Shown here: one piece after another, positions 1 through 64,000 of the stretch | How positions within the stretch are numbered: position 1 is the first letter of the stretch | Layout: every line of letters starts with the position of its first letter | Assembly: GCA_011884725.1 (NCBI GenBank) | Contig: GCA_011884725.1_3919.1 | Reading direction: 5' to 3' (one strand) | DNA from: a phage | DNA: 64,000 bases | Notes under the pieces: model-generated | Databases searched by the model: none | What the model was told of the DNA's origin: nothing | The model's input: only the letters and a program-made list of their open reading frames with translations | Translations under genes and position numbers: made by a program

Positions 1-2
1 TT

Positions 3-527
3 AACCTATATACACAGTTGGATGTTGGGAAGTGTGCATCATACCGATACTTAGTGGAGTCACTAGAAAAACTCCGTAAATTTTGCTGGATGCACAACAT
101 TCGTAAGATTGGTTTACCCATGATTGGTGCAGGTATCGGTGGTTTAGACGCACAAGCTGTGAAAAGCCTCATTAATAGCGTTATGTACAACGTTGATGTG
201 TACCTATACGTCTATGATGAAGCAATGGCAACTGTAGTTACCCCTAAGTATGCCACCTCAGCACCACAATTCTATGATGGTGTCGTGCTAAGTGACGGTA
301 AGTCTAACCATGTTACCCTCTATCAGCTTGTTGATGGTAAGGTCGAGGCTAGTTACCCTCTGGTTAGTGAGATGGGTATGTGTAATAGTGAAATGTTCTC
401 AATTGACCCGTTTGGTAGATACGAAGGGGTGTTCTTTGATAGCTACCCAGCAGCATACATCTACACAACAAATCAGGATGAAGTTCACTACTTGCTGTAT
501 TCTAAAAAGTTCAAATTCATAAACTAA
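3..527 (+). CDS. macro-domain-like protein, 5' end probably cut by window edge
   Basis: Frame open to window start (listed TTG start at 18 is probably internal). Motif LEKLRKF..NIRKIGLPMIGAGIGGLD resembles the macro-domain phosphate-binding loop (cf. IAFPAISTGVYG). Confidence 0.4.
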   Translation, partial: NLYTQLDVGKCASYRYLVESLEKLRKFCWMHNIRKIGLPMIGAGIGGLDAQAVKSLINSVMYNVDVYLYVYDEAMATVVTPKYATSAPQFYDGVVLSDGKSNHVTLYQLVDGKVEASYPLVSEMGMCNSEMFSIDPFGRYEGVFFDSYPAAYIYTTNQDEVHYLLYSKKFKFIN

Positions 528-923
528 TTAGTGCTTCACAGCACCTATAATTAATCTAAGAAGGCCGCCTAACCCATTGAAAAATTTAAGGTAAGGCAGC
601 CTTTTTCATTTTCAATTTGTGCAGGTAGCTGTATAGGTCTGCACAGGTGTCTCAAAAAATCTCATCGCCGGATAGAAAAATCATTTTCAAAACGTGCAGA
701 CTCCGCTCAGGTCGGGCAAGAAAAATCATTTTAGAATTGTGCAGGTAGGTTTTTATGGGGAGCCAGACCAACCCCTCTCCCCCTATTACTCCCCCTCTCC
801 CCAAAAGTCAAGAGAAAAATTTGTAGCGGATTGAAAAATAATTCTTGATTTGTGTTCTGTTTTGTGGTAGTCGTGTGCGCACGTTTCATTACAGTTTTTC
901 CAAAAATATTTTTAAAATTTTTC

Positions 924-952
924 TTGACTCTTTGAACGGGGTTATCTAGTAT
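924..952 (+). promoter_or_regulatory. sigma70-like promoter of early gene array
   Basis: TTGACT (924-929), 17-nt spacer, TAGTAT (947-952), directly upstream of the first conserved leader module. Confidence 0.5.
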
Positions 953-956
953 TTGC

Positions 957-1015
957 ATCAACGGGGAGGGAATGACCTTCCCCACTAAATAAAGTCCTAA
1001 ACTGGAGATTCAAAA
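957..1015 (+). repeat. leader module A copy 1 (5' hairpin + RBS)
   Basis: ATCAACGGGGAGGGAATGACCTTCCCCACTAA..CTGGAGATTCAAAAATG; hairpin 963-983; near-identical copies before six genes. Confidence 0.7.
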
Positions 1016-1399
1016 ATGGCATACCGTGCACCTAAATTCATCAACAAAGACAACTTTCGCAACGCACTGGAGAAGTCACTTGATGAGAATTTTAAAGGTA
1101 ACGTTATTGTTGTTCACTCATTTAATTTCAAGTATGATATCAATGGGAATAAAATCAACCATTACACGGCAACAATGCTAGATGGTACTCTTTCAAGTGA
1201 AAAAGCCATTTTACATGCACTTGCTGGACGTGGTAAAAACCTGATAAGATGCGATAAGAGACGTTATCAGGGTGGCGCATATGGTTACGATGATGCTGTT
1301 TATCATCTTGAAAATATGGGCTATCAAGTAGAAAAAGCTGGAGTGTCTCAAATAATTGGTAGTGATGGTTACGTAACTATCTTCAAAATTAACAAATAA
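1016..1399 (+). CDS. hypothetical early protein
   Basis: 127-aa ORF, ATG preceded by conserved GGAGATTCAAAA RBS of module A. Confidence 0.7.
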   Translation: MAYRAPKFINKDNFRNALEKSLDENFKGNVIVVHSFNFKYDINGNKINHYTATMLDGTLSSEKAILHALAGRGKNLIRCDKRRYQGGAYGYDDAVYHLENMGYQVEKAGVSQIIGSDGYVTIFKINK

Positions 1400-1484
1400 A
1401 GTACTTTACAGGGGGCTTATAGTTCGATAAAGTAAGCCCCAGATAAAGAGCTTTACCACTAAATCCTAAATTGGAGATTCAAAA
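1400..1484 (+). repeat. leader module B copy 1 (stem-loop + RBS)
   Basis: Hairpin GGGGCTTA..TAAGCCCC (1412-1440) then AGATAAAGAGCTTTACCACTAAATCCTAAATTGGAGATTCAAAAATG; four copies in window. Confidence 0.7.
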
Positions 1485-1775
1485 ATGGCTACTATCAAAA
1501 ACGTTGTAATCCCTGTAAAAACTCGTGATGACGCTCGCATCATGGCGAAAAAGTTAGGCGGGAAAGTGGTTGACAACGGAAAACAATCTGCTGTAAGATG
1601 GGGTGTGAAGGCTGATAAACAGTTGAAGTTAAAAAATTCACCAATAAATCTTTTTACATGTGTAAACACTATCGGAAAGACAAATGTATACACGAAAAAG
1701 GCATATATTAGACGCGTAGCCTTAACATCTCCAACTCGTACAATGAGAAGTCATGCAAAGCTGAAAATTAACTGA
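1485..1775 (+). CDS. hypothetical early protein
   Basis: 96-aa ORF behind module B RBS. Confidence 0.7.
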   Translation: MATIKNVVIPVKTRDDARIMAKKLGGKVVDNGKQSAVRWGVKADKQLKLKNSPINLFTCVNTIGKTNVYTKKAYIRRVALTSPTRTMRSHAKLKIN

Positions 1776-1777
1776 TA

Positions 1778-1863
1778 AAGTACTTTACAAGGGGCTTAAA
1801 AGTTGATACCTTAAGCCCCAGATAAAGAGCTTTACCACTAAATCCTAAACTGGAGATTCAAAA
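1778..1863 (+). repeat. leader module B copy 2
   Basis: Hairpin GGGGCTTAA..TTAAGCCCC (about 1791-1819) plus conserved RBS region. Confidence 0.7.
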
Positions 1864-2160
1864 ATGAAATTATCAAATAAAGTTCGTGAAAATCTAAGCA
1901 AATTACTCAACAAAATTGATTTCATTGAAACATCAAGAAATAGCCATGATGTTATGGAATGGTTACACGGCAAAATAAAAGGTCGTCGTGTAGTGATTTG
2001 CTTATGGAATAGTTGCAGGGAGTATAAAAAACCTGTATTGCAAGTCAATATCTATGATGATAATCTTAAAAGTCCTGTCAAATCTAAAAGCGATTTACTA
2101 GATTCTTATGAGATAACTGTAAATGGCAAAGTGTCACGTAAAGAGGAAGCACCATGTTAA
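1864..2160 (+). CDS. hypothetical early protein
   Basis: 98-aa ORF behind module B. Confidence 0.7.
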   Translation: MKLSNKVRENLSKLLNKIDFIETSRNSHDVMEWLHGKIKGRRVVICLWNSCREYKKPVLQVNIYDDNLKSPVKSKSDLLDSYEITVNGKVSRKEEAPC

Positions 2161-2486
2161 TGACTGGTATCACTGCAATCATTGCCATTTTCGCGCTCTA
2201 TAAGGCATATAAAGCCTATAATCTAGCAAATAAGGCAATCACACAACAGGTTAGTAATAGCCTTGTAATGAGCTTTCTAGAGCGGTTGAGCGATGAACAA
2301 TTAAAGCGGTTAGAAATGAGCTTCAGATTCAGGGCGAGAACTTATCAAATCAGCGACATTTTCAAAGATGATTTTCAATTAGTCGATGATTATAATTCTC
2401 TGATAAATGCTTTAAATATTAGTGACTTAAAAGACTATCATACTGTAATTGTTCAAGAGTTGAGCAAACGAAAACAAAACTGTTGA
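2154..2486 (+). CDS. hypothetical membrane protein
   Basis: 110-aa ORF, hydrophobic N-terminus (MLMTGITAIIAIFALY), start overlaps previous stop. Confidence 0.6.
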   Translation: MLMTGITAIIAIFALYKAYKAYNLANKAITQQVSNSLVMSFLERLSDEQLKRLEMSFRFRARTYQISDIFKDDFQLVDDYNSLINALNISDLKDYHTVIVQELSKRKQNC

Positions 2487-2511
2487 CACTGATTTTTAGA
2501 TAGATTAAATT
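2483..2511 (+). promoter_or_regulatory. sigma70-like promoter
   Basis: TTGACA (2483-2488), 17-nt spacer, TAAATT; identical sequence recurs at 3347-3375. Confidence 0.55.
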
Positions 2512-2515
2512 ACAC

Positions 2516-2575
2516 ATCAACGGGGAGGGAATGACCTTCCCCACTAAGTAAAGTCCTTAAACTAGGAGATTCAAA
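2516..2575 (+). repeat. leader module A copy 2
   Basis: Same 5' hairpin (2522-2542) and RBS as copy 1. Confidence 0.7.
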
Positions 2576-2848
2576 ATGTATACTACTAACAACGGTCGCA
2601 CTTTAAATGTCACTCTACGTCACTATGTCGACGGTGTGATGCACTTTGAGGATTTACAGGCTGAGCAACATATCTTAAATTGGCAAGTCGCAGGACTCCA
2701 AAAAACTGCTACCGGATACGGCAAAAAGATTCCAACTAGCTGGAAAGTTCACTATGAAGGCCGTTTGCGCAGAATTTATCAGGATGTATGTAACAATAGC
2801 ACATCAAGTTACATCATAGTAAAAGGTAAAAAACTGCATTTAGTATAA
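2576..2848 (+). CDS. hypothetical early protein
   Basis: 90-aa ORF behind module A. Confidence 0.7.
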   Translation: MYTTNNGRTLNVTLRHYVDGVMHFEDLQAEQHILNWQVAGLQKTATGYGKKIPTSWKVHYEGRLRRIYQDVCNNSTSSYIIVKGKKLHLV

Positions 2849-2849
2849 A

Positions 2850-2933
2850 GTACTTTACAGGGGGCTTATTAGTCTGTACAGTAAGCCCCAGATAAAGAGC
2901 TTTACCACTCAATCCTAAATTGGAGATTCTAAA
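2850..2933 (+). repeat. leader module B copy 3
   Basis: Hairpin about 2861-2889 plus conserved RBS region. Confidence 0.7.
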
Positions 2934-3338
2934 ATGACTATTAATAATCGTGAGTTGTCAATCTTAAAAGCACGTTTAACCGTTAATCGAATCAATGTTA
3001 TTACATCATCAGCACCGGATGAAACATTGCACAACATTATCGGAAAGATTCAAAGCGTTATCTTAGACGTTGAAAACGTAAAAAACTCATTGGCTGACGT
3101 TGCAGCAGGTATCACGCTAGACGGTGCACAATATGAAATGGCCGACATGTTAGGCAAATCTAAGGTAATGAATAAAGAGTTAGACTTGAAAATGTTTAGA
3201 TTTGCCGTGAAAGTGTGGCTATCTGTTGAGTATGATGCTAATTTTGCAATCGCTGATTTCTTTGCCACTTGGTTACAACGTAATTTGGCAAATCATGACT
3301 TTCGTGACATCTGCGACGCAATTTATGCAGAACTCTAA
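2934..3338 (+). CDS. hypothetical early protein
   Basis: 134-aa ORF behind module B. Confidence 0.7.
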   Translation: MTINNRELSILKARLTVNRINVITSSAPDETLHNIIGKIQSVILDVENVKNSLADVAAGITLDGAQYEMADMLGKSKVMNKELDLKMFRFAVKVWLSVEYDANFAIADFFATWLQRNLANHDFRDICDAIYAEL

Positions 3339-3346
3339 AAATTTTA

Positions 3347-3375
3347 TTGACACTGATTTTTAGATAGATTAAATT
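3347..3375 (+). promoter_or_regulatory. sigma70-like promoter (duplicate of 2483-2511)
   Basis: TTGACACTGATTTTTAGATAGATTAAATT. Confidence 0.55.
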
Positions 3376-3377
3376 AC

Positions 3378-3439
3378 ACATCAACGGGGAGGGAATGACC
3401 TTCCCCACTAAGTAAAGTCCTTAAACTAGGAGATTCAAA
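3378..3439 (+). repeat. leader module A copy 3
   Basis: Hairpin 3385-3405 plus RBS. Confidence 0.7.
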
Positions 3440-3637
3440 ATGGCTATTATCAACGGTTTAACCATTGAAACCACGCACATCAAAGACATTAAAGTTGGTG
3501 ATGTAGTTCTTTCCCACGGCGTAGAAAAAACAGTCACTGCAAAGGGTATCAAAGATGATTCTTTCATGGGTAGAACTCTCTTCGGTGATTCTTATTGCTT
3601 AGGTTATCTTGCAGTTTTAAAAGTTGTCAAAAATTAA
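3440..3637 (+). CDS. hypothetical early protein
   Basis: 65-aa ORF behind module A. Confidence 0.65.
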   Translation: MAIINGLTIETTHIKDIKVGDVVLSHGVEKTVTAKGIKDDSFMGRTLFGDSYCLGYLAVLKVVKN

Positions 3638-3639
3638 CT

Positions 3640-3730
3640 GATAAAGTACTTTACAAGGGGTTTATAGTTCGATAAAGTAAGCCCCAGATAAAGAGCTTTA
3701 CCACTAAATCCTTAAACTAGGAGATTCAAA
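3640..3730 (+). repeat. leader module B copy 4
   Basis: Hairpin GGGGTTTA..TAAGCCCC (3657-3685); a C-to-T change gives a G.U pair, consistent with an RNA stem. Confidence 0.7.
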
Positions 3731-4273
3731 ATGAAATGCTTTCACGGTACTACTCAAGAAAACTTTATCAACCTGATTAATAACGGTGATAAACCATCAG
3801 GTGTATGGAATTGTTCGGATATGGACGGCAATTTTTACGTGTACCCAGAAAATAAACTCTATGGTGATGATGAGGAAGAGATAGCATCGGAAGGTATCCA
3901 GCAAGCTCTAGGAAATGCCACTATCACGGCAGCTTTTCAGATGAAAACTCAAAATATTGTTATCTTAGAACTTGACATTCCAGAGGATGAGCTAAATGAT
4001 GATTATTCTTGTGATAACATGTCAAATATAGCAAGCTTTACAGAGTACTTTGATGTAAATTGGATTAAAAAGGTCTATACAACAGAGTTCAACGCTATGT
4101 ATTCACCTTTTTGTCTCCCTTCACTGGATAACCCAAATTTAAATTATCTTGATGAAACATTGGAGCTACTTGCTAAAAGTATCCAACAATCCGACAGTAT
4201 TCAGGTTTTTTGTGACATCATGGATACACTGACAGAAAACATTGTAGAGAGTGATTTAAAGGTCTTTTTCTAA
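3731..4273 (+). CDS. hypothetical early protein
   Basis: 180-aa ORF with conserved RBS. Confidence 0.7.
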   Translation: MKCFHGTTQENFINLINNGDKPSGVWNCSDMDGNFYVYPENKLYGDDEEEIASEGIQQALGNATITAAFQMKTQNIVILELDIPEDELNDDYSCDNMSNIASFTEYFDVNWIKKVYTTEFNAMYSPFCLPSLDNPNLNYLDETLELLAKSIQQSDSIQVFCDIMDTLTENIVESDLKVFF

Positions 4274-4305
4274 AAACCTATACATTCACCTTATAAACAC
4301 TGATT

Positions 4306-4326
4306 AACCCCTTACAGGGGCTTTTA
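4306..4326 (+). terminator. possible intrinsic terminator
   Basis: CCCCT-TAC-AGGGG stem followed by CTTTT. Confidence 0.4.
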
Positions 4327-4339
4327 GAGGGCTTAAATC

Positions 4340-4573
4340 ATGCTTACAACCATTTATCTCATCCTTTCTATCTGTAGCGGTCATTCATGTGACTTTAAAG
4401 GGCTTGAAGAGTTTACAGGAAGTAAAGAAAATGCTATTCAGGTTTGCCAGATAGCAAGACAAGACTATCCCGCCAGTGATGATATACAATGCTACTTTAA
4501 GACAGAAGATGAAGAAGGAATCTATTTCGACAGTGTTGATGGTCAATATGAAATTATCATTGAAAAAGACTAG
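4340..4573 (+). CDS. hypothetical protein
   Basis: 77-aa ORF; RBS GAGGG upstream. Confidence 0.6.
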   Translation: MLTTIYLILSICSGHSCDFKGLEEFTGSKENAIQVCQIARQDYPASDDIQCYFKTEDEEGIYFDSVDGQYEIIIEKD

Positions 4574-4603
4574 ACAAGCCTGATAAAAGTCTGTAAATTA
4601 CAC

Positions 4604-4663
4604 ATCAACGGGGAGGGAATGACCTTCCCCACTAAATAAAGTCCTAAACTGGAGATTCTAAAA
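4604..4663 (+). repeat. leader module A copy 4
   Basis: Hairpin 4610-4630 plus RBS; preceded by TAAATT -10 element. Confidence 0.7.
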
Positions 4664-5005
4664 ATGGCTTATGTAACCGTAATTACTGATAAAGAGAATT
4701 CATCTTGGTCAACTCAGGTTAGTGACAAGATGTCACCTATGCAGTGCCTAAAATACTTTGAGCAGTGGAATAAAGGCGAGGATGTAAGCCCATTTCAAGT
4801 GATGCAGGTTATCCATGTAGATAACGAAGGGAATAAAACGGTTTTAAATAGTGAGTACTACGCAAGCCGTTTTGAAACTAGAAGTAAAACAATGAAGCTT
4901 TTACGTGAATCCGGTTATGCCCATATCGCCGCGCTAATCTGGGATGACCTGCTAAAAAGTCAGCGTATCAGCTATGTAAAACCTGAAAAAATATTCATCA
5001 GTTAA
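4664..5005 (+). CDS. hypothetical early protein
   Basis: 113-aa ORF behind module A. Confidence 0.7.
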   Translation: MAYVTVITDKENSSWSTQVSDKMSPMQCLKYFEQWNKGEDVSPFQVMQVIHVDNEGNKTVLNSEYYASRFETRSKTMKLLRESGYAHIAALIWDDLLKSQRISYVKPEKIFIS

Positions 5006-5037
5006 TCAATAACTTATAAAAAACTTTTAAAAAAGTG

Positions 5038-5066
5038 TTGACAACACCCCTTGACAATAGTACATT
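5038..5066 (+). promoter_or_regulatory. promoter with tandem TTGACA boxes
   Basis: GTTGACAACACCCCTTGACAATAGTACATT: TTGACA at 5038 and 5051, TACATT 17 nt after the first. Confidence 0.45.
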
Positions 5067-5206
5067 TGTTCGAGGGGGTTTATCTAAAAGGGATTCACTT
5101 AAAAGATTCTTTATAGATAAACTTAAAAAATTGCTTGCAATCATCTTCCAAAAACTTTATAGTTTATCTCAAGCAATAATGCTTTCCTAAACTGGAGATT
5201 CAAAAA

Positions 5207-5737
5207 ATGAACAAGTTCAAAGCTATCAACTACATTCGCTCAAATAGTGTCATGTCTAAGCCTGTTAAGGATACCTACGAATTCCGTTGCAATGGTGAAC
5301 ACTTTGCTACCATCACCAAATCAAACAACGGGGCTTATTATATCCATCGTCGTAATGTTTCTACGGTTGTAGTTTCTAACTTTATGCAAGCTGTAGCGGA
5401 ACTCCTCCCGCTCTTCTTAGAAAAGTATGCCGTACAGTGTGAAAGTGTTCGTGAATGCACTAAAACAGTGTTAAACGGTTATCGTATGGCTTACGAGCGC
5501 TCTTTAAAGAATCTCAATAAATACTACAAAGCACCGGAAGGCACTTCATCCACAGCCTACGGGGTAGGGGGCTTCAATGTCAGCCTTTACGAAGTGGAAG
5601 AAATCGAGCTTTATGACCATCGCCCAAATGGTTACGCTAAGACACTGGGAGAGGGGTTAATGCTGAATATCAAGAACTTAGAAAAAACTTTAAGAGAAAT
5701 TGAAAAAGATATTGACGAGACAATCAAAAGTCTGTAA
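5207..5737 (+). CDS. hypothetical protein
   Basis: 176-aa ORF; RBS CTGGAGATTCAAAAAATG. Confidence 0.7.
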   Translation: MNKFKAINYIRSNSVMSKPVKDTYEFRCNGEHFATITKSNNGAYYIHRRNVSTVVVSNFMQAVAELLPLFLEKYAVQCESVRECTKTVLNGYRMAYERSLKNLNKYYKAPEGTSSTAYGVGGFNVSLYEVEEIELYDHRPNGYAKTLGEGLMLNIKNLEKTLREIEKDIDETIKSL

Positions 5738-5743
5738 ATTATC

Positions 5744-5802
5744 AATCAACGGGGAGGGAATAACCTTCCCCACTAAGTAAAGTCCTAAACTGGAGATTCA
5801 AA
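5744..5802 (+). repeat. leader module A copy 5
   Basis: Hairpin GGGGAGGGAATAACCTTCCCC (5751-5771) plus RBS. Confidence 0.7.
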
Positions 5803-6066
5803 ATGGAACACGTAGAACTGACCACACTCTTACAAATCGCAACCGACAAGGAAGACGTAGCATTATTTCACCGTATAGAGAGTGATTTGTTCAATGGTGA
5901 AATCATCAAAGAATCTTACGAAGTTGTCGGATTCAAAGATGGTAAAGCATTTGGCTTTTTTGACCTCGACAAAAGCAAAGCGGTTACAAAGTACGATGTT
6001 CTATCTTGTGAGATTCTTACAAAATACAACGAAAAAAGGCTTGCAACCTACGCCAACATGCAGTAA
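5803..6066 (+). CDS. hypothetical early protein
   Basis: 87-aa ORF behind module A. Confidence 0.7.
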   Translation: MEHVELTTLLQIATDKEDVALFHRIESDLFNGEIIKESYEVVGFKDGKAFGFFDLDKSKAVTKYDVLSCEILTKYNEKRLATYANMQ

Positions 6067-6072
6067 ATTACT

Positions 6073-6132
6073 AATCAACGGGGAGGGATGACCTCCCTAC
6101 TAAACAAAGTCCTAAACTGGAGAATCTAAATT
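6073..6132 (+). repeat. leader module A copy 6 (variant)
   Basis: Variant hairpin GGGAGGGATGACCTCCCT with compensatory changes, then conserved RBS. Confidence 0.65.
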
Positions 6133-6381
6133 ATGTCAACTATCCGCGTAACTGTTAATGCTTATGGCTGCCACCAACTTGATGCAAAATTCGATATCGG
6201 TGGAACAGATAACACCTTTGACCTTATCAAAATGCTGATTCAGCAGGTGATACCAGATTATAACCCTACTGATGACTTCTGGAAAGATGCCGTAAAAGAA
6301 GCCATAAACGAGGAATCTCACTACCATTATTGGGGTGACTTGATTATCTCTCTGTACTACAGCAAACAAGGTTACAACTAA
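6133..6381 (+). CDS. hypothetical early protein
   Basis: 82-aa ORF behind module A variant. Confidence 0.7.
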   Translation: MSTIRVTVNAYGCHQLDAKFDIGGTDNTFDLIKMLIQQVIPDYNPTDDFWKDAVKEAINEESHYHYWGDLIISLYYSKQGYN

Positions 6382-6391
6382 TCGACGCAGC

Positions 6392-6445
6392 GGGGCTAAA
6401 TAGCCCCAGATACCTGAAAAGCTCCTTCTCATAGGGGCTTTTTTA
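6392..6445 (+). terminator. terminator(s) closing the early plus-strand array
   Basis: Hairpin GGGGCTAAATAGCCCC (6392-6407) and GGGGC + TTTTTT (6434-6445). Confidence 0.55.
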
Positions 6446-6449
6446 CGTC

Positions 6450-8010
6450 TATAAAGAGACTCTATACAGTCCCTTTCCTTTCCTTCCTAGAATCTATCCC
6501 ACTAATTCGATAGAGACTATCTCATACCTTAAAAAGCAATAACTCTATAGTCTACTCTATAACCTCTTATCAAATCAACTTAAATATAAGCCCATAACCC
6601 GAAAGGGAAGGGCAACCACTAAAACGCTCTATAAAGCTCTATAACAGCCTTATCAATCTAACTTAAGCAATCATATTAACCTACTCTAAAAAGCCCTTTA
6701 TAGAGCTTCCCAGAGCCTTAAAAGAATCTTATAAGGGTGTAAGCTTTATTATCTCGTTAGCTATCTTGTGAACTACTAAAAAGGGCTTGTTAGTGTCTTA
6801 AAAGTATGTTATAGGGGCTATAAAGTTACTTCAAAGTTACGTAAAAGGGGCTATAAAGTTACGTAAATGCTAGCCCCCTTAACATTTTCTTAACAATTTC
6901 TTAACAATCCCTACATAGTTATGCTTTTAAGGCACTTGTTAGAGACTTGTTAGCCCCTTGTTAAATCTCTGTTAAGACCACGTAAAAGCCTTGTAAGAGT
7001 CTTTAGCATAGCCTTTAAAGCCTCTGTAAAGCCCTATAAAGAGGTGTCTGTATAGTTGGGGTGTAATTACTAGGAAGAGACTTAAAAGAGCTTACAAGGA
7101 GCTATAGAGAGCTTTTAAGAGGGCTATTTAGAGAATCACTAAGAGGGAAAGGGAACGATAAGAAAAGAGATAGTGACCATGTTAATAGCTTGTTAAAAAG
7201 ATTAAACACTTGTTAGGAACTTGTTAATTATCCCTACAAAATAACTCTTTAAAATTAACTTGTTAGCTCTTGTTAGTCATCTGTTAAGATTCTGTAAAGC
7301 CTATGTATCAACTGTTAAGAAACTGTTACACCCTTGTTAGTTCTGTTAAGAATCTGTTAAGACCTCTGAAGAGATGTTAAGAAGATGTGAGAACTGTTAA
7401 GGAATTGTTAATGATATTTTAAAATTTTGCAAAGTACTTGTAAGGGAGTTGTTAAGGGCTACCAAGCAGATATACATCTTCTACAGATATTTTTCAGTCC
7501 CTTCAAAGACCCTAAAAAATGACTTGATAGTCCTATTTTATAAAAATTTTAAAATTCTGAATAATTACCTATACAGTCTTTTAAAAATACAGGTAATAAC
7601 AGGCTTATAAGATACCTTGTTAGTACCGTGTTAGACCTTGTGAGATAAGGTCTGTAAAGATATTCCTGTTAAGTTTGTTAAAACAGTCTATATAGAGGCT
7701 TAGTATTTCCTAGTGAACACCTATAGAGGGTAACATAGCTAACCTAGAGATTAAGAGGTGTATAGGAGCTTCTAAGAGGGTGTAGAGAGATGGTTAAGGT
7801 GATTGTATAGGTTGTTAAGAAGGCTTGTTAGAAGAGTGTTTAGAAGGGCTATACAGAGGGGCTATTAAGACCACTAGATAGATACTAAGATACTATATAG
7901 TACTATATAACTATATAGAGAGTAAGATTAAGAAGGTTGTTAAGAAGGGTAGATATTTTATTCACATATGATGGTGACCCAGCGGTTGGGACAACCGATA
8001 AATTTTATAA
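6450..8010. repeat. ORF-free region with dense phased short repeats (iteron-like)
   Basis: No ORF of 60 aa or more in any frame; more than 30 copies of (C)TTGTTA(A/G) and CTGTTAAG, several CTATAAAG, tandem GGGGCTATAAAGTTAC x2 (6817, 6846); spacing in 7261-7410 is multiples of about 10-11 bp. Confidence 0.75.
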
Positions 8011-8042
8011 AAATTAAAAAGCCCCCGATTAAGGAGGCTCTT
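7975..8042 (-). terminator. possible terminator region after minus-strand operon
   Basis: Hairpin CGGTTG-GGA-CAACCG (7983-7997) and GC-rich GCCCCCGATTAAGGAGGCTC next to A/T runs, just downstream of the stop at 8051. Confidence 0.3.
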
Positions 8043-8050
8043 AAGATATT

Positions 8051-8599
8051 TTAAATCAGTGTTTCCAGAACTGTTTTCAATGATGACTTGGTTGTCTGAT
8101 AAAAATGAGTAAATCCATTGTTATTATCGAATACCTGCATCATGATATCATCTCCCTTGATTGGGTACACTCGGATATCATAGTGAAAACCATTAAAGAC
8201 ACAAGAACCACTACAGAATGCTCTAAAGTCATCTACTGAGATATACTCTTCATGACCTGTGATTTTTATACAAACGCCTTTACTCGGTCTCTTAGGGTTG
8301 ATATCTTCCATCACAGACATACTCTGTCCACCAAGAGATACCATAGTGACCACTTTACGGTTCTTCTGTTTAAAGTACATCTTAACTTTCTGCAAAGTGT
8401 CTTCATAGAATGGATAAGACCTTTCTACAAAGATTCCTTCAAGTGGCTCTTTACCATTTTCAACTTCTCGGTTATGCCGTACTGCAAAGATAATTTGTTC
8501 GAACCAGTCAAGATTTTCTTCGGAGAGTGCTTCCCGAACATCCTTCCAGTCAAGTACTAAGTAGTTACCTTCAACTTCTTTTAAGTTATCTTTTTCCAT
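8051..8599 (-). CDS. hypothetical protein
   Basis: ORF 8051-8674; internal ATG at 8599 chosen because it avoids a 62-nt overlap with the upstream gene. Start is uncertain. Confidence 0.55.
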   Translation of the reverse strand: MEKDNLKEVEGNYLVLDWKDVREALSEENLDWFEQIIFAVRHNREVENGKEPLEGIFVERSYPFYEDTLQKVKMYFKQKNRKVVTMVSLGGQSMSVMEDINPKRPSKGVCIKITGHEEYISVDDFRAFCSGSCVFNGFHYDIRVYPIKGDDIMMQVFDNNNGFTHFYQTTKSSLKTVLETLI

Positions 8600-8612
8600 A
8601 TCTATCACACCA

Positions 8613-9077
8613 TTATCGTAAAACTTGATATTCTGGTACTGCGAATTTATTACTATTGTTCTTGATGAGGTCATCCTCTGAAACTAAAAATGTAATCCCA
8701 CATAAGTGTCTGTAACGACTATCATACTCGAATATCTTAAACAGATATTTACCATCATGATAAACCTGTTGCACTTCACCTTCTGCAACAGTCTCGCCTG
8801 TAATAAAATTTTTTAGTTTATACACATTACCAACTTTAGGTACTGTTTTCATCTCAGGCTCTTTTAGTGCTACACCTATTTTTGCATCACCGAGTAAATG
8901 AGAACTCTCAAAAGCTACGTGTTTCATATAAGCTTCTGAGCATTCCCAAATAAAACAATGTACAAGAACCTTAGCAGCATGTCTTGAGCAGTTCAACTTA
9001 TCACAAATTTCTGTGTACATCTCATCTTTAGTAGAATTGTCAAGCATTGCTCTTTGCACTACTTCTTTAATTTTCAT
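8613..9077 (-). CDS. hypothetical protein
   Basis: 154-aa ORF in a tight minus-strand operon. Confidence 0.65.
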   Translation of the reverse strand: MKIKEVVQRAMLDNSTKDEMYTEICDKLNCSRHAAKVLVHCFIWECSEAYMKHVAFESSHLLGDAKIGVALKEPEMKTVPKVGNVYKLKNFITGETVAEGEVQQVYHDGKYLFKIFEYDSRYRHLCGITFLVSEDDLIKNNSNKFAVPEYQVLR

Positions 9078-9495
9078 AAGCTCTCCGAATAACCCTATTA
9101 AGCATCTCTAAAGTCAGCTTTCCAGACTCTAAATGTGGCATAACAAGCTTTAAAGCTTTTTCAACATCATGCACAACATCTATTATACCTTCTTCATAGG
9201 CTTCTACAAGGATATCTTTTACGTTTTGTTGGTTATCTTTTTGTGGTATTGCTAGACGCATATCAAACTCATTTGCTTGAGGGTGGTCACTACCATGCCA
9301 GTAACCATCTTTGTTAAAGCTGATGTAGTCACCGTGGTAAAAGTGTACACCATTAGCTTTAAACTTCTCCAGCACAAGGCATTGAATTGGGTATTCAGTA
9401 TTCCACTCCCTGACTCCTATAACCTTCACTGTTGCGATGTACTCCTGTGTTTTTGCATCTACGATGTCAAGTTCTTGACCAGCTATGATTTGCAT
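9067..9495 (-). CDS. hypothetical protein
   Basis: 142-aa ORF, overlaps neighbour by a few codons. Confidence 0.65.
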   Translation of the reverse strand: MQIIAGQELDIVDAKTQEYIATVKVIGVREWNTEYPIQCLVLEKFKANGVHFYHGDYISFNKDGYWHGSDHPQANEFDMRLAIPQKDNQQNVKDILVEAYEEGIIDVVHDVEKALKLVMPHLESGKLTLEMLNRVIRRAYEN

Positions 9496-9549
9496 ATTCT
9501 CTACCTTCTAAGTTTCTACAAAGGGGCTATCAAGTAACCCCTCAAGTTA

Positions 9550-9774
9550 TTACTCAGACTTTTCAGTCTTCTTGTCGGATTTCTTACTAGTCTTCTTCTC
9601 AGCTTTCTGTTCAGGCTCCTTCTCAGAAGTTGCCTTAATAACCATATCAAGAAGCTCTGATAAGTCACTCTTCAGTAAAGTAACAGGCTGCTCATTGTAG
9701 AAGTTTTTGTCAAGATAGACTTTGAACTCTTCAATAGATGGAAATCCAAAAATTGGTACAGGTGTCTTAGTCAT
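9550..9774 (-). CDS. hypothetical protein, Lys/Glu-rich C-terminus
   Basis: 74-aa ORF. Confidence 0.55.
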   Translation of the reverse strand: MTKTPVPIFGFPSIEEFKVYLDKNFYNEQPVTLLKSDLSELLDMVIKATSEKEPEQKAEKKTSKKSDKKTEKSE

Positions 9775-9850
9775 TACTTAGTTTCTCCATAAGCATCTTT
9801 CAAGATTGCCTTGTTAATCATTTCAGCGATTGCAAAACGAACACATACAG

Positions 9851-10354
9851 CTATAATTGTAGGTTGCATTCTTTACTTACCTCTTCAAGTTTAACCTCAG
9901 AGTCCTTAAGTCGTTTCTTATGAACTCTGAATCTCATTAGTGAGATGATGATACCAACTAAAGGGACAGCATACAAGTACCAAACATCATATACCTTTGC
10001 AGTAATCTGTGTAATTGTCAAATCTTGAGCTATGCAGCTAATTGCTGATACTGCCAGTAGCATTGCTAAGAAGAACGCCAGTACCATAACAATACTTAGG
10101 CATCCTCTAGCATGGTGTTCATGCTTAATGCACTTATTCTTTTCGTCAACAACCCTGTTGTAGTCATTTGTAAAGTCTCTGTAGAAAGCTTTCAAGTATT
10201 CTTGAGTGTAGCCTTCAAAGCAACCTGTACCATACCAATAATCACCACCGAAATGTGCTATGATACCAGTATCTCCATTTGGTTTGGTTACTTTCAAAGA
10301 AGTATGATGGCGAGTGTCCTGATAATCTATCTTATATCTTTCTTCGTAAATCAT
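9851..10354 (-). CDS. hypothetical membrane protein
   Basis: 167 aa; hydrophobic segments LSIVMVLAFFLAMLLAVSAISCIA and YAVPLVGIIISLM. Confidence 0.6.
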   Translation of the reverse strand: MIYEERYKIDYQDTRHHTSLKVTKPNGDTGIIAHFGGDYWYGTGCFEGYTQEYLKAFYRDFTNDYNRVVDEKNKCIKHEHHARGCLSIVMVLAFFLAMLLAVSAISCIAQDLTITQITAKVYDVWYLYAVPLVGIIISLMRFRVHKKRLKDSEVKLEEVSKECNLQL

Positions 10355-10569
10355 TTTTCAATCCCTCTCAATCGTTTGTTCCACTCAAGGTCAACAAGTC
10401 TTTGCAGGACTTTCCCTCTAGGTGTTACACCTTTTAAATCTGCATTGTAACAATGGTAAAAATCACCTTCAGTATGTCTACCATAGCATTTTCTGATGTT
10501 CTGACTTCTACGATACTGCTCTAATAGGGACAGTTTGTAGTAATCTTCAACTGTAGTTAGTTTTTTCAT
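10351..10569 (-). CDS. hypothetical protein
   Basis: 72-aa ORF, start/stop overlap with neighbour. Confidence 0.55.
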   Translation of the reverse strand: MKKLTTVEDYYKLSLLEQYRRSQNIRKCYGRHTEGDFYHCYNADLKGVTPRGKVLQRLVDLEWNKRLRGIEK

Positions 10570-10652
10570 TCTTTCACCACGTATCTTCTCAAGAAACTAA
10601 AAAGGGAACTACCTCTCGATAGCTCCCATCATAGTTAATGTTGTATATTCGG

Positions 10653-11234
10653 TCAAGAGTATTTTTTAGGCAGTAATGCACTGCGCTTATTGCTCTCTTC
10701 ACTCAATAGTGCGATAAATTCATCACCTTTACCCTTCCACGGGCTGAATGTCGGAATGTGCTCTCTGATAGCATCAATCACTGTTTTAAGGGCGTTGTTC
10801 TTTAACCACCAATCAGATACCGCTGAAGCTACAATGTAGTAAGCACCGTCATCTGTGAAGATTGGCTCAGAGATACATGGCGAAATCATAGTGGTAATGA
10901 TAGAACCATTATTCATGTAGTATGTTCTTTTTTCAACCTTATCAAGAAGCTTATGAAGGTCTGCAAAGAGACTCACCACCTCTTTATGGTCAATATCTTT
11001 TTCAAGATTTGCTCTATATTTCAATAGTGCAGCATCGACCTCTTTGTCATTGAATTTGAAGTATTGAACTTCTTCATTCACACATACACTGATGTTGTTG
11101 GTGTTTATCGTCAATTTGCACAGTTTGACTGGAGAGTTAATGTTGGTCTGAAAAAGTGCTACACAGCCTTCTACATTCCCGAAATGTTTGACTAATGTAA
11201 CTTCTGGTTGGATGTGCTCATGTTCTTCTGACAT
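10653..11234 (-). CDS. hypothetical protein
   Basis: 193-aa ORF. Confidence 0.65.
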   Translation of the reverse strand: MSEEHEHIQPEVTLVKHFGNVEGCVALFQTNINSPVKLCKLTINTNNISVCVNEEVQYFKFNDKEVDAALLKYRANLEKDIDHKEVVSLFADLHKLLDKVEKRTYYMNNGSIITTMISPCISEPIFTDDGAYYIVASAVSDWWLKNNALKTVIDAIREHIPTFSPWKGKGDEFIALLSEESNKRSALLPKKYS

Positions 11235-11578
11235 TATAGTTTCCTCATTAAATACTTTTTAAGTTGTGTGTTAGGTTTCTCAAAAACTTCTATAGAAGAT
11301 ATTTTGACAGATTCACCACGCATACCAGTATGTTTGAATATATAGTACTCTAACATCCCTATGTACTTTGCTGGTAAGTCATGCTTGACATACACCGTTA
11401 CAGAATCTTCAAATTCAACGACCTTTGTACCATCTTTGTAGTTAAACTCTTTAGGATGGTCGTAGTTATCGATATCGTACATTAAAAAGAGTCTTTTACG
11501 TTGTAAGTCAAGCTTATTTGTTAAAGACTCTTTGATATCTGAGAAGTTTTTGTACACTGTGACATGGAGCTTACTCAT
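11234..11578 (-). CDS. hypothetical protein
   Basis: 114-aa ORF, coupled to neighbours. Confidence 0.6.
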   Translation of the reverse strand: MSKLHVTVYKNFSDIKESLTNKLDLQRKRLFLMYDIDNYDHPKEFNYKDGTKVVEFEDSVTVYVKHDLPAKYIGMLEYYIFKHTGMRGESVKISSIEVFEKPNTQLKKYLMRKL

Positions 11579-11864
11579 CGTTAAACTCTCTGACGAAGAA
11601 ATAGTTGACTTTGTTATTACCTACCATAAGGTCAAAGCAGGTATTTTCAAAAGGTTTGTTGTAGGCATCATATGAAACATATGGGTCAGCTACTTGCTTA
11701 GTGCTTAACTTCTTACTTGATGGGTTTAAGAGGCCACCATACAGCTTCTTGATAGCCTCTTCTACAACAGACCAGATAATTTCGTCAGTAATTTCTTCGT
11801 ACAGGTCAAGTTCACGCTCTAGTGAGAAGTCACAAATAGGGAAAATAACCTGTACTTTACTCAT
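11571..11864 (-). CDS. hypothetical protein
   Basis: 97-aa ORF. Confidence 0.6.
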   Translation of the reverse strand: MSKVQVIFPICDFSLERELDLYEEITDEIIWSVVEEAIKKLYGGLLNPSSKKLSTKQVADPYVSYDAYNKPFENTCFDLMVGNNKVNYFFVREFNDE

Positions 11865-12262
11865 TAACGAATCACCTGTGAGACTTGAATTGCTTCAGTT
11901 ACTGACAAGTCACCTACTTTCTCTTCTTTGATAAAGGTGAAGGTAAGTTCAACAGGCTCTCGCTCTTCTTGCTCAACTGGAACACCATTAAGCTCATCAA
12001 AGATTGATTGGGTTGTCCAATCTTCACCACCATCTGGGTAGTGGATTGCGTAAAGAGGGAACTCCCTGTCAAACCAACCAAATACAGGACAACCATCTTC
12101 ATCATCTCGTACTCGATGAAGTGTGCTTCCAGACCCTGTAAACTGAAGGAATAAATCTCCGTTGCACTTGTATATTACTGCATCGGCAAAACCTATATCT
12201 TCTCGACCATCATAGCCAAACGTGTCAACTTTTACTTGGATATCTCTAACATCTTTATTCAT
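11864..12262 (-). CDS. hypothetical protein
   Basis: 132-aa ORF. Confidence 0.6.
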   Translation of the reverse strand: MNKDVRDIQVKVDTFGYDGREDIGFADAVIYKCNGDLFLQFTGSGSTLHRVRDDEDGCPVFGWFDREFPLYAIHYPDGGEDWTTQSIFDELNGVPVEQEEREPVELTFTFIKEEKVGDLSVTEAIQVSQVIR

Positions 12263-12653
12263 AAAAACCTCTCTCTGCTTGTTCGATTTTTGCTCTTAAA
12301 GTTTCGCAATGATGTAGATGGTAGTTAGCTTCTTGTTCATGTGTTGCTAACTGCCTTTCAAGAACAGTTTTATAGTAACCTGCAAGTTGCTCTTTTGTCA
12401 ATGGGTGCTCTGAAATAATATCAAGTCCACTTTCACCAAGAGGATTGAATTGTCCATGCTCATTGACATTGTAAGTCTCAAACTTGAACATACCATTGTT
12501 CACAGACTCAATAGGTGACAGTTCAACAAGCTCTACAGTAAACCGTGTATACACCTTGTCGCCTCTTGAAACTACATTGTTTCCAATGATGCGTACAAGC
12601 GAACCATTACGAGTGTATTTAAAAGTCCCAAAATCACTAGCCCAAAGCTTCAT
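12255..12653 (-). CDS. hypothetical protein
   Basis: 132-aa ORF. Confidence 0.6.
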   Translation of the reverse strand: MKLWASDFGTFKYTRNGSLVRIIGNNVVSRGDKVYTRFTVELVELSPIESVNNGMFKFETYNVNEHGQFNPLGESGLDIISEHPLTKEQLAGYYKTVLERQLATHEQEANYHLHHCETLRAKIEQAERGFYE

Positions 12654-12661
12654 AGTTTTCT

Positions 12662-12693
12662 CCTTAGAAAATAAAAAAGGCTCCCGAAGGAGC
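12662..12693 (-). terminator. intrinsic terminator after endolysin gene
   Basis: Minus strand reads GGCTCCTTCGGGAGCC followed by TTTTTTATTTT. Confidence 0.6.
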
Positions 12694-12704
12694 CTATGAA
12701 GATA

Positions 12705-13169
12705 TTACTTTGGATATACACTGTCAAGATAAATGTCAGCTTCCATTCTACGTCTATTTTTCAAGCCGTTTGAAGTTACCTTCTTACCTTTGACTGTAAT
12801 CTTGTTCCACCACTGCATAGCTTCTGCACAACCTACCTTATTACCAGCATTGTGGCGCTTGATAAATGTAGAGTCCTGCATAGCTGTGATACCGATGTTA
12901 TATGTTTCACTTACAAGTGCATCGAACTCATTCTGAGAAGTTGGAGCCTTGATAGCTTTGTTCACTGCTGCAACAAACTTTTCAACATCTGCGAGAAGAT
13001 ACTGTTCAGCTTGTTCAGCCGTGATTTTCATACCCATCTTAACAGGTTTCCCGTCAATACGGATTGTACCATACCCGATTGTTGGGATTCCGGCAGAGTC
13101 TTCGTAAGCCTCTAACTCCAGACCTTCGAAGAACTTAATAGCGTCTAAACCTTTTCTTGAGAGTTGCAT
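12705..13169 (-). CDS. endolysin, T4-lysozyme-like (GH24) muramidase
   Basis: FFEGLELEAYEDSAGIPTIGYG matches the T4 lysozyme catalytic region [22 protein letters not shown] (Glu-Asp-Thr spacing). Confidence 0.85.
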   Translation of the reverse strand: MQLSRKGLDAIKFFEGLELEAYEDSAGIPTIGYGTIRIDGKPVKMGMKITAEQAEQYLLADVEKFVAAVNKAIKAPTSQNEFDALVSETYNIGITAMQDSTFIKRHNAGNKVGCAEAMQWWNKITVKGKKVTSNGLKNRRRMEADIYLDSVYPK

Positions 13170-14302
13170 TACGCCTCCCCTGCTGGGTTAACTGTAACTG
13201 TTGCTGCATTGGATGTTACAGAGCCACCTGCACCAGTAACTACACAGGTGTAGCTTCCTGCATCAGCAGCGGTTGCACCTTCTTTGGTGTAAGTTGCAGT
13301 AGTTGCATCGAGGATGTCTTCCTCACCTTTCTTCCATTGGTAACCTGTCGCACCTGTTGCCACAACATTCAGCGTTAAGGTCTCACCTTCAGTGATTTCT
13401 TGATTGGTTGGCTGTTGAGTGATAACTGGTAAAGCTTTCACAGTAACGGTTGCAGGGTTAGAAGTGACAGAACCACCTGCACCTGTTACAACGCAAGTGT
13501 ATGAACCTGCATCTGCTGGCAGAGCACCAGACTTACTATAGGTTGCATCTGTAGCCGAAGGAATGTCAGAGCTATCTTTCTCCCACTGATAACCTGTTGC
13601 ACCTGTTGCAGTCACTTCCAAGTTGATGTTTCCACCCTCATTGACGGTCTGGCTAGAAGGTTGTTGTGTAATCACAGGCAGTGCGTTGACAGTAACTGTT
13701 GCCGCATCTGAGGTAACGCTTGTCCCAGCCTCTCCAGATACAACACAAGTGTATGAACCAGCATCAGAAGGTTCTACAGACTGTTTTGTGTAGGTTGCAG
13801 ATGTGGCGCTAGTGATATCCTCACCATCCTTTTTCCATTGATATCCAGTGGCATTAGTTGCAATAACACTTAGGGTAAGTGTACCACCTTCATTTACTGT
13901 TTGATTGGTTGGTTGCTGAGTGATTGATGGTGGCTTGATAGCGTCCTTCAACTTAGCATTCAACATTGAGAATGGTTTAACTCTTGCCAGCCATTCACAA
14001 TAAACTGTATCAACGTCTTTACCATTGATAATTGCATATTGTAAGTCCATGAAGAAGTCAGAAGTTCTCATTTGAGCACCAACACTGTAAAGCAACTCAT
14101 CACTAAATGGAACTTTGTAGTCTGGTTTATAGTCAAACTTCTCAACTTCTGCAATATCAGCTTCAGGCCAATACGAGCTATAGGTAAGTGGTAAAATAGC
14201 CTCTTGATATGTTCTAAAATCATATCTCTTACCAGCCTTTACGTTTGCAATGAAGCCCTTCACAAACTCTTTGAAGTCTGGGTAAGTCTTTGCTTTAATC
14301 AT
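13169..14302 (-). CDS. protein with three tandem Ig-like repeats
   Basis: 377 aa; N-domain of about 130 aa, then three repeats of about 85 aa (PVITQQPTNQTVNEGG..ATGYQWKK..AGSYTCVV.G..VTS..ATVTV). Confidence 0.7.
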   Translation of the reverse strand: MIKAKTYPDFKEFVKGFIANVKAGKRYDFRTYQEAILPLTYSSYWPEADIAEVEKFDYKPDYKVPFSDELLYSVGAQMRTSDFFMDLQYAIINGKDVDTVYCEWLARVKPFSMLNAKLKDAIKPPSITQQPTNQTVNEGGTLTLSVIATNATGYQWKKDGEDITSATSATYTKQSVEPSDAGSYTCVVSGEAGTSVTSDAATVTVNALPVITQQPSSQTVNEGGNINLEVTATGATGYQWEKDSSDIPSATDATYSKSGALPADAGSYTCVVTGAGGSVTSNPATVTVKALPVITQQPTNQEITEGETLTLNVVATGATGYQWKKGEEDILDATTATYTKEGATAADAGSYTCVVTGAGGSVTSNAATVTVNPAGEA

Positions 14303-14670
14303 TTCTTTTCAGCCTCTAAATGTGCGTTTAGTCTAAAATAACCTTTGTGATTCGGAGATACATCACCAACGACAATACCTTTAACCTTATAGCCTTTACC
14401 AATTACATACTGGATATCCATAAGGAATCTTCCAAGACCAACAATATGGAACATTGGGTATAATAGATTCTCAGAGTCTGGAATATTGATTTCAGGTTTG
14501 TAGGTACGCTGTTCGCTTGTTGGTGTAATATCTTCTTCAGGCCATTTACTGAGTCTCCATGTCAAAGGTGTTGGGATAACATCATTAAGGTTGTACCTTT
14601 CACCATTTTGCACGGAATTGATATAGGATTGTAGGAAGCAATAAAAGTCTTTTGCACTCTTAGCTTTCAT
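14299..14670 (-). CDS. paralog of the N-domain of the Ig-repeat protein
   Basis: 123 aa; shares RY, WPE(E/A)DI, YKP, LLY, F(L/F)MD(I/L)QY(V/A)I with residues 1-110 of 13169-14302. Confidence 0.65.
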   Translation of the reverse strand: MKAKSAKDFYCFLQSYINSVQNGERYNLNDVIPTPLTWRLSKWPEEDITPTSEQRTYKPEINIPDSENLLYPMFHIVGLGRFLMDIQYVIGKGYKVKGIVVGDVSPNHKGYFRLNAHLEAEKK

Positions 14671-14717
14671 TAAATATCCTTATAAATAGTTAAAGGGGCA
14701 TAAGCCCCTATTCACAC

Positions 14718-15308
14718 TTAAGCTTTGGTCTTAAGTAGGTTCTTAAGTTTTTTAAGATTCATACTCTCATCAAACTTAAAACCAAATCCATTGACATAAT
14801 CAATGAACTCGGATTTCTTACTGAGTGACAATGCGTAACTCATATCAAAGTTCTTGCTTGTTTCTGCGTCTGGACTAGAGTTCACATCAAATGAAATTTC
14901 CGTAGGCTCTTGCTTACTTTTTCTCATATTATCAACCAACAAACATGTATAGTTTGCTGGATAGAAATTTACACTACCATCAACGTAGCTATACTTATTA
15001 TTATGGACAAGGTTGGAAAATACCTTAAGGAATGTTTCTGAGTCGTGGCAAACAAGTTTGAATTGGCTGCTCTCTCCAAGCGCAACTAATGAATACGGAC
15101 TTTCACTATCGAAGTGATAATTTGGATTCGATGCCGTTACTGTTACACGCATCAAGTTATTAGCAATAGTCTTCTGTTTAAAAGAATTTTGAACATAGTG
15201 AAGACCTCTATCACACTGATTGACTAGCTCTTTAAGTAGGTCATTTGCATAAGGTGAGTTAATTGATACAGAGCCATCACTATTGTAATTAAAACTTACT
15301 GTTAACAT
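14718..15308 (-). CDS. hypothetical protein
   Basis: 196-aa ORF. Confidence 0.65.
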   Translation of the reverse strand: MLTVSFNYNSDGSVSINSPYANDLLKELVNQCDRGLHYVQNSFKQKTIANNLMRVTVTASNPNYHFDSESPYSLVALGESSQFKLVCHDSETFLKVFSNLVHNNKYSYVDGSVNFYPANYTCLLVDNMRKSKQEPTEISFDVNSSPDAETSKNFDMSYALSLSKKSEFIDYVNGFGFKFDESMNLKKLKNLLKTKA

Positions 15309-15535
15309 TTTTCAGTTCTCCTGCGATTTATAATTTTGCTGCAATAGAGAAACGAAGTAAACTCACTGGAAGAAACCATTAAGTGTTGTTCACTAGATTG
15401 AGCCATTGCCCTGAAATACATTCCAGTCAAAGCATCATAGTGACTATTCTTTCCAATTGAGGTTATATAGCCATGACTCTTTGCAGTTTGATATAAATCT
15501 ATAATATCTGCGATTTCTAATTGGGAACTACACAT
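15302..15535 (-). CDS. hypothetical protein
   Basis: 77-aa ORF. Confidence 0.5.
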   Translation of the reverse strand: MCSSQLEIADIIDLYQTAKSHGYITSIGKNSHYDALTGMYFRAMAQSSEQHLMVSSSEFTSFLYCSKIINRRRTEKC

Positions 15536-15678
15536 AGATAATCCTCTTGTCTTCTGTAATTTTGAAAGAACAGGTACAGACCAATTTCAGAGGATGAATA
15601 GTAGATTAACTCTACCCTTTTTGATTCCTTACAGTGATTGGTATTCTTACCTTTCTTCGGTTTATTTGATTTTCTCAT
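15517..15678 (-). CDS. hypothetical small basic protein
   Basis: ATG at 15678 preceded by AAGGAGA; the listed 15699 start lacks an RBS. Confidence 0.35.
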   Translation of the reverse strand: MRKSNKPKKGKNTNHCKESKRVELIYYSSSEIGLYLFFQNYRRQEDYLCVVPN

Positions 15679-15772
15679 TAAGTCTCCTTTGTAGAACAAG
15701 GCAGACCTACAGCTTTAACTAAGATGGTACAGTAATCCATACAACAAGTCAAGAACTATTGCAAGTTAAAAA

Positions 15773-15797
15773 AGTTGTTGACAAAGTACTTGACAAG
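15773..15797. promoter_or_regulatory. conserved dual-TTGACA motif in divergent promoter region
   Basis: GTTGACAAAGTACTTGACAAGGTG; a 23/24-identical copy lies at 56832-56856 in the other divergent intergenic region. Confidence 0.55.
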
Positions 15798-15927
15798 GTG
15801 TAGGCTTATAAATACTTAGAAGATAACTTAAAAGGTTCCTCTAAAAAGGCTATTTAAACAGATATCTTTCTGGATATCTATCTTTTATCTTAAAAGCCTT
15901 TTAAGAGGTCTTATAAGAGGCATACCA

Positions 15928-16299
15928 ATGAAAAACAGAACAAACAAAGGCCAGTTTAAAAAAGGCCAGTCTGGAAACCCATCTGGAAGACCGAAAGGCT
16001 CACGTAACAAAAGTTCACTCGTAAAAGCTCAACTGACCATTGATAATTCTGCTGAGTTTGCTGCAAAGTTGTTTGAAGCGATTGTTACAAGGGACGCTGC
16101 TAAGCTTGCAGAGTTCGGGTTAAACACAGACGATGTAACCATCAAGAGCATGATTGAAGTCGGTAAAACCATCATGACTCACTCAGCAGGTGAGATGAAA
16201 GCAATTGCAGCAGACACTAAGAAGACCCCTGATAACGGTGGTCAGTCTCAGACAGATAACAAACCAACGTTCTCTGCTGTTGCAACCCTCAAAAAATAA
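15928..16299 (+). CDS. hypothetical protein with basic Gly/Pro-rich N-terminus
   Basis: 123 aa; KGQSGNPSGRPKGSRNK motif, possibly nucleic-acid binding; family not identified. Confidence 0.6.
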   Translation: MKNRTNKGQFKKGQSGNPSGRPKGSRNKSSLVKAQLTIDNSAEFAAKLFEAIVTRDAAKLAEFGLNTDDVTIKSMIEVGKTIMTHSAGEMKAIAADTKKTPDNGGQSQTDNKPTFSAVATLKK

Positions 16300-16311
16300 T
16301 TTTAAAAGGTG

Positions 16312-16341
16312 TTGACAGACTCTACAAAGTTGCTCTAAAGT
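16312..16341 (+). promoter_or_regulatory. possible promoter
   Basis: TTGACA (16312-16317) with TAAAGT-like -10. Confidence 0.35.
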
Positions 16342-16380
16342 CTGTCACATCAAACAACAAATGAGAGAAGAGAGTAAAAT

Positions 16381-17796
16381 ATGAGCGAATTATTTAAACA
16401 TGCGCACCTTCATGCAGGTCGAACTGAAAATGGTGCTGTAAACCATACTTCATCAATGTCTGCTCTTGTAGACTTTTACAAAGCTGCTGGTTCAAGCCGT
16501 AGCAATGTAGAAATCTTACCAGACCTGTTCTACAAAGCTTTGCGTGAGGATGTTGATGTTGCAGTTCGTATTTTACTGCATATGCGAGATGTACGAGAAG
16601 GTATGGGTGAGCGTAAAGCCTTCAGAACTGTTTTACTTCAAGCGATTGAAGACAAAGTTTTAGAGCCTACGCAGGTTCTTCGCATTATGGATAAGATTGC
16701 AGAACTTGGTCGTTTTGATGACTTCAAAATCTTTGTAGGTACTCGTTTCGAGACAGATGCCTTCAAGCATTTAGAAGCAGCATTACTAGACCCTGCAACA
16801 GCAGGTTTGGCAGCTAAGTGGTTACCACGAGTCAAACCACGTCATAAGCAGTTTGTAAAACGTTTCTGCAAGTTTGCCAACTTGAGCGAGAAAGAGTACC
16901 GCACACTGTTGTCTGCACTATCTGATACAGTTGAGCAAAAAATCTCTGCTAATGAGTTTGGTAAGATTGACTACAGTAAGATTCCTTCACTTGCTGCTGC
17001 ACGCTACCAAAAACTGTTTAACCGTAAAGATGGAGAGCGATACAAAGCTTACATCGAGTCCTTATCAAAGGGTGAGGCTAAGATTAATGCTGGTGCTGTT
17101 TACCCATACGATGTGATTAAATCTGTCAAGCATGGTAATGCAGATGTTGCTAATGAGCAGTGGAAAGCACTACCAAACTGGATGGCAGAAGGTGAAAACA
17201 TCTTGTGTATGTCTGATGTATCAAGTTCAATGTCTTGGGTGAATTTTGGCTCCATTACTGCTCTGGATATTGGTGTATCACTTGCCTTGTATGTAGCAGA
17301 ACGCAATACAGGCTGCTTTAAGAATGAGTTGATGGTTTATTCAACAAACCCTCACTTCATCGAACTGAGTGGTGATTTACGAAACCGTCATCGTCAGGTG
17401 ATGCGACACGTTGAATATGGCTCAACTAACTTACAAGCAGCTTTTGACCGCATTCTTGAAACAGGTAAAAGAAACAACTTGACTCAGAAAGATATGCCAA
17501 GTAAGCTTATCATCTTCTCCGATATGGAGTTCAATCAGGTTGATGGAGCTAACGGTCGTACAAACTTTGAAGCAATTCAGAGTAAGTACAAAAAAGCTGG
17601 ATATGAGATGCCACAACTGGTATTCTGGTACTTAGCAAACCGTAATGGTACTTGCGAAGTGTCTGTTAAGGATAACGGTGTAGCAATGGTATCTGGTTTC
17701 TCTCCAGCCACTTTAAAAGCTCTGCTTGGTGGTGAGAAGTTTGACCCAATCAGCGTAATGCTCAAAGCAGTAATGATTGACCGTTATATCTGGTAA
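16381..17796 (+). CDS. vWA-domain protein with helical N-domain (possible TROVE/Ro60-like architecture)
   Basis: 471 aa; C-terminal vWA with MIDAS-like DVSSSMS (DxSxS) and downstream T and D positions (IIFSDMEF); helical N-domain of about 270 aa; sits directly upstream of the tRNA array. Confidence 0.7.
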   Translation: MSELFKHAHLHAGRTENGAVNHTSSMSALVDFYKAAGSSRSNVEILPDLFYKALREDVDVAVRILLHMRDVREGMGERKAFRTVLLQAIEDKVLEPTQVLRIMDKIAELGRFDDFKIFVGTRFETDAFKHLEAALLDPATAGLAAKWLPRVKPRHKQFVKRFCKFANLSEKEYRTLLSALSDTVEQKISANEFGKIDYSKIPSLAAARYQKLFNRKDGERYKAYIESLSKGEAKINAGAVYPYDVIKSVKHGNADVANEQWKALPNWMAEGENILCMSDVSSSMSWVNFGSITALDIGVSLALYVAERNTGCFKNELMVYSTNPHFIELSGDLRNRHRQVMRHVEYGSTNLQAAFDRILETGKRNNLTQKDMPSKLIIFSDMEFNQVDGANGRTNFEAIQSKYKKAGYEMPQLVFWYLANRNGTCEVSVKDNGVAMVSGFSPATLKALLGGEKFDPISVMLKAVMIDRYIW

Positions 17797-17814
17797 AAAG
17801 TTTTAAAAAGGGTA

Positions 17815-17843
17815 TTGACAATGTGTTTAATACCCTTTAATAT
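17815..17843 (+). promoter_or_regulatory. promoter of tRNA array
   Basis: TTGACA (17815-17820), 17-nt spacer, TAATAT (17838-17843); a second TTGACA lies at 17906. Confidence 0.6.
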
Positions 17844-17961
17844 GTTCTACATAGAAACGAAATGAGAGCTTTTCTAAGATACTGAAAAATATTTTAAAAA
17901 AGTTCTTGACAACCACTAAAAAATAATGTTAAAGTGGTTACATAGAGTTTGAAAAGTTTAT

Positions 17962-18038
17962 CTCTGTTTAGCTCAGCTTGGTAGAGCGTTCCGTTTGGGG
18001 CGGTAAGGCCGGAGGTTCAAGTCCTCCAACAGAGACCA
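17962..18038 (+). tRNA. tRNA-Pro (anticodon TGG)
   Basis: 7-bp acceptor CTCTGTT/AACAGAG, T-arm GGAGGTTCAAGTCCTCC, anticodon loop TTTGGGG, encoded CCA. Confidence 0.75.
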
Positions 18039-18045
18039 AATTAAT

Positions 18046-18123
18046 GTTCCAGTAGACAAAATGGTAAAGTCACCACTCTTTCAAAGTGGATATCTGAGGG
18101 TTCAAATCCCTTCTGGAACGCCA
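18046..18123 (+). tRNA. tRNA-Glu (anticodon TTC)
   Basis: Acceptor GTTCCAG/CTGGAAC, anticodon stem CCACT/AGTGG, loop CTTTCAA, T-loop TTCAAAT, CCA. Confidence 0.75.
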
Positions 18124-18126
18124 GTT

Positions 18127-18205
18127 TTGACAGAAGACCAATTACAGCAAACTTAATCTTATTCATCTGAAGGTAAATCGGACAAAGAAGAGATTTGGTC
18201 TGGTC
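18127..18205 (+). ncRNA. inter-tRNA structured element E1
   Basis: CAGAAGACC-box, helix AGACCAA (18135-18141) / TTGGTCT (18195-18201), TTACAGCAAA box inside. Confidence 0.5.
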
Positions 18206-18214
18206 ATTAAGAAT

Positions 18215-18291
18215 TGCGGGTATAGAGAAAGGGCGTCTCACATGTCTCATTAGCATGGTATCGGCAGGTTCGACTCCTGCACCCGCCTCCA
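18215..18291 (+). tRNA. tRNA-Met-like (anticodon CAT) with 1:72 mismatch
   Basis: Anticodon stem CATGT/GCATG, loop CTCATTA, T-arm GCAGGTTCGACTCCTGC, 3' ACCCGCC-T-CCA; 5' end TGCGGGT leaves position 1 unpaired. Confidence 0.6.
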
Positions 18292-18294
18292 AAT

Positions 18295-18365
18295 TTACAG
18301 AAGACCGTTTACAGCAAAATTGAATGAAATTTTTAGCGGAAAAATTGAAAGATACGGTCTGGTAA
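18295..18365 (+). ncRNA. inter-tRNA structured element E2
   Basis: Helix AGACCGT (18302-18308) / ACGGTCT (18354-18360); compensatory to E1; TTACAGCAAAA box. Confidence 0.5.
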
Positions 18366-18375
18366 TACTAAACAT

Positions 18376-18449
18376 GGTTAGGAAGCACATAAGGTATGTG
18401 CGGTCGCCTGTTAAGCGAATGGCACAGGGTTCGAATCCCTGACTAACCG
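18376..18449 (+). tRNA. tRNA-Asn (anticodon GTT)
   Basis: Acceptor GGTTAGG, D-stem GCAC/GTGC, anticodon loop CTGTTAA, T-arm CAGGGTTCGAATCCCTG; no encoded CCA. Confidence 0.65.
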
Positions 18450-18461
18450 CAAAATTGAAAT

Positions 18462-18549
18462 GTGTCGTTATCCCGTAGATGGTAGCGGTGGGGACTGTAA
18501 ATCCCTTGTCATTGAGACTCGGTAGGTTCGACTCCTACACGGCACACCA
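18462..18549 (+). tRNA. tRNA-Tyr (anticodon GTA), long variable arm
   Basis: Acceptor GTGTCGT/ACGGCAC, anticodon loop CTGTAAA, long variable arm, T-arm GTAGGTTCGACTCCTAC, CCA. Confidence 0.7.
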
Positions 18550-18554
18550 ATAAA

Positions 18555-18631
18555 GGCTATGTAGTTTAACTGGAGAAAATACTCCCCTGTCACGGGAGAT
18601 GATGTGAGTTCAAGTCTCATCGTAGCCGCCA
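18555..18631 (+). tRNA. tRNA-Asp (anticodon GTC)
   Basis: Acceptor GGCTATG/CGTAGCC, anticodon stem CTCCC/GGGAG, loop CTGTCAC, T-loop TTCAAGT, CCA. Confidence 0.75.
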
Positions 18632-18685
18632 AATTATAATAAGTATTTCAAAATGATGTTTTGAGAGGGCTATTTAGCCCCTCCC

Positions 18686-18716
18686 TTAAAGAGTTCTTAC
18701 GAGTATTCTTTAAAGG
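18686..18716 (+). ncRNA. hairpin with conserved TTCTTACGAG loop, copy 1
   Basis: TTAAAGAGTTCTTACGAGTATTCTTTAAAGG; second copy at 22027-22056 has a different but still complementary stem. Confidence 0.45.
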
Positions 18717-18795
18717 AGCAGAAGACCAAATACAGCAAGAATGTATGATATTTTCAAGCCAATCCAATTTTGAAAAAATTTAAAACTTGGTCTGG
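18717..18795 (+). ncRNA. inter-tRNA structured element E3
   Basis: CAGAAGACC box, helix AGACCAA (18723-18729) / TTGGTCT (18787-18793), ATACAGCAAG box. Confidence 0.5.
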
Positions 18796-18804
18796 CTCAA
18801 CAAA

Positions 18805-18939
18805 TTTACAGAAGACCGTTTACAGCAAAACTTAAACAATCTATTTCTCGGTAAAGAAAAGGCGAAGGTTCGATTCCTTCACTCGGCAGATGTCGAGTTG
18901 GTGTAATGGTAGCACTTAAGATGATAAACAACGGTCTGG
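18805..18939 (+). ncRNA. element E4 enclosing a tRNA-like module
   Basis: Helix AGACCGTT (18813-18820) / AACGGTCT (18930-18937); inside: T-arm GAAGGTTCGATTCCTTC, hairpin ACTCGGC-AGAT-GTCGAGT, D-arm-like GTGTAATGGTAGCAC. The order is 3'-half before 5'-half. Confidence 0.45.
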
Positions 18940-18940
18940 T

Positions 18941-19084
18941 AATTATCTTTGTAGATAAGTTATTAAGCTTACCTGTGAGTATGCGACCACAAAGGGTGAA
19001 AGGGTAAATTCTAGATTTAAACCCAAAAAGGCACATCGCTACAGACCTTAAGCAAGTCTGGGTAGCTTATCTACAAAGATAATT
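18941..19084 (+). ncRNA. structured RNA closed by a 19-bp perfect helix
   Basis: AATTATCTTTGTAGATAAG (18941-18959) is the exact reverse complement of CTTATCTACAAAGATAATT (19066-19084); inner hairpins include CAGAC/GTCTG. Confidence 0.5.
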
Positions 19085-19088
19085 TAAT

Positions 19089-19164
19089 GGAAGTGTAGCA
19101 GAATGGTGATGCGGCAGACTTTTAATCTGACAGGCGATGGGTTCGAATCCCTCCACTTCTACCA
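19089..19164 (+). tRNA. tRNA-Lys (anticodon TTT)
   Basis: Acceptor GGAAGTG/CACTTCT (G1.U72), anticodon loop CTTTTAA, T-loop TTCGAAT (weak T-stem), CCA. Confidence 0.65.
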
Positions 19165-19168
19165 ATAT

Positions 19169-19245
19169 GGTTCAGTCGCAGATAAGGTAATGCAAGGGTC
19201 TCATAAGCCCTATGAATGTGGGTTCGATTCCCATCTGAACCTCCA
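19169..19245 (+). tRNA. tRNA with CAT anticodon (elongator Met or Ile2-type)
   Basis: Acceptor GGTTCAG/CTGAACC fully paired, anticodon stem AGGGT/GCCCT, loop CTCATAA, T-loop TTCGATT, CCA. Confidence 0.65.
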
Positions 19246-19246
19246 A

Positions 19247-19322
19247 GCTGGTATAGTTAAGAAGGTTATAACACTCCCCTGATAAGGGAACATCGGTGGT
19301 TCGATTCCACCTACCAGTACCA
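19247..19322 (+). tRNA. tRNA-Ile (anticodon GAT)
   Basis: Acceptor GCTGGTA/TACCAGT, anticodon loop CTGATAA, T-arm GGTGGTTCGATTCCACC, CCA. Confidence 0.7.
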
Positions 19323-19337
19323 ATTTCAATAAAGTTG

Positions 19338-19366
19338 TTGACATTGAGATGTGACTACTTTATAGT
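19338..19366 (+). promoter_or_regulatory. internal promoter within tRNA array
   Basis: TTGACA (19338-19343), 17-nt spacer, TATAGT (19361-19366). Confidence 0.6.
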
Positions 19367-19568
19367 AACCTTAGTTTTCGTTGCGTAGCGTCTATTTTGC
19401 AAATTTAAAATAAATGCAAACGACAATGTTTTTCTGGCAGTAGCTTGATAGGCTAAACACCAGTGAGGTCTTCCAATCCCTCATCAAAGAATTTGGCGTA
19501 CTCGCCCACGGTATGATTAATAAGGTGGGCATCTTTAAGGGCTTTCTAAGAGAGTCTTTAAAGATAAT

Positions 19569-19645
19569 GCACCCTTAGTTCAATTGGATAGAGCAACGGT
19601 CTTCTAAATCGTTAGTTACAGGTTCGAATCCTGTAGGGTGTACCA
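19569..19645 (+). tRNA. tRNA-Arg (anticodon TCT)
   Basis: Acceptor GCACCCT/AGGGTGT, D-arm TAGTTCAATTGGATAGAGC, anticodon loop CTTCTAA, T-loop TTCGAAT, CCA. Confidence 0.75.
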
Positions 19646-19787
19646 AATAGTTAGCAGATTACTTAGACGGCCTTAGCGGGTCTTCCTGTAGGGAGGTGGT
19701 CTGTATCTCATGTTTTCCAGAACATGTAAATAATCTGAGAAGAAGCTTGACAGTGTTGAGATAACAGGGTAAGCTTCGAATTATAAT

Positions 19788-19870
19788 ATGGGACGATGTT
19801 AAGACTCTAAGGCATGAGCAACGGCCTCCAAAACCGTTTCAAAGGGGTTCAACTCCTCCGTCCCATGCCA
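19788..19870 (+). tRNA. atypical tRNA (anticodon probably CCA, Trp?)
   Basis: Acceptor ATGGGAC/GTCCCAT, T-loop TTCAACT, CCA; anticodon stem AACGG/CCGTT encloses 9 nt (CCTCCAAAA); D region is 4-8 nt longer than usual. Confidence 0.45.
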
Positions 19871-19883
19871 AAGTCTTATTAGG

Positions 19884-19971
19884 GGTAGGTAGCGGCTAAT
19901 GGTAGCCAAACTGTCTTGAAAACAGTTGCCACTGTAGAGATACGGTGAGGGTTCGACTCCTTTACTTACCG
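19884..19971 (+). tRNA. tRNA-Ser (anticodon TGA), long variable arm
   Basis: Acceptor GGTAGGT/ACTTACC, anticodon stem ACTGT/ACAGT, loop CTTGAAA, long variable arm, T-loop TTCGACT. Confidence 0.65.
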
Positions 19972-20126
19972 CCTAATAAGATTTACTCCGTCCATGCTTG
20001 TTCGCATTGTCGGTTTATCCCTCGTGTATTGTCGTACACTGTCAAAGCACCTAGTAGGTGTCACGGAGAAGAGATAATATCAAGCTCTCCAAAGGTTCTA
20101 GTCACCGGATTAAACAAGACTATGCA

Positions 20127-20151
20127 AAGACCTATTTAGGTCTTTTTAGAG
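20127..20151 (+). terminator. intrinsic terminator inside tRNA array
   Basis: AAAGACC-TATTTA-GGTCTTT followed by TTTAG. Confidence 0.5.
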
Positions 20152-20227
20152 GGCTTCTAAGGTTATTAGTCGCTTGTTGTGGAACCTTGTTGCTTAGGTT
20201 CTTAGAAGTTCTCTAAAAAGATTTAAT

Positions 20228-20305
20228 GGGAGATTGACGGTAATTGGTAAACCTACCATCCTTAGAAGTTGGTGTTTGAGGGTTCGAATCCCTTGTCTCC
20301 TACCA
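20228..20305 (+). tRNA. tRNA, class I shape, anticodon TAG (Leu?)
   Basis: Acceptor GGGAGAT/GTCTCCT, anticodon loop CTTAGAA, 5-nt variable loop, T-loop TTCGAAT, A73, CCA. Confidence 0.5.
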
Positions 20306-20312
20306 AATTAAT

Positions 20313-20388
20313 GCAGGTGTAGCAAAATGGTTATGCGGCTGACTCTTAATCAGTAAGACGATGGGTTCAATTCCCTCCACCTGTACCA
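20313..20388 (+). tRNA. tRNA-Lys (anticodon CTT)
   Basis: Acceptor GCAGGTG/CACCTGT, anticodon stem GCTGA/TCAGT, loop CTCTTAA, T-loop TTCAATT, CCA. Confidence 0.6.
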
Positions 20389-20394
20389 AACATT

Positions 20395-20470
20395 GGGGAT
20401 GTAGTTTACATGGTTAAAACATAAGTTTTGCAAACTTAAGTACAGGGTTCAATTCCCTGCTTCTCCACCA
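20395..20470 (+). tRNA. tRNA-Cys (anticodon GCA)
   Basis: Anticodon stem AAGTT/AACTT, loop TTGCAAA, T-arm CAGGGTTCAATTCCCTG, CCA. Confidence 0.65.
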
Positions 20471-20476
20471 ATTAGT

Positions 20477-20551
20477 GCATCCATAGTTTAAACGGGAAAA
20501 TTACAGTCTTCCAAACTGAGGTTGAGGGTTCGATTCCCTCTGGATGCTCCA
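20477..20551 (+). tRNA. tRNA-Gly (anticodon TCC)
   Basis: Acceptor GCATCCA/TGGATGC, anticodon loop CTTCCAA, T-loop TTCGATT, CCA. Confidence 0.65.
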
Positions 20552-20557
20552 AACAAT

Positions 20558-20634
20558 GCTGCTTTCGTATAATTGGCTATTACACATCCCTTGTAAGGAT
20601 GGAAATGCAGGTTCGAGTCCTGTGAGCAGCACCA
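20558..20634 (+). tRNA. tRNA-Thr (anticodon TGT)
   Basis: Acceptor GCTGCTT/GAGCAGC, anticodon stem CATCC/GGATG, loop CTTGTAA, T-loop TTCGAGT, CCA. Confidence 0.7.
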
Positions 20635-20635
20635 A

Positions 20636-20730
20636 TTCAGAGGTCAAGTGAAAGACCGCTTTGAGTCAACTGAAGACCGTAACAAATACCACGGAGTTGA
20701 GTTAGCGGCACAACTTCAGACCTCTTTCAT
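20636..20730 (+). ncRNA. structured spacer element between tRNA-Thr and tRNA-Val
   Basis: Closing helix CAGAGGTC (20638-20645) / GACCTCTT (20722-20729); contains a GAAGACCGT box as in E2/E4; no T-loop. Confidence 0.4.
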
Positions 20731-20805
20731 ACTCGCTTAGTTTATATGGTAAAACATCACCCTTACAAGATGAAGAAAAAGGTTCAAGTCCTTTAGTGAG
20801 TACCA
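20731..20805 (+). tRNA. tRNA-Val (anticodon TAC)
   Basis: Acceptor ACTCGCT/AGTGAGT, anticodon loop CTTACAA, T-arm AAAGGTTCAAGTCCTTT, CCA. Confidence 0.6.
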
Positions 20806-20806
20806 T

Positions 20807-20884
20807 GTTCCAGTATCCCAATTGGCAGAGGATGCAAGCTCAAACCTTGTATTAGTGACGGTTCGAATCCGTCTTGGAACACCA
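20807..20884 (+). tRNA. tRNA, class I shape, anticodon CAA (Leu?)
   Basis: Acceptor GTTCCAG/TTGGAAC, anticodon stem GCAAG/CTTGT, loop CTCAAAC, T-arm GACGGTTCGAATCCGTC, A73, CCA. Confidence 0.5.
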
Positions 20885-20889
20885 ATTTT

Positions 20890-20965
20890 GCAGGATTAGT
20901 TCAAATGGAAAGAGCAACAGTCTACGAAGCTGTTAATAGGGGTTCGAATCCCTTATCCTGCGCCA
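20890..20965 (+). tRNA. tRNA-Arg (anticodon ACG)
   Basis: Acceptor GCAGGAT/ATCCTGC, D-stem GTTC/GAGC, anticodon stem ACAGT/GCTGT, loop CTACGAA, T-loop TTCGAAT, CCA. Confidence 0.75.
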
Positions 20966-20982
20966 GATAAAAAGGTGATACT

Positions 20983-21225
20983 ATGCAAACATTAACAGTA
21001 GTTGAACATGAAAACTGTGAGAGTATTGAGTTTGTCAGGGTCATTGGTGTTGAACACCACATTTTCTTAAAAGTGGGATACTTATGTGACCCCGCTAGAG
21101 TAGAAAGATTTATACGTGATTGTTTTGGTGGTAGACATCTGAAGAGTGTTATTTTTGAGACAGTTTTACCAGAAGGTTTAGAAACGAATAATAACATTTA
21201 CCTCCTTACGAGGATTAGACAATGA
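20983..21225 (+). CDS. hypothetical protein embedded in tRNA array
   Basis: 80-aa ORF; RBS AAAGGTGA 7 nt upstream of ATG. Confidence 0.5.
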   Translation: MQTLTVVEHENCESIEFVRVIGVEHHIFLKVGYLCDPARVERFIRDCFGGRHLKSVIFETVLPEGLETNNNIYLLTRIRQ

Positions 21226-21779
21226 GATACTTAAAGTATGCTTCATGGATTTTCTTAGCTTTGTTAGAGCCATTTGCAGCAATCTTAGCAGTTATCTTAG
21301 CACCTTTTGTAGTTCCATTCTACAGTGAGAAGAAAGGACACTTACCTTTCGGGTTCAGATGGATGGAGACATATGACAACCCAATTGATGGTGATGAAGG
21401 TCACGTTAAAAGATGGGCTAATATTAGATGGATTGGTAAACTAGGTGTCTACATGCAAAGAGTCGGATGGCTCTGGAGAAACAAAGCTTATAACTTCTCT
21501 TACCATGTATTAGGAAGAGATGTAAGAGATGTTACTAAGTGGAAAGGTAATATCAACGTAAGTTCTAACCCTGAAGATAATCAGACTGGTTATCTCCTAA
21601 TGTGGAACAGTAATGCTTGGGGATTATTCGCTTTTATCCCATCAATTAAAGTCTTCGGTAAACAGTTTTACTGGAGAATTTATGTTGGATGGAAACTTAA
21701 AAGTGTTGTCCCAGAAGAAAGAGCATTCTCAAGGGAAAGAGTTATGTTGGCATTCTTTATTCATCCACTGAGAAAGTAA
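21222..21779 (+). CDS. hypothetical membrane protein embedded in tRNA array
   Basis: 185 aa; N-terminal TM segment (WIFLALLEPFAAILAVILAPFVVPF); start overlaps previous stop; RBS GAGGA. Confidence 0.6.
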   Translation: MRYLKYASWIFLALLEPFAAILAVILAPFVVPFYSEKKGHLPFGFRWMETYDNPIDGDEGHVKRWANIRWIGKLGVYMQRVGWLWRNKAYNFSYHVLGRDVRDVTKWKGNINVSSNPEDNQTGYLLMWNSNAWGLFAFIPSIKVFGKQFYWRIYVGWKLKSVVPEERAFSRERVMLAFFIHPLRK

Positions 21780-21787
21780 AGATTTAA

Positions 21788-21863
21788 AGGGGATTAGTTT
21801 ACAAGGTTAAAACCTCGGTCTTTGAAATCGAAGAAGTTGGTTCAATTCCAACATCCCCCGCCA
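21788..21863 (+). tRNA. tRNA-Gln (anticodon TTG)
   Basis: Anticodon stem TCGGT/ATCGA, loop CTTTGAA, T-arm GTTGGTTCAATTCCAAC, 3' ATCCCCC-G-CCA; position 1 (A) unpaired with C72. Confidence 0.6.
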
Positions 21864-21865
21864 AT

Positions 21866-21944
21866 GCTCCATTACTCCAATTGGCAGAGAGGCCAGACTT
21901 AAAATCTGTGTTATGTATCGGTTCGAATCCGATATGGAGTACCA
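21866..21944 (+). tRNA. tRNA, class I shape, anticodon TAA (Leu?)
   Basis: Acceptor GCTCCAT/ATGGAGT, anticodon loop CTTAAAA, T-arm ATCGGTTCGAATCCGAT, A73, CCA. Confidence 0.5.
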
Positions 21945-21949
21945 AATTT

Positions 21950-22025
21950 AGCGGTATAGCATAACTGGCAATGCAGCAGTCTCTGAAGCTGTCCTATTAA
22001 GGTTCAAATCCTTATGCCGCTGCCA
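21950..22025 (+). tRNA. tRNA-Gln (anticodon CTG)
   Basis: Acceptor AGCGGTA/TGCCGCT, D-stem GCAT/ATGC, anticodon stem GCAGT/GCTGT, loop CTCTGAA, T-loop TTCAAAT, CCA. Confidence 0.6.
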
Positions 22026-22026
22026 C

Positions 22027-22056
22027 TTCTAAGGATTCTTACGAGAGTCCTTAAAT
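22027..22056 (+). ncRNA. hairpin with conserved TTCTTACGAG loop, copy 2
   Basis: TTCTAAGGATTCTTACGAGAGTCCTTAAATG; stem TAAGGATTC/GAGTCCTTA. Confidence 0.45.
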
Positions 22057-22132
22057 GTGGCCTTATCATAAATGGTAATGACCCATGCTGTGAACATGGT
22101 CTATACGGGTTCAAATCCCGTAGGTCACCCCA
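22057..22132 (+). tRNA. tRNA-His (anticodon GTG)
   Basis: Acceptor GTGGCCT/AGGTCAC, anticodon stem CCATG/CATGG, loop CTGTGAA, T-arm ACGGGTTCAAATCCCGT, CCA. Confidence 0.7.
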
Positions 22133-22138
22133 ATTTAT

Positions 22139-22214
22139 AGTCCAAGTAGCTTATATGGTTAAAGCGCGTGTCTGAAAAACATGAGAAGAGGGTTCAAATC
22201 CCACTGGACTACCA
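22139..22214 (+). tRNA. tRNA-Phe (anticodon GAA)
   Basis: Acceptor AGTCCAA/CTGGACT, anticodon stem CGTGT/ACATG, loop CTGAAAA, T-loop TTCAAAT (short T-stem), CCA. Confidence 0.6.
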
Positions 22215-22230
22215 ATTTCAAAGGTGCTTA

Positions 22231-22965
22231 ATGAAAGAGATGACAGAACAAGGTAAGGAGATTTTCAATCTCTTAAAAACCGGTAAAGGGTTTTCTAACC
22301 CCCTTATTACTGGTGCAGCAGTTCTCGGTGGAACCGTAGCTGCCTCTACATCACTTGTAAGCTCTATTAGCTCTGTATCAGACCCTACAGTAAAGGATAA
22401 GCTTGTTGCTGCTGGACTTACAACAGTTCTGCTTAACAGCTTTACCACGAGTCTGACAAGCACTACATCAACTACCAAAACACTAACAGATTACGGTCAA
22501 AAGTCCATTGATGAGTTTTCATCACGTATGCAGGTAGCAAAAGGTTACTCTAATGTTATGGGTGCAGCAGGTGAACAAGTTGGCTGTACACCATTTAGTG
22601 GTATTATGGGTGTTGCTACAGAGTATGGTCAAAAAACTATTGATACGATTAACAGTGTACTAGATAGTGTTAATGGTGTGTTAAGTGACTTACAAGATGC
22701 TATTGACAAAGGTCTTGATACTATTTCTGATTTAGCTGAGCAAGCTGTTAGTAAGATTAATGAAGGTATTTCAAAAATTACAGCTTATGCAGATGAAGTT
22801 GTGCAGATGATTGAAGAAGAAGCTGCTCTTATTGCAGAGTACCTTAAAACGAATATCAATGGGTTCTTAGCAGGTATCTTACCAGACTGGTTTGATGATG
22901 CTTGTAAAACTGGTGTAATTGACACTATTGCAACACCAGAAATGAAGAACGCATTACAGAAATAA
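22231..22965 (+). CDS. hypothetical protein (Ser/Thr-rich N-half, helical C-half)
   Basis: Listed ORF starts at 22168 inside tRNA-Phe; in-frame ATG at 22231 with RBS AAAGG chosen. Confidence 0.55.
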   Translation: MKEMTEQGKEIFNLLKTGKGFSNPLITGAAVLGGTVAASTSLVSSISSVSDPTVKDKLVAAGLTTVLLNSFTTSLTSTTSTTKTLTDYGQKSIDEFSSRMQVAKGYSNVMGAAGEQVGCTPFSGIMGVATEYGQKTIDTINSVLDSVNGVLSDLQDAIDKGLDTISDLAEQAVSKINEGISKITAYADEVVQMIEEEAALIAEYLKTNINGFLAGILPDWFDDACKTGVIDTIATPEMKNALQK

Positions 22966-22967
22966 AT

Positions 22968-23060
22968 GGAAGATTAACCCTAAAAGGTAAGGGAGCAGTT
23001 TGCTAAACTGCCAGTAGCTGAGAAATCGGTGTACCAGTTCAAGTCTGGTATCTTCCTCCA
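22968..23060 (+). tRNA. tRNA-Ser (anticodon GCT), long variable arm
   Basis: Acceptor GGAAGAT/ATCTTCC, D-stem CCC/GGG, anticodon stem GCAGT/ACTGC, loop TTGCTAA, long variable arm, T-arm ACCAGTTCAAGTCTGGT, CCA. Confidence 0.7.
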
Positions 23061-23064
23061 ATTT

Positions 23065-23140
23065 GAATCCGTGACAGAAACGGCTATGTGCCTGTCTGCA
23101 AAACAGGTTTATAAGGGTTCGAGTCCCTTCGGATTCTCCA
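23065..23140 (+). tRNA. tRNA with GCA anticodon (second Cys-like)
   Basis: Acceptor GAATCCG/CGGATTC, anticodon stem CCTGT/ACAGG, loop CTGCAAA, T-arm AAGGGTTCGAGTCCCTT, CCA; atypical D-arm. Confidence 0.5.
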
Positions 23141-23177
23141 AGTTATTTTACTCTCTCTCAATTAAAATAATAATAAT

Positions 23178-23237
23178 GCCCTGCTATAAGTATTCTTCCT
23201 TTCGCTACCGAAGAGTATTTTTAGACAGGGCTTTTTT
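23178..23237 (+). terminator. terminator after tRNA array
   Basis: GCCCTG .. CAGGGC followed by TTTTTT. Confidence 0.5.
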
Positions 23238-23303
23238 ACAGAGTTATACTTTATAGGAAGACTTATACAGTATGTCTCTGACGTACATTGTGGTTTCTCC
23301 TTG

Positions 23304-23331
23304 ACGGTCTCTGTGCCGTCTTTTTTAAGGG
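23304..23331 (+). terminator. intrinsic terminator
   Basis: GACGG-TCTCTGTG-CCGTC followed by TTTTTT. Confidence 0.55.
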
Positions 23332-23362
23332 GAAACATGATTAACTATTTGGAGAAAACATA

Positions 23363-23563
23363 ATGAGCGAGACCGTTTATAAAGAACTTTATGAAGCTAA
23401 TAAAAAGCTAGAATTTATGCAGAATACTATCATGGCAATTGCAGACAGATTGTCTGTAGCAACAGGTATTGATATTAAAGAAGCATCTATGGATGCACTT
23501 CTTGATGCTGTTGATGCAAAGTTCGAAGTTAAGAAAGAAGAGACTGCTACAGACTCTGAATAA
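23363..23563 (+). CDS. hypothetical small protein upstream of terminase
   Basis: 66-aa acidic ORF with RBS GGAGAAAACATAATG. Confidence 0.5.
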   Translation: MSETVYKELYEANKKLEFMQNTIMAIADRLSVATGIDIKEASMDALLDAVDAKFEVKKEETATDSE

Positions 23564-23584
23564 TTCTATTTGCGGAGGTGCTTA

Positions 23585-25186
23585 ATGGACTTAAATGCTG
23601 TTAAGCAGAAGCGAGTGGAAGATGTTAGGAAAGTCCTAGCTGGAGAGTTGGGGCTTTCTGATGAAGTAAAAGAAATTATTAAATCATTCGGTAAAGACCC
23701 CTCTAAATTCCTTCCAACTCAAATTCTGACTTTATTAAGATACACACCAGACCAAGTTCGCCTTATCTTTAAATTGATGACTGATAAGAATTATGTAGCC
23801 CCTCAGCCGGGTTCTCAAGAGGTCTTTTTAAATACTAATGCTGACTTGGTTCTCTATGGTGGTGCTGCGGGTGCTGGTAAGACTGCTGCATTGTTAATGG
23901 ACTCTTTAAGGTTTATTGATGACCCTAATTATAATGCTGTATATTTCCGTCGAAATACAACACAGCTACAAGGTGGTTTGTGGCCTGCTGCAAAGAAACT
24001 ATTTGGTAAGTTTGGTGGGGTTCCTCACGAGCAGAAGATGACTATCACATTCCCTTCTGGGGCAACTATCAAGTTTACCTATCTAGAGCTTGAAAAGCAC
24101 GCTGAAGGTCATCAGGGTATTGAGTATTCAGCTATTTACTTTGACGAAGGTACTCACTTCTCTGCTTCACAGATTTCATACCTACAGACTCGTCTACGTT
24201 CTGGGGCTGAAGGTGATTCATACATGAAGATTTCTATGAACCCAGACAGAGACCACTTTATTTACGATTGGGTAGAACCATTCTTAGATGAAGAAGGTTA
24301 CCCAGACCCTGAAAAGTGTGGTCGTATTCGTTGGTATGTAATGAATGATGGTGTTATGGTTTCTGATTGGGAGAGAGACAAGATTCTTGAAATGTTTCCT
24401 CTTGAGATTCCTCAAACATATACATTCATCTCTGGTACGATTGATGATAACCCAATTCTTGACTTCTTAGAACCTAAATATCGTGGTAAGTTGGAAAACA
24501 ACACCCCTGTAAACGTTGCAAGACTTCGTTTCGGTAACTGGAAGGCTCGTGCAGAAGGTTCAAACTATTGGCAAAGACAATGGTGTGAAATTGTTGATTC
24601 ACTCCCAGAAGATGTATTCGATGTCAGAGCATGGGACTTAGCAGCAACTTTACCATCTGAGATTAACCCTAACCCAGACTGGACAGCAGGTGTTAAGATG
24701 GGTAAATCTAAAAAAGACGGTTGCTATTATATCATTGATGTAGTAAGATTTAGAGATAGACCCTCTGGAGTCGAAACACAAATTAATTTGACTGCTGAAA
24801 GTGACGGTAAGCGAACTGGTATTTTTATCCCTCAAGACCCAGGCGCTGCTGGTAAATCCTACGCAACATCCCTCATCAGGAAACTTGCCGAGAAAGGTTA
24901 TCGAGCAAGAGCTAAACCAACAAATAAAGACAAAGTTACCCGATTTGCGGGGTTTTCTGCTGCTTCTGAAGCTGGACTTGTAAAAGTCTTGAGAGGTAGT
25001 TGGAACGAAGCTTACTTTCAAGAACTTGAAGGTTTTTGTGGTGATGGTAAAACTAAAGATGACCAAGTGGATGCTACCAGTGATGCTTTCAACAGTCTTA
25101 ACGAAGTTAAATTATTCAAGCCACCATCAATGGGTGCTCACACAGACTTAGTGAGAGGAAACCCATATGAGGGGCTTAGACGTTGA
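23585..25186 (+). CDS. terminase large subunit
   Basis: Walker A LVLYGGAAGAGKT, ATPase and nuclease-domain acidic residues; ATG at 23585 follows RBS GGAGG. Confidence 0.9.
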   Translation: MDLNAVKQKRVEDVRKVLAGELGLSDEVKEIIKSFGKDPSKFLPTQILTLLRYTPDQVRLIFKLMTDKNYVAPQPGSQEVFLNTNADLVLYGGAAGAGKTAALLMDSLRFIDDPNYNAVYFRRNTTQLQGGLWPAAKKLFGKFGGVPHEQKMTITFPSGATIKFTYLELEKHAEGHQGIEYSAIYFDEGTHFSASQISYLQTRLRSGAEGDSYMKISMNPDRDHFIYDWVEPFLDEEGYPDPEKCGRIRWYVMNDGVMVSDWERDKILEMFPLEIPQTYTFISGTIDDNPILDFLEPKYRGKLENNTPVNVARLRFGNWKARAEGSNYWQRQWCEIVDSLPEDVFDVRAWDLAATLPSEINPNPDWTAGVKMGKSKKDGCYYIIDVVRFRDRPSGVETQINLTAESDGKRTGIFIPQDPGAAGKSYATSLIRKLAEKGYRARAKPTNKDKVTRFAGFSAASEAGLVKVLRGSWNEAYFQELEGFCGDGKTKDDQVDATSDAFNSLNEVKLFKPPSMGAHTDLVRGNPYEGLRR

Positions 25187-25202
25187 TAGCTAGGTGAGAA
25201 GA

Positions 25203-26669
25203 ATGGCAGATATTACAGAAACACAAGAAAGCTTACCACCATTTAGAATGGGTGAAGTAGGTTCTTTGGGTCTGAAGGTTAAGAATGGAAGAATCTATGA
25301 AGAACCTCGTCAGGCACTAAGGTTCCCTGAAAGTATTAAAACTTTCCAATTAATGATGCGTGACCCTGCTGTAGCAGCATCTGTAAATATTATTAAGATG
25401 TTTGTCAGAAAAGTCAACTGGAGATTCGTACCTCCAAAGGGAAAAGAGCAAGACCCTAAAATGCTTGAAAGAGCAGACTTCTTTAATTCTTTAATGGATG
25501 ACATGGAGCATGATTGGGCAGATTTTATTAATTCTGTAATGTCATTCTGCACTTATGGGTTCTGTGTTAACGAGAAAGTTTATAAGAAGCGTCAGGGTAA
25601 AAAAGGAAAGTACCAGTCTAAATTTGATGATGGTCTAATTGGATGGGCTAAATTACCAATCAGAAACCAATCAACACTTGATAAGTGGTATTTTGACGAA
25701 GACTTTAGAAAAGTTACAGGTGTTAGGCAGAATCTGAGAAATGTTTCACATATTGCTGGAGCAATTAATCTCGGAGAAAGACCACTAACAAGAAAACTTC
25801 CACGAGCTAAATTCATGCTGTTCAAGTATGACGATGAATATGGAAATCCAGAAGGTCGTTCACCATTACTTAATGCTTATGTACCGTGGAAGTATAAAGT
25901 ACAGATTGAAGAGTATGAAGCTGTTGGTGTTTCAAGAGACTTGGTAGGTATGCCAAAGATTGGTTTACCACCAGATTATCTGGATGAAAATGCAGAACCT
26001 GAAAAGAAAGCTTTCGTACAATACTGCAAAACTGTTGTCAACGATATGATTGCTAATGACAGAGCAGGTTTAATCTGGCCTAGATATATCGACCCAGATA
26101 CTAAAGAGGATATTTTCGAGTTCTCATTAGTTTCTAGACAGGGTGCTAAAGCATACGATACAGGTTCTATTATTGACAGATACTCCAAGCAGATTATGAT
26201 GGCATTTATGTCAGATGTTCTTGCTATGGGTCAGTCAAAATACGGTTCATTCTCTCTTGCAGATTCTAAGACAAGCTTATTAGCGATGTCAGTAGATATT
26301 CTGCTGAAGCAAATTAAGAACGTAATTAACCGTGACTTAGTTGCACAGACTTATGCTCTTAATATGTGGGATGATGAAGAACATGTACAAATCACATATG
26401 ATGATATCGAAACTCCAGACCTTGAAGCAATTGGTTCTTATATTCAGAAGACTGTTGCAGTAGGTGCTTTGGAAGTTGACAAAGAACTATCTAACAAGCT
26501 TAGAGAGCATATTGGTCTTCCTCCTGCTGATGAGTCTCAGCCAGTATCTGAAAAGCTTTCTCCAAATAGCCAAAGCCGTTCAGGAGATGGTTATAAGACC
26601 GCTGGAGAAGGTACTGCAAAGACACCTTCAGCGAAAGACCCAAGCACAGCAAATAAGGCAAATAAATAA
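25203..26669 (+). CDS. portal protein
   Basis: About 489-aa ORF immediately after the large terminase, followed by protease and capsid genes; RBS AGGTGAG. Confidence 0.75.
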   Translation: MADITETQESLPPFRMGEVGSLGLKVKNGRIYEEPRQALRFPESIKTFQLMMRDPAVAASVNIIKMFVRKVNWRFVPPKGKEQDPKMLERADFFNSLMDDMEHDWADFINSVMSFCTYGFCVNEKVYKKRQGKKGKYQSKFDDGLIGWAKLPIRNQSTLDKWYFDEDFRKVTGVRQNLRNVSHIAGAINLGERPLTRKLPRAKFMLFKYDDEYGNPEGRSPLLNAYVPWKYKVQIEEYEAVGVSRDLVGMPKIGLPPDYLDENAEPEKKAFVQYCKTVVNDMIANDRAGLIWPRYIDPDTKEDIFEFSLVSRQGAKAYDTGSIIDRYSKQIMMAFMSDVLAMGQSKYGSFSLADSKTSLLAMSVDILLKQIKNVINRDLVAQTYALNMWDDEEHVQITYDDIETPDLEAIGSYIQKTVAVGALEVDKELSNKLREHIGLPPADESQPVSEKLSPNSQSRSGDGYKTAGEGTAKTPSAKDPSTANKANK

Positions 26670-27169
26670 TGGCTGAAGTTATCTCTATTTCAAATGCTAC
26701 ACGAGTGCATTCGTATAGAGGTGTTCTTATTATCACTGACAAATTATCTGTAGAGGTTGGCTCAAGGGTCAGCCTTTCAGGTTATGTAAGTGATGGTGAA
26801 ACCTCTGACGTTTTCACTATTTGCAGGTTACTTGATGCTCCAATGAGTGGGAAACCGTTTATTTCAGGAAATTGTAGTGAAATTGTTAAAATTCCATTTG
26901 ACAGTTCATGCCTTTTGGGTGTAAAGTTATATAACTGCGAGAATAAACGTATCAATGTTAATAGCATTGAAGCCGCTTTCATTACCCTCGACACTGCATT
27001 TCAATCTCCAATGACAGTTAATAAAGAAACAAACAGACTTGAATACATTTTTTCACAAAATGATTACAAAGTACTTGTCAAAGGTAAAGTATATGATATG
27101 ATTGTAAATGTGGTAGATGAATCTGGTAACCATTCAACAGTCCTTAAACAAAAAGTAAGGTTTAATTAA
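26669..27169 (+). CDS. hypothetical head-module protein
   Basis: 166-aa ORF coupled to portal stop (TAATG). Confidence 0.6.
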   Translation: MAEVISISNATRVHSYRGVLIITDKLSVEVGSRVSLSGYVSDGETSDVFTICRLLDAPMSGKPFISGNCSEIVKIPFDSSCLLGVKLYNCENKRINVNSIEAAFITLDTAFQSPMTVNKETNRLEYIFSQNDYKVLVKGKVYDMIVNVVDESGNHSTVLKQKVRFN

Positions 27170-27501
27170 TGGGAACATTAACTATTGATGGTAAGAATAA
27201 AATCCTCGCCACGCTAACCCCAACGACTATTATTTTACACAATGTAGACCCAACGGCAGACCCTACAGCAAATAAGGTTACTCAGCCAGTGGCTATTTAT
27301 TTTTCTGAACCGGATAACGGCTTAATTGCCTCAGAAGACACAGTTAATATTACTGTTCCAGCTTCTGCAACGGTCTCACACTATAGCTTGTGGGATGCTA
27401 ACGATAAATGCGTGGCAACTGGTGCTCTTAGCAAACCTCAATTCTTTGCTGAAGAAGGTATTTATGTTATCTCTTCAGTCTCTGTAGATTTAAACAAATA
27501 G
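27169..27501 (+). CDS. hypothetical head-module protein
   Basis: 110-aa ORF, start overlaps previous stop. Confidence 0.6.
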   Translation: MGTLTIDGKNKILATLTPTTIILHNVDPTADPTANKVTQPVAIYFSEPDNGLIASEDTVNITVPASATVSHYSLWDANDKCVATGALSKPQFFAEEGIYVISSVSVDLNK

Positions 27502-27512
27502 GGTGAGTAAAA

Positions 27513-28859
27513 ATGAGTTCGAATATCTTCAGACTTGCTGATAGATTATTCAACCAACCTTTACTAGCCACTGAATCATTAGCTCACTCAGCAGCAACTT
27601 ATGTGAATAACAGATTGCTGGGTGATGTCCAAGCAGCAGTAAACTTTGATAAACCCAAAGGTGACGCAAGAAGTCTTTTAAAAGTAAAAGATGACATTGC
27701 TATTATCCCTATTATGGGTGGTTTAACTCATCGTATGACGTTCATTGATGCAATGTGTACAGGTGGATTAAGCTCTTATGAGGGTTTACGTAGAGGCTTT
27801 GACGAAGCTTTAGCAGATGAGTCAATCAAGACTATTGTTCTGCATATTGATTCTGGTGGTGGTGAAGCTTCAGGTTGCTTTGAATTAGCACGTCACATCA
27901 TGGCTTCAAGAGGCCAAAAGAAAATTATTGCTTATGTAGATGAGTTCGCTTGTTCCGCTGCATATGCTCTTGCATCTTCTGCTGAAGAAATTATTGCATC
28001 ACCAGATGCAGATGTTGGTTCTATTGGTGTAATCATGGTTCATCAGGAATTAACTAAGGCATTTGAAAAGAATGGCGTAACAATTAACGTCATCAAAGCT
28101 GGTGAGTTTAAAGGTATGGGTTCACCATTCCAAGCACTTTCAGAAGAAAGCAAAGAAAGACTTCAAAAGAGAATTAATGATACCTACGCAACCTTTACAG
28201 GTTTTGTAGCTGAAGCTCGTAATATCTCTGAAGAAGCTGTAAAGAATACTGAGGCGAATGTTTATTCTGCTCAGGAAGCTCTTGAACTTGGTTTAATTAA
28301 CTCAATCATGTCTCAAGATGATTTCTTAAATTACTTACAAGGTTCTGAAGAGGCTCCTGTAAGTTTAAACGTTAACAATTCAGGTGAAGAAATGACTGAA
28401 CAAGAAAAGCAAGAACTAGAAGCTTTGCGTCTTCAGGTTGCTCAAATGAAAGCTAAAGAACAGGAAGCTGCTTTGTCAGATTTGACTAATAAGATTTCTG
28501 CTTCTGCTGAAGCTTTTGGATTTGATGCAAAAGAAGCTGCAACGACTATTTTAGGTGCTGGTCTTGATAACCCTCTGAGTGTTCTGTTTATGAATGCTAT
28601 GGAAGGTGCTAACCAGAAACTTAATGAAACTATCGCGTCCCATGCTTCTGCAATGGAAGAAAAAGAATCAGAAATTACCAAGCTGAAAGAAACTGCTGGT
28701 GCTGTTCTTGAACATTCCAACGCTATGGAAGAAGTGGGTAATGACGGCGAAGCTGATTTAGTTGAAGAAGAAAAAGAACCAGCTAAGAATGCTTCCGAAG
28801 ACACCGCTGAACAACGCAAACTGGCTCTCCAGAATGCTCTAAAATCTCTTATCAAATAA
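27513..28859 (+). CDS. prohead serine protease (ClpP/S49-like) fused to scaffold-like domain
   Basis: N-half IIPIMGG..DSGGGEASG..ACSAAYALASSA resembles S49/ClpP peptidases; C-half Glu/Ala/Lys-rich and helical. Confidence 0.8.
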   Translation: MSSNIFRLADRLFNQPLLATESLAHSAATYVNNRLLGDVQAAVNFDKPKGDARSLLKVKDDIAIIPIMGGLTHRMTFIDAMCTGGLSSYEGLRRGFDEALADESIKTIVLHIDSGGGEASGCFELARHIMASRGQKKIIAYVDEFACSAAYALASSAEEIIASPDADVGSIGVIMVHQELTKAFEKNGVTINVIKAGEFKGMGSPFQALSEESKERLQKRINDTYATFTGFVAEARNISEEAVKNTEANVYSAQEALELGLINSIMSQDDFLNYLQGSEEAPVSLNVNNSGEEMTEQEKQELEALRLQVAQMKAKEQEAALSDLTNKISASAEAFGFDAKEAATTILGAGLDNPLSVLFMNAMEGANQKLNETIASHASAMEEKESEITKLKETAGAVLEHSNAMEEVGNDGEADLVEEEKEPAKNASEDTAEQRKLALQNALKSLIK

Positions 28860-28870
28860 GGAACACAATA

Positions 28871-29248
28871 ATGGCATATCAAGGTTTTACTAAGTTAGGT
28901 AAAAGAGAACCTCTGAATGATATCATTCTTTGGGAACAGGTTACCCCAACAGGCCACTCTCGTAAAGAGTACACCCCACAGGCATCTACAGAATATCGTG
29001 TAGGTGAAGTTCTGAAAGCAGATGGTACTAAAGTTGCAGCAGGGGAAGAAGCTCAGGCTGATTCTGTATGTATCGTTAACTTTTATGCAGACCTGCAACT
29101 GTCTTACCACGGTCAGTTGAAAGTTGTTGGTATTTACCGTGACGCAGAACTGAAAGACATGCTGACTCTTGAGTCTGGTGTTAATGCCGAGAGCGTCAAG
29201 ACAGCTCTGGCTGCTAAAGGTATTGATTTCGTACCAACTGGCCTGTAA
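28871..29248 (+). CDS. putative head decoration protein
   Basis: 125-aa ORF between protease and major capsid genes; call is positional only. Confidence 0.4.
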   Translation: MAYQGFTKLGKREPLNDIILWEQVTPTGHSRKEYTPQASTEYRVGEVLKADGTKVAAGEEAQADSVCIVNFYADLQLSYHGQLKVVGIYRDAELKDMLTLESGVNAESVKTALAAKGIDFVPTGL

Positions 29249-29281
29249 TAACAATAATAAGACATTCTGGAGAATTTTACA

Positions 29282-30388
29282 ATGTTGACTAATTCTGAAA
29301 AAAGCAGATTTTTCCTTGCTGACCTGACTGGTGAAGTCCAGTCTATCCCAAATACTTATGGGTATATTTCCAACTTAGGTCTGTTCCGTTCAGCACCAAT
29401 CACCCAAACTACTTTCCTTATGGACTTGACTGATTGGGATGTTAGCTTGCTTGATGCGGTAGACCGTGATAGCCGTAAAGCAGAGACTAGCGCACCTGAG
29501 CGTGTTCGTCAAATCAGCTTCCCAATGATGTACTTCAAAGAAGTTGAAAGCATTACTCCTGATGAAATTCAGGGTGTACGTCAGCCAGGCACTGCAAACG
29601 AACTGACTACTGAAGCTGTAGTACGTGCTAAGAAGCTGATGAAGATTCGTACCAAGTTCGATATTACTCGTGAGTTCCTGTTTATGCAAGCTCTGAAGGG
29701 TAAAGTTGTTGATGCTCGTGGTACTCTGTATGCTGACCTGTACAAGCAGTTCGACGTTGAGAAGAAGACTGTTTACTTCGACCTTGACAACCCTAATGCT
29801 GACATCGACGCTTCTATTGAAGAACTGCGTATGCACATGGAAGACGAAGCTAAGACTGGCACTGTAATCAACGGTGAAGAAATTCACGTAGTTGTTGACC
29901 GTGTATTCTTCAGCAAGCTGACTAAACACCCTAAGATTCGTGATGCCTATCTTGCACAGCAGACCCCACTGGCTTGGCAACAGATTACTGGTTCTCTGAG
30001 AACTGGTGGTACTGACGGCGTTCAGGCTCACATGAACACTTTCTACTACGGTGGTGTTAAGTTTGTCCAGTACAACGGTAAGTTCAAAGACAAGCGTGGT
30101 AAGGTTCATACTCTGGTGAGCATTGATGGTGCTGGTGCAGAGGTTGGTGTAGGACACGCTTTCCCTAACGTTTCTATGCTGGGTGAAGCAAACAACATCT
30201 TCGAAGTGGCTTATGGCCCATGCCCTAAGATGGGTTACGCAAATACACTTGGTCAGGAACTGTATGTATTCGAATACGAAAAAGACCGTGATGAAGGTAT
30301 TGACTTCGAAGCTCACTCTTACATGCTGCCATACTGTACTCGTCCTCAGTTGCTGGTAGACGTTCGTTCTGACGCTAAAGACGAATAA
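29282..30388 (+). CDS. major capsid protein
   Basis: 368-aa ORF after protease/scaffold, strong RBS, codon usage of a highly expressed gene. Confidence 0.75.
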   Translation: MLTNSEKSRFFLADLTGEVQSIPNTYGYISNLGLFRSAPITQTTFLMDLTDWDVSLLDAVDRDSRKAETSAPERVRQISFPMMYFKEVESITPDEIQGVRQPGTANELTTEAVVRAKKLMKIRTKFDITREFLFMQALKGKVVDARGTLYADLYKQFDVEKKTVYFDLDNPNADIDASIEELRMHMEDEAKTGTVINGEEIHVVVDRVFFSKLTKHPKIRDAYLAQQTPLAWQQITGSLRTGGTDGVQAHMNTFYYGGVKFVQYNGKFKDKRGKVHTLVSIDGAGAEVGVGHAFPNVSMLGEANNIFEVAYGPCPKMGYANTLGQELYVFEYEKDRDEGIDFEAHSYMLPYCTRPQLLVDVRSDAKDE

Positions 30389-30409
30389 TATTCTTAAGGA
30401 GGGTTATGA

Positions 30410-30859
30410 ATGTGTTATACAGGCGACCCAGCCAATAACCCTCTTGATAGAGTAAGAATCCTCTGCACAGACACCAATAATGATGAAATTCTTATTGAAC
30501 AGTCTGTGCTAGAGTGGTTCTATCTAGAATCTGGAAAGGATGAAAAGAAAGCAGCCATCAAAGCTCTTAAATATTTACTCTTTCAAGTAGCCAAGATGGG
30601 AGATGAGAAGGTTGGTGGTGTTTATTTACGTAACTCTTCCAGATTCAAATCTCTGAAAGCTGTTTATGATGACCTTGTTAAAAGCTCTGTTTCAGGACTA
30701 CCCTATGCAGGTGGTATTAACCAGTGCGATATTGATATGCGTCGTCAGAATCCTTGCTCTGTCAAGAAATACACAGAATATGGTGATGCTGCCAGATACG
30801 AAGGCAGAGATTACTGCAACCGTGTTAATGGCGTATTTATTATCGAGCGAGATGAATAA
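30410..30859 (+). CDS. putative head completion protein
   Basis: 149-aa ORF with RBS AAGGAGGG; positional. Confidence 0.55.
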   Translation: MCYTGDPANNPLDRVRILCTDTNNDEILIEQSVLEWFYLESGKDEKKAAIKALKYLLFQVAKMGDEKVGGVYLRNSSRFKSLKAVYDDLVKSSVSGLPYAGGINQCDIDMRRQNPCSVKKYTEYGDAARYEGRDYCNRVNGVFIIERDE

Positions 30860-31341
30860 TGGTTAAAAGGGTTATTCACCCCGCTAGAGCAAAATTAGTC
30901 GGGGCTATGAAGAACTTGCAAACGGCTAATGCTCAAGTTGGGTATTTTCAAGAACAAGGTCAACATAGCTCTGGTTTTTCTTATCCTGCTTTAATGTATT
31001 TGCAAGAAGTTATTGGGGTTCCCTCAGCTTCTGGTAAAGTATATCGTAGGTTGTTTGAAATCACTATGATGCTAAACAGACAGACCTTGTTAGAGCAGAC
31101 TAAGAAGAATCTATATAAGCAACTTAGCAGTCTCAACACAGACCCTTCAAATACCCTAGAAGCATTTGCAAAGAATGCTCAAAAGGCAATTAAAAGAGGT
31201 TTTGGTAATTCTGCTATCCTCCCTCCTAACGCACCTTCCACAGTCAAGAAAAAAGGCTTTAATGCACCTCTTGTTGAGACAGGTGACTTAAGGGATAACC
31301 TTGCTTATAAAATTTCTACTAAGAAGGGTATTAAGAAATGA
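30859..31341 (+). CDS. putative head-tail joining protein
   Basis: 160-aa ORF, coupled. Confidence 0.55.
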   Translation: MVKRVIHPARAKLVGAMKNLQTANAQVGYFQEQGQHSSGFSYPALMYLQEVIGVPSASGKVYRRLFEITMMLNRQTLLEQTKKNLYKQLSSLNTDPSNTLEAFAKNAQKAIKRGFGNSAILPPNAPSTVKKKGFNAPLVETGDLRDNLAYKISTKKGIKK

Positions 31342-31739
31342 GACTCTTAAACAGACACAGCTTTGTAGTAAAGCGTAAAGTCTCTGAAGACGGTTATTAC
31401 AATGATGATGGTGATTGGGTAGCTTCACAAGATATTGTAGAGGTTAACTGCAAAGGTAATATCCAGCCATATATCAAAGGTTCTGTAAAGAACGGTACAC
31501 AGATTGCTTTACCGGAAGGTATCAGGCTTACCGATACAAGAATCCTGTATACTACATATAAACTTAGAACTTCAGATGATGTAGAGTGGAATGAGTCTGA
31601 CATTGTTATGATTGATGGTCATGAGTATGAAGTATTTATGACTATGGATTGGTCACAGCAATTAGCTCATACGTCCCATTATGAATATATCATTATTAGA
31701 AGGGATAAAATGAATGCAGTTAGAAACAGCAGAACTTGA
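31338..31739 (+). CDS. putative tail completion protein
   Basis: 133-aa ORF, coupled. Confidence 0.55.
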   Translation: MRLLNRHSFVVKRKVSEDGYYNDDGDWVASQDIVEVNCKGNIQPYIKGSVKNGTQIALPEGIRLTDTRILYTTYKLRTSDDVEWNESDIVMIDGHEYEVFMTMDWSQQLAHTSHYEYIIIRRDKMNAVRNSRT

Positions 31740-32313
31740 AAAAGGTCTAGTTAGAACCTTAGTGGATGTTATTGGTCACAGACTAGCTCGTGATAAAAAT
31801 AATAGACCAAATGTAATTAGAGCTTACCCTTCTGATAACTCAAATGACAAAGGTTTAAAACCTGACCAGCCATTTATTACCGTATATTGTCAAGATGCTG
31901 CAACACCTTATGGTTGGGTTCTTGATAAGTTTGTTGAGGATGATGTAGTTTGCTACAGAATTGCTTTTCAGATTCCAGTATTAATTACGGTAAATGGTAA
32001 AGGTGCTCACAGTATTATGCTTGAGCTTAAACAACGATTAGAGATGAGTTCAGTCAGAGATTTAATTCTTGAAGAGACAGGAGCTACAGTTTTAGACACT
32101 GGAGCTATCCCGAATGACTATACCTATCTCAATACAGATTTCGAAAATTCTGCGCCTCTTGTTGTAACTCTTGTAAAAAATTCAGTCCTGAAAGATGAAC
32201 GTGGGGGAATTATTGAACGTGTCATTGTTGATGGTGAATTAGTTTACGAAGAAGGACAAGAGCCACCAGAATATACTATCCATCTAGATGTAGACTCCAA
32301 AGGGGTAAAATAA
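31714..32313 (+). CDS. hypothetical structural protein
   Basis: 199-aa ORF. Confidence 0.55.
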   Translation: MQLETAELEKGLVRTLVDVIGHRLARDKNNRPNVIRAYPSDNSNDKGLKPDQPFITVYCQDAATPYGWVLDKFVEDDVVCYRIAFQIPVLITVNGKGAHSIMLELKQRLEMSSVRDLILEETGATVLDTGAIPNDYTYLNTDFENSAPLVVTLVKNSVLKDERGGIIERVIVDGELVYEEGQEPPEYTIHLDVDSKGVK

Positions 32314-33666
32314 ATGTGGAATCCAATTGTTAATGTAGATATTACATTGAACACCGCAGGAACTACAAGAGAAGGTTTTGGGCTACCACTATTTTTAGCT
32401 TCAACAGATAACTTTGAAGAAAGAGTCCGTGGTTACACTTCCTTAACTGAAGTTGCTGAAGATTTCGATGAAAACTCTGCTGCATATAAGGCTGCTAAAC
32501 AACTTTGGAGTCAGACTCCTAAAGTAACTCAGCTTTATATTGGTAGACGTGCTATGCAGTACACTGTATCAATTCCTGATGAGGTTACTGAGAGCACCGA
32601 CTATTCTTTAACTGTAGCTGTGAGCGGTGGAGTTTCTCAGCCATTCCAGTACACTTCACAGTCAGAAGATACTGCTGAGAAGGTGCTACAGCAGCTTAAA
32701 ACTCAGATTGAAGCAGAGCCTTCTGTAAAAGACCTTGTTACCGTCAATGTAACTGGTGCTGGTGGTTCAGCAACAATGGTAATCACCAAAGCGGGTGACA
32801 ATGACTTCGTGAAGGTTACCACTACAGCACAAACAGTGTCAATTGCAAGTACAACTGCTGACACAGCATCGACTGCTCTGGCAGCTATTGAGGCTTATTC
32901 AACTGACTGGTATTTCATTGCAGCAGAAGATAGAACTCAACAGTTTGTCTTAGCAATGGCTTCTGAGATTCAAGCTCGTAAGAAGATTTTCTTTACAGCT
33001 AACTCTGATGTAACAGCCCTACAAGGTACAGAATTATCCAGTGCAAATGATGTTCCAGCACAACTTGCTAAGAATAAGTACACTCATACAGTTTGCTTGT
33101 GGCATCACACAGCAGCAGAAGATTATCCAGAAATGGCATACATTGCTTATGGTGCTCCTTATGATGCAGGTTCAATTGCTTGGGGTAACGCACAGTTAAC
33201 TGGTGTAGCTGCTTCTCTACAGCCATCTAATCAGAGACCTCTGACAAGTATTCAGAAGTCAGCTTTAGATGCACGTCACTGTAACTTTATTGACCTTGAT
33301 GGTGGTGTTCCAGTGGTTCGTAGAGGGATTACTTCTGGTGGGGAATGGATTGATATCATCCGTGGTGTTGACTGGTTAGAATCAGACCTGAAAACTTCTC
33401 TGAGAGACTTGCTAATTAACCAGAAGGGTGGTAAGATTACTTATGATGATACTGGTATTACCCGTATTCGTCAAGTCATTGAAACCTCTCTGCAAAGAGC
33501 AGTCAACAGAAACTTCCTGTCATCTTACACAGTTAATGTTCCTAAAGCCTCTCAAGTTGCTTTGGCAGACAAGAAAGCTCGTATCCTGAAAGACGTTACC
33601 TTCTCAGGTATCTTAGCAGGGGCTATCTTGGATGTTGACTTGAAAGGTACAGTGGCTTACGAATAA
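32314..33666 (+). CDS. tail sheath protein
   Basis: 450-aa ORF immediately upstream of tube, chaperones and tape measure. Confidence 0.65.
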   Translation: MWNPIVNVDITLNTAGTTREGFGLPLFLASTDNFEERVRGYTSLTEVAEDFDENSAAYKAAKQLWSQTPKVTQLYIGRRAMQYTVSIPDEVTESTDYSLTVAVSGGVSQPFQYTSQSEDTAEKVLQQLKTQIEAEPSVKDLVTVNVTGAGGSATMVITKAGDNDFVKVTTTAQTVSIASTTADTASTALAAIEAYSTDWYFIAAEDRTQQFVLAMASEIQARKKIFFTANSDVTALQGTELSSANDVPAQLAKNKYTHTVCLWHHTAAEDYPEMAYIAYGAPYDAGSIAWGNAQLTGVAASLQPSNQRPLTSIQKSALDARHCNFIDLDGGVPVVRRGITSGGEWIDIIRGVDWLESDLKTSLRDLLINQKGGKITYDDTGITRIRQVIETSLQRAVNRNFLSSYTVNVPKASQVALADKKARILKDVTFSGILAGAILDVDLKGTVAYE

Positions 33667-33681
33667 TAGAGGTAAATTGGA

Positions 33682-34128
33682 ATGGCTATGTATCAGCAAT
33701 ATTCCCCTAAAGACGTTGTGTGTAGCTGGAATGGTATTGCCATTGAAGGCTTTGCCCCAGACTCATTCTTACGTCTACAGAGAACATCACCACTTGTGAC
33801 ACCAGTTGTAGGTGCAGGTGGTCAAGTTGCTCTGACAAGAAATGCAGACAAGACAGGTACTATTGAGATTGAGCTAATGCAGACTTCTCTCTCTAACCAG
33901 ATGCTTTCTGCAATTCAAGCTAAACAAGACAATATGGAACTTGAAGAAGATATCTCTTCTAACTTCGTAATCTACGACCCATCAGGCTCTGTTCTGGCAA
34001 CTGGTATTAATGCTTGGTTGCAGGAATTACCACAGATTGAACTTGGTCGTGACCAGAACTCTAAGACTTGGATTTTTGGTTGTGAGAAGCTAGACTACAC
34101 TTCTACAATTCCAGCGTCAAGTGTTTAA
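33682..34128 (+). CDS. tail tube protein
   Basis: 148-aa ORF after sheath; followed by terminator. Confidence 0.65.
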   Translation: MAMYQQYSPKDVVCSWNGIAIEGFAPDSFLRLQRTSPLVTPVVGAGGQVALTRNADKTGTIEIELMQTSLSNQMLSAIQAKQDNMELEEDISSNFVIYDPSGSVLATGINAWLQELPQIELGRDQNSKTWIFGCEKLDYTSTIPASSV

Positions 34129-34142
34129 TAAATCCTATAAGG

Positions 34143-34177
34143 GGGAGACTTTAAAAGGTCTTCCCCTTTTTTGTTTC
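34143..34177 (+). terminator. intrinsic terminator after tube gene
   Basis: GGGGGAGAC..GGTCTTCCCC followed by TTTTTTG. Confidence 0.55.
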
Positions 34178-34201
34178 TTTTAAAAATATTAAGGAATCAC
34201 A

Positions 34202-34600
34202 ATGAAAACAGAATCTAGAGTAATTAATGGTAAGAAAGTAAATATCGTTCTGCTTGGGGCAAGAGATGGTATTAAGATGTCTATGAAGTTGGGTAAAATT
34301 GTTGTTCCAACATTTGCACAGATGCTGTCAAGCCTGACTGATAAAGATAAGAAAGAAGCTCCAATGGTTCCATTTAAAGAACTTGTTGAAGCTTGTTTTG
34401 ACAGAATTGAAGAAATCAACCTTGAAGAAATGGCTACCATGTTATTTCAAGGGGCAACTGTTGATGACTTCCCACTTAATATTGATACATACTTCCAAGC
34501 AAACTACGGTGAATTTATTGATTACTTAGCATTTGCGCTGGAGGCAAACTTCGGAAGTTTTTTCGAAGCAAGCATTTTCAAAAGCCTAACTTCTCAGTAA
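34202..34600 (+). CDS. tail assembly chaperone
   Basis: 132-aa acidic ORF between tube and tape measure. Confidence 0.55.
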   Translation: MKTESRVINGKKVNIVLLGARDGIKMSMKLGKIVVPTFAQMLSSLTDKDKKEAPMVPFKELVEACFDRIEEINLEEMATMLFQGATVDDFPLNIDTYFQANYGEFIDYLAFALEANFGSFFEASIFKSLTSQ

Positions 34601-34602
34601 AC

Positions 34603-34841
34603 ATGGGTAACACTCTACAGACACCACTAACTGATGCTGCTGTAGAGGCAACCTATGAAGAAGCAGACGAGATGAAATTTGTGCTTGCTATTTATGGTAT
34701 GGAAGGGTGTAAAGAAACACTTGACCAACTCTTTGCTATGACATTCTCTGATTTATTATCATTGAGACAATTTCTTGAAATTCAGAGGTCGTATAAAGAG
34801 GAAATTGCTTACAACGAACTTAGAAGAGCAGGAAAAATGTA

Positions 34842-34842
<1 letters not shown>
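34603..34842 (+). CDS. second tail assembly chaperone ORF
   Basis: 79-aa ORF directly before tape measure. Confidence 0.5.
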
Positions 34843-40226
<5,384 letters not shown>

Positions 40227-40227
<1 letters not shown>

Positions 40228-41696
40228 TGGCAGGATTAACTACAACAGGATTACAAACTCTAAGATATCAGGAAATTTTTGATAATATCAAATCAAGACT
40301 TCTTAGAGATATCTCACCAAACCTTGACGTTTCTGAAGATAGCCAATTAGGTCTCTTCCTAGCTTCAATTGCAAGGTCTTTAGCAGATACTCATGAGATT
40401 CTATCAGAAATCTACGATGGGGGTACAATTGATAAGGCTGAAGGCTTTAACCTTGATGATATTACAGCTTTAAATGCGGTATACAGATACGTTGCTCAGG
40501 CAACAAGAGGTCAAGTTGAGTTTACTGGAACTACTGGTGCTACCATTCCTTCAACAACAAGATTAAGAAGTACTGCCGGAAACATCTTTTATCCAGTTAA
40601 CAACATTACCCTTACTCCGTCATATTGTGTTGAAGCTGTTCTTGAAGTTAACTCTTTACGAACTGATGCAGATTATGTTATTATTATTGATAACGTTATT
40701 TTCTCATATAAACCAACCTCATCAGACACAATTACCACACTCCTAACTAAATTAGCAGAGGCTATTAATGGTGGTATTGTAGCAAAAGCAGAAGTTATCA
40801 ATGATGGAGCCGCATTAAGAGTCTATAAAGATGAGGGTGATATCATTGCAAGAACAAACCCTATGGTTGTCACTGCAACAACGTTTCTGACCTTTACAAA
40901 GATTACAACTATCTCAGATGTAGTAGCTGAAGAGGTTGGTGCTATCCCTGCTTTAGCTGGAACTCTTATTGAGATTGAGACAACTGTTGATGGTCTTGAC
41001 AGTATTTATAACAGGTATGACTTAACAACTGGTAGAAACGAAGAAACTGACACAGAACTTAGACAGAGATATTTAGAATCCTTAGCAGTTACTGGTGTAG
41101 GGACTTTGGATGCAATTGTAGCTGCTGTTAAAAGAGTTCAAGGTGTCTCAGATGCTTCAGGTGTTGAGAATGATACTGAAGAGACAAACTCAGAAGGTCT
41201 TCCACCAAAATCTTTTAAGATTGTTGTAGTTGGTGGTCAAAATGATAATGTTGCTCAAGCAATCTGGGATACAAAACCTGCTGGTATCAGAGCTTATGGC
41301 TCAATTTTTGGTACAGCCTATGATTTAGGTGGTCTGGCACATAATATCTATTTTAGCAGACCAACACCAAAATACGCATTTGTTAAGGTGTCTTACTCAT
41401 TATATGACGAAGAAAGTTTGACAATCCCTGAAGAAGATATCAGAGATAGTATTGTGCAAGGTATTAACGCCTACGGAAGAACTCTTAAGGTTGGTAATGA
41501 TGTTATCCCTAACAGAATTTATGGGTACATCTATGACGTAATCAAAGGTATTGAGATTAATGAGGTGAAAGTAGCATTATCAAACAGCCAATCAGTTCCA
41601 CCTAGTGACGGACAATATACTACAGCAAGAATTACTGTTGACGGTGACCAATATACTGTTTGGGAAAGTAGCCAGTATACCATCACTAAGGAGTAA
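40227..41696 (+). CDS. baseplate wedge protein (gpJ-like)
   Basis: 489 aa, position-conserved. Confidence 0.6.
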
Positions 41697-41698
41697 TA

Positions 41699-42553
41699 AT
41701 GTTTGAAAAGATTGATAGTGTCTATTATAAAACACTTGATGAAAGGACTGTAACACAGTTTAAAGATAAATTTATCTATACAAGTATCTTGAAAGCAATC
41801 ACTGATGAGCTACAAACACTAGAGGATGTTTGCTGGCAGATGCACACAGAGAGAAATATCAGGACGTCAGTAGGTCAACAACTTGATAATATTGGCTCAC
41901 TGATTAAAGTTCCCAGACCTTTAGGTGCTGATGATGAAACATATAGAGCTATGCTTTATATCCAAATCTTCCTAAGACGTTCTGATACTACTCCAACATT
42001 CTTGCAAAAAGCAATTATGACATTGTATGGTGCAACTTTCTCTCAGATTTTTGAGCATATTACTCCTAAGACTGGTGGTATCGTTATCCGTATTAATACT
42101 AGAAAAAGCGTTCTTGATGCTGCATATACACTGTCAAAGATTTCTGCAACAACCACTGGTTCCGCTGTTATCTTAAGAGATGTTACTTTAAATGGGACCG
42201 CTTGGACACCTGTAGAGGTTGCTGATTCATCACTTGCTATTGTTGATGATAAAGAGAACTGGTTTGTAACTGATGCTAACAGAGGTCTGGTCACAAATAA
42301 CACTGGTGGCTCTCTGGAGTCCAACCTAGTAGGGAGTCTTGCAGATGCTGGTGTTATTGATGGTTACTTTAAGGTTGACAGAACAGCAAACTCACAGAGC
42401 GATGATTATATGACTGTAGATAGGTCTAATAATAGTGGCTATTTCATTGCTGGTAAAGAAGCTATTGCAGGTGGTGCATATGGAATCATGGCTGAGGTTG
42501 CACAAATTGTCAAAGGCAGAAAAGATAAATCACAACAAGAAGGAAATTCTTAA
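41699..42553 (+). CDS. baseplate/tail protein (gpI-like)
   Basis: 284 aa following the J-like gene. Confidence 0.5.
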
Positions 42554-42855
42554 TGGCAGTTCTAAATTGGTCTACAAACGAAGTAGATACTGATGGTAAT
42601 CAGTTAAAAGTTTTACCACCACCGGAAGTTCAAGAGACAGGTCTTTTAAAGGGTGAGCCTATGGGTAGGCAGTGGTTCAACTATATTATCAACTACCTGC
42701 TGAATAAAGTAAATGGCACTGTTGGTGAAGTTCGTTCATATGCAACTGAGCAACCAGATTTAGTGGCTAATGGCTGGAACCTCATTAAGTCTGAGACAGG
42801 GACTGCATCAACAAGTACAAGAAACCTTTACACATATGAATATGTAGGAGCTTAA
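42553..42855 (+). CDS. hypothetical tail protein
   Basis: 100-aa ORF. Confidence 0.5.
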
Positions 42856-42857
42856 TA

Positions 42858-44033
42858 ATGGCAGTAGGTGAAATTCAAATTAGTGCCTTGCCACAAGCGG
42901 CCTTACCAATTGATTTGAGTGATATCTTCCACCTTAAGCAAGGTGTTGAGGATAAAAGATGTACGCTTGAGCAGTTGTTAGCACCTCACGCATCTCTGAG
43001 GAATAATCCTCATGGTGTAACTAAATCACAAGTGGGTCTTGATAATGTTATTAACTCTCTTCAATTAGTTGCAGCTAATAACTTGTCAGACATCGTGAAT
43101 GTTGCTGAGGCAAGAGCAAATCTACAAATTATGTCGTCAGAGGAAGTGAATAACTTAATTCAGCAACATATTGACGACAAAAGTAACCCACACAATACAA
43201 CGAAAGCACAGGTTGGTTTAAGTAATGTTCAGAACTGGACAACATCTAATCTGTACAATGAAGATGCTGATAAGTATGCTACAGCGAGAGCAGTGAATAA
43301 CTTATACAAAGCTATCCAAGCATCATATCCAGTGGGGACTATTCATCTGTCTGTTAACTCTGCTAACCCATCCACTTACTTGCTTTGTGGTGGCACTTGG
43401 GAGTTAGTTTCTAAAGGTAGGGCACTAGTTGGTTATGATACAGATTCTAGACCTGTTGGTTCAATGTTTGGTTCTCAGACTGTAGCATTAACAAATAATA
43501 ATTTACCAGCACATACTCACTCTATCTACCTAACAGGTGGTGGTCATACACACTCTGCAAGTGTATCTATCTCTAGTTTTGATTATGGTTCAAAAAGCAC
43601 ATCAACTTTTGATTACGGTACAAAAACGACTAATAGTGCTGGTGCTCACACTCACACGTTTAGTGGCACAACAAGTAATGCTGGTAACCACAACCATAGA
43701 GTTCCTATGAGGGGTAATGATAGGGGTGGCACAAACGCTATTACTGCATCTGCTGATGCTGGTGTTGGTAATGCTATGTATACTGATTTAGCTGGTGCTC
43801 ACACCCATAGCTTCTCAGGTACAACTGCATCATCTGGTGCTCATAGTCATACTGTCGCAATTGGTGCTCACAGCCACACTGTTAATATTGGTTCGCACAG
43901 TCATACAGGCACTGTTACTGTTTCTAGCTCTGAGCATACACACTCAGGGACAACTGGTTCTGTTGGTGGTGGTCAAGCATTCAGTGTTGAGCAGCCATCT
44001 TTTGTAGTGTATGTGTGGCAGAGAACAGCTTAA
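42858..44033 (+). CDS. tail fibre protein with His-x-His repeats
   Basis: 391 aa; repeats GAHTHSFSGTT, GAHSHTVAIGAHSHTVNIGSHSHTG; C-terminus homologous to that of the next gene. Confidence 0.7.
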   Translation: MAVGEIQISALPQAALPIDLSDIFHLKQGVEDKRCTLEQLLAPHASLRNNPHGVTKSQVGLDNVINSLQLVAANNLSDIVNVAEARANLQIMSSEEVNNLIQQHIDDKSNPHNTTKAQVGLSNVQNWTTSNLYNEDADKYATARAVNNLYKAIQASYPVGTIHLSVNSANPSTYLLCGGTWELVSKGRALVGYDTDSRPVGSMFGSQTVALTNNNLPAHTHSIYLTGGGHTHSASVSISSFDYGSKSTSTFDYGTKTTNSAGAHTHTFSGTTSNAGNHNHRVPMRGNDRGGTNAITASADAGVGNAMYTDLAGAHTHSFSGTTASSGAHSHTVAIGAHSHTVNIGSHSHTGTVTVSSSEHTHSGTTGSVGGGQAFSVEQPSFVVYVWQRTA

Positions 44034-44043
44034 TTTCTTTACA

Positions 44044-44068
44044 GGGGCTTTATAGCCCCTTTTAAGAG
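44044..44068 (+). terminator. intrinsic terminator between fibre genes
   Basis: GGGGCTTTATAGCCCC followed by TTTTAAG. Confidence 0.55.
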
Positions 44069-44079
44069 GAAAACTTATA

Positions 44080-46452
44080 ATGGCAGATTACAAATTGAGT
44101 CAATTAAACTCAATCGACACAATTCGTTCAGAAGACCTATTGCACATCAGAGTTAAGAAAAGACCTGAAATGTTGGGTGATGAAGACCGTAGAATGACCT
44201 ATCAAGATTTCTTAGCTTCCTTCAAACTAGAAAGGTTTGTTCAGATTGCTGGGAGTACTATGATTGGGGATTTAGGTATTGTCAAGTTACTTTACGGTGG
44301 TAAGACGGTATTTGACCCAACAGGCTCTTCTGAGGTTACTATTGGGGATGTTTTAAAGACTTTTAAAATTAACGCAAATGGTCTTAAACTAACTATTGCA
44401 GATGCTTCAAGGTCAGCAACTGTTTATCATACTCTGAATAAGCCAAGTCCTAATGAGCTTGGTATGAGGACTAATGAAGAGAATGATGCAAGATACGCAA
44501 GACTTGCTATCACAAACACATTCTCTGGAACTCAAAATATTCAAGGTGATGCTAACTTACTTCGCCTTAGAAACCAAAATGCAAATAATGCACAATATAT
44601 CGAAGGTGTAAACCTAGATGGTTCGGCTAGATGGTGGGTTGGTATTGGTAGTAATGGCTCTGACGAAGTAAAGCTGTACAATAACAAATACAACTCAGCC
44701 TTGACTGTTGCAAGTAATGTCTCTGTTAATAAGTCTTTAGCAATCACTGGTCAAGTTCAACCTTCAGATTTCTCTAACTTAGATGCTAGATACTTCACTC
44801 AGACAGTTGCTAATCAGAGATTTGCACAGTTAGCTGCTAATAATAATTTCACGGGCACTAACACGTTTAGTAGAAATCTAACTATCATTAGTGACAGTGC
44901 TGCTTTAAGGTTGAAAAATGCAACAGCTAGCTCACTATTCATTCAGGGTGTTGACTCTCAGAACACTAACAGGTGGTATGTAGGGAACGGGGATAACACA
45001 GCCTCTGTGCTGCTACACAACTATGTACACGGTTCAAATATCAGACTTGATAATGGCTATATCTCAGTCAACCAGAACTTCAGAATCACTGGTCAAGTTC
45101 AACCTTCGGATTGGACTAATATTGATTCTAGATATATTCCGGCAGCAACATTAAGTACTATTGCAAGAACTAATGCACAAAACACTTTTAACGGTGTACA
45201 GAAAGTTGTTACGGATAATGAAGCTCTAATTTTGAAAAACTCTACTCAGAACAGACCATTGTATATCCGTGGTGTGGACACTGCTAATGTGTCAAGGTGG
45301 TGGGTAGGTGTTGGTGGGGCAGATACTAATGATGTTACCCTAAATAACAGTTTTTCTGGCACTCAGTTAGTTTTAGGTAACTCATCTGCAAGCATCAATA
45401 AGACACTATCCCTGACTGGACAGATTCAGCCCTCTGATTTCTCTAACTTAGATGCTAGATATTATACGCAATCTACAGCAAACTCTAGGTATATGCTTGC
45501 TTACTCTTCTGGCACTGGTACAGAGGTAGGTGATGGTGATGGTATTGCTTGGAATGCTAAAACTGGTCTGTATAATGTTACAGGTAAATCTGGTAGTTCA
45601 ACACAGCTAGTCTACCATATGTATCAGGGTACAAGTTCTACACCATCTGCTCAATTAAAATTTGACTATAGAAATAGGGGTTGTTGGTATAGGTCAGCAA
45701 GAGATGGGTATGGGTTTGAGAATACTTGGGCTAAAATCTATACAGACCAAGATAAACCAACCCCTTCAGATATTGGTGCATACACTAAAGCAGAAACTGA
45801 CCAGAAGATTGCAAAAGCAATTAGTGACTCTACAGACCTGAATAAAATCTATCCAGTAGGTATTGTGACGTGGTTTAACAGTAATGTCAACCCTAACACA
45901 GCACTTCCTGGGTTAACTTGGACGTACCTGAATAATGGTGTTGGTAGAACTATTAGAATTGCAGCAGCAAACGGTTCAGATGTTGCTACAACTGGTGGTT
46001 CAGACTCTGTAACGTTGTCTGTTGGTAACTTACCTTCACACACGCACAGCTTCTCTGCTACCACTTCATCATTTGATTATGGTACTAAGACTTCTAGCAC
46101 AACTGGTAACCACAACCACAACAGAGGTACTATGGAGATTACTGGTACAGTAGGTTACTTTAGAAGTGACTCTAGCAGCTTCTACACAGCAAGTGGTGCA
46201 TTCACACTTGGTAGCTCAACTGCTTCTAAGGGTTTTACTGGCTCTAACTTCACTAATGGTATCCCTGCTAACTTTAATGCGTCAAGAACTTGGTCTGGTG
46301 TAACGAATACAACAGGTAACCACAGCCACACTGTTGGTATTGGCGCTCACAGCCACACAGTTAGCGGTAACACAGGTGGTACTGGTTCTGGTTCAGCATT
46401 TAGTGTTACTAACCAGTTCTACAAGTTAATGGCTTGGGTAAGAACTGCTTAA
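44080..46452 (+). CDS. long tail fibre protein
   Basis: 790 aa; internal repeats (LTGQVQPSDFSNLDARY x3), C-terminal HxH block and ..SAFSV..W.RTA tail shared with 42858-44033. Confidence 0.75.
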   Translation: MADYKLSQLNSIDTIRSEDLLHIRVKKRPEMLGDEDRRMTYQDFLASFKLERFVQIAGSTMIGDLGIVKLLYGGKTVFDPTGSSEVTIGDVLKTFKINANGLKLTIADASRSATVYHTLNKPSPNELGMRTNEENDARYARLAITNTFSGTQNIQGDANLLRLRNQNANNAQYIEGVNLDGSARWWVGIGSNGSDEVKLYNNKYNSALTVASNVSVNKSLAITGQVQPSDFSNLDARYFTQTVANQRFAQLAANNNFTGTNTFSRNLTIISDSAALRLKNATASSLFIQGVDSQNTNRWYVGNGDNTASVLLHNYVHGSNIRLDNGYISVNQNFRITGQVQPSDWTNIDSRYIPAATLSTIARTNAQNTFNGVQKVVTDNEALILKNSTQNRPLYIRGVDTANVSRWWVGVGGADTNDVTLNNSFSGTQLVLGNSSASINKTLSLTGQIQPSDFSNLDARYYTQSTANSRYMLAYSSGTGTEVGDGDGIAWNAKTGLYNVTGKSGSSTQLVYHMYQGTSSTPSAQLKFDYRNRGCWYRSARDGYGFENTWAKIYTDQDKPTPSDIGAYTKAETDQKIAKAISDSTDLNKIYPVGIVTWFNSNVNPNTALPGLTWTYLNNGVGRTIRIAAANGSDVATTGGSDSVTLSVGNLPSHTHSFSATTSSFDYGTKTSSTTGNHNHNRGTMEITGTVGYFRSDSSSFYTASGAFTLGSSTASKGFTGSNFTNGIPANFNASRTWSGVTNTTGNHSHTVGIGAHSHTVSGNTGGTGSGSAFSVTNQFYKLMAWVRTA

Positions 46453-46481
46453 TCCCTTGTTGACTGATTGTTAAGATGGTG
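46453..46481 (+). promoter_or_regulatory. possible promoter plus inverted repeat
   Basis: TTGACT, 17-nt spacer, TAATAT; overlaps inverted repeat AAGATGGTG..CACCATCTT. Confidence 0.4.
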
Positions 46482-46531
46482 TTAATATTCTTTATGGGTA
46501 TTCTCACCATCTTGGCTGATGAGGTGATTAA

Positions 46532-46729
46532 ATGCCTACAATCCTAGCAATTCTTCTAAAAAATCTAGGTAGCTTCTTCTGGAAACTCATTTTATCCCTT
46601 CTAAGTGAATACATGATTGAGAAAGTGTTCTTTAAGCTTGCAAGATACCTTGCGAGTAAAACAGACACACCTATTGATGATGAGTTCGTAGATAACTTAG
46701 AAAAAGCTTTTAAGGGGGAGAATAAATGA
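46532..46729 (+). CDS. hypothetical small membrane protein (holin-like?)
   Basis: 65 aa; hydrophobic N-terminus (ILAILLKNLGSFFWKLILSLL), charged C-terminus. Confidence 0.45.
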   Translation: MPTILAILLKNLGSFFWKLILSLLSEYMIEKVFFKLARYLASKTDTPIDDEFVDNLEKAFKGENK

Positions 46730-47097
46730 AGTGGCTAGAGGATGCTTTTAAAAACAATATTGGTGCAATTGTAGTTGGTATTTTTAGTGTTATTGGAATG
46801 TATACCACTATGCAAGTTTCAAGTGGTAAGCAAGAAGTATCTGTCACAACAAAGTTACAGCAGCTAGATAATTATTCCAAAAGTAACTATTCAGCTATTC
46901 GTGATTTACAGTCTGACATGAGACTGATTCAGCTAGGGATGGAGAACCAGAAAGTCCAGTTAGAGAATGTTAAGGGTGAAAACGCAAAACTTACCAAAAC
47001 CCTTGATAAATTCTCTGACAGTGTGAACAATCTGGCTCAATCAGTATCAGCCTTGCAAGCTATTACTGAAAAGAACACAAAGAATACTGAAAAATAA
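46726..47097 (+). CDS. membrane-anchored coiled-coil protein
   Basis: 123 aa; TM segment IGAIVVGIFSVIGMY then helical Q/L/N-rich region. Confidence 0.5.
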   Translation: MKWLEDAFKNNIGAIVVGIFSVIGMYTTMQVSSGKQEVSVTTKLQQLDNYSKSNYSAIRDLQSDMRLIQLGMENQKVQLENVKGENAKLTKTLDKFSDSVNNLAQSVSALQAITEKNTKNTEK

Positions 47098-47103
47098 AAT
47101 TTA

Positions 47104-47135
47104 AGGCTCCCGTAAAAAGGAGCCTTTTTTGTTTT
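47104..47135. terminator. bidirectional intrinsic terminator
   Basis: GGCTCC-CGTAAAAA-GGAGCC flanked by A-run upstream and TTTTTTGTTTTT downstream, between convergent genes. Confidence 0.65.
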
Positions 47136-48034
47136 TACTTACCTACTGACAGAGGTGCTTCAATCTTTCCTGCATGTTGGTAGTTGTAAATGCCACCAAT
47201 AAAATCACTTGCAGTAAGGTGTTTTAGGTCACTTAGTGTGTTAAGTGGTACACCAATCTCAAAAGTAGGTGCATGGAACTCTTCATTGTTCATCAGTTCA
47301 TAAACCTGCTTCATATGGTTCTGATAAATCTGAGTATCCCCAAAGACACCTATCAAGTACCGTGGAGTGTATCCAGTCATCTTACAAAGAACTTCTAAGA
47401 TGAAGCCGTAAGACGCAATGTTAAATGGAAGTCCTAAAAAGGTGTCTACAGAACGCTGATACCATTGCAAATCCACTTCACCTTCATTAGTGATATAAAT
47501 CTGAAACAGAACATGACAAGGTGCTAAAGCCATTGAGTTTGCTGCAATATCTGCTGCATTCCAAGCATTAACAAGCATGTATCGGTCTGTGATATCACCC
47601 TTCATCTTCGTTACTAAGGTCTCTAGCTGGTCTACAACACAACCGTTATGACCTTCAAAGTTTCTCCACTGAACTCCATAGATTCTCCCACCTGCGTCAT
47701 CTAACCAGTCTTGTTCAGAAGAATAATTAGAGCTTAACCAGCGTTTAAAATCATCTGACCAGATAGTCCAGCGTTCTCCATCATTTTCATCCCAAGTGCG
47801 GTAACGGAGTTCACCCAGTTTATTCTCACCATTCAGGAACCATAAAGCTTCCCCAATAACTTGCCGTGTAAACACCTGTTTAGATGTTAAGAGCGGGAAA
47901 CCAGTTCGCATATCAAAACGAAACTGAGGTGGAGCAAAAGCAGAGATAACATCTCCAGTTCGTGTAGTACGTAGTTCACCAACGGATAAAACATGGTTCA
48001 GGATATTTTTGTAACTTGTATCTGCTTGTGACAT
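47135..48034 (-). CDS. thyA: thymidylate synthase
   Basis: ThyA signatures: ..LAPCH.. (active-site Cys), DTFLGLPFNIASY, RTGFPLLTSK. Confidence 0.92.
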   Translation of the reverse strand: MSQADTSYKNILNHVLSVGELRTTRTGDVISAFAPPQFRFDMRTGFPLLTSKQVFTRQVIGEALWFLNGENKLGELRYRTWDENDGERWTIWSDDFKRWLSSNYSSEQDWLDDAGGRIYGVQWRNFEGHNGCVVDQLETLVTKMKGDITDRYMLVNAWNAADIAANSMALAPCHVLFQIYITNEGEVDLQWYQRSVDTFLGLPFNIASYGFILEVLCKMTGYTPRYLIGVFGDTQIYQNHMKQVYELMNNEEFHAPTFEIGVPLNTLSDLKHLTASDFIGGIYNYQHAGKIEAPLSVGK

Positions 48035-48035
48035 A

Positions 48036-48581
48036 TCAAAAGTGTCCTTTTACTTGTGGAACATAAATTTCAAAAGTTGCTTTACCATCCTCTGATGGTT
48101 TTGACTGTACCTTTGTAAACACACGGTTATCATACAGCTTCTCAAAGAAGTTTTCAAAAGGTAAATGCACAGTGGCCTCTTCAGTAACTTTATGGAAAAC
48201 AGTATGGAACACCACACTAGCATACGGTAAAGCATTGACAAGGATACCTGCACCACCAATTACAAAGACATCTTCATCAATAGAGCTATCAAGATACTTC
48301 AAAAATGCTCCAAATGACTCTTTACTGGCTTTAGCATACATTACATCATCTTTGCCAAAGTCTATGCCTAAGTATGGTACAGAATTTGTTAAGATGAGGT
48401 TTGCACGTTCTGGTAAAGGTTTACTACCCAGAGTCTTAAAAGTCTCATTACCCATGACTACTAAGTTATTTTTAGTGAGTCTCTTAAACTCTTGCATGTC
48501 CTGTTTATGTCGAGGCCACGGCATACCAGTCGGTGTACCAAATTCACCGTTTTCACCACTTGCAAAGATTAATTTAATCAT
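48036..48581 (-). CDS. folA: dihydrofolate reductase
   Basis: N-terminal IKLIFA..GE.G....MPW, NLVVMG..TF motifs typical of DHFR; adjacent to thyA. Confidence 0.85.
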   Translation of the reverse strand: MIKLIFASGENGEFGTPTGMPWPRHKQDMQEFKRLTKNNLVVMGNETFKTLGSKPLPERANLILTNSVPYLGIDFGKDDVMYAKASKESFGAFLKYLDSSIDEDVFVIGGAGILVNALPYASVVFHTVFHKVTEEATVHLPFENFFEKLYDNRVFTKVQSKPSEDGKATFEIYVPQVKGHF

Positions 48582-48838
48582 TTTGTAAATCCTTTCTTAA
48601 TGAACCAGTTGATAACATTCTTCACAGCTTTATTGCTATGGTAGACTAAGTGTGGTGTAGGTTGGTATGAACCATAAGCCCAGAAAGCAATGATTTCATT
48701 ACACTCTGTACACCTTGTACTCTCTTCAGCGATATGACCATTGACTATTTCACTTACCTCGCCTTGCAAGTCTGTACACCCACAATGTGGACATCGGATA
48801 GGTGTTCCATCAGACTCATAGCAGTGTTCAATTTTCAT
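48578..48838 (-). CDS. zinc-ribbon protein
   Basis: 86 aa with CPHCGC ... CTEC (two CxxC pairs). Confidence 0.55.
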   Translation of the reverse strand: MKIEHCYESDGTPIRCPHCGCTDLQGEVSEIVNGHIAEESTRCTECNEIIAFWAYGSYQPTPHLVYHSNKAVKNVINWFIKKGFTK

Positions 48839-49354
48839 CTATTTAACCTCAAAAACTGGTTCAAGAACCAATATAAAGTCTACACAGTCATCTTCTTCAT
48901 CCAGAATACCATCAAAGTTCTTAGGAACGAAGTCGAAGAGGCTCATCACAAAGCAGTCAGAAGTAACCCTGATAGTTCCTCCGATGTTCTCTACAGTTAA
49001 CACTGTACGACTTTCTTTTACCTCCCTCAGAAGATTACCCACAAAGTCATCTAAGAAGTACTTCATCAATGACTTAAAACCTTTAGGATAATCTGTACCA
49101 GAGTATGTTTCAATCTGAGGCACAAGCTTAACATTTATAATAGTCTTTGTTAAGAACGTGTTAGAGAACATACTATCAGGTAACTTACAAACAGTCTTTC
49201 CAGTACCTTCATGTTCAATCTCAACAAAACCAGCTTCGTCGCCACATGTAACTATTTTAAAAGATGCTTCATTCTCACCCTGTGAGGCCATAAACTTTTT
49301 AAGCATCACTTTAAGGAAGTCTGCATGAGCATCTTGTAAGTAGATATCAATCAT
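48839..49354 (-). CDS. hypothetical protein
   Basis: 171-aa ORF. Confidence 0.6.
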   Translation of the reverse strand: MIDIYLQDAHADFLKVMLKKFMASQGENEASFKIVTCGDEAGFVEIEHEGTGKTVCKLPDSMFSNTFLTKTIINVKLVPQIETYSGTDYPKGFKSLMKYFLDDFVGNLLREVKESRTVLTVENIGGTIRVTSDCFVMSLFDFVPKNFDGILDEEDDCVDFILVLEPVFEVK

Positions 49355-49367
49355 AACTAATCACCTA

Positions 49368-49727
49368 TTATGGAAACAGACACTTAATGTCATCGTTTTT
49401 GAAGACGAAACTTGTGTAATTGTGACCGTCAACATCCAGCCAAACAGCCTGAACATCTACACCGTCAAGATTCTGGTAAAGCTCTTTGATGAAGTGGTCT
49501 TTTACAATCTGGCTGCTAGTTGTTTCCAGCTTAATGTTTGAGATTGCTGAACCTACAGCCATATAACCCATGACACGTTTCTTCTCAGTATGTTTAATCT
49601 TACCATCTTTGTAAGCCATAATGAGATTTGAAAGAATTTTTACACCATAATACTTTTCAAGGTGAGTGGGTACGCCATAAAAACCTAATGCGAAGTTTTC
49701 AGAGTGGATAATGTTTTCACGTTTCAT
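49368..49727 (-). CDS. hypothetical protein
   Basis: 119-aa ORF. Confidence 0.6.
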   Translation of the reverse strand: MKRENIIHSENFALGFYGVPTHLEKYYGVKILSNLIMAYKDGKIKHTEKKRVMGYMAVGSAISNIKLETTSSQIVKDHFIKELYQNLDGVDVQAVWLDVDGHNYTSFVFKNDDIKCLFP

Positions 49728-49728
49728 A

Positions 49729-50058
49729 TTAATCTGCCAACCTTAAATTGAAATTAACACCAAATTTTTCACATACTTCCAACATATACTCAAGGGAAAC
49801 ATTCCCAGTGAGGTGGATTATGTTGGATACACGAGCCTGAGAGATACCACAAATTTTAGCAACTTGCTCTTGAGAAAGACCTCTTGATTTAATCTCTCTC
49901 TTAAAACGATGTGCAACAAAGTCTCTCATTTCGTCTACATCCATTGGACAAATATAACTCTCCATTTCAGCCTCTCTATCAGCCTCCCAATCATCTTGTG
50001 GGGCATAAGGGTCAAAAACCTCATTCATCTTTCTTCTTCCGTTTGCGTGAAGTGTCAA
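49729..50058 (-). CDS. helix-turn-helix DNA-binding protein (XRE-like)
   Basis: LSQEQVAKICGISQARVSNI is a classic HTH signature. Confidence 0.6.
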   Translation of the reverse strand: MTLHANGRRKMNEVFDPYAPQDDWEADREAEMESYICPMDVDEMRDFVAHRFKREIKSRGLSQEQVAKICGISQARVSNIIHLTGNVSLEYMLEVCEKFGVNFNLRLAD

Positions 50059-50233
50059 TCAATGAATCTATGTTTGTAGCCCTAACCTTTTCACGTTCAT
50101 CATTAAGATAATCATCAAGAGCCTTTTCAATCTGTGAATCATCTTGACAGATGACTGTAAAGACTGTAAAGCCGTCTGTATCGTCAATTATCTTACCATA
50201 ACCGCTTCTGGGATGTAACTTTTTAAGAGCCAT
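50021..50233 (-). CDS. hypothetical protein
   Basis: 70-aa ORF. Confidence 0.45.
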   Translation of the reverse strand: MALKKLHPRSGYGKIIDDTDGFTVFTVICQDDSQIEKALDDYLNDEREKVRATNIDSLIDTSRKRKKKDE

Positions 50234-50234
50234 A

Positions 50235-50618
50235 TCAAATACCTGTGCAGCTTCTGTTTTCTAAGAAATACTCAACACCATACATAGCTTTTTGCATCAA
50301 ATCTTCTTTAAACTGGATACGGTGGTTGAGCATCTCCTGCACATCAATATCGTCATGGTGTTTCTCTTTAATGTTTGCAGATTGCAGGAAATACTCTGCA
50401 AGAACGCGATACTGGTAGTCAGTTACCTTATCAGTCATCTCTGTTAAAGACTCTTCAGAGATTGGTTTAAGTAGCTCGCCTTTAGATAAAGCAACACCTT
50501 TTACAATCTGGCAAGTGTCTTCTGGAACACCTGATAAGTCCACATTTGGAAGTTCTGTTGCATTGACTGGTAAATTCATTGCCATAACCATTGCAGCAGC
50601 TAATAAAATCTTTTTCAT
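50235..50618 (-). CDS. secreted/periplasmic hypothetical protein
   Basis: Signal peptide MKKILLAAAMVMAMNLPVNA. Confidence 0.6.
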   Translation of the reverse strand: MKKILLAAAMVMAMNLPVNATELPNVDLSGVPEDTCQIVKGVALSKGELLKPISEESLTEMTDKVTDYQYRVLAEYFLQSANIKEKHHDDIDVQEMLNHRIQFKEDLMQKAMYGVEYFLENRSCTGI

Positions 50619-50899
50619 AATGACCTCAAAGTTATATTAAATTTTGTATTACATTGAGTATAAAAATAAGCTATAACACCTGACTTGTCAACAGATTTTA
50701 TAGCTTATTTAGCAGATTTTTTATAAGGCTACTGCCATCCTTCCATACCAGACTACACCATGCAAAACCAGACTTCACATCACCTTACCGTGCAATACAT
50801 TACTTAAAACCCTCTTAGAAGACTCTTAAGTGATGCTGGTGAGTACCCGTTGGTTTATGCTACTCAGTATACTCACCAAATTTTCTATGTCAACAACTT

Positions 50900-51046
50900 T
50901 TATATAAAAGTCCTGATAACTATATGTGTTACAAAACAGAAGATTGTGAACAAGACACCCATTGCAAAGGATGTGTTCAAAAGTTTACTTGTTATGTAAG
51001 ACAACACAAAGACAACTAATGCAAACAGAATGATTGTGCTTAACAT
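50900..51046 (-). CDS. candidate small hydrophobic protein (unlisted ORF)
   Basis: 49 aa (MLSTIILFALVVFVLSYITSKLLNTSFAMGVLFTIFCFVTHIVIRTFI), begins 4 nt after the ligase stop; weak RBS. Confidence 0.3.
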   Translation of the reverse strand: MLSTIILFALVVFVLSYITSKLLNTSFAMGVLFTIFCFVTHIVIRTFI

Positions 51047-51049
51047 AGT

Positions 51050-52153
51050 TTACTCATAATCCCTAATAACTAGCCCTACAGGAAACTGTAAAGAACCCTT
51101 ACGAGTCATCTTCTGGAACTGAACAGTTAAAGGTTTCCCGATAAACTCTTCAGGATGTTCAGCAAGATACTGTTTCTTCTCATGAGTAGTCTTCCATGAG
51201 ACATCTACAAAGACGTTAGGAAGAGTCTCTACAACGAACTTGCCATGACCACGTTTATCGGTCTTTACACCAGTCACTTTAAACTCTTCAGTGTGCATCT
51301 TCTTATGCTTAATCAAGAAGTATGAACGGTGACAACACTCATAGAAGGAGTCTTCAGAGATTGAACGGTACATTGCACCTTCAAACTTAGCTTCAACCCA
51401 CTTATCATGAGCTTCATCAAACTCTTCCCAAGAATTTACACGACGAGACTTAACAGGAACAACTTTACAGCCGTCTCTGAAGTCATTCAATGGTGAAGTC
51501 TCAATAATATCTCTACGCTCAGGCCACGTCTTAGTACTGTCACAGATATCATACCAGTAAAACTTGAGTAGATGTCGGTCAGGATTGTCTTCATTTTTAA
51601 TCATGGAGACAATATCTTCTAAGTCCAACCCATGAGCATAGATTTCACCATCAAATTCATCAACATCTTTATGGAGCCTCAACATTGCCATAATGTCAGG
51701 TATTAGCTCAGTAGGAATTTTATAAATAGTGTTCTCACGAGAATATGCTGTAAATACACTGCCAATACTTAAGTGTCTTGAAATTCTACAACGGACACCA
51801 TCAAGTTTTGGTTGAGCATCAGCAGGGAACTTCAGATACTTTGCATGGCTAACCTTTGCAGCATCATGAGCAAGCTGTACACCTACCTTCTCAGTATTCT
51901 GTGCAGACTCTTTTGTGTAAGCATACCCTTTACGGTCAACTTGCTTTTTATACTTAGCAGCAACTTCAAAGAGAGCTTGCTGTTCAGCATTACGCTCATT
52001 CTTTTTACCGATGTTTTTAGGTTCTGCTGTATACTCTTCAAACATCATCTTGCCATTTTCTTTACCATAGGTTGTGATAACTTTGTCACCTACAGCAACA
52101 CATGACCAGACGTTGAAGGAACCATCTTTATTTTGTTTGTACAGAATTGTCAT
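51050..52153 (-). CDS. ATP-dependent DNA ligase
   Basis: Adenylation motif I KLDGVR (AQPKLDGVRCRI); ATG at 52153 with RBS AGAGG preferred over 52189. Confidence 0.8.
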   Translation of the reverse strand: MTILYKQNKDGSFNVWSCVAVGDKVITTYGKENGKMMFEEYTAEPKNIGKKNERNAEQQALFEVAAKYKKQVDRKGYAYTKESAQNTEKVGVQLAHDAAKVSHAKYLKFPADAQPKLDGVRCRISRHLSIGSVFTAYSRENTIYKIPTELIPDIMAMLRLHKDVDEFDGEIYAHGLDLEDIVSMIKNEDNPDRHLLKFYWYDICDSTKTWPERRDIIETSPLNDFRDGCKVVPVKSRRVNSWEEFDEAHDKWVEAKFEGAMYRSISEDSFYECCHRSYFLIKHKKMHTEEFKVTGVKTDKRGHGKFVVETLPNVFVDVSWKTTHEKKQYLAEHPEEFIGKPLTVQFQKMTRKGSLQFPVGLVIRDYE

Positions 52154-52358
52154 TTTTAACCTCTGAGTGATACCAAGTGTTGCAAGCATTACATGCGTAA
52201 AGCTCTAAGTCGTTTTTATCTGGTTTATGGAAACAGTTTGACCCACAACGACACCGGAATAACTTACCATCAACACGAAGAATGAATGTTTCAAGCTCAC
52301 CCTCTTCTGTAAGGACGGCGTTATTATATTTGTTATCTTTATCCATTTGCACCCTCAC
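52128..52358 (-). CDS. zinc-ribbon protein
   Basis: 76 aa with CRCGSNC ... CNAC. Confidence 0.55.
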   Translation of the reverse strand: MRVQMDKDNKYNNAVLTEEGELETFILRVDGKLFRCRCGSNCFHKPDKNDLELYACNACNTWYHSEVKNDNSVQTK

Positions 52359-52506
52359 CTGTGTCAGATTTCATATAAGACCTGTCACTAAACCTTTTAA
52401 TGAAATGTACAACGCATTTCGGTGTATCTTTTGCATCTTTGATGTGCAACCTTTCGAAACTACGCACTGTGAAGGTTGCACCTGTCATTGTTTGTTTAGA
52501 TTTCAT
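52350..52506 (-). CDS. candidate small protein (unlisted ORF)
   Basis: 52 aa; its ATG overlaps the upstream TGA (ATGA junction). Confidence 0.35.
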
Positions 52507-52760
52507 TTTCTCTTACCACCAATTTCTACGTCAATAACTTGAACATCGCCAGCAACATCAAACTTATGAATGATGCTTTCCACAGTGTAAGTCCAACCCT
52601 CAATGCGAACCAACTCACCTTCTCGTGGGACGATTGGATTACGTTGAGCTACGGTTGTAGTGGAGTGAACAACATCATAACAATAGATGTAGTTTACTAA
52701 GACTTCCATCGAGAAAACCTCACTCAATAACCGTAGTGTGTGATTGTCCATTTTTGCCAT
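52503..52760 (-). CDS. hypothetical protein
   Basis: 85-aa ORF. Confidence 0.55.
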   Translation of the reverse strand: MAKMDNHTLRLLSEVFSMEVLVNYIYCYDVVHSTTTVAQRNPIVPREGELVRIEGWTYTVESIIHKFDVAGDVQVIDVEIGGKRK

Positions 52761-52977
52761 AGTTGTAAGATGTTGTTGTTTGAGAATTTGGACATCTTAC
52801 AACAACAATATCTCTGCTTATAGCATCACCATTGAGTTTGTAGATTTTGCAGTCTTGCATCTCTGGAGGGAGGCTGTAAGAAGCATCTTTGTTTTCATAA
52901 GATGGGTTGCAGCCAGCCAGAAAAATTACTCCAAGTGCAACCATTGCTTTCACACAACTCTTAACCTTATTGTTCAC
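52720..52977 (-). CDS. lipoprotein
   Basis: Signal peptide with lipobox (MNNKVKSCVKAMVALGVIFLAGC); small mature domain with two more Cys; GTG start. Confidence 0.6.
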   Translation of the reverse strand: MNNKVKSCVKAMVALGVIFLAGCNPSYENKDASYSLPPEMQDCKIYKLNGDAISRDIVVVRCPNSQTTTSYNYGKNGQSHTTVIE

Positions 52978-53113
52978 GATAGTCTACCTCTCTGTATGTT
53001 TTTAAATAGTGAGTGATGAGTTCTGGTAATTCACTACGTTTAACGTTTGAACGAAGAAGTGTCCAATCAAAACCTTTACCAACCCTTCCCCAGAGACTGT
53101 ACATTTTCTTCAT
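52967..53113 (-). CDS. candidate small protein (unlisted ORF)
   Basis: 48 aa (MKKMYSLWGRVGKGFDW..); RBS GGAG 5-8 nt upstream; ATGA overlap with stop of 53110-53343. Confidence 0.4.
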   Translation of the reverse strand: MKKMYSLWGRVGKGFDWTLLRSNVKRSELPELITHYLKTYREVDYREQ

Positions 53114-53343
53114 ATCAACTCCAGAATATCAATACGTTCACCCTTAAGAACACCTGTACGGTCTCTTGCAATCTTACCGTCAACGATAAGGATATGCGCG
53201 ACCTTTAAAGCCTCACGATTAAAACCTTTTACGAACTTGCTAGGCATGACTACAATGGACATCTCCTGAATTAACTCTGGAGTGTAGCAGTTATCATGAA
53301 GTTGCTGAATAACATCTGCAAGTGTCATTTTTGATGTCTCCAA
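53110..53343 (-). CDS. hypothetical protein
   Basis: 77-aa ORF. Confidence 0.55.
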   Translation of the reverse strand: METSKMTLADVIQQLHDNCYTPELIQEMSIVVMPSKFVKGFNREALKVAHILIVDGKIARDRTGVLKGERIDILELI

Positions 53344-53534
53344 TACTCAATGTCAATAAGTTCTTGTGCAATGCTTTTCAGATTACTTTTAAGGAAAACT
53401 TTCTCACCACCAGACAGGGAAGTGTTATCAATGAGTCTATTCATTTTCTCAAACAACTTCTGCTTACGGTTCTTGATAGTTTCCTTTGAAGCACCTTTCA
53501 TCATTGCTGCATGGGTTCTTCCACGGTGACTCAT
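53325..53534 (-). CDS. hypothetical basic protein
   Basis: 69-aa ORF. Confidence 0.55.
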   Translation of the reverse strand: MSHRGRTHAAMMKGASKETIKNRKQKLFEKMNRLIDNTSLSGGEKVFLKSNLKSIAQELIDIEYWRHQK

Positions 53535-53585
53535 AAACCCTCCTATACAAGATACAGTATAAGGTACTCTTCCCTGAGCACCTTG

Positions 53586-54089
53586 TCAACTTAGTTTTGC
53601 AAACTCTCCGTGGAGTTTTACAGCAGCTTCACAGTATGCTTTATGGGCTTCTTCAGGGGTGTCAAATAAACCAAGTGATGTCCTTTTACCTCTGCATGTT
53701 ATAGCTGCCCTCCACTTATTACAGTCTTTAAAGTAATGTACACCCTTGTAACCTGATTTATTAGTCGTCTGCTTTATTCTATTTTGTGCATTTCCGTATT
53801 TATCAGTCTCCCTAAGATTAGAAATGTGATTATTACTTCTGTTACCATCAATGTGGTCTATCATCTTAGTAGGTTTGTAACCATGTTCGAACCACCAAAC
53901 GAGGTGATGAATTTTTATTACGACATCTTTGAATTTAAGTACTTTGTAACCGTAAGCATCAGCACCTCCTGCAATCTGCCCAGCTTTAGCTTGTCTATTC
54001 CTGTCATACTTGTTGTAGAAGACCCCTTTGTCGGGGTCGTAAATAAAATTATCCTTGTAATCTTGAAGTGTTAGTGTACGGCGTACCAT
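53586..54089 (-). CDS. HNH homing endonuclease with AP2 DNA-binding domain
   Basis: HNH core HHLVWWFEHGYKPTKMIDHIDGNRSNNHISNLR; AP2-like SGYKGVHYFKDCNKWRAAI..LGLFDTPEEAHKAY; start overlaps the DNA polymerase 3' end. Confidence 0.8.
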   Translation of the reverse strand: MVRRTLTLQDYKDNFIYDPDKGVFYNKYDRNRQAKAGQIAGGADAYGYKVLKFKDVVIKIHHLVWWFEHGYKPTKMIDHIDGNRSNNHISNLRETDKYGNAQNRIKQTTNKSGYKGVHYFKDCNKWRAAITCRGKRTSLGLFDTPEEAHKAYCEAAVKLHGEFAKLS

Positions 54090-56770
54090 GTCTTACCTAC
54101 CTTACCAGTGCCTGTAACAAGCGTCTTACTCTTTAATCCAAGATTTTTTGATGCTTGACCATACATTCTATCAATAATTTCCTTAACATCAGGTACATCT
54201 TTGGTTGGAACCTCTAAAGAGACCTCATCGTGGTAACTACAGACCCACCTAGCACCAATAGCGGGCTTCCTACCATTTAGAACTGTAAGCTTGCGCTCTG
54301 TTAACTCTCTGTTAGCCAAGTTAATACCCTCATTCTGCACCTGCGCCTCACTGCCCATAAGTGTGTAATTCAATAACTTATGTGGAGATTTACACCATAA
54401 CCACGCTCCAGCAACTTTGATATAACCACCTTTGGCAATTGCAGAAGTTTTTCCGAAAACCTCTTCAAGTGCTTTCTTAGTTGCTTTGAAGTCTTCCTCT
54501 AACCTGTCCAGAAGCTTTTTAATCTTAGGCAGACGCACAAAGTAAGTTTGTTTAGTCAATGCACCTTCTTCCGTAGATGATGCCTTGATAGTTTTTGCAA
54601 ACTTCTCGTCTCCGGCTCCAAATAACAGGGCGTAGATACCATTCTTAGCCTTCTTACGGCCTTTTGTAATCTCGTGAAGAAGTTCCTCATCCTGTGTCTC
54701 CCTACAACGAACAATATCTTCTTCCTTGTTCAAACCAAAGTAAATACTGTTCAGTGTATGTGCATCAGTACCTGTGTAGACTTCATAGAGGTCATTCTCA
54801 GCATCATAACGCAGATACTTGTCAGTTTCTGGGTTAAGATACTTGTCAAGATGCTTGCAGTAGTATCTACCATCATCTTGCTTAGTGAACTCAACTGACT
54901 CTTTACCCTCAGTTACCGCTTTAGTGAAGTCTTCATCACCCATAAAGTTACAAAGAAGAACTAGCTGGGCTGAGTTTTGGTCTACGGAGATGATATCTGT
55001 ACCATCTTCACAAGTCCACACCTCCCTCATAGGTGCTCCATAGACAGCAGCACCAGACGGCACGTTTACAATACCATATTGTGTCATACGTCCAGTTGAA
55101 GTACCAAACACCATTGCACCAGCACTAAGGCGACCATCAGGACGAATCTGGTTCAACCAACCTTTTTCATCATCCTTTGAGTTCTCAATGGTTCTGCGTC
55201 GGTGCATCAAAGTATAGTATTTAGCAATCTTCTGTCCAAGCTCACCTTCAATCGTATCATAAGAAGATTCAGTAAGTTTTGGTGAAGTACGGATTAAGCA
55301 AGGTTCAAGCAAATCCGTGTACTTCTTCACAGACCAGTTATGTTCGATGTACTGGACACCTTCGTGTTCAACATAACTCAACCCACACCGTTCAACCATC
55401 TCCTGCCACTTAGGATGCTTTGTAATCATCTTTTTGTTGTCTTTGAAACGACAAACTTTGACAGGGCGACCGTCTGAATCTTTCTTGTAGTTCCAGTCAT
55501 CTGGAATCCAACCAACTGATTTCAAGTAGTCTTTAACAACTGCTACCTGAGTCATACGAGAAACTTCAAACTCAATTGGTGTATATGGTGCATCAATCAA
55601 TCCTGTGTAGCGACTTGACTCAAGCTCAAAGTGGTTAACAACATGACTGTTATAGTACTTCACAGTTTTGACTGTTTTTACTGGCTTCCAGTCTTTGCAT
55701 TTCTTACCAATCTTTGCATTCAACTCATTGCAAATTGCACGAGCATCCTTCATTGCTACAAAGCCTTCCTTGTACTCTTCACCAGTTACAGAGTTGGTTG
55801 GTGTATAGCAATTTCTCTTTTCAATGTTAAAAATCTTTGTAGTTGGCTTACCAAATGGCTTGATTTCATAAGTCTGCATCTCACCATTACGCACCTGCTG
55901 ACGATACTTCGTCTTAGGGTACTTGGTAATTCTTTTCAGTCCATCTGCATGACCAAATGCTTCAACATACTCATTCCAAGCTTTTGCAAACTCTTCTCCA
56001 GTGACTTTACCTTTGGTCTTAATAGTTGGAGGAAGATGTGGTTCAACTTCTGAAGCAAGCTCATTAGTCAACTTGTCAAGTTCCTTTACATGGAACTCCA
56101 TAAGCTCTTTATCAGCTTTCCAACCATTGATAGCTTGTTGACTCATCCAGAAAGATGTTTCTTTAGCTCGCATATAGGTTTCATAAGTGTCTATGCCACA
56201 CTTCTTTAGCTTGAGATACTCATTATCCAGTGCGCGTTTAGTTTTGGCGTTAATACGGATATCTTCCACAACACGAGTGAAGATTTCTGCATTCCACACA
56301 CCCCAATGTTCAATCTCTGGTTTACGGACACCAACACGAGCACCCCATGCAGCCAAGCCATGAGCACCTTTATAGCCTTTTGGAGTTGGTCTATCCATCC
56401 ACTGAACACGAGACTGGATAAGAGAATCCTGAAAGAAATTACTCCACGGCTTACACTTTGGATTATCAAAGTTCCATAAATCAGGTGCAATGTGATTGAA
56501 AACCCACCAGTCATAACCCAGACCATTATGGATGCAAAGTCGTTTTGCCTTTAACGCAAACTCAACACCTTCACGTAAACCACCCTTAATGTACTTAGTG
56601 TACTTGTGACCGAGGATAGGCTCATCTGTAAAGACCCATACAGGTGGCTCTTCATCGTCAGATTTATAATCTGCGAAAGCCATTACGTGAACTTTAGTGA
56701 ACTCAAGGAGTAAACCATCAGTTTCTGTATCACCAACTAAATGTAAGTTTTTAAAATCTACGTTTTCCAT
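54071..56770 (-). CDS. DNA polymerase, family A, with 3'-5' exonuclease domain
   Basis: Exo I DTETDGL; Pol motifs D..SAQLVLL, RKKAKNGIYALLFG, YHDE; ATG at 56770 with RBS GAGGGAG preferred over 56800. Confidence 0.92.
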   Translation of the reverse strand: MENVDFKNLHLVGDTETDGLLLEFTKVHVMAFADYKSDDEEPPVWVFTDEPILGHKYTKYIKGGLREGVEFALKAKRLCIHNGLGYDWWVFNHIAPDLWNFDNPKCKPWSNFFQDSLIQSRVQWMDRPTPKGYKGAHGLAAWGARVGVRKPEIEHWGVWNAEIFTRVVEDIRINAKTKRALDNEYLKLKKCGIDTYETYMRAKETSFWMSQQAINGWKADKELMEFHVKELDKLTNELASEVEPHLPPTIKTKGKVTGEEFAKAWNEYVEAFGHADGLKRITKYPKTKYRQQVRNGEMQTYEIKPFGKPTTKIFNIEKRNCYTPTNSVTGEEYKEGFVAMKDARAICNELNAKIGKKCKDWKPVKTVKTVKYYNSHVVNHFELESSRYTGLIDAPYTPIEFEVSRMTQVAVVKDYLKSVGWIPDDWNYKKDSDGRPVKVCRFKDNKKMITKHPKWQEMVERCGLSYVEHEGVQYIEHNWSVKKYTDLLEPCLIRTSPKLTESSYDTIEGELGQKIAKYYTLMHRRRTIENSKDDEKGWLNQIRPDGRLSAGAMVFGTSTGRMTQYGIVNVPSGAAVYGAPMREVWTCEDGTDIISVDQNSAQLVLLCNFMGDEDFTKAVTEGKESVEFTKQDDGRYYCKHLDKYLNPETDKYLRYDAENDLYEVYTGTDAHTLNSIYFGLNKEEDIVRCRETQDEELLHEITKGRKKAKNGIYALLFGAGDEKFAKTIKASSTEEGALTKQTYFVRLPKIKKLLDRLEEDFKATKKALEEVFGKTSAIAKGGYIKVAGAWLWCKSPHKLLNYTLMGSEAQVQNEGINLANRELTERKLTVLNGRKPAIGARWVCSYHDEVSLEVPTKDVPDVKEIIDRMYGQASKNLGLKSKTLVTGTGKVGKTWYAVH

Positions 56771-56831
56771 TTTTACTCCCTCTAAAATCATTAACCTCAT
56801 ACATTACTGCAAAAAATTATAAAAAGCAAGT

Positions 56832-56856
56832 TGACAATGTACTTGACAAGGTGTTA
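56832..56856. promoter_or_regulatory. conserved dual-TTGACA motif, second copy
   Basis: GTTGACAATGTACTTGACAAGGTG between the polymerase operon and the plus-strand replication genes. Confidence 0.55.
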
Positions 56857-57026
56857 ATCTTTGCGAAGTGGGTTTTACTTAAAAGGTTACTTAACAGTTT
56901 AACTATACAGATACTTTAAAACTCTTAAAAGATTATTTAATAGCTTTTAAAAAGCTTTAAAGTATAACGTATAGAATACGTTAAGATAAAAGATTAAAAC
57001 TTAATAGTTACTTAAAAGAGGCTTAC

Positions 57027-57449
57027 ATGCAGAAAATGTTTGTTCACCCAGACATAGCTGACTTTGTTAGAGCTTTGCAGAAGTTGGAAGAACTTGACAT
57101 TGCTGCTCAACGGGAATATGCTCACCATCACAGGAGAATGGTTGATATACAACATGAAATAGAGTTATCAGAAGACTATGAAGATGACTTAAAATGCTCT
57201 GTGTTCGAGCATATGAAAGACGTTGCTATAGCTAGACGTAAAGCTAAAGACACAGTTGCTTTACTAGATTCTCTTAAAAAGAGGTTGCAAAGTGGTACAG
57301 ACCTGTGTAATCTAGCGTCACTGATTAACGATGTTGAAACTTCTTGGGATAGGCACTATTATCCACGTTCTGAAAAGACACTTGACTTTTCTTCATCCGA
57401 AAACTTAAAATGTTCTAGAAAGAAACTTAACCAACTGAGAGAGAAATAA
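57027..57449 (+). CDS. hypothetical protein
   Basis: 140-aa ORF. Confidence 0.6.
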   Translation: MQKMFVHPDIADFVRALQKLEELDIAAQREYAHHHRRMVDIQHEIELSEDYEDDLKCSVFEHMKDVAIARRKAKDTVALLDSLKKRLQSGTDLCNLASLINDVETSWDRHYYPRSEKTLDFSSSENLKCSRKKLNQLREK

Positions 57450-57450
57450 T

Positions 57451-58251
57451 ATGAATATCGATGTAGAAAAGATGCTTGAAGAAAAAGGTATTGACGAAGC
57501 ATTTTTAATCAATGCCGTAGAAAGCATGGCTATGATTCTTCGTGGTAATAACTACACAGAACAGTTTATGCCTGCAAGCTATAACCTACCTAAAGACAAG
57601 TCTGATAACGGTGCTTTTGCAGAACAGGTTAATATGATGTTGACAGACACTACACTTGCTCTGGCATCTATTGCAGTTGGTGTTGATGCACTTGCTGAGT
57701 TCATTTTTTATGAAATGCAAAAGAATGACTATATCAGAATGTCAGATGAAGATAAGGAACTGTTGCTGACTAAGGACACTGATTTCATTATTGATACGCT
57801 TATCTCATCAACGAGTGCTGTTATGGCTGTTCTTGAGAAGCGCATGGAAGAGAAACTTTCACGATATGAAAAACTTGATTGGGGCGTCGAAGAATTAAAC
57901 CCACGAATCAAAGAAATTATCCAGCAAACTAAAGAGTCTTTGGAAGAAGCTGTTGAAAATGACTCTGTAGCTGATATAGAACCTCTTCAGGTGAAAGTTG
58001 CACTGATGATTCCAGCTATCTCTACGATGATGAATATCGTTGCACTAATCCAACTTTCACAGATGATGGGTGTAAGTATTGAGTTCATTGAAGAGATGAC
58101 TGGTGGCGTTAGTATGCAAGCAATCAATGATGTTTTGGTGAACATCGGTGCTTCAATCATTGAAGAGAAACTACGCATTAACTTCGGTGATGATTTTGTG
58201 AAGCAAATCTCAGCTATGGCTGAAAAAGAGTCTGCTGAGCAACTGCACTAA
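57451..58251 (+). CDS. hypothetical protein
   Basis: 266-aa ORF, coupled. Confidence 0.6.
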   Translation: MNIDVEKMLEEKGIDEAFLINAVESMAMILRGNNYTEQFMPASYNLPKDKSDNGAFAEQVNMMLTDTTLALASIAVGVDALAEFIFYEMQKNDYIRMSDEDKELLLTKDTDFIIDTLISSTSAVMAVLEKRMEEKLSRYEKLDWGVEELNPRIKEIIQQTKESLEEAVENDSVADIEPLQVKVALMIPAISTMMNIVALIQLSQMMGVSIEFIEEMTGGVSMQAINDVLVNIGASIIEEKLRINFGDDFVKQISAMAEKESAEQLH

Positions 58252-58312
58252 GTCTTTATAAATCTTACAAGCCTCCTTAGTTGGGGGCTTTTTAGTAATT
58301 AATGGAGATAAA

Positions 58313-59056
58313 ATGAGTAATATTATCGCCTTTACTGGAAAGGCACGTTCTGGAAAAGACACCTCATGTTCTATTGTGAAGAACATTTTAGAGGATGAGT
58401 ATGGCTACAATGTTGAAGTAATGGCCTTTGCAGACAACCTTAAACTATCTGCATCAAAGATATTTGACTTGACTTGGAATGACCTGTACGGTGAAACTAA
58501 AGAGACTCCACAGGTTTTTGACTTATCATATCCTGAACTGATGTTTAAAGTTACGGAAGCTATGGAGTTCACCTTCAGAGATGAACGTTACCATATGGAC
58601 TTCAAGCTTATGTCAGAGTTAACCGGACGATTAATCATGGAGCTTAAGAAGGTTGCTAAACCTACCCTATTAACACGTCTGGGATTTAGTAAAAAGTATA
58701 AATTCTCATCAAGACAAATTCAACAGATTTGGGGTACTGAAGTTGTCCGTAAAGTAATGGGCGACAAGTTCTGGTCTAAAGACCTTGAAAAAAGAATGGT
58801 TAGATTCCATGAAATGTGCTCACTTAGAAACCAATATGGTTTTGTCTTAATCAGTGATTTAAGATTTGACTCTGAAGCTGAATGGCTGAGTAGATTTGCA
58901 CACCAAACTATTGAAGTAAAAAGAGACAATGTGGACAAAGTTTCATCACATGTTTCAGAAAATGGGATTTCTACAAAATATGAGCGTGACATTATTCATA
59001 ATAATGGTACTCTTGCAGACCTTGAGAACAAGCTAAGAGCCATCATTAAAGTTTAA
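58313..59056 (+). CDS. deoxynucleoside monophosphate kinase
   Basis: P-loop IIAFTGKARSGKDT resembles T4 gp1 dNMP kinase (GxxRSGKDT). Confidence 0.65.
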   Translation: MSNIIAFTGKARSGKDTSCSIVKNILEDEYGYNVEVMAFADNLKLSASKIFDLTWNDLYGETKETPQVFDLSYPELMFKVTEAMEFTFRDERYHMDFKLMSELTGRLIMELKKVAKPTLLTRLGFSKKYKFSSRQIQQIWGTEVVRKVMGDKFWSKDLEKRMVRFHEMCSLRNQYGFVLISDLRFDSEAEWLSRFAHQTIEVKRDNVDKVSSHVSENGISTKYERDIIHNNGTLADLENKLRAIIKV

Positions 59057-59064
59057 AAGAGAGA

Positions 59065-59265
59065 ATGAAGATGAGAGTAAAAGACAATTTTAAAGTTATT
59101 GACCACCGTTTAGTGGAACTCTCATCTCTTTCCAATGAGGTAATGATTGAACGTCTTAAGAGAGTTGAATCACGAAGGAAAGAGATTGCAGATGAAATTC
59201 ATGAACTGGACAAGATTGAAAATGGATTGAAGGAAGAACTACAACGAAGAGGTGCTAATGTCTAA
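59065..59265 (+). CDS. hypothetical coiled-coil protein
   Basis: 66-aa ORF. Confidence 0.5.
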   Translation: MKMRVKDNFKVIDHRLVELSSLSNEVMIERLKRVESRRKEIADEIHELDKIENGLKEELQRRGANV

Positions 59266-61243
59266 AGGTCGTAAATTGAAAGAGGCTGGTCAGTTTGTTG
59301 GTCATTGCGCATGTCCACGTTGTGGTTCATCAGATGCTGGTTCAATCTATCATCATGACGATGGTTCTTATTCAATGACTTGCTTTAGTTGTAACAAAGG
59401 TTTCCCAGAGTGGGATTTTGATAAAGGACAAATCGTGAGCACTTATTCTACTGGTTCAGACAATAAAAACCGTACTTTCCGTGGAATGGATTTAGACGAT
59501 GTGAAAGAAAACCTTGAAGCGATGGACTTGAAAGACAGGAAGATTCCTGCAAAAGTTCTTGAGCGTTTGGGTATCAAGGTTGACATTGACAGTGATGGTG
59601 AAATTGACGCGCATTTCTACCCAACTTACAAACGCAATGAAGATGGCAAGCTAGAGCATGTTGGATACCGTGTTCGTCACCGTTACCCAGAAGACCATCC
59701 AAAAGAGCACCTACGAGGTAAGTTAAAAGACTTTTCTGGTGGTGTTGGAGACATTAAAGGTGAACTGGCAATGTTCGGTTCATGGATTGCTCCAGAAGGT
59801 GGTAACCGTCTATTCATCTGGGAAGGTGAGATGGAATGTGCGACAGCAATCTATATGACTTCTCTTGCGATTAAGGACAAATCTCGTCGTAAGAATTACT
59901 GTCACGTATCTGTTCCATCAGGTGCAAACATCAAGTCTATCAAGGATAACTATCAGTACATTACATCATTTGATGAGATTTACTTGTGCTTTGATAACGA
60001 TGAAGCAGGTGCTAAAGCCACTAAAGAGGCTGCTGGTATCCTACCTATTGAGAAGGTTCGTTTATTCCAGTATCCAGAAGGTGTAAAAGACCTTAACGAA
60101 TGGTGGACAAAGTTCTATAAAGAAAAAGATACAGTTCTGGAAGGATTTAAGCAGCGTATCTACAATGCACCCCGTTACTGCCCTGCTGGTATCAAGAACT
60201 TCGCAGATGGTTTTGAGGCAATGAAGAATCGTGGTCAGATTCCATTGATTCCTTTCCCAGAATCTTTCGGAGATTTGAACAGGCTGACTTATGGTGGTTA
60301 CGGTTTAGGTGAGATTACAACTATTGCAGCACCATCTTCAGTAGGTAAGTCAGCTTACACTCGTGAGATGATTTACTCAGCTTGGAAAGAAACTGATTAT
60401 AATATCGGTGTAATTCCTGTAGAAGATACCTACGAAGAGTTGATGGAGATGCTCTGTGCAATCCGCCTGAGCAAGCAGATTTCCGAGATTCCTTATGACG
60501 AACGTGATTGGGATGAATTAAAGGAAGCACACGCAGAACTATCTAAAGGTCGTCGTATCCACATCGTAGACCATCAAGGGGCAATTGACCAAGATAACCT
60601 GCTGGAATTTGTTGACTATCTTGTTAACAGTTTAGACTGTAAGATTATCATTCTTGACCCTATTACGTTGGCTCTGTCACGTTCAGATACGGATGAAGAG
60701 GAAGTTTTGTCTGAACTATTGCGTCGTTGCAAACGCTACCAGTATGCACAGGTAAACGTCTGTCACGTTCGTAAGAGTGCAGGTGGTCAGAAAGCTAACT
60801 CTGAAGGTGGAGATATCTCTGAAGAGGACATTAAAGGTTCTGGTGCGTATTTCCAGATTTCTATGAACAACATTCTGTTAATGCGTAATAAGGTTGACCC
60901 AGACCCTGTTAAGAAAAACTTGACAAAAATAAAGTTAACTAAGTGTCGTCGTCATGGTAAGTCAACAGGTATTGCTGGTCATACTTGGTACAATCCAGAC
61001 ACAGGACGTCTTATCAAAGCTTCTGGATGTGGTGTTGACATTGATGGTGCAGCAGAAAATATTCGTCAACAGTTCGGTATTGGTGAAGCCGAAGACCATT
61101 ATGACGACTCTTTGCCTCATTATGAGGATGAAGTGTTTGACCGTGAGACTGGTGAAGTCTATACTGAAGAACAGCGTCAAAGCTCAACGATTCCACCTGT
61201 ATTAAGTGAGGATGCAGATGACTGCCCGTTTGAAACTGAGTGA
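59258..61243 (+). CDS. DNA primase/helicase (T7 gp4-like)
   Basis: N-terminal Cys4 zinc ribbon (CACPRCGS..CFSCNKGF), Toprim-like region, C-terminal helicase with Walker A AAPSSVGKS; ATG at 59258. Confidence 0.85.
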   Translation: MSKGRKLKEAGQFVGHCACPRCGSSDAGSIYHHDDGSYSMTCFSCNKGFPEWDFDKGQIVSTYSTGSDNKNRTFRGMDLDDVKENLEAMDLKDRKIPAKVLERLGIKVDIDSDGEIDAHFYPTYKRNEDGKLEHVGYRVRHRYPEDHPKEHLRGKLKDFSGGVGDIKGELAMFGSWIAPEGGNRLFIWEGEMECATAIYMTSLAIKDKSRRKNYCHVSVPSGANIKSIKDNYQYITSFDEIYLCFDNDEAGAKATKEAAGILPIEKVRLFQYPEGVKDLNEWWTKFYKEKDTVLEGFKQRIYNAPRYCPAGIKNFADGFEAMKNRGQIPLIPFPESFGDLNRLTYGGYGLGEITTIAAPSSVGKSAYTREMIYSAWKETDYNIGVIPVEDTYEELMEMLCAIRLSKQISEIPYDERDWDELKEAHAELSKGRRIHIVDHQGAIDQDNLLEFVDYLVNSLDCKIIILDPITLALSRSDTDEEEVLSELLRRCKRYQYAQVNVCHVRKSAGGQKANSEGGDISEEDIKGSGAYFQISMNNILLMRNKVDPDPVKKNLTKIKLTKCRRHGKSTGIAGHTWYNPDTGRLIKASGCGVDIDGAAENIRQQFGIGEAEDHYDDSLPHYEDEVFDRETGEVYTEEQRQSSTIPPVLSEDADDCPFETE

Positions 61244-61499
61244 TAGTTATAAAAGAGAGGGGTTTATACCCTTCTTTGAAGAAAAAAGTTTAAATGAATT
61301 TCAGGAAGAGTGTTTGACAAAGGTTGATAGGTTCTATAGAATGCTCTACATGAAATGTGATGGAGGCGTTGAGGTAGAAGAAAAGTTCCATCACAGCATA
61401 ATCACAGTCACTATTACTATACCTCGACATAATATTGGTTGGCTGTTTATAATTAAAGAAAATGTGTTTGAATATCAAGTATATCGGAGAATATCATGA
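61206..61499 (+). CDS. doubtful ORF overlapping primase-helicase end
   Basis: 97-aa ORF with no clear RBS; contains promoter-like GTTTGACAAAGG. Confidence 0.25.
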   Translation: MRMQMTARLKLSDSYKREGFIPFFEEKSLNEFQEECLTKVDRFYRMLYMKCDGGVEVEEKFHHSIITVTITIPRHNIGWLFIIKENVFEYQVYRRIS

Positions 61500-61645
61500 A
61501 ACATTCTAAAGCATTTGAACAAGTTTTTGGGGATTCCTTAAAAGCCACTGCTGGTAAACCAGCAAAATACTATGAAGAGAAGCGTGTAAGAACTGGAAAA
61601 ACTGCACGTAAAGCAGCTTCTAAAGATAAGCACAACTTCCAGTAA
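61496..61645 (+). CDS. candidate small basic protein (unlisted ORF)
   Basis: 49 aa (MKHSKAFEQVFGDSLKATAGKPAKYYEEKRVRTGKTARKAASKDKHNFQ); RBS GGAGA 7 nt upstream. Confidence 0.4.
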   Translation: MKHSKAFEQVFGDSLKATAGKPAKYYEEKRVRTGKTARKAASKDKHNFQ

Positions 61646-61717
61646 TTAATGTTTGACAATAGAGTATCAACAAATTAGAATTGGTACTCTTCATAAATTG
61701 AGATAGAGGTTTAAATA

Positions 61718-62575
61718 ATGTCTAAAGTTGTTAAAATGAAAGCTCCGGTAGAGAAGTACAATGGTACTGAACGTCAAACTCTACGTTACCTTCTGAAAGA
61801 TGTTTGGTTTTATTACCTGAACACTTCACCACGTCCGGGAAAAGGTAAATCCATTGACAAGAAATTCCCAGGCAAAGACTGTAACTACAGTGTTTCAATT
61901 CTGGCAGAAGATGGTAATAAACTATTTAAAGAGTTTACTAAGTCTAAGAAAAACCCAGAAGGTTGGGATAAAGTTACTACTGAAGCAGTTGATGCAGATG
62001 ACTTCGAAGAGAAGTTTGGTTGCAAACCACCATTTGAAGCAGACACTTACTACATCTTGAAAGTAAGTCGTGCAGCAGCTTATAAAGATGGTGCTGTGTG
62101 GACAGCTAAACAGTCATTCCCTGTAATGCTGATTGAAGAAGTAAATGGTAAGCGTGTAGCTGTTAAACAGCCGATGAAGAAAATCAAAGCTCAAGCATCT
62201 GACAAACATGAAGATGACAAGAACTATGATGTAATTCATCCAGATATTGCAGTTGGTAACGGTTCTTTTGGTAGCGTGATTCTTTCTACTCACTTCTACA
62301 CTTTTGAGAACAATGTTCTGACAAAACCTATTCAGGAACAGTTTATCATTGATACTCTTGTACCTTACACTGGTGGTAATGGCGCTAACGGTGAACCTGA
62401 ACTGGATGAAGACGAACTGGCTATGCTCGGTCTTGACGGTGTTGAAGATAACGGTGAAATCACTGAAGAAGACGCAACAGACCATAAATATTCGAATGAT
62501 TCTGATGATGGTGACGATGAAGACTTGCCAGACCCAGACGACGAAGAAGATGAAGACTTCGATACAGAAGACTAA
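61718..62575 (+). CDS. putative single-stranded DNA-binding protein
   Basis: 285 aa with strongly acidic C-terminal tail ending ..DEDFDTED, as in T7 gp2.5-type SSBs; sits within the replication module. Confidence 0.45.
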   Translation: MSKVVKMKAPVEKYNGTERQTLRYLLKDVWFYYLNTSPRPGKGKSIDKKFPGKDCNYSVSILAEDGNKLFKEFTKSKKNPEGWDKVTTEAVDADDFEEKFGCKPPFEADTYYILKVSRAAAYKDGAVWTAKQSFPVMLIEEVNGKRVAVKQPMKKIKAQASDKHEDDKNYDVIHPDIAVGNGSFGSVILSTHFYTFENNVLTKPIQEQFIIDTLVPYTGGNGANGEPELDEDELAMLGLDGVEDNGEITEEDATDHKYSNDSDDGDDEDLPDPDDEEDEDFDTED

Positions 62576-62637
62576 TCTTTAAAAGTTACTTTAAAGCCCT
62601 GTACTTAGTATGGGGCTTTTTCATATGGAGAGTCACA

Positions 62638-63684
62638 ATGGAGAAGTACACGCTAACAAAACTTCCCGATTCAGTTACACATGTCTTTATTGACTCTGAT
62701 AGTATTGCCTATAAAGGTGCTTGTGTAGTTGAGAAAGCAAAATATAAGTATGTCAATAAACTCACAGCAGAAGAATCTGAACCATTTGATAATGCAAAAG
62801 ATGCGGCAAGATGGTTAGCAGACCAGAGAATCCTTGTGGAAGAACTTGGCCTGACATTTGATGAAGATGAATGGGAAAGACAGACTTGGAAAGAAGCTAA
62901 GAGTGAAAAAGAAGCTATCATGGCTACTCAGCAGGTTCTTCAGGAATGGCTTAAGATTGTTGGTAAAGAAAGAACTTGGGTAGGTTATTTAACAGAGAAG
63001 GGTGTGCATAAACATAAAGACATTAAAGGTCTTGAGCACCAATATCAAGGTAATCGTAAAGATGCTGTCACACCAACACACTTAGTCGCTTGTCGTGAAT
63101 ACCTTTTATCCAGACCAGAGTTCAAGCTCTTAAAGGGAGGCTTCGAAGCCGATTCAATCGTAATTGCTAAAGCTGAAAAGATGGGTAAGAAGGCTGCTCT
63201 TATGAGTATTGACAAAGACCTTCGACAAGCTGAAGGAACTTATTGTATTGATATGACTTATGAAAAATCACCACTAATCTTTATTGCTGATAATAATGTT
63301 GGTGATATCTGGGATTGTCCTATCAAATCAAAACCAAAAGCTGCAAAAACAGTTGGTGTAGGTTTTAAATTCTTGTGTTATCAGGCTGTTGCTGGAGATA
63401 ATGCAGATAACTACTTCGGCCTTAAAGGTGCTGGTAAAGTAGCTGTGATGAATGCTTTAGAGGGTAAAGAGACCTATAAAGAGTGTCTTGATGCTATCTA
63501 TGAACTCTATGCTAAAAAAGACTCTTATACCTATGTGTCATGGGATGGACAGACTGTTACAAAGACACCGTTAGAGTTAATGGAACAGCATTTCTTCCTA
63601 GCTTATCAAGAGCGAAATAAATCAGATATTTTTTCATTTGAAAAGTATGGATGGACACCAAATGTTAACTCAACAAACTCTTAA
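62638..63684 (+). CDS. 5'-3' exonuclease / flap endonuclease
   Basis: N-terminal acidic cluster HVFIDSDSIAYKG, GFEADSIVIAKA, H3TH-like FGLKGAGKVAV. Confidence 0.6.
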   Translation: MEKYTLTKLPDSVTHVFIDSDSIAYKGACVVEKAKYKYVNKLTAEESEPFDNAKDAARWLADQRILVEELGLTFDEDEWERQTWKEAKSEKEAIMATQQVLQEWLKIVGKERTWVGYLTEKGVHKHKDIKGLEHQYQGNRKDAVTPTHLVACREYLLSRPEFKLLKGGFEADSIVIAKAEKMGKKAALMSIDKDLRQAEGTYCIDMTYEKSPLIFIADNNVGDIWDCPIKSKPKAAKTVGVGFKFLCYQAVAGDNADNYFGLKGAGKVAVMNALEGKETYKECLDAIYELYAKKDSYTYVSWDGQTVTKTPLELMEQHFFLAYQERNKSDIFSFEKYGWTPNVNSTNS

Positions 63685-64000
63685 AGAATACCTGCACTAT
63701 GACCCCGAAACAGGGGTCTTTACTTGGATTAAGAAGTCTGCTAGACACACAAAAATTGGCTCTGTTGCAGGTACAAACTTAAGAGGGTACACCAGAATTT
63801 ATTTGTTTGGTAAGGGCTATTATGCACATACCCTAGCTGTTCTGTATATGGATGGATACCTACCTGAGTGTGTTGACCATAAAAATCATGTAACACTAGA
63901 CAATCGCTGGGTAAATCTTAGGGCATGTACGTTATCAGAGAACCAATGTAATAGGTTGCTCAATAAGAACAATAAATCAGGTGTTAAAGGTGTGTACTAC
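63662..64000 (+). CDS. HNH homing endonuclease, 3' end beyond window
   Basis: MLTQQTLKEYLHYDPETGVF..; HNH core YMDGYLPECVDHKNHVTLDNRWVNLR; AP2-like KSGVKGVY starting at the window edge; overlaps the exonuclease 3' end. Confidence 0.7.
   Translation, partial: MLTQQTLKEYLHYDPETGVFTWIKKSARHTKIGSVAGTNLRGYTRIYLFGKGYYAHTLAVLYMDGYLPECVDHKNHVTLDNRWVNLRACTLSENQCNRLLNKNNKSGVKGVYY

What the first reader, a model, noticed from the sequence alone, without database searches (positions are those of the whole stretch)
18127..18939. Four paralogous inter-tRNA elements with a covarying closing helix
Elements at 18127-18205, 18295-18365, 18717-18795 and 18805-18939 share a CAGAAGACC box, a TTACAGCAA(A) box and a 3' GGTCTGG box. 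The enclosing helix is AGACCAA/TTGGTCT in two copies and AGACCGT/ACGGTCT in the other two, i.e. double compensatory changes that keep pairing. That argues for selection on RNA structure rather than on sequence, and none of them folds as a tRNA.
Basis: seen in the sequence. Interest (0 to 1): 0.7.

Follow-up and report, generated by a model that had tools for sequence, protein, structure and literature searches.

The report
Phage Y-RNA-like partners of Ro60-like protein
The four repeats between the tRNA genes of this Felix O1-like phage are small structured RNAs of a widespread, apparently undescribed family that always sits next to a gene for a Ro60-like RNA-binding protein, so they are most likely that protein's "Y RNA" partners, and one of them carries a rearranged tRNA look-alike.

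Summary
Four co-oriented elements (18128-18206, 18295-18365, 18716-18798, 18806-18942) share one architecture. It runs: a 4-bp outer helix, an AGA/G internal loop, a 7-bp helix (AGACCNN/NNGGUCU), then a single-stranded WUACAGCAA box.

The window is a Felixounavirus tRNA cluster. The ORF just upstream (16381-17796, DUF2828+DUF7788) models as a Ro60 ring plus vWA domain; its 12 best PDB fold matches are all Ro60.

The same RNA module (7-bp helix, WUWCAGCAA, 3' G) lies on the gene's strand beside homologous genes:
- 51 of 80 distant phage loci;
- 46 of 80 bacterial genome loci.

The helix sequence changes freely but stays paired. Of 212 boxes, 109 have a perfect partner, against 14.8 +/- 3.4 in swap controls. 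A covariance model trained only on distant phages returns elements 2, 1 and 3 as the top three hits in the 64-kb window.

Element 4 holds a circularly permuted tRNA-like domain (V, T, closed acceptor stem-loop, D), the layout that defines bacterial YrlA Y RNAs. Distant relatives give sub-threshold Rfam YrlA hits.

I read the four as Y-RNA-like partners of a divergent Ro60, with a new binding module. Binding itself is inferred, not shown.

The parts
16381..17796 (+). Gene for the Ro60-like protein (471 aa; HEAT-repeat ring plus vWA domain with a DxSxS MIDAS motif). It is the proposed protein partner of the RNAs.
   Evidence: Pfam gives DUF2828 + DUF7788 and no TROVE match. PHROG 850 calls it 'RNA-binding protein'. 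The AF2 model has pLDDT 87.9. The 12 best Foldseek PDB matches are all Ro60, with E 1e-7 to 3e-6 and TMq 0.45-0.66. D279, S281, S283, T349 and D381 are invariant in 49 homologs.
17815..17935 (+). Two sigma-70-like promoters (17815-17843 and 17906-17935) heading the tRNA / small-RNA cluster.
   Evidence: Consensus scan scores 10 of 12 for each. No + strand terminator-like site lies between them and 19700.
18128..18206 (+). Element 1, short type. Outer helix 18128-18131/18203-18206; loop AGA 18132-18134 against G 18202; 7-bp helix 18135-18141/18195-18201; box UUACAGCAA 18142-18150. It lies between tRNA-Glu and an atypical tRNA-Met.
   Evidence: CM R1, trained on distant phages only, scores it 31.7 bits, E 8.7e-5.
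18295..18365 (+). Element 2, short type. Outer helix 18295-18298/18362-18365; 7-bp helix 18302-18308/18354-18360; box 18309-18317. It lies between the atypical tRNA-Met and tRNA-Asn.
   Evidence: R1 scores it 33.2 bits, E 3.9e-5, the best hit in the window.
18716..18798 (+). Element 3, short type. Outer helix 18716-18719/18795-18798; 7-bp helix 18723-18729/18787-18793; box AUACAGCAA 18730-18738.
   Evidence: R1 scores it 24.9 bits, E 3.1e-3.
18806..18942 (+). Element 4, long YrlA-like type. Outer helix 18806-18809/18939-18942; 7-bp helix 18813-18819/18931-18937; box 18820-18828.
   Evidence: The consensus fold of 8 orthologs keeps both helices.
18831..18920 (+). Circularly permuted tRNA-like domain inside element 4:
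- 'anticodon-stem' 3' strand, 18831-18835
- long variable region with hairpin, 18836-18863
- T arm GAAGG-UUCGAUU-CCUUC, 18864-18880
- closed acceptor stem-loop ACUCGGC-AGAU-GUCGAGU, 18881-18898
- U8/G9, 18899-18900
- D arm GUGU-AAUGGUA-GCAC, 18901-18915
- 'anticodon-stem' 5' strand, 18916-18920
   Evidence: MFE fold. After un-permuting and adding an artificial anticodon loop, ARAGORN calls a tRNA at default settings once the 28-nt variable region is cut to 22 nt or less. T, AS and D arms are kept in orthologs, and the AS stem has 3 double compensatory changes.

Best explanation
The four elements are small non-coding RNAs of one family. They are the phage's counterparts of Y RNAs, the dedicated RNA partners of the Ro60-like protein encoded just upstream (16381-17796).

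Shown here:
- They share a conserved, covarying module: a 7-bp helix, a WUWCAGCAA single strand on its 5' arm and a G after its 3' arm. In this phage lineage there is also an AGA/G internal loop and a 4-bp outer helix.
- This module is genetically tied, on the same strand, to DUF2828-type Ro60-like genes across very distant phages and bacteria.
- Element 4 carries a tRNA-like domain in the V-T-AS-D order that defines YrlA Y RNAs.

Inferred:
- The RNAs are co-transcribed with the tRNAs from the promoters at 17815 and 17906.
- Elements 1 and 2 are released as RNAs of about 84-91 nt simply by maturation of the flanking tRNAs. RNase P would cut at 18215 and 18376, with 3' trimming after 18123 and 18291.
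- The shared helix/CAGCAA module docks on the Ro60-like ring.
- The differing interiors (small hairpins in elements 1-3, the tRNA mimic in element 4) act as adaptor or gate modules. They would tether the protein to other factors or control which RNAs reach it, as Y RNAs do for Ro60 and PNPase.
- The particle acts on RNA turnover or repair during infection. A preprint reports that the orthologous-looking Bas63 gp130 counters the Ppl defence system, so an anti-defence role is plausible.
For: (1) Protein. The AF2 model (pLDDT 87.9) has only Ro60 structures as its 12 best PDB matches: Thermus phage, Deinococcus, Xenopus and human. The MIDAS residues are invariant.

(2) Linkage. At least one canonical element is present in 51 of 80 IMG/VR loci holding a 39-48% identical homolog. 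Of 93 elements, 68 lie within 600 nt of the gene and none inside it. The figure is 46 of 80 for bacterial genome loci, with 70 forward against 7 reverse hits.

(3) Non-circular family test. CM R1, built from 28 elements of distant phages only, returns elements 2, 1 and 3 as the top three hits in the whole window on both strands. In 519 kb of bacterial loci all 36 hits at E <= 0.01 are on the gene's strand, mostly just upstream of it.

(4) Covariation.
- 109 of 212 NTNCAGCAA boxes have a perfect 7-bp partner, against 14.8 +/- 3.4 (maximum 26) in 200 swap controls and 9 of 112 on the minus strand.
- There are 60 distinct helices, and all four Watson-Crick pair types occur at helix positions 4, 6 and 7.
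- Orthologs show double changes in the unselected outer helix (UUAC/GUAA to UUGC/GCAA; GAGC/GCUC to GGGC/GUCC).
- G.U variants are tolerated only on the + strand.

(5) YrlA likeness.
- Element 4 has the V-T-AS-D order. This is the same layout described for YrlA (PMC4201824; bioRxiv 10.1101/312249).
- Long-type relatives in nine other phage loci were found by a T-arm scan. On individual folding most of them show the same layout, clearly in L024, L039, L060 and both L089 copies; L029, L040 and L051 do not fold that way.
- Four such relatives hit Rfam YrlA RF02553 below threshold, the best at 38.9 bits, E 3e-6 to 4e-5.

(6) Position. The elements lie 331-1146 nt past the gene's stop, on the same strand. 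That is within the 4-kb same-strand rule found for bacterial Y RNAs.

(7) Literature. The PhageMaP preprint independently calls Bas63 gp130 Ro60-like and guesses that Y RNAs hide among the 'tRNA genes' (PMC11482910).
Against: - No binding or expression data exist; everything about the RNA-protein contact is inference from linkage.
- The Ro-binding sequence motif of known Y RNAs (GNCGAAN0-1G; CGAA) is absent. The nearest thing is CAGAAG in this lineage, and the bases before the helix are simply A/U-rich in distant members.
- Element 4 gets no Rfam YrlA hit even at E <= 10. Relatives that do hit stay far below the gathering score of 69.
- The protein shows no sequence-level similarity to Ro60 or TROVE, even with a profile.
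- 29 of 80 phage loci and 34 of 80 bacterial loci lack a canonical element, at least under my CAGCAA-anchored scan.
- The outer helix is paired in only 55% of cells family-wide, so it is a lineage feature.
- In bacteria most copies sit directly upstream of the gene, which also fits a cis-acting leader.
Confidence: 0.7

Rival explanations
1. Cis-acting sites on mRNA or precursor RNA, not free-standing small RNAs. The helix/CAGCAA module would be an operator through which the Ro60-like protein autoregulates or marks transcripts, or a processing or stability signal in the tRNA precursor. No adaptor function would be involved.
For: In bacterial loci most copies lie within about 600 nt upstream of the gene start, where a leader would be. 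Tandem copies abut or overlap, as in L047 and L079. Elements 1 and 2 exactly fill tRNA spacers.
Against: In this window the elements are downstream of the gene. Two promoters and two tRNAs separate them from it, so they cannot be its leader. Copies occur both upstream (35) and downstream (58) in phages. Many carry an elaborate, conserved tRNA-like domain, which a processing signal does not need.
Confidence: 0.13
2. Decayed or rearranged tRNA genes. The 7-bp helix would be a former acceptor stem, and element 4 the junction of two tandem tRNA remnants or a permuted tRNA gene matured into a real tRNA.
For: The elements sit in a tRNA cluster. The helix is 7 bp long. Element 4 has T and D arms and a 7-bp acceptor-like stem. 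Some records annotate tRNA pseudogenes nearby.
Against: - Elements 1-3 have no T or D arm (1 of 74 short elements has a T-arm-like motif).
- The family occurs next to the Ro60-like gene in loci without regard to tRNAs, and in bacteria.
- The structure is maintained by compensation across genera, which pseudogenes would not show.
- Element 4 has no 7-nt anticodon loop, and its 'anticodon stem' is not conserved outside Felixounavirus.
- I saw no bulge-helix-bulge motif of the kind used to mature permuted tRNAs; this is by inspection only.
Confidence: 0.05
3. DNA-level repeats: inverted repeats recognised as DNA, or recombination or mobility sites that shuffle tRNA cassettes.
For: The identical 26-nt 5' boxes of elements 2 and 4 appear to have mediated a deletion in Salmonella phage PMBT20. 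There, element 1 is followed directly by an element-4-type copy, and the tRNA-Met to element 3 stretch is missing. Copy number varies from 2 to 4 among close relatives.
Against: - Variants create G.U pairs on the + strand, which would be A.C mismatches on the other strand.
- The arms are compensated rather than conserved, with 60 different helices.
- Orientation is always that of the gene; 36 of 36 CM hits are on its strand.
- The conserved single-stranded box and the tRNA-like fold make sense only as RNA.

Recombination between copies is better seen as a side effect.
Confidence: 0.03

Closest known systems
YrlA / YrlB, the bacterial Y RNAs bound by Rsr (Ro60) in Salmonella Typhimurium, also predicted in mycobacteriophages (Chen et al. 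2014, PMC4201824; Rfam RF02553)
   Same: - Encoded next to the Ro60-type gene on the same strand.
- Several paralogous RNAs per locus.
- A two-module build: a stem formed by the 5' and 3' parts, plus an effector module.
- One RNA per locus with a tRNA-like domain in V-T-AS-D order and a closed acceptor stem-loop, i.e. a circularly permuted tRNA look-alike.
- A YUAY-like UUAC follows the 5' strand of the stem.
- Distant family members hit the YrlA model at E down to 3e-6.
   Different: - The protein-binding module differs. There is no GNCGAAN0-1G/CGAA motif; instead a 7-bp helix starting A-G (or A-A-G), WUWCAGCAA on one side and G on the other.
- The partner protein is DUF2828/DUF7788, recognisable as Ro60 only by fold.
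- Window element 4 does not hit RF02553 at all.
- Here the RNAs are interleaved with tRNA genes.
Yrl1 / Yrl2 of Thermus phage phiLo with phage Ro60 (NAR 2025, PMC12135203; PDB 9KOP, 9L5Y)
   Same: Phage-encoded Ro60-fold protein with two or more adjacent Y-like RNAs. 9KOP is the top structural match of the window protein. That system is proposed to hijack host PNPase to escape defences.
   Different: The phiLo RNAs were picked by the CGAA motif and lie upstream of a TROVE-type gene. They are not reported with a tRNA-like domain or in a tRNA cluster. Binding was shown in vitro there and not here.
Stable RNAs 'species 1 and 2' (rnaC, rnaD) in the phage T4 tRNA gene cluster (from my own knowledge, not checked here)
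   Same: Small stable non-tRNA RNAs co-transcribed with phage tRNAs and released by tRNA-processing enzymes. Their function is unknown.
   Different: No Ro60-like gene is known to accompany them, and no sequence or structure comparison was made here.
Circularly permuted tRNA genes (red alga Cyanidioschyzon merolae; from my own knowledge)
   Same: The 3' half precedes the 5' half. The acceptor stem is closed by a short linker. The leader and trailer pair with each other.
   Different: Those are matured through a bulge-helix-bulge motif and a circular intermediate into working tRNAs. Element 4 has no anticodon loop and no such motif, and its host lacks that splicing endonuclease.

Membership tests
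Y RNA (Ro60-associated non-coding RNA) | Physically bound by the Ro60 protein of the same organism | not testable with these tools
   Needs immunoprecipitation, CLIP or EMSA. Only genetic linkage is available.
Y RNA (Ro60-associated non-coding RNA) | In prokaryotes: encoded within about 4 kb of the Ro60 gene on the same strand (Chen et al. 2014) | tested here: met
   The elements start 331-1009 nt after the stop codon at 17796, all on the + strand. The same linkage holds in 51 of 80 phage and 46 of 80 bacterial loci.
Y RNA (Ro60-associated non-coding RNA) | 5' and 3' parts pair into a bulged stem that is the protein-binding module, with a second variable module | tested here: met
   Outer helix, AGA/G internal loop and 7-bp helix enclose a variable interior in all four elements. 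Covariation is shown.
Y RNA (Ro60-associated non-coding RNA) | Conserved Ro-binding sequence (GGUCCGA in vertebrates; GNCGAAN0-1G / CGAA in bacteria and phage phiLo) | tested here: not met
   The window has CAGAAG at that place. Distant members have A/U-rich bases there. The conserved bases are instead A-G at the helix start, WUWCAGCAA and the 3' G.
YrlA (Rfam RF02553) | Score at or above the family's gathering threshold (69 bits) | tested here: not met
   No hit for window 18100-18960 at E <= 10. Relatives reach 38.9, 28.7, 26.7 and 25.2 bits.
YrlA (Rfam RF02553) | tRNA-like domain in the order V, T arm, closed acceptor stem-loop, D arm, with T-loop UUCRA and D-loop GG | tested here: met
   Element 4 spans 18836-18915. 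The T loop is UUCGAUU, the D loop AAUGGUA, and U8 is present. It is conserved in orthologs with a covarying AS stem. The Levitt pair is not standard (A15 with C48).
tRNA | Detected as a cloverleaf with an anticodon loop by ARAGORN or the Rfam tRNA model | tested here: not met
   None of the four is called. Only the 21-nt T arm of element 4 gives 14.9 bits.
Ro60 / TROVE protein (for the upstream ORF) | HEAT-repeat ring followed by a vWA domain with MIDAS | tested here: met
   Full-length Foldseek matches to Ro60 only: 12 of the top 12, aligned over about 510-560 columns. DxSxS, T and D are invariant.
Ro60 / TROVE protein (for the upstream ORF) | Sequence match to the Pfam TROVE domain or to known Ro60 sequences | tested here: not met
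   Pfam gives DUF2828 + DUF7788 only. There is no Ro60 hit in PDB sequences with the single sequence or the 49-sequence profile, and no NCBIfam match.
Permuted tRNA gene | Junction in a loop flanked by a bulge-helix-bulge motif; matures to a tRNA with a 7-nt anticodon loop | tested here: not met
   The 'anticodon stem' runs into 10-11 nt single strands and the 7-bp helix. That stem is not conserved in Mooglevirus or Suspvirus orthologs.

The most novel reading that the evidence does not exclude
A large, previously unrecognised class of Y RNAs exists. It is defined by a new recognition module (a 7-bp A-G-N5 helix, WUWCAGCAA and a 3' G) and partners the DUF2828-type Ro60 proteins of many phages and bacteria.

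In Felix O1-like phages, four such RNAs would be made as by-products of tRNA-operon processing. One of them, a tRNA mimic, would let the particle engage tRNA-directed host factors. The RNP would thus be an RNA-based anti-defence device and the functional partner needed for the reported Ppl counter-defence by gp130.
Probability: 0.45. Interest if true: 0.8.

Novelty: new variant of a known kind. Interest (0 to 1): 0.68.

Why it matters
Ro60 and Y RNAs are a conserved but poorly understood RNA-surveillance system. Known bacterial and phage Y RNAs were found only next to proteins annotated as TROVE.

This result adds a second, widespread branch: DUF2828 proteins, with over 2,800 homologs scored in one search, each with its own RNA signature. 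It gives exact RNA candidates for a phage protein already reported to defeat a bacterial defence system. That makes the question "what do phage Ro60-like proteins bind and do" directly testable in an E. coli phage model.

It also explains conserved "spacers" that are left unannotated in hundreds of Felix O1-like genomes used for typing and therapy.

Tried and rejected
- **Rfam on the elements.** Nothing relevant at E <= 10. The only overlaps were weak Dictyostelium Class I and poxvirus hits, taken as chance.
- **ARAGORN on un-permuted element 4 with its full 28-nt variable region.** Not called at default settings or at -ps90. At -ps80 it gives only an undetermined tRNA-???. Default calls needed the region shortened.
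- **Sequence-level link of the protein to Ro60.** None with phmmer, the profile, or NCBIfam.
- **MAFFT/RNAalifold on eight long-type elements from distant phages.** Only the closing helix aligned; the interior was too divergent for a second covariance model.
- **Promoter reading of the TTGACA/TTTACA at the element starts.** Rejected; the scan finds no promoter there.
- **Minus-strand ORFs annotated over elements 3-4 in some records** (wV8 gp48; window 18806-19036, 76 aa). Treated as spurious because the conservation pattern is that of RNA pairing.
- **The upstream DUF5681 gene (15928-16299) as a third system component.** Found only in the Ounavirinae-like loci and L018, so it is not general.
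- **A box-plus-helix match at 21260-21478.** It lies inside a 185-aa ORF and lacks the 3' G, so it is taken as chance.
- **R1 hit at 49505-49568 (-), E 0.06.** Not pursued.
- **Locating Bas63 by a guessed accession.** This failed; MZ501111 is Bas51. Orthology of the window ORF with Bas63 gp130 therefore rests on genus and synteny only.
- **Supplements of Chen et al. 2014.** Not held, so I could not check whether any Felix O1-like phage was in their list of 22 phages. Their search was limited to TROVE-annotated genomes.
Full report
**What the window is.** ARAGORN finds 26 tRNA genes on the + strand between 17962 and 23140. Megablast places the region in Felix O1-like phages (Felixounavirus, Ounavirinae), with 265 matching records at 80-99% identity. 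None of the three annotated records I opened says anything about the four elements. One record places a minus-strand hypothetical ORF over elements 3-4.

**The observation.** The composite 5' box ACAGAAGACCNNWTACAGCAA occurs exactly four times in 64 kb: at 18130, 18297, 18718 and 18808, all on the + strand. Chance expectation is 0.09. GGTCTGG lies at the matching 3' positions. It also shows a 4-bp outer helix that differs among the copies yet stays complementary: UGAC/GUCA, UUAC/GUAA, GAGC/GCUC, UUAC/GUAA. An AGA/G internal loop separates the two helices.

**Element 4 contains a permuted tRNA look-alike.** Reading 18831-18920 in order gives:
- a 5-nt strand (CUUAA);
- a 28-nt variable region with a hairpin;
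- a canonical T arm (GAAGG-UUCGAUU-CCUUC);
- a 7-bp stem closed by AGAU (ACUCGGC/GUCGAGU);
- U-G;
- a canonical D arm (GUGU-AAUGGUA-GCAC);
- UUAAG, which pairs with the first strand.

I cut at the AGAU loop, joined the outer ends with an artificial anticodon loop and gave the result to ARAGORN. It calls a tRNA at default settings once the variable region is shortened to 22 nt or less. With the full 28 nt it gives only an undetermined tRNA-??? call at a relaxed threshold. In eight distinct orthologs the T and D arms are nearly invariant. The acceptor-like stem changes completely but stays paired: ACUCGGC/GUCGAGU, ACACGU/GCGUGU and ACCCUUC/GAAGGGU, with 3 pairs showing double changes. The 'anticodon stem' is kept only in Felixounavirus.

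**The neighbour gene.** The ORF at 16381-17796 ends 331 nt before element 1. Pfam sees DUF2828 and DUF7788, and PHROGs calls it 'RNA-binding protein'. An AlphaFold model from 49 homologs has mean pLDDT 87.9. Its 12 best Foldseek matches in the PDB are all Ro60: Thermus phage phiLo, Deinococcus Rsr, Xenopus and human. They align over the whole length at E 1e-7 to 3e-6 and TM up to 0.66. Lower hits are isolated vWA domains. The MIDAS residues (D279, S281, S283, T349, D381) are invariant. There is no sequence-level match to Ro60 or TROVE, so this is a very divergent Ro60-fold protein.

A 2024 preprint reached the same structural reading for gp130 of the Felixounavirus Bas63. It reported that gp130 counters the Ppl defence system, and it speculated that some of the downstream 'tRNA genes' might be Y RNAs, without identifying any (PMC11482910).

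**The elements follow the gene far beyond this genus.**
- All four copies are present in Mooglevirus and Suspvirus.
- Three are present in a metagenomic relative whose protein is 63% identical (L011).
- A Yersinia phage at 54% identity (L012) has three syntenic elements with the same build but different helices: GGACUGU/ACAGUCC, GGAUUCU/UGAAUCC and GGACUCU/UGAGUCC. Their loops are ACA/A or AUA/A. The one after tRNA-Asp again holds a T arm.

I then fetched 80 IMG/VR loci with 39-48% identical homologs and 80 loci from bacterial genome assemblies with 33-42% identity. A scan anchored only on NTNCAGCAA and a perfect 7-bp partner gave these counts:

| Set | Forward hits | Reverse hits | Shuffles |
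|---|---|---|---|
| Phage set (80 IMG/VR loci plus L011 and L012) | 121 | 26 | 7-19 |
| Bacterial loci | 70 | 7 | not done |

At least one canonical element is present in 51 of 80 phage loci and 46 of 80 bacterial loci. In phages 68 of 93 lie within 600 nt of the gene and none lies inside it.

**Covariation, with circularity controlled.**
- Of 212 + strand boxes defined by sequence alone, 109 have a perfect 7-bp partner downstream. When helices and downstream sequences are swapped between loci the figure is 14.8 +/- 3.4, with a maximum of 26 in 200 trials. On the minus strand it is 9 of 112.
- Sixty different helix sequences occur. Positions 1-2 are mostly A-U and G-C, while positions 3-7 use all pair types.
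- The pair counts are circular for the inner helix, because I selected for pairing there. They are not circular for the outer helix, which is paired in only 55% of cells. It is therefore a feature of the Ounavirinae-like lineage. There it does covary among orthologs: UUAC/GUAA to UUGC/GCAA, and GAGC/GCUC to GGGC/GUCC.
- Single changes give G.U on the + strand (AGGCCAA, AGGCCGU, AGACCGA, GGGC/GCUC, GAGC/GUUC). This marks the + strand RNA as the selected molecule.
- A covariance model built only from 28 short elements of distant phages (A4, R1) finds elements 2, 1 and 3 as the three best hits in the entire window on both strands, at E 3.9e-5, 8.7e-5 and 3.1e-3.
- In 519 kb of bacterial loci all 36 hits at E <= 0.01 are on the gene's strand.

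**Link to YrlA.** Chen et al. (2014) defined bacterial YrlA Y RNAs as follows. They are encoded within 4 kb of Ro60 on the same strand. They have a Ro-binding stem plus a tRNA-like domain ordered V, T, AS, D. Wang et al. describe most of them as resembling circularly permuted tRNAs with closed acceptor stems. Element 4 has this layout.

Long-type members of the family in nine other phage loci carry a T-arm-like motif. On individual MFE folding most show the same layout inside the same closing helix. It is clear in L024, L039, L060 and both L089 copies, often with textbook D arms. L029, L040 and L051 do not fold that way, so the layout is not uniform. Four long-type relatives hit Rfam YrlA below threshold; the best is L089 9497-9612 at 38.9 bits, E 3e-6 to 4e-5, against a gathering score of 69.

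The alignments show that the match lies in the T-AS-D core, not in the outer stems. The YrlA binding motif GNCGAAN0-1G is absent. The conserved bases here are the A-G helix start, WUWCAGCAA and the 3' G. Window element 4 itself gives no YrlA hit. So the elements work like YrlA and YrlB but fail formal membership of RF02553.

**Mechanism (inferred).** Two sigma-70-like promoters lie at 17815-17843 and 17906-17935. No + strand terminator-like site was found up to 19700. This suggests one precursor carrying both tRNAs and elements. Elements 1 and 2 exactly fill the spacers tRNA-Glu/tRNA-Met and tRNA-Met/tRNA-Asn, so ordinary tRNA maturation would release them as RNAs of about 91 and 84 nt.

By analogy with Ro60 and Y RNA, the shared module would dock on the ring. 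The four different interiors would act as gates or tethers, and the tRNA mimic would offer a handle for tRNA-recognising factors. The 7-bp acceptor-like stem of element 4 resembles the M. smegmatis YrlA that RNase P can cut.

**Rivals.** I considered three alternatives: cis-acting leader or processing signal, decayed or permuted tRNA genes, and DNA-level repeats. Each explains some features but not the whole combination. That combination is gene linkage in organisms without regard to tRNAs, strand-specific G.U tolerance, free compensation, and a conserved tRNA-like fold. Recombination between copies does seem to occur as a side effect. Salmonella phage PMBT20 lacks everything between the identical 5' boxes of elements 2 and 4.

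**Novelty.** Rfam 15 has no family matching the module. In the searchable literature DUF2828 is never linked to phage RNAs or Y RNAs. The only relevant statement is the Bas63 speculation. The Chen et al. survey covered only TROVE-annotated genomes, including 22 phages. I could not read its supplementary list. I rate this a new variant of a known kind: Y-RNA-like RNAs with a new recognition module, paired with a divergent Ro60 family.

Noticed in passing
window 18940-19088 (+): Directly after element 4, and before tRNA-Lys, lies a very stable structure with a closing stem of about 24 bp (-48.3 kcal/mol, z = -7.2). It is conserved in Mooglevirus, Suspvirus and L011, with 11 pairs changed on both sides in only 6 sequences. 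One inner arm (CUACAGACC-UUAAGCAA-GUCUGGGUAG, about 19050-19076) looks like a miniature of the element module. It could be an RNase III-type processing site or a fifth, reduced family member.
   Followed up: partly
window 18215-18291 (+): The tRNA-Met(CAU) between elements 1 and 2 is called by ARAGORN but not by the Rfam tRNA model; its best score is 15.9 bits to tRNA-Sec. It has an unusual D arm (GAGA-AAGGGCG-UCUC) and U at position 37. The same odd sequence is conserved in L011 and in the Yersinia phage L012, and several GenBank records do not annotate it.
   Followed up: partly
L009 (Salmonella phage PMBT20) 1341-1642, compared with window 18128-18942: This phage has element 1 followed directly by an element-4-type copy. 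The stretch from tRNA-Met to element 3 is missing. This is consistent with recombination between the identical 26-nt 5' boxes of elements 2 and 4. Element copy number (2-4) and tRNA content vary among close relatives (L008, L010).
   Followed up: partly
L018 6757-10931; L012 7851-13369: In two other phage lineages (protein 48% and 54% identical) the Ro60-like gene again heads a large tRNA cluster, with family members interleaved between tRNAs. The gene / tRNA / small-RNA arrangement is therefore older than Ounavirinae.
   Followed up: partly
window 19323-19568 and 19646-19883 (+): These are further unannotated gaps in the tRNA cluster. A strong promoter-like site lies at 19338-19366 (11 of 12). 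Weak Rfam hits include permuted tmRNA at 29 bits (19264-19448), tmRNA at 15.7 bits and tRNA-Sec at 23 bits (19790-19864). A well-folded stretch at 19646-19790 has z = -2.9. wV8 annotates a tRNA pseudogene near the last one.
   Followed up: no
L012 8995-9140 and 9290-9400 (+): The Yersinia phage has tRNA-like pieces (D-arm-like and T-arm GGGUUCGAUUCCC motifs) separated by about 70-100 nt of insert that ARAGORN does not call. They may be intron-containing or disrupted tRNA genes.
   Followed up: no
window 15928-16299 (+): A small basic protein (DUF5681, phrog_4114) sits directly upstream of the Ro60-like gene. It keeps that position in L011-L018 but was not detected by a tblastn search with the window's own protein sequence in the remaining viral (L019-L092) and bacterial loci, a search that more divergent homologues could escape. 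It is therefore probably a lineage-specific neighbour rather than a general component.
   Followed up: yes
window 49505-49568 (-): This is the fourth-best hit of the family covariance model (19.3 bits, E 0.06): UGGCUGU...UUCAGCAAU...GCAGCCA. It is far from the Ro60-like gene and on the other strand, so it is probably chance.
   Followed up: no

Follow-up and report, generated by a model that had tools for sequence, protein, structure and literature searches.

Conserved UACG-capped hairpins in the tRNA array of a Felixounavirus genome and their possible role as portable RNA punctuation

Why should two spacers of a phage tRNA array hold hairpins that share their tip but not their stems? The question arises from the window analysed here, a stretch of 64,000 nucleotides that is the genome of a Felixounavirus (Felix O1-like). 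Its array consists of 26 tRNAs, every one on the + strand, and a Ro60-like ORF (16381-17796) lies directly 5' of it (PMC11482910). The original prediction described two hairpins with an identical loop on differing stems, each directly 3' of a tRNA, and suggested that they may be processing or recognition signals. The features needed to follow the argument are these:

ending at 18631, + strand: tRNA-Asp
18664-18685, + strand: neighbouring hairpin GAGAGGGCUAUUUAGCCCCUCC, read from the sequence, directly 5' of site 1
18681-18718, + strand: site 1 hairpin, fold of -12.6 kcal/mol, z = -3.1
19531-19565, + strand: hairpin I3, with 16-17 pairs and its end 3 nt short of the next tRNA
starting at 19569, + strand: tRNA-Arg(TCT)
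20136-20226, + strand: long hairpin I1, an inverted repeat with 26-nt arms, ending 1 nt before the next tRNA
starting at 20228, + strand: tRNA-Leu(TAG)
21203-21214, + strand: doubtful third copy TCCTTACGAGGA, 4-bp stem, -4.3 kcal/mol
ending at 22025, + strand: tRNA-Gln(CTG)
22026-22056, + strand: site 2, fold of -11.6 kcal/mol, z = -3.4
starting at 22057, + strand: tRNA-His

The identical segment is real: TTCTTACGAG occurs exactly at 18694-18703 and at 22036-22045 on the + strand. It is not, however, an 11-nt loop as first thought. Both minimum-energy folds, which are better than those of shuffled sequences, have a UACG tetraloop (18698-18701 at site 1, 22040-22043 at site 2, with the loop A at 18699 and 22041), and the shared 10-mer is made up of four nucleotides of the 5' arm, the tetraloop and two nucleotides of the 3' arm. 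The loop thus conforms to the UNCG pattern (a four-base U-N-C-G loop). The C-G closing pair that gives cUNCGg its extra stability is absent from both sites, where the closing pair is U-A and the second pair C-G. The 8-mer CTTACGAG occurs six times in the window against 0.83 expected, a count that was reached in none of 100 shuffles.

The stems are indeed unlike in sequence and in both cases complementary, but they are longer than initially described. Site 1 has 15 pairs in 17-nt arms with three interruptions, laid out as CUCC-C-UUAAAGAGU-U-CU [UACG] AG-U-AUUCUUUAA-A-GGAG. Site 2 takes up the entire 31-nt spacer between tRNA-Gln(CTG) and tRNA-His; its hairpin proper (22030-22053) has a 10-bp stem (22030-22039/22044-22053) with the arms TAAGGATTCT/AGAGTCCTTA and one G.U pair. 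This stem begins 4 nt past tRNA-Gln(CTG) and stops 3 nt before tRNA-His, so that the placement directly 3' of a tRNA holds for site 2. It does not hold for site 1, which is separated from tRNA-Asp by 49 nt containing the hairpin at about 18664-18685. The latter overlaps with its 3' end the outer CUCC of site 1, is conserved together with site 1 in relatives and is not followed by a U-run. At its other side, site 1 ends with base 18718, immediately before a repeated small-RNA module that starts at 18719 and may be a Y-like RNA.

Two further hairpins of the array, I3 and I1, belong to the same set, I1 by resemblance and position only. I3 closes a tmRNA-like segment, and its tip, UUUCUAAGAGAG, is in Felix-like phages a decayed form of the motif; the ortholog in an Erwinia phage reads AAAGGTTCTTACGAGAGTCTTT. 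At this locus the genera have the tRNA-adjoining stem in common but differ in the tip: wobble/Watson-Crick changes are found in Sf15, and the Moogle I3 keeps the base of the stem with a long insert at the tip. I1 has CUUCUAAGG in common with site 2, and part of its 5' arm also belongs to a hairpin that resembles a terminator, AAAGACCTATTTAGGTCTTTTT. G.U pairs give I3 and I1, among the four hairpins of the array, a far more stable fold on the + strand (-16.8 against -4.6 kcal/mol on the - strand for I3; -37.7 against -24.6 kcal/mol, z -7.1, for I1). For site 1 the minus-strand fold in the window is as good as the + fold, which counts against a sense-strand reading. Each of the four hairpins stops 0-3 nt short of the RNA unit that follows (starting at 18719, 19569, 20228 and 22057).

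The search for the motif genome-wide and in related phages, proposed at the outset as a check, revealed both further copies and conservation. The hairpins are conserved across Ounavirinae genera with compensatory changes, copies being kept in Felixouna-, Moogle-, Susp- and Kolesnikvirus and in a Yersinia phage. Among 16 distinct sequences, 88% of cells pair, compared with 36-59% when partners are slid, and 8 of the 13 pairs have changed on both sides. Site 1 is nearly invariant in Felixouna-, Moogle- and Suspvirus; its relatives display the compensatory path A-U to G.U to G-C. Site 2 varies in relatives by A-U/G.U and G.U to A-U exchanges, none of its variants there contains a pair-breaking change, and one change in the flank lengthens the stem. 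The sole loop change seen is UACG to UGCG, in two independent cases (site 2 of phage Barry and site 1 of the relative L106). Whereas the outer stems vary, the tip, the closing pairs and the U.G-containing upper stem stay constant.

Copies are not confined to Ounavirinae. About 105 phiEco32-like podoviruses (Kuravirus) carry the 22-nt core of site 2 unchanged, so that two unrelated phage families sharing a host have the same core. The phiEco32-like copy, an 11-bp helix, lies just past the stop codon of a protein gene, with no tRNA beside it. Contigs L035, L127 and L090 carry hairpins with the 16-nt apex core on different outer stems, in L035 and L127 within the untranslated region beside a gene start; this apex core is absent from E. 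coli genomes. In contigs other than the phiEco32-like ones, the hairpin either has a capsid gene terminator on one side and the next ribosome-binding site on the other, or it precedes a gene. Copies outside the array share the sense strand with the genes around them. A second hairpin is often found beside the element, and the extended Erwinia copy stops 1 nt before a tRNA-Leu. The search pattern preset the inner stem, and the conservation of this stem outside Ounavirinae is therefore partly circular. The hairpin is a conserved RNA-level structure that has spread to unrelated coliphages.

What might such a structure do? We give nearly even chances to the idea that the hairpins act as portable sense-strand RNA punctuation and end-protecting elements, with the tip under sequence constraint. 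The element would be a stem-loop on the same strand as the tRNAs, with an A/U-rich stem of 10-17 bp capped by U-[UACG]-A and then C-G. In a long tRNA/small-RNA precursor it would fold the final ~30 nt of each such spacer into a closed helix, its base 0-3 nt away from where the following RNA begins, and would thereby keep spacer RNA from pairing with adjacent tRNAs. A cut by RNase P at the next tRNA would leave the upstream fragment ending in a hairpin with an overhang of 1-3 nt, which 3' exonucleases should handle poorly; the upstream RNA would therefore be capped, or its trimming delayed. A protein probably reads the tip as well, since its sequence persists whatever the stem. We only infer the steps involving RNase P, exonucleases and protein recognition. 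Several considerations go against punctuation: a leader helix 1-3 nt from an RNase P site might hinder cleavage rather than help it, the capped RNA at site 2 would be pre-tRNA-Gln, whose trailer must be removed, and the copies outside tRNA arrays show that the element needs no RNase P site nearby in order to work. Were stability the only role, the phage's usual cUUCGg loop would be expected, and nearest-neighbour tables do not list a U-A closing pair with the contexts that make UNCG extra-stable. The suggested processing or recognition signals survive as conserved RNA-level structures on the tRNA-coding strand with bases 0-4 nt from mature RNA ends, but not as signals specific to the preceding tRNA 3' end, given the 49-nt distance at site 1 and the tRNA-free phiEco32-like copies.

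Short stem-loops of this kind have precedents. Intercistronic C(UUCG)G hairpins of T4-type phages, reportedly described by Tuerk et al. in 1988, are likewise short, stable, sense-strand stem-loops in untranslated phage RNA, with a U-N-C-G loop that varies at position 2 (here UACG/UGCG). The hairpins described here differ in their U-A instead of C-G closing pair and their A/U-rich stems, in abutting tRNA 5' ends and in the recurrence of tip and upper stem in unrelated phage families. T4-type phages also have PeSL elements, portable stem-loop cassettes at gene-module junctions. By their usual description, these too are short conserved hairpins that sit at mosaic junctions and recur within and between phage genomes, whereas our hairpin comes without an attached promoter.

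Alternatively, the element might be the binding site of a trans-acting host or phage protein (other than the deaminase TadA discussed below) that recognizes tip and upper stem, comparable to boxB/N or to coat-protein operators, and controls transcript stability, translation or antitermination. The constancy of tip, closing pairs and U.G-containing upper stem over varying outer stems agrees with this, as do the 22-nt identity between unrelated families with a common host and the copies in untranslated regions by gene starts (L035, L127). Nonetheless, we regard it as unlikely: a candidate protein common to these phages was not found as far as tested, the inner-stem conservation outside Ounavirinae is in part a product of the search, and loss of the tip is tolerated at the I3 locus.

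It is similarly improbable that the hairpin imitates the anticodon loop of tRNA-Arg(ACG) as a portable module shared by unrelated coliphages. Its tip UUACGAG would then be bound by TadA, the tRNA adenosine deaminase of the host, and would either be edited to inosine at the loop A (18699 and 22041) or hold the enzyme. Enterobacterales tRNA-Arg(ACG) is a TadA substrate, and the identified hosts are all Enterobacterales. TadA requires a stem-loop with UACG in its loop, and YUACGAA is the extended motif (PMC5630033, PMC12255301). The resemblance to its substrates, the tRNA-Arg(ACG) anticodon arm and editing sites in bacterial mRNAs, consists of gammaproteobacterial hosts, a UACG core placed by the predicted folds of sites 1 and 2 with its A in the hairpin loop, and a heptamer fitting at six of seven positions. 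All true copies contain UUACGAG, including that of Yersinia phage P778 (in a different register of the stem), and both loop changes (Barry site 2, L106 site 1) are A-to-G at the A that would be edited. However, these changes fit a purely structural constraint equally well, because position 2 of UNCG is expected to vary freely. The final G is another difficulty: G-ending edited bacterial sites exist (one TTACGAG and five CTACGAG in a published table) but are rare, 6 against 68 TTACGAA, and in hokB and trpD editing was lost or almost lost whenever a single position of the motif, the last A among them, was mutated (PMC12255301). Moreover, a 7-nt loop on a 5-bp stem is not what the folds predict: the tip is a closed 4-nt tetraloop (6 nt with the U-A pair open), and two bases of the motif are paired. 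The sites here are non-coding, the benefit of editing such a loop is not evident, and the resemblance was picked up after several others had been tried. If true, no earlier non-coding RNA element of a phage would be known to target a tRNA-editing enzyme of the host; alternatively, such a mimic could serve as a decoy for Arg-tRNA-directed anticodon nucleases.

Another candidate is RNase III, which could cleave the polycistronic precursor inside the helix. The host has RNase III, phage transcripts contain double-stranded segments, I1 has 26-nt arms, and site 2 with its flanks can gain a lower stem of 5 bp beyond a 3x3 internal loop (inverted repeat I2). Typical E. coli RNase III substrates extend over about two helical turns. 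The helices of site 2 (10 bp) and phiEco32 (11 bp) fall short of the length of a T7 R1.1-type site, the lower stem of site 2 would consist of tRNA acceptor-stem bases, and T7 R sites are not resembled. We find cleavage of this kind quite unlikely.

There is little to recommend a functionless relic or hitch-hiker spread by recombination between co-infecting phages, for instance through junction microhomology. Since the upstream sequence differs between phiEco32-like isolates, their hairpin stands at a mosaic junction; the 22-nt cross-family identity suggests recent transfer, and the I3 copy has decayed in Felix-like phages. Yet pairing is under selection, as the compensatory changes and the wobble intermediates show, and copies have been retained in the four genera and the Yersinia phage.

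Just as weak is the case for a recognition site of the phage's Ro60-like protein, the hairpin then being part of Y-RNA-like partners. The Ro60-like gene is immediately 5' of the array (PMC11482910), site 1 abuts the possible Y-like module, and P778 has gene, module and hairpin at the corresponding place. The adjacency holds in Felix-like phages but not in phiEco32: phiEco32-like phages have the hairpin with no Ro60-like gene annotated in phiEco32, and Erwinia phage phiEa21-4 has a copy without such a gene beside its array. In bacterial Y RNAs the Ro60-binding helix is bulged and has GNCGAAN0-1G on its 5' strand; this motif is absent from the hairpins, which have CGAG in the loop and 3' arm.

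It is also very improbable that the hairpins serve within the array as intrinsic terminators or attenuators. The P778 copy is followed by TTTTTT, a second hairpin frequently adjoins, and in other phage contigs the same stem with a cUACGg or cUUCGg loop and a U-run makes ordinary terminators. On the other hand, AGCAGAAG follows the stem of site 1 and AAAUGUGG that of site 2, and neither these nor the Erwinia, phiEco32, L035 and L127 copies have a U-run. A terminator scan called neither site, and tRNA genes begin at most 3 nt downstream. The published Felix O1 terminators are G+C-rich, cUUCGg-capped and U-tailed, with none in the tRNA array (Table 2, PMC3185647). The hairpins described here resemble them in standing, with UNCG loops, at the ends of transcription or processing units, and differ in the lack of a U-run, the A/U-rich stems and a functional gene 0-3 nt downstream. 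A DNA-level palindrome (operator, nuclease target or cruciform) is the least credible explanation: the sites are imperfect inverted repeats in DNA, but their half-sites are not identical, pairing needs G.T positions, the changes among variants run by way of G.U intermediates, the pairing of I3 and I1 is far better in + strand RNA, and copies beyond the array keep to the sense strand of neighbouring genes.

An Rfam scan of 15000-25000 at E <= 1 matched none of these hairpins to a family, the overlaps being with microRNA-precursor models only: 24.7 bits against a gathering threshold of 92 at site 2 (22011-22072, minus strand) and 29.7 against 52 at I1 (20132-20232). The third CTTACGAG of the array (21205-21212) is probably not a family member. 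It lies inside ORF 20983-21225, which is absent in Barry and PC79-13, and the hairpin around it overlaps the ribosome-binding site of ORF 21222-21779; in two relatives, L015 and L016, the motif is lost by a synonymous change of ACG to ACA.

The array analysed here is that of a Felixounavirus (Felix O1-like, Ounavirinae), since the best Megablast matches of 17900-23200, among 311 phage records matched, are the Escherichia phages Ro111lw, typing phage 1 and wV8 (95-97% identity). Its 26 tRNA genes, every one on the + strand (17962-23140, ARAGORN), are for the most part separated by 1-11 nt; a few spacers are long (84-457 nt) and one is of 31 nt. Annotators usually divide phage tRNA arrays into tRNAs and 'spacers'. 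The spacers of this array hold a conserved RNA element, a family of hairpins of which two are tipped by UACG; it is unannotated in any record and missing from both Rfam and the Felix O1 genome paper (PMC3185647). Ranked by length, the top four inverted repeats in the array are:

18681-18718, + strand: site 1, a hairpin of 15 pairs with three interruptions (-12.6 kcal/mol, z -3.1); next unit, a repeated module, at 18719
19531-19565, + strand: hairpin I3 (-16.8 kcal/mol on +, -4.6 on -); next unit, tRNA-Arg, at 19569
20136-20226, + strand: hairpin I1 (-37.7 kcal/mol on +, -24.6 on -); next unit, tRNA-Leu, at 20228
22026-22056, + strand: site 2, a hairpin with a 10-bp stem (-11.6 kcal/mol, z -3.4); next unit, tRNA-His, at 22057

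In all four cases the next RNA unit lies 0-3 nt beyond the hairpin, site 1 ending one base ahead of its module. I3 and I1 are similar in sequence to site 2 (UAAGG..UUCU..AGAGUC..UUAAA; CUUCUAAGG) and, owing to G.U pairs, fold far more stably on the + strand than on the other. Exact copies of TTCTTACGAG begin at 18694 and 22036 (+ strand), so the original prediction of a shared sequence stands, but not all of it is loop: since both predicted folds give a UACG tetraloop closed by U-A with C-G next, the 'identical loop' is loop plus stem top. The claim that both hairpins directly follow a tRNA is likewise right for site 2, which fills the Gln(CTG)-His spacer from 4 nt 3' of tRNA-Gln to 3 nt 5' of tRNA-His, but not for site 1, which lies 49 nt past tRNA-Asp with a second hairpin in between.

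The proposed search for the loop motif covered the window and related phages: CTTACGAG is enriched (6 copies in the window versus 0.83 expected, with 0 shuffles reaching 6), and the hairpins are conserved across Ounavirinae genera. The third copy, at 21205, was not counted as a family member because it has a 4-bp stem only, lies inside an ORF (20983-21225) and is lost in two relatives via a synonymous change. Enrichment was absent for CTATTTAG as a loop common to neighbouring hairpins. Nor does the window make wide use of UNCG hairpins: a search for long-stemmed ones returned, besides site 2, only two:

12678-12695, minus strand: terminator-type UNCG hairpin
33350-33371: UCCG hairpin of 9 pairs

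Another sequence, CTTCTAAG, is present in 15 copies on both strands of the window (4.2 expected; 0 shuffles reach 15), 4 of the 15 being in or beside array hairpins (20154, 20201, 20261, 22026).

Site 2 is found in Felixouna-, Moogle- and Suspvirus. Its variants (A-U/G.U, G.U to A-U, a flank change that gives a 14-bp stem and, in phage Barry, UGCG in place of UACG) include no broken pair. Site 1 is nearly unchanged across relatives, yielding one UGCG variant (in the relative L106) and a full compensatory path from A-U (most genomes) through G.U (L020 type) to G-C (L011 type). Over 16 distinct sequences, a set partly chosen for pairing, 88% of cells pair in the proposed helix versus 36-59% with slid partners, and 8 of the 13 pairs have changes on both sides. 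Because of how this set was chosen, the within-lineage changes are the cleaner evidence. The hairpin is clearly a sense-strand RNA structure selected for pairing. In Erwinia phage phiEa21-4 the I3 ortholog reads AAAGGTTCTTACGAGAGTCTTT and ends beside tRNA-Leu; by this sequence comparison, I3 is therefore to be regarded as a decayed copy of the site 1/site 2 element. At the I3 locus, Moogle retains the stem base with a long insert in place of the tip. Yersinia phage P778 carries AGAATCCTTTTACGAGGGTTCT at the site 1 position, just past tRNA-Asp, with a different stem and register, and Pectobacterium phage Wc4-1 has no copy of the element.

To look beyond this subfamily, we scanned IMG/VR for TTCTTACGAGAGTC and then required extra pairing outside the pattern. 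Most of the matches listed are chance occurrences in coding DNA; among the same listed matches, several unrelated contigs stand out on extra pairing:

phiEco32-like podoviruses: 11 pairs, past a stop codon
L035, a phage contig: 12 pairs, between the terminator of a capsid-like gene and the next ribosome-binding site
L127, a 266-kb Erwinia jumbo phage: 9 pairs, 5' of a gene
L090, a phage contig: 16 pairs, within a tail-protein ORF

The estimated number of chance hits is ~0.7 with at least 9 pairs and ~0.1 with at least 11 pairs. With the loop left free, Felix- and phiEco32-type contigs gave TTACGA 37 times and TTGCGA once. Site 1-type sequence was absent outside Felix-like phages, the remaining hits being chance matches, and identical stems with cUACGg or cUUCGg and a U-run are ordinary terminators in other phages. 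According to BLAST of a 30-mer, AAGGATTCTTACGAGAGTCCTT is identical in the window and in ~105 Kuravirus (phiEco32-like) genomes, and no record matched has an annotation at the element itself. In phiEco32 the single copy, whose loop A is near 65015, lies on the sense strand directly after gene 101, in a 290-nt gap and with no tRNA alongside. Kuravirus isolates differ in the sequence 5' of the hairpin, which places the hairpin at a mosaic junction. The element is a portable part, working in several genomic settings, and the identity of 22 nt in a second, unrelated E. coli phage family points to a reusable RNA part that uses host RNA machinery. A host origin was rejected, as none of 5,426 E. coli genomes has a match; a set of 185,579 genomes, one per bacterial species, gave 19 scattered hits, none enterobacterial, which is not above chance expectation. 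Other features of the phiEco32 gap (24742-25030 of its contig, minus strand; genome 64742-65030) are a second hairpin (GATAGGA...TCCTATC), more G+C-rich stems and a terminator-like GGGAGGATTCGCCCCCTCCC with a T-rich stretch after it, a composition that suggests a small non-coding RNA or regulatory region.

What is constant in the array is position: the end of the spacer is closed at the 5' end of the next RNA. For this reason we favour a role of the element as punctuation of the tRNA/small-RNA precursor. The helix would block mispairing of spacer RNA with tRNAs, and an RNase P cut would leave the upstream fragment ending in a hairpin with a 1-3 nt overhang, an end on which we infer 3' exonucleases to act poorly. 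Inefficient attack on a 3' hairpin with a short overhang is an established property of RNase II, PNPase and RNase R. The RNA capped would be the tmRNA-like transcript at I3 and pre-tRNA-Gln at site 2; removal of hairpin trailers from tRNAs is known in E. coli (PMC2811032, PMC2241853). If the element caps or delimits RNAs, it would account for order in long tRNA/small-RNA precursors. Punctuation leaves unexplained why the same tip sits on different stems and why the usual UUCG loop of the phage is not used.

The tip itself might be read by TadA as an A-to-I editing motif, which we consider rather unlikely. TadA needs a YUACGAA anticodon-loop motif in a stem-loop to edit tRNA-Arg2 and bacterial mRNAs (PMC5630033, PMC12255301); the tip UUACGAG differs from it by one base, and a few G-ending sites are edited in bacteria. 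However, in two test genes editing was abolished by a single mutation at any of the motif positions (PMC12255301), and the predicted loop is a closed tetraloop. The two A-to-G loop variants are equally predicted by a plain UNCG constraint and are neutral in this respect. Should TadA read the tip, phage infection would be tied to bacterial A-to-I editing, which would appear in RNA-seq as an A-to-G mismatch at two known positions (18699 and 22041).

Several other identities were considered. The helices of site 2 and phiEco32, at 10-11 bp, are short for an RNase III site. Against a terminator, a U-run follows the Yersinia copy only and the hairpins are unlisted in the terminator scan; the terminators tabulated for Felix O1 include none within the array and are G+C-rich with a cUUCGg cap and a U-tail (PMC3185647). 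As a nut-like boxA/boxB, the hairpins have a boxA-like UCUUUAA in their 3' arms, placed inside the helix, and a loop that is not GNRA-like. As for a CRISPR repeat mimic, the minus strand does end in UUAGAAG, resembling a type I-F repeat handle, but the array is transcribed from the + strand, and stem and loop are unlike that repeat. The match of UACGAGAG between site 2 and the sarcin-ricin loop of 23S rRNA is coincidental, because site 1 has UACGAGUA instead and the bases of the bulged-G motif are missing. In the true tRNA register of a Val or Arg anticodon arm, examined by hand, the stems are unpaired with a 7-nt loop; the hairpins do not bound the HNH endonuclease insertion of wV8, which is elsewhere, beside the pseudo-tRNA/tRNA-Ser; and the Ro60 CGAA motif is absent from them. 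The Rfam scan overlapped them solely with microRNA-precursor models, at scores far under gathering. The element was likewise not found in the searchable literature on Felix O1 stem-loops, phage tRNA-array spacers, phiEco32 hairpins, or TadA and phage. It belongs with the familiar stable intercistronic phage hairpins, among which it stands out for a conserved tip, the absence of a U-run, a setting against tRNA 5' ends and occurrence in unrelated coliphages.

Several further features were noticed in and near the array. tRNA-His (22056-22132, +) has U at position -1 (A in the relative L011), not G, opposite C73, and therefore no encoded G-1, on which E. coli HisRS depends; the gene is annotated as a pseudo-tRNA in Felix O1 and wV8. 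The stretch 19790-19864 (+), between tRNA-Arg and tRNA-Ser, lacks an ARAGORN call, matches the tRNA-Sec model weakly (23 bits) and is probably a decayed tRNA. The counterpart of this Arg-Ser stretch in wV8 carries a pseudo-tRNA annotation, immediately followed by an HNH endonuclease gene. Otherwise empty tRNA spacers are filled by a four-copy module, and a protein gene lies directly upstream of the array:

16381-17796, + strand: 471-aa protein with DUF2828 and DUF7788
18131-18203, + strand: module, first copy
18298-18362, + strand: module, second copy
18719-18795, + strand: module, third copy
18809-18939, + strand: module, fourth copy

The window has exactly four copies of the 20-nt module motif CAGAAGACC-NNN-TACAGCAA, each with GGTCTGG 64-120 nt further on; AGACC+NNN pairs with NNN+GGTCT, the NNN covarying between copies (CAA/TTG versus CGT/ACG). 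In Yersinia phage P778 this design recurs with GGACT.../...AGTCC. The protein is annotated as 'RNA-binding protein' in relatives and has no sequence match among solved structures; its homolog gp130 of phage Bas63 is reportedly Ro60-like by structure and counters the Ppl defence system (PMC11482910). The modules may be Y-RNA-like partners of this upstream-encoded Ro60-like protein. Within the fourth module, 18862-18915 (+) is a tRNA-like domain with permuted parts, running from the T arm through acceptor 3' strand ACTCGGC, loop AGAT and acceptor 5' strand GTCGAGT to the D arm. Both Moogle (ACCCTTC...GAAGGGT, with GCCA) and Sf15 show covariation in its closed acceptor stem. The domain has no Rfam match. 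A tmRNA part and the tRNA-like domain of YrlA-type Y RNAs (PMC4201824) are equally close likenesses: in Moogle, ARAGORN joins the permuted domain and a tag segment as a permuted tmRNA (contig L002, 2478-3226), and an ssrA call is mentioned in the Moogle and Mushroom genome notes.

The corresponding tmRNA-like messenger segment of the window (~19373-19568, +), missed by ARAGORN, is preceded by a strong promoter of sigma-70 type (19338-19366; P45 in the Felix O1 paper). Its tag frame (19413-19448), AAAUAAAU GCA AAC GAC AAU GUU UUU CUG GCA GUA GCU UGA UAG, encodes ANDNVFLAVA; relative to the window, Erwinia phiEa21-4 (ANDAQFLAVA) has four synonymous, one stop-to-stop and two replaced codons, and the two hairpins 3' of the tag covary between these phages. 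A structured RNA of ~150 nt (18938-19086, +) has a 20-bp closing stem, TAATTATCTTTGTAGATAAG / CTTATCTACAAAGATAATTTA, and stops 3 nt short of tRNA-Lys; covariation in this stem is seen in Moogle, Sf15 and PC79-13 (TGCAGTGAC / GTTACTGCA). Finally, promoter-like TTGACA lies inside perfect or near-perfect hairpins at 17807-17843 and 16312-16347 (+; AAAGGGTATTGACAATGTGTTTAATACCCTTT; TGACAGACTC...GTCTGTCA), the former being the two-way terminator t42/t43 of the Felix O1 paper (PMC3185647).

What the first reader, a model, noticed from the sequence alone, without database searches (positions are those of the whole stretch)
18821..18929. tRNA-like module with permuted half order inside element E4
Inside E4 a canonical T-arm (GAAGGTTCGATTCCTTC) is followed by a 7-bp hairpin ACTCGGC-AGAT-GTCGAGT and then a D-arm-like GTGTAATGGTAGCAC. 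The order is 3'-half (T-arm, acceptor 3' strand) before 5'-half (acceptor 5' strand, D-arm), with no anticodon arm. This could be a circularly permuted or split tRNA, a tRNA-like domain as in YrlA or tmRNA, or a decayed tRNA remnant.
Basis: seen in the sequence. Interest (0 to 1): 0.7.

Follow-up and report, generated by a model that had tools for sequence, protein, structure and literature searches.

The report
Phage Y-RNA-like tRNA mimic beside Ro60-like gene
The "scrambled tRNA" is real and is the tRNA-mimicking domain of a small non-coding RNA of the Y RNA (YrlA) type. It is one of four related RNAs embedded in a Felix O1-like phage's tRNA gene cluster, directly downstream of a gene for a Ro60-like RNA-binding protein that a preprint reports as a counter-defence gene.

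Summary
T-arm 18864-18880, a 7-bp acceptor-like hairpin 18881-18898 and D-arm 18901-15 lie in permuted order with no anticodon loop.

The window is a Felixounavirus. The module sits inside a 137-nt element, E4 (18806-18942), which is closed by a two-part basal stem and carries a conserved UUACAGCAA motif.

- **Conservation.** In about 250 related phages the module keeps this order. The acceptor hairpin shows fully compensatory changes across three genera.
- **Topology.** The order V-T-AS-D closed by a basal stem is that of YrlA, the bacterial Y RNA that mimics a circularly permuted tRNA.
- **Partner gene.** The gene 1 kb upstream (16381-17796; DUF2828+DUF7788) is predicted to fold as a full-length Ro60. 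Its 12 best PDB matches are all Ro60.
- **Wider family.** In distant phages and MAGs that encode DUF2828 homologues, RNAs with the same handle cluster within 700 nt of that gene, on its strand. The handle is a G-started stem, NNN-C(A/C)GCAA, then the stem's partner followed by UG. About a quarter of these RNAs carry permuted tRNA-like modules.
- **Mini versions.** E1-E3 in the window have the handle but no tRNA part.

The RNA fails Rfam's YrlA threshold and lacks the GNCGAA motif, so I call it a new variant of a known kind. RNA expression, protein binding and function are inferred, not shown.

The parts
16381..17796 (+). Gene for a 471-aa Ro60-like protein (Pfam DUF2828 + DUF7788; PHROG 850 'RNA-binding protein'). 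It is the presumed protein partner of the RNAs.
   Evidence: Pfam and PHROGs hits. AlphaFold2 model: pLDDT 90.2, pTM 0.89. Foldseek against PDB: the 12 best hits are all Ro60/Rsr, E 6e-9 to 6e-7, about 500-550 aligned columns, TM up to 0.65. A weak profile hit to Xenopus Ro60 falls at the MIDAS DxSxS motif. The Bas63 homologue gp130 is reported as Ro60-like and as a counter to the Ppl defence (preprint 10.1101/2024.10.10.617714).
17815..17935 (+). Two sigma-70-like promoter matches (17815-17843 and 17906-17935) just upstream of the first tRNA. They are the likely start of the tRNA/Y-like RNA transcript.
   Evidence: 10 of 12 matches each. These are consensus matches only, and the number of promoter-like sites in the region is not above shuffles.
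18128..18206 (+). E1: a mini handle RNA with no tRNA part, lying between tRNA-Glu and tRNA-Met. Outer helix UGAC/GUCA, internal loop AGA/G, helix AGACCAA/UUGGUCU, motif UUACAGCAA.
   Evidence: Motif search: 4 hits against 0.31 expected. R1 hit 46.1 bits, E 5e-7. Regex scan.
18295..18365 (+). E2: a mini handle RNA between tRNA-Met and tRNA-Asn. Helices UUAC/GUAA and AGACCGU/ACGGUCU, motif UUACAGCAA.
   Evidence: R1 hit 51.9 bits, E 2e-8.
18716..18798 (+). E3: a mini handle RNA with an internal hairpin. Helices GAGC/GCUC and AGACCAA/UUGGUCU, motif AUACAGCAA.
   Evidence: The outer and inner helices covary among E1-E4.
18806..18942 (+). E4: the full element that contains the finding. P0 is UUAC 18806-09 with GUAA 18939-42. 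The internal loop is AGA 18810-12 opposite G18938. P1 is AGACCGU 18813-19 with ACGGUCU 18931-37. The tRNA-like cargo lies between the P1 strands.
   Evidence: RNAalifold consensus matches the manually drawn structure. MFE fold. R1 model.
18820..18828 (+). Conserved single-stranded motif UUACAGCAA, immediately 3' of the 5' strand of the basal stem. Family consensus is NNN-C(A/C)GCAA. It is the presumed determinant for binding the protein and occupies the position of GNCGAA in YrlA.
   Evidence: Invariant in 11 Ounavirinae sequences. Present in 103 + strand elements in 52 of 75 distant loci. The positional analogy to YrlA comes from PMC4201824.
18840..18862 (+). Variable-arm-like hairpin (V): UCU-A-UUUCU[CGGUAA]AGAAA-AGG.
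   Evidence: It is poorly conserved in Mooglevirus, where it is shifted.
18864..18880 (+). T-arm GAAGG-UUCGAUU-CCUUC.
   Evidence: Stem sequence invariant in Ounavirinae, with one loop substitution (G to A in Sf14). The stem covaries in distant members.
18881..18898 (+). Acceptor-stem-like hairpin (AS): ACUCGGC-AGAU-GUCGAGU.
   Evidence: Fully compensatory variants exist: ACACGU-UACG-GCGUGU in Suspvirus and the Sf phages, and ACCCUUC-GCCAAACA-GAAGGGU in Moogle and HP1.
18899..18915 (+). U8, G9 and the D-arm GUGU-AAUGGUA-GCAC.
   Evidence: Only the D-loop position after GG varies.
19038..19066 (+). Possible fifth, minimal handle-like hairpin, GCUAC-AGAC-[CUUAAGCAA]-GUCU-GG-GUAGC, inside the long conserved hairpin RNA at 18941-19084.
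   Evidence: Read. Relatives have AAACC-[CUUUAGCAA]-GGUUU. This part is tentative.

Best explanation
E4 (18806-18942, + strand) is a modular non-coding RNA of the Y RNA / YrlA type with two modules.

**Handle.** The first module is a basal handle shared with E1-E3: outer helix P0, an AGA/G internal loop, helix P1, and the single-stranded motif UUACAGCAA. By analogy with the Ro60-binding module of Y RNAs, I infer that it binds the Ro60-like protein encoded 1 kb upstream (16381-17796).

**Cargo.** The second module is a tRNA mimic in the order variable arm, T-arm, closed acceptor-like hairpin, D-arm. This is a circularly permuted tRNA whose anticodon arm is replaced by the handle. I infer that it folds into a tRNA-like L shape. 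The T-loop/D-loop elbow and the 12-bp acceptor/T minihelix would then be available to host factors that recognise tRNA. Candidates are RNase P, TruB, Dus and the CCA-adding enzyme, and possibly an exoribonuclease or a tRNA-directed defence factor.

**Production.** The RNAs lie flush between tRNA genes on the same strand, downstream of two promoter-like sites. They are most likely made as part of the tRNA-array transcript and released by RNase P and the 3' trimming of the flanking tRNAs.

**Role.** The resulting RNP would gate or tether the Ro60-like protein, as Y RNAs do. For the Bas63 homologue, a preprint reports that the protein counters the Ppl defence system.

**What is shown and what is inferred.**
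- Shown: the anatomy, the conservation and covariation, the Ro60 fold of the neighbouring protein (a predicted model), and the genomic linkage of handle RNAs to DUF2828 genes.
- Inferred: expression as a stable RNA, protein binding, the L-shaped fold, processing, and any role in counter-defence.
For: 1. **Topology.** The order V-T-AS-D closed by a stem formed from the 5' and 3' ends is that of YrlA (PMC4201824). [quoted passage not shown] ARAGORN calls a tRNA across E4 only after in-silico permutation at the AS loop.

2. **Conservation within the subfamily.** 246 of 253 phage records cover at least 80% of the region. In 11 Ounavirinae sequences, 100% of 297 pair cells are standard pairs. Three AS pairs change on both sides, in 12 cells, and 0 of 500 shuffles reach this. 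RNAalifold predicts the same helices independently. G.U pairs and the sense of the T-loop fix the + strand.

3. **Protein partner.** The neighbouring gene gives a confident model (pLDDT 90). Its 12 best PDB matches are all Ro60 or Rsr over the full length. The same similarity was reported independently for Bas63 gp130.

4. **Family-level linkage to the gene.**
   - A covariance model trained only on Ounavirinae E4 finds 38 hits in 76 sources; 37 are on the gene's strand and many abut the gene. On that alignment 94% of cells pair, against 59% in shuffles and about 40% when partners are slid; 26 of 27 pairs change on both sides.
   - A handle regex finds 103 + strand hits, 17 - strand hits and 8 in shuffles, in 52 of 75 loci.
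   - 77 of 96 non-genic hits lie within 700 nt of the gene, 0.76 per kb against 0.03 per kb, p = 2e-44.
   - Handle RNAs also occur next to the gene in loci where no tRNA was found (L017, L018, L021, L027).
   - The same clustering is seen in genome and MAG contigs.

5. **Match to Rfam YrlA.** RF02553 gives significant sub-threshold hits to homologous modules: L031 39.2 bits (E 4e-5), L081 38.9 bits (E 5e-5, full-length match) and L081 28.7 bits.

6. **tRNA-type tertiary signature.** The 15-48 Levitt pair is G-C or A-U in 11 of 12 distant modules and covaries. U8, A14, G18, G19 and the T-loop UUCRANY are present in E4.

7. **Negative control.** The T5 tRNA region has no model hit (best E 0.56) and no handle hit within its tRNA array; the only three handle matches in the 50-kb stretch lie in coding regions outside it.
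Against: - No expression, end-mapping or binding data exist for these RNAs. Linkage to the protein is correlative.
- E4 does not reach Rfam's YrlA threshold; there was no hit at E <= 10.
- E4 lacks the YrlA/Y RNA motif GNCGAA(N)G and has UUACAGCAA instead.
- The protein is not matched by Pfam TROVE. Its Ro60 similarity rests on a predicted fold (TM 0.55-0.65, 11-16% identity).
- In the window's own lineage the 15-48 pair is A-C or A-A, which is non-canonical.
- A clear anticodon-stem equivalent is weak: at most 4 bp (AUCU 18839-42 with AGAU 18919-22), and it competes with the base of the V hairpin.
- The folding-energy z-score of the module is not significant.
- The alignment used was fitted to the model and contains a few likely false hits.
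- The Ppl phenotype concerns the protein only and comes from a preprint.
Confidence: 0.75

Rival explanations
1. E4 is a circularly permuted or split gene for a working tRNA, as in Cyanidioschyzon. The transcript would be circularised or cut and rejoined to give a decoding tRNA.
For: The order is 3' half before 5' half, with a perfect 7-bp acceptor pairing. After in-silico permutation ARAGORN -i reports a tRNA. Mooglevirus relatives and four distant members carry N-CCA directly after the acceptor 3' strand.
Against: There is no anticodon stem-loop. ARAGORN's 'anticodon' lies next to a 50-nt pseudo-intron that is really the handle. The position of the anticodon arm is occupied by P1/P0 and the CAGCAA motif, which E1-E3 and many elements with no tRNA part also have. 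The array already encodes tRNAs for 19 of the 20 amino acids, and a Trp-like tRNA lies at 19790-19864. No bacterial or phage pathway for maturing permuted tRNAs is known (general knowledge).
Confidence: 0.03
2. E4 is a decayed remnant of the junction between two adjacent tRNA genes: the T-arm and 3' end of one, and the 5' end and D-arm of the next. It would have no function of its own.
For: The element lies in a dense tRNA array where genes are 1-12 nt apart. Chen et al. warn that dimeric tRNAs can mimic YrlA. The encoded CCA in some AS loops suggests that such a junction between tandem copies of one tRNA is the evolutionary origin.
Against: The two acceptor strands pair with each other and covary across three genera, with 100% of cells paired. 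The element is kept in about 250 genomes. It is enclosed by a conserved, covarying handle. Homologous modules occur next to DUF2828 genes in unrelated phages. No relative has an intact tRNA at this position.
Confidence: 0.03
3. E4 is a two-piece, tmRNA-like or otherwise aminoacylatable RNA. RNase P would cut in the AS loop, the 3' end would gain or retain CCA, and the RNA would be charged and act on ribosomes or in a transfer reaction.
For: A 7-bp AS stacked on a 5-bp T stem is the RNase P minihelix. M. smegmatis YrlA, which has a 7-bp AS, is cut by RNase P and receives CCA. N-CCA follows the acceptor 3' strand in 5 of 15 family modules against about 1 in 64 expected by chance.
Against: The window's AS loop is only AGAU and has no CCA. 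Suspvirus and the Sf phages have a 6-bp stem closed by a UACG tetraloop, which is a poor RNase P substrate. There is no tag ORF, resume codon or pseudoknots. ARAGORN tmRNA and Rfam tmRNA models are negative.
Confidence: 0.07
4. E1-E4 are cis-acting processing or regulatory signals of the tRNA precursor, such as RNase entry sites, insulators or attenuators. Alternatively they are small mobile inverted-repeat elements. In neither case would they be trans-acting RNAs that partner the protein.
For: They lie flush between tRNAs. They are repeated four times, each with terminal inverted repeats.
Against: The same handle clusters next to the DUF2828 gene in loci where no tRNA was found in the roughly 11 kb examined. 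Strand bias is strong, 103 against 17 hits. G.U pairs and stem covariation show selection at the RNA level. The T5 array lacks them.
Confidence: 0.1

Closest known systems
YrlA (Y RNA-like A; Rfam RF02553), the tRNA-mimicking Y RNA of Salmonella, Mycobacterium, many other bacteria and mycobacteriophages
   Same: It has the same two-module design. A stem formed by the 5' and 3' ends is followed by a conserved purine-rich single-stranded motif after the 5' strand. Then come the variable arm, T-arm, closed acceptor-like stem-loop and D-arm, which together make a circularly permuted tRNA without an anticodon loop. It is encoded near a Ro60-type protein gene on the same strand and often next to tRNA genes. 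Acceptor-stem length varies. The 7-bp acceptor stem matches that of M. smegmatis YrlA, which RNase P cleaves.
   Different: The handle motif is NNN-C(A/C)GCAA with a 3' ...UG tail, not GNCGAA(N)G. The partner protein belongs to DUF2828/DUF7788, not Pfam TROVE. E4 scores below the Rfam threshold. Four or five handle RNAs occur per genome, interleaved with a 26-tRNA array. The cargo can be exchanged: it may be absent, a permuted tRNA mimic, a normal-order tRNA mimic, or other modules.
Phage Ro60 / Y RNA-like pairs (mycobacteriophages, Caulobacter phage CcrColossus, Bacillus phage G; Thermus phage phiLo Ro60 with Yrl1 and Yrl2, PMC12135203)
   Same: A phage encodes a Ro60-fold protein together with adjacent small RNAs that have a 5'-3' stem and an internal loop bearing a short conserved motif. 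phiLo Ro60 is the best structural match to the window's protein.
   Different: Those proteins are recognisable TROVE proteins and their RNAs carry the CGAA motif. The phiLo Yrls are not described as tRNA mimics. None of these RNAs is embedded in a tRNA array. None of these phages infects enterobacteria.
Deinococcus radiodurans Yrn1 / metazoan Y RNAs
   Same: They share the modular logic of a protein-binding stem plus an effector module. In Yrn1 the effector module has tRNA-like features in the non-permuted order, which is also seen in some DUF2828-linked elements (L046, L054).
   Different: Both strands of their Ro-binding helix are conserved (GGUCCGA/UUGACC type, with a bulged C). Here a GGUCU/AGACC helix is conserved only within Ounavirinae and lies with the opposite polarity relative to the RNA ends.
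Stable tRNA-like RNAs of phage tRNA clusters (T5 RNA1, RNA2 and RNA3 as annotated in AY543070; T4 species 1 and 2 RNAs, from my own knowledge)
   Same: They are small stable RNAs of unknown function, encoded between phage tRNA genes and presumably released by tRNA processing.
   Different: They show no match to the E4 model or to the handle. No Ro60-like gene was annotated in the 50-kb T5 stretch examined.
Permuted tRNA genes (Cyanidioschyzon merolae) and two-piece (permuted) tmRNA genes
   Same: At the gene level, the 3' half (T-arm and acceptor 3' strand) precedes the 5' half (acceptor 5' strand and D-arm).
   Different: Those genes yield RNAs with an anticodon arm or a tag reading frame, and the RNAs are aminoacylated. 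E4 has neither, and its 'open' end is a conserved protein-type handle.

Membership tests
YrlA (Rfam RF02553) | Stem-loops in the order V - T - AS - D, enclosed by a stem made of the RNA's 5' and 3' ends | tested here: met
   The definition comes from PMC4201824 and 10.1101/312249.
YrlA (Rfam RF02553) | tRNA-type tertiary nucleotides: T-loop UUCRANY, D-loop GG, U8, A14, and a covarying 15-48 Levitt pair | tested here: inconclusive
   T-loop, GG, U8, A14 and A21 are all present. The 15-48 pair is A-C or A-A in Ounavirinae, but canonical and covarying in 11 of 12 distant family members.
YrlA (Rfam RF02553) | GNCGAA(N0-1)G motif in the 5' strand of the Ro60-binding module | tested here: not met
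   No G.CGAA occurs in 18806-18864. The equivalent position holds UUACAGCAA; the family consensus is C(A/C)GCAA.
YrlA (Rfam RF02553) | Score at or above the Rfam gathering threshold (69 bits) | tested here: not met
   There is no YrlA hit for the window at the gathering threshold or at E <= 10 on 18600-19120. Distant homologous modules score 29-39 bits.
YrlA (Rfam RF02553) | Encoded within about 4 kb of a Ro60 orthologue, on the same strand | tested here: met
   E4 starts 1010 nt downstream of the stop codon of a Ro60-fold protein gene on the + strand. However, the protein is a DUF2828 member, not an annotated TROVE protein.
YrlA (Rfam RF02553) | Bound by Ro60/Rsr in vivo; modified by TruB and DusA | not testable with these tools
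   This needs RIP or EMSA and modification mapping.
Ro60 / TROVE proteins (for the neighbouring gene) | HEAT-repeat ring plus a C-terminal vWA domain with a MIDAS motif | tested here: met
   The AF2 model and Foldseek give Ro60 as ranks 1-12 over the full length. DxSxS aligns with the Xenopus Ro60 MIDAS motif.
Ro60 / TROVE proteins (for the neighbouring gene) | Sequence-level membership (Pfam TROVE, PF05731) | tested here: not met
   Pfam reports only DUF2828 and DUF7788. phmmer against PDB finds nothing. The profile hit to Ro60 has E 0.73.
Canonical tRNA (RF00005) | Cloverleaf in 5'-to-3' order with an anticodon arm; score >= 29 bits | tested here: not met
   Only the T-arm aligns, at 14.9 bits. 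ARAGORN reports none.
tmRNA, including two-piece/permuted tmRNA (RF04321) | tRNA-like domain plus a tag reading frame and pseudoknots | tested here: not met
   ARAGORN tmRNA search is negative on the window and on E4. Rfam gives no hit.
Permuted tRNA genes (Cyanidioschyzon type) | Both halves together encode a complete tRNA including the anticodon arm; matured through a circular intermediate | tested here: not met
   No anticodon stem-loop is present. The junction region is the shared handle. A circular intermediate cannot be tested here.

The most novel reading that the evidence does not exclude
DUF2828 Ro60-like proteins and the 'CAGCAA-handle' RNAs may form a widespread, so far undescribed phage ribonucleoprotein system. 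Arrays of two to five small RNAs would share one protein-binding handle and carry interchangeable cargo. The cargo includes circularly permuted tRNA mimics, a third of which have a genomically encoded N-CCA at the acceptor end. These mimics would be released by the tRNA-processing machinery. They would act as decoys or tethers for host tRNA-recognising factors, and this activity would underlie the reported counter-defence function of the protein.
Probability: 0.3. Interest if true: 0.85.

Novelty: new variant of a known kind. Interest (0 to 1): 0.65.

Why it matters
What the tRNA-like domain of bacterial Y RNAs binds, and what Ro60-Y RNA particles do outside Deinococcus, are open questions. 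This work points to a concrete set of candidate Y-like RNAs in Felix O1-type phages of E. coli and Salmonella, which are genetically tractable. For one such phage (Bas63), the neighbouring Ro60-like gene already has a reported phenotype: it counters the Ppl defence system. The authors of that preprint could only guess that 'some tRNA genes' might be Y RNAs. These coordinates make the idea directly testable by deleting E1-E4, mutating the handle and pulling down the protein.

The work also has three further consequences:
- It links the large uncharacterised DUF2828 protein family to a recognisable RNA partner, through a new handle motif that current Rfam models miss.
- It shows that phage tRNA arrays can hide non-tRNA RNAs.
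- It explains at least one spurious tRNA annotation, the 129-nt 'tRNA-Thr-GGT' in the ASO1B record.

Tried and rejected
- **Promoter reading of the repeated motif.** TTTACA/TTGACA followed by 17 nt has no consistent -10 element. The '-35' bases covary with the downstream GUAA/GUCA/GCUC, which indicates RNA pairing. Rejected.
- **Protein-coding reading.** Some records annotate small hypothetical ORFs at the homologous region in relatives, and the window has ORFs at 18787-18906 (+) and 18806-19036 (-). Indels of 1, 2, 4, 5 and 9 nt among relatives, together with the compensatory base changes, argue against coding. Rejected.
- **tRNA-Thr(GGU) annotation in phage ASO1B.** The call joins the 3' strand of E3 to the T-arm of E4. 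Rejected as a tRNAscan-SE artefact.
- **Missing tRNA-Trp idea.** I first considered that the module might be the array's missing tRNA-Trp. A separate Trp-like tRNA lies at 19790-19864. Dropped.
- **MAFFT alignment of the 15 distant modules (A3).** It mis-aligned the arms and was not used. I used model-based alignment instead (A5).
- **Direct sequence evidence for Ro60.** phmmer against PDB found nothing and NCBIfam gave nothing useful. The similarity is seen only by fold.
- **Functional clues from neighbouring genes.** The flanking ORFs are of unknown function or are structural or lysis genes.
- **Literature.** Searches found no description of these RNAs, and no paper that links DUF2828 to Ro60. 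One review (PMC10870794) and the Bas63 genome record could not be retrieved.
Full report
**1. What the window is**

The 457-nt spacer that holds the finding matches about 250 Ounavirinae genomes: Felixounavirus, Suspvirus and Mooglevirus phages of Escherichia, Salmonella, Shigella and Citrobacter. Most match at 95-99% identity. ARAGORN finds 26 tRNA genes at 17962-23140, all on the + strand, and Rfam confirms 24 of them. The finding lies between tRNA-Asp (ends 18631) and tRNA-Lys (starts 19089).

**2. The observation**

It is correct.
- The T-arm GAAGG-UUCGAUU-CCUUC is at 18864-18880.
- It is followed directly by ACUCGGC-AGAU-GUCGAGU (18881-18898): 7 bp, one of them G.U.
- Next come U and G (18899-18900).
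- Then the D-arm GUGU-AAUGGUA-GCAC (18901-18915).
- Upstream of the T-arm lies a long variable-arm-like hairpin (18840-18862).
- There is no anticodon stem-loop.

A strict pattern scan finds this arrangement once in the window's two strands. Native-order searches find no tRNA or tmRNA. When E4 is opened in silico at the AGAU loop and its outer stem is capped, ARAGORN with its intron option reports a tRNA across all 141 nt and treats the outer stem as a 50-nt 'intron'. The module is therefore a genuine circular permutation of the cloverleaf minus the anticodon loop. Its folding energy alone is unremarkable (z = -1.5).

**3. The module is the cargo of a larger repeated element**

The motif AGAAGACYNNNTWCAGCAA occurs four times in the window, against 0.31 expected, and all four copies lie in the tRNA array. 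Each copy is matched downstream by NNGGUCUGG. This defines four elements:

| Element | Coordinates | Outer helix P0 | Inner positions of P1 |
|---|---|---|---|
| E1 | 18128-18206 | UGAC/GUCA | AA/UU |
| E2 | 18295-18365 | UUAC/GUAA | GU/AC |
| E3 | 18716-18798 | GAGC/GCUC | AA/UU |
| E4 | 18806-18942 | UUAC/GUAA | GU/AC |

All four share the architecture 5'-NNNC[AGA]AGACCNN-(W)UACAGCAA ... NNGGUCU[G]GNNN-3'. The outer 4-bp helix and the two inner positions of the second helix both covary among the copies, as the table shows. This indicates RNA pairing rather than a promoter or a DNA-level repeat. Only E4 carries the tRNA-like module. E1-E3 carry short hairpins or almost nothing.

**4. Conservation and covariation**

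I aligned E4 from 11 Ounavirinae (A4).
- The T and D stems and the handle are nearly invariant.
- The acceptor-like hairpin exists in three fully compensatory versions: ACUCGGC/GUCGAGU with loop AGAU (Felixounavirus), ACACGU/GCGUGU with loop UACG (Suspvirus and the Sf phages), and ACCCUUC/GAAGGGU with loop GCCAAACA (Moogle, HP1).
- All 297 pair cells are standard pairs. Three pairs change on both sides, in 12 cells, and no shuffle or slid control approaches this.
- RNAalifold predicts the same helices without my input.
- Indels of 1, 2, 4, 5 and 9 nt rule out a conserved reading frame.
- No relative has a conventional tRNA at this position.

**5. The neighbouring gene**

ORF 16381-17796 (+) lies immediately upstream of the array's promoter-like sites. 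It matches Pfam DUF2828 + DUF7788 and PHROG 850 'RNA-binding protein'. A model built from 48 homologues is confident (pLDDT 90.2, pTM 0.89). Against the PDB, its 12 best matches are all Ro60 proteins, aligned over about 500-550 columns with E 6e-9 to 6e-7. They are Thermus phage phiLo Ro60, Xenopus and human Ro60, and D. radiodurans Rsr. The next hits are isolated vWA domains. A profile search also touches Xenopus Ro60 weakly at the MIDAS motif.

**6. Comparison with Y RNAs**

- Chen et al. (PMC4201824) define YrlA as a Ro60-binding stem with a GNCGAA(N)G motif plus stem-loops V, T, AS and D.
- M. smegmatis YrlA has a 7-bp AS. RNase P cleaves it and it then receives CCA.

E4 has this topology, a 7-bp AS, and a Ro60-fold gene 1 kb upstream on the same strand. 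It differs in three ways: the handle motif is UUACAGCAA, the score against RF02553 is nil for the window, and the protein family is different.

**7. The wider family**

I fetched 75 viral loci that encode DUF2828 homologues of 39-48% identity.

*Permuted modules.* The pattern scan found permuted T-AS-D modules in nine of these loci. All were on the gene's strand and all had different stem sequences.

*Conserved flanks.* Their flanks share a conserved frame: a G-started stem, NNN-C(A/C)GCAA, the cargo, the stem's partner, and then (U/A/C)G followed by an A/U-rich tail.

*Covariance model.* A model trained only on Ounavirinae E4 (R1) gave 38 hits in 818 kb, 37 of them on the gene's strand. Many directly abut the gene: L041, L044, L054, L068 and L021 just after it, and L016, L022, L031, L035, L036, L066, L073 and L078 just before it. 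On that alignment 94.3% of cells pair and 26 of 27 pairs change on both sides. One caveat is that the alignment was fitted to the model.

*Handle regex.*
- It gave 103 + strand hits, 17 - strand hits and 8 per shuffle, in 52 of 75 loci.
- 77 of 96 non-genic hits lie within 700 nt of the gene, 0.76 per kb against 0.03 per kb, p = 2e-44.
- Loci with no tRNA in about 11 kb still have handle RNAs next to the gene.
- The same tandem clusters of 2-5 elements appear in genome and MAG contigs.

*Cargo classes.* About half of the elements are minis under 80 nt. About a quarter carry a T-loop. Others carry a normal-order tRNA mimic or a different conserved module.

*Other support.*
- Rfam's YrlA model gives significant sub-threshold hits to three of the distant permuted modules (29-39 bits).
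- In 11 of 12 distant modules the tRNA Levitt pair 15-48 is G-C or A-U and covaries. In the window's lineage it is A-C or A-A.
- Phage T5's tRNA region has its own annotated tRNA-like stable RNAs but no model hit and no handle hit within its tRNA array.

**8. Mechanism**

*Shown:* the anatomy, the RNA-level selection, a Ro60-fold neighbour (from a predicted model), and strong strand-specific linkage of handle RNAs to DUF2828 genes.

*Inferred:*
- E1-E4 are transcribed with the tRNAs, from promoter-like sites at 17815 and 17906.
- They are released by the processing of the flanking tRNAs. E1 and E2 fill their inter-tRNA spacers almost exactly. The E4 counterpart in L015 lies 2 nt after one tRNA and ends at the base before the next.
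- The handle binds the Ro60-like protein.
- The E4 cargo folds as a tRNA-like L and presents the elbow and an acceptor/T minihelix to tRNA-recognising factors.

Whether the AS loop is cut is unclear for this phage, because the loop is only 4 nt (AGAU) and has no CCA. Cutting is plausible for Mooglevirus and for four distant members, in which N-CCA follows the acceptor 3' strand. That makes 5 of 15 modules, against about 1 in 64 expected by chance. The encoded CCA also suggests an origin from the junction of two tandem copies of one tRNA gene.

The biological output is unknown. The only functional datum is the Ppl counter-defence phenotype of the protein in Bas63, reported in a preprint.

**9. 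Rivals**

The rival explanations and my confidence in each are:
- a permuted gene for a decoding tRNA: 0.03;
- a decayed tRNA junction: 0.03;
- an aminoacylatable two-piece RNA: 0.07;
- purely cis-acting processing signals or mobile repeats: 0.10.

Section 7 and the absence of an anticodon arm and of a tag frame argue against the first three. The linkage to the gene in tRNA-free loci argues against the fourth.

**10. Verdict**

The finding is real and is best explained as the tRNA-mimic domain of a YrlA-type Y RNA. That RNA belongs to a divergent, apparently undescribed RNA family that partners DUF2828 Ro60-like proteins. Rfam 15 has no model that captures it, and the literature searches found no description of it. 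I therefore rate it a new variant of a known kind. Interest is moderately high, because it gives a tractable E. coli/Salmonella phage system for the open question of what tRNA-like Y RNA domains do.

Noticed in passing
window 18941-19084 (inner hairpin 19038-19066): This is a long hairpin RNA with a 22-bp stem and compensatory changes among genera. It starts right after E4 and runs to within a few bases of tRNA-Lys. It encloses a minimal handle-like hairpin, GCUAC-AGAC-[CUUAAGCAA]-GUCU-GG-GUAGC; relatives have AAACC-[CUUUAGCAA]-GGUUU. It may be a fifth RNA of the same system.
   Followed up: partly
window 19790-19864 (+): This is a tRNA-Trp-like sequence with anticodon loop CUCCAAA and a short acceptor stem. 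ARAGORN misses it and it falls below Rfam's tRNA threshold, with only 23 bits to tRNA-Sec. It may be the array's otherwise missing Trp tRNA or another mimic.
   Followed up: partly
window 18689-18713 and 22031-22055 (+): The same small hairpin, with a UUACGAG loop and a covarying stem, occurs twice in the tRNA array. One copy lies before E3 and the other before tRNA-His.
   Followed up: no
L001 672-800 (MZ726792, phage ASO1B) = window 18761-18888: A public record annotates a 129-nt 'tRNA-Thr-GGT' here, called by tRNAscan-SE. The call joins the 3' strand of E3 (UUGGUCUGG, read as the anticodon) to the T-arm and acceptor 3' strand of E4, so it is an annotation artefact.
   Followed up: yes
L046 4735-4834; L054 4759-4854; L016 3134-3233; L020 150-281; L022 1411-1519; L023 1266-1374; L033 4735-4829: In distant DUF2828 loci the same handle carries other cargo. 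One type is a normal-order tRNA-like module (D, anticodon and T arms) without an acceptor stem. Another is a separate conserved module containing CCUUUCUGGAGGGGAAAG.
   Followed up: partly
L004/L003 (Moogle, HP1) AS loop; L054 6563; L081 6843 and 9527; L088 2700: In 5 of 15 permuted modules the acceptor 3' strand is followed by N-CCA inside the hairpin loop (for example GCCAAACA). This is as expected if RNase P cleavage and 3' trimming produce a CCA-ended two-piece RNA. It could also reflect origin from tandem tRNA genes.
   Followed up: partly
L035 1293-1616; L039 10822-11176; L031 10696-10922: Some DUF2828-encoding phage contigs also carry a permuted tmRNA gene (Rfam 71.7 bits), a standard tmRNA, or a group I intron within a few kb of the gene.
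   Followed up: no
L090 (phage T5, AY543070) 15285-18950 of the locus: The T5 tRNA region is annotated with several 'stable RNAs with unknown functions', some described as tRNA-like (RNA1, RNA2, RNA3). They do not match the E4 model or the handle.
   Followed up: partly
L092-L171 (genome contigs), e.g. L106 2670-2976, L113 2691-2886, L098 1677-2916, L107 4449-4725: DUF2828 homologues in MAGs and genomes of very diverse taxa, many of them probably phage or prophage DNA, are flanked by tandem runs of 3-5 handle RNAs on the same strand.
   Followed up: partly
window 21222-21779 and 22168-22965 (+): Two protein genes of unknown function (DUF7338 and DUF7217) are embedded in the tRNA array. A few relatives (GEP101, S19cd) show the Asp-Lys spacer match split over about 860 bp, which suggests an insertion there.
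   Followed up: no
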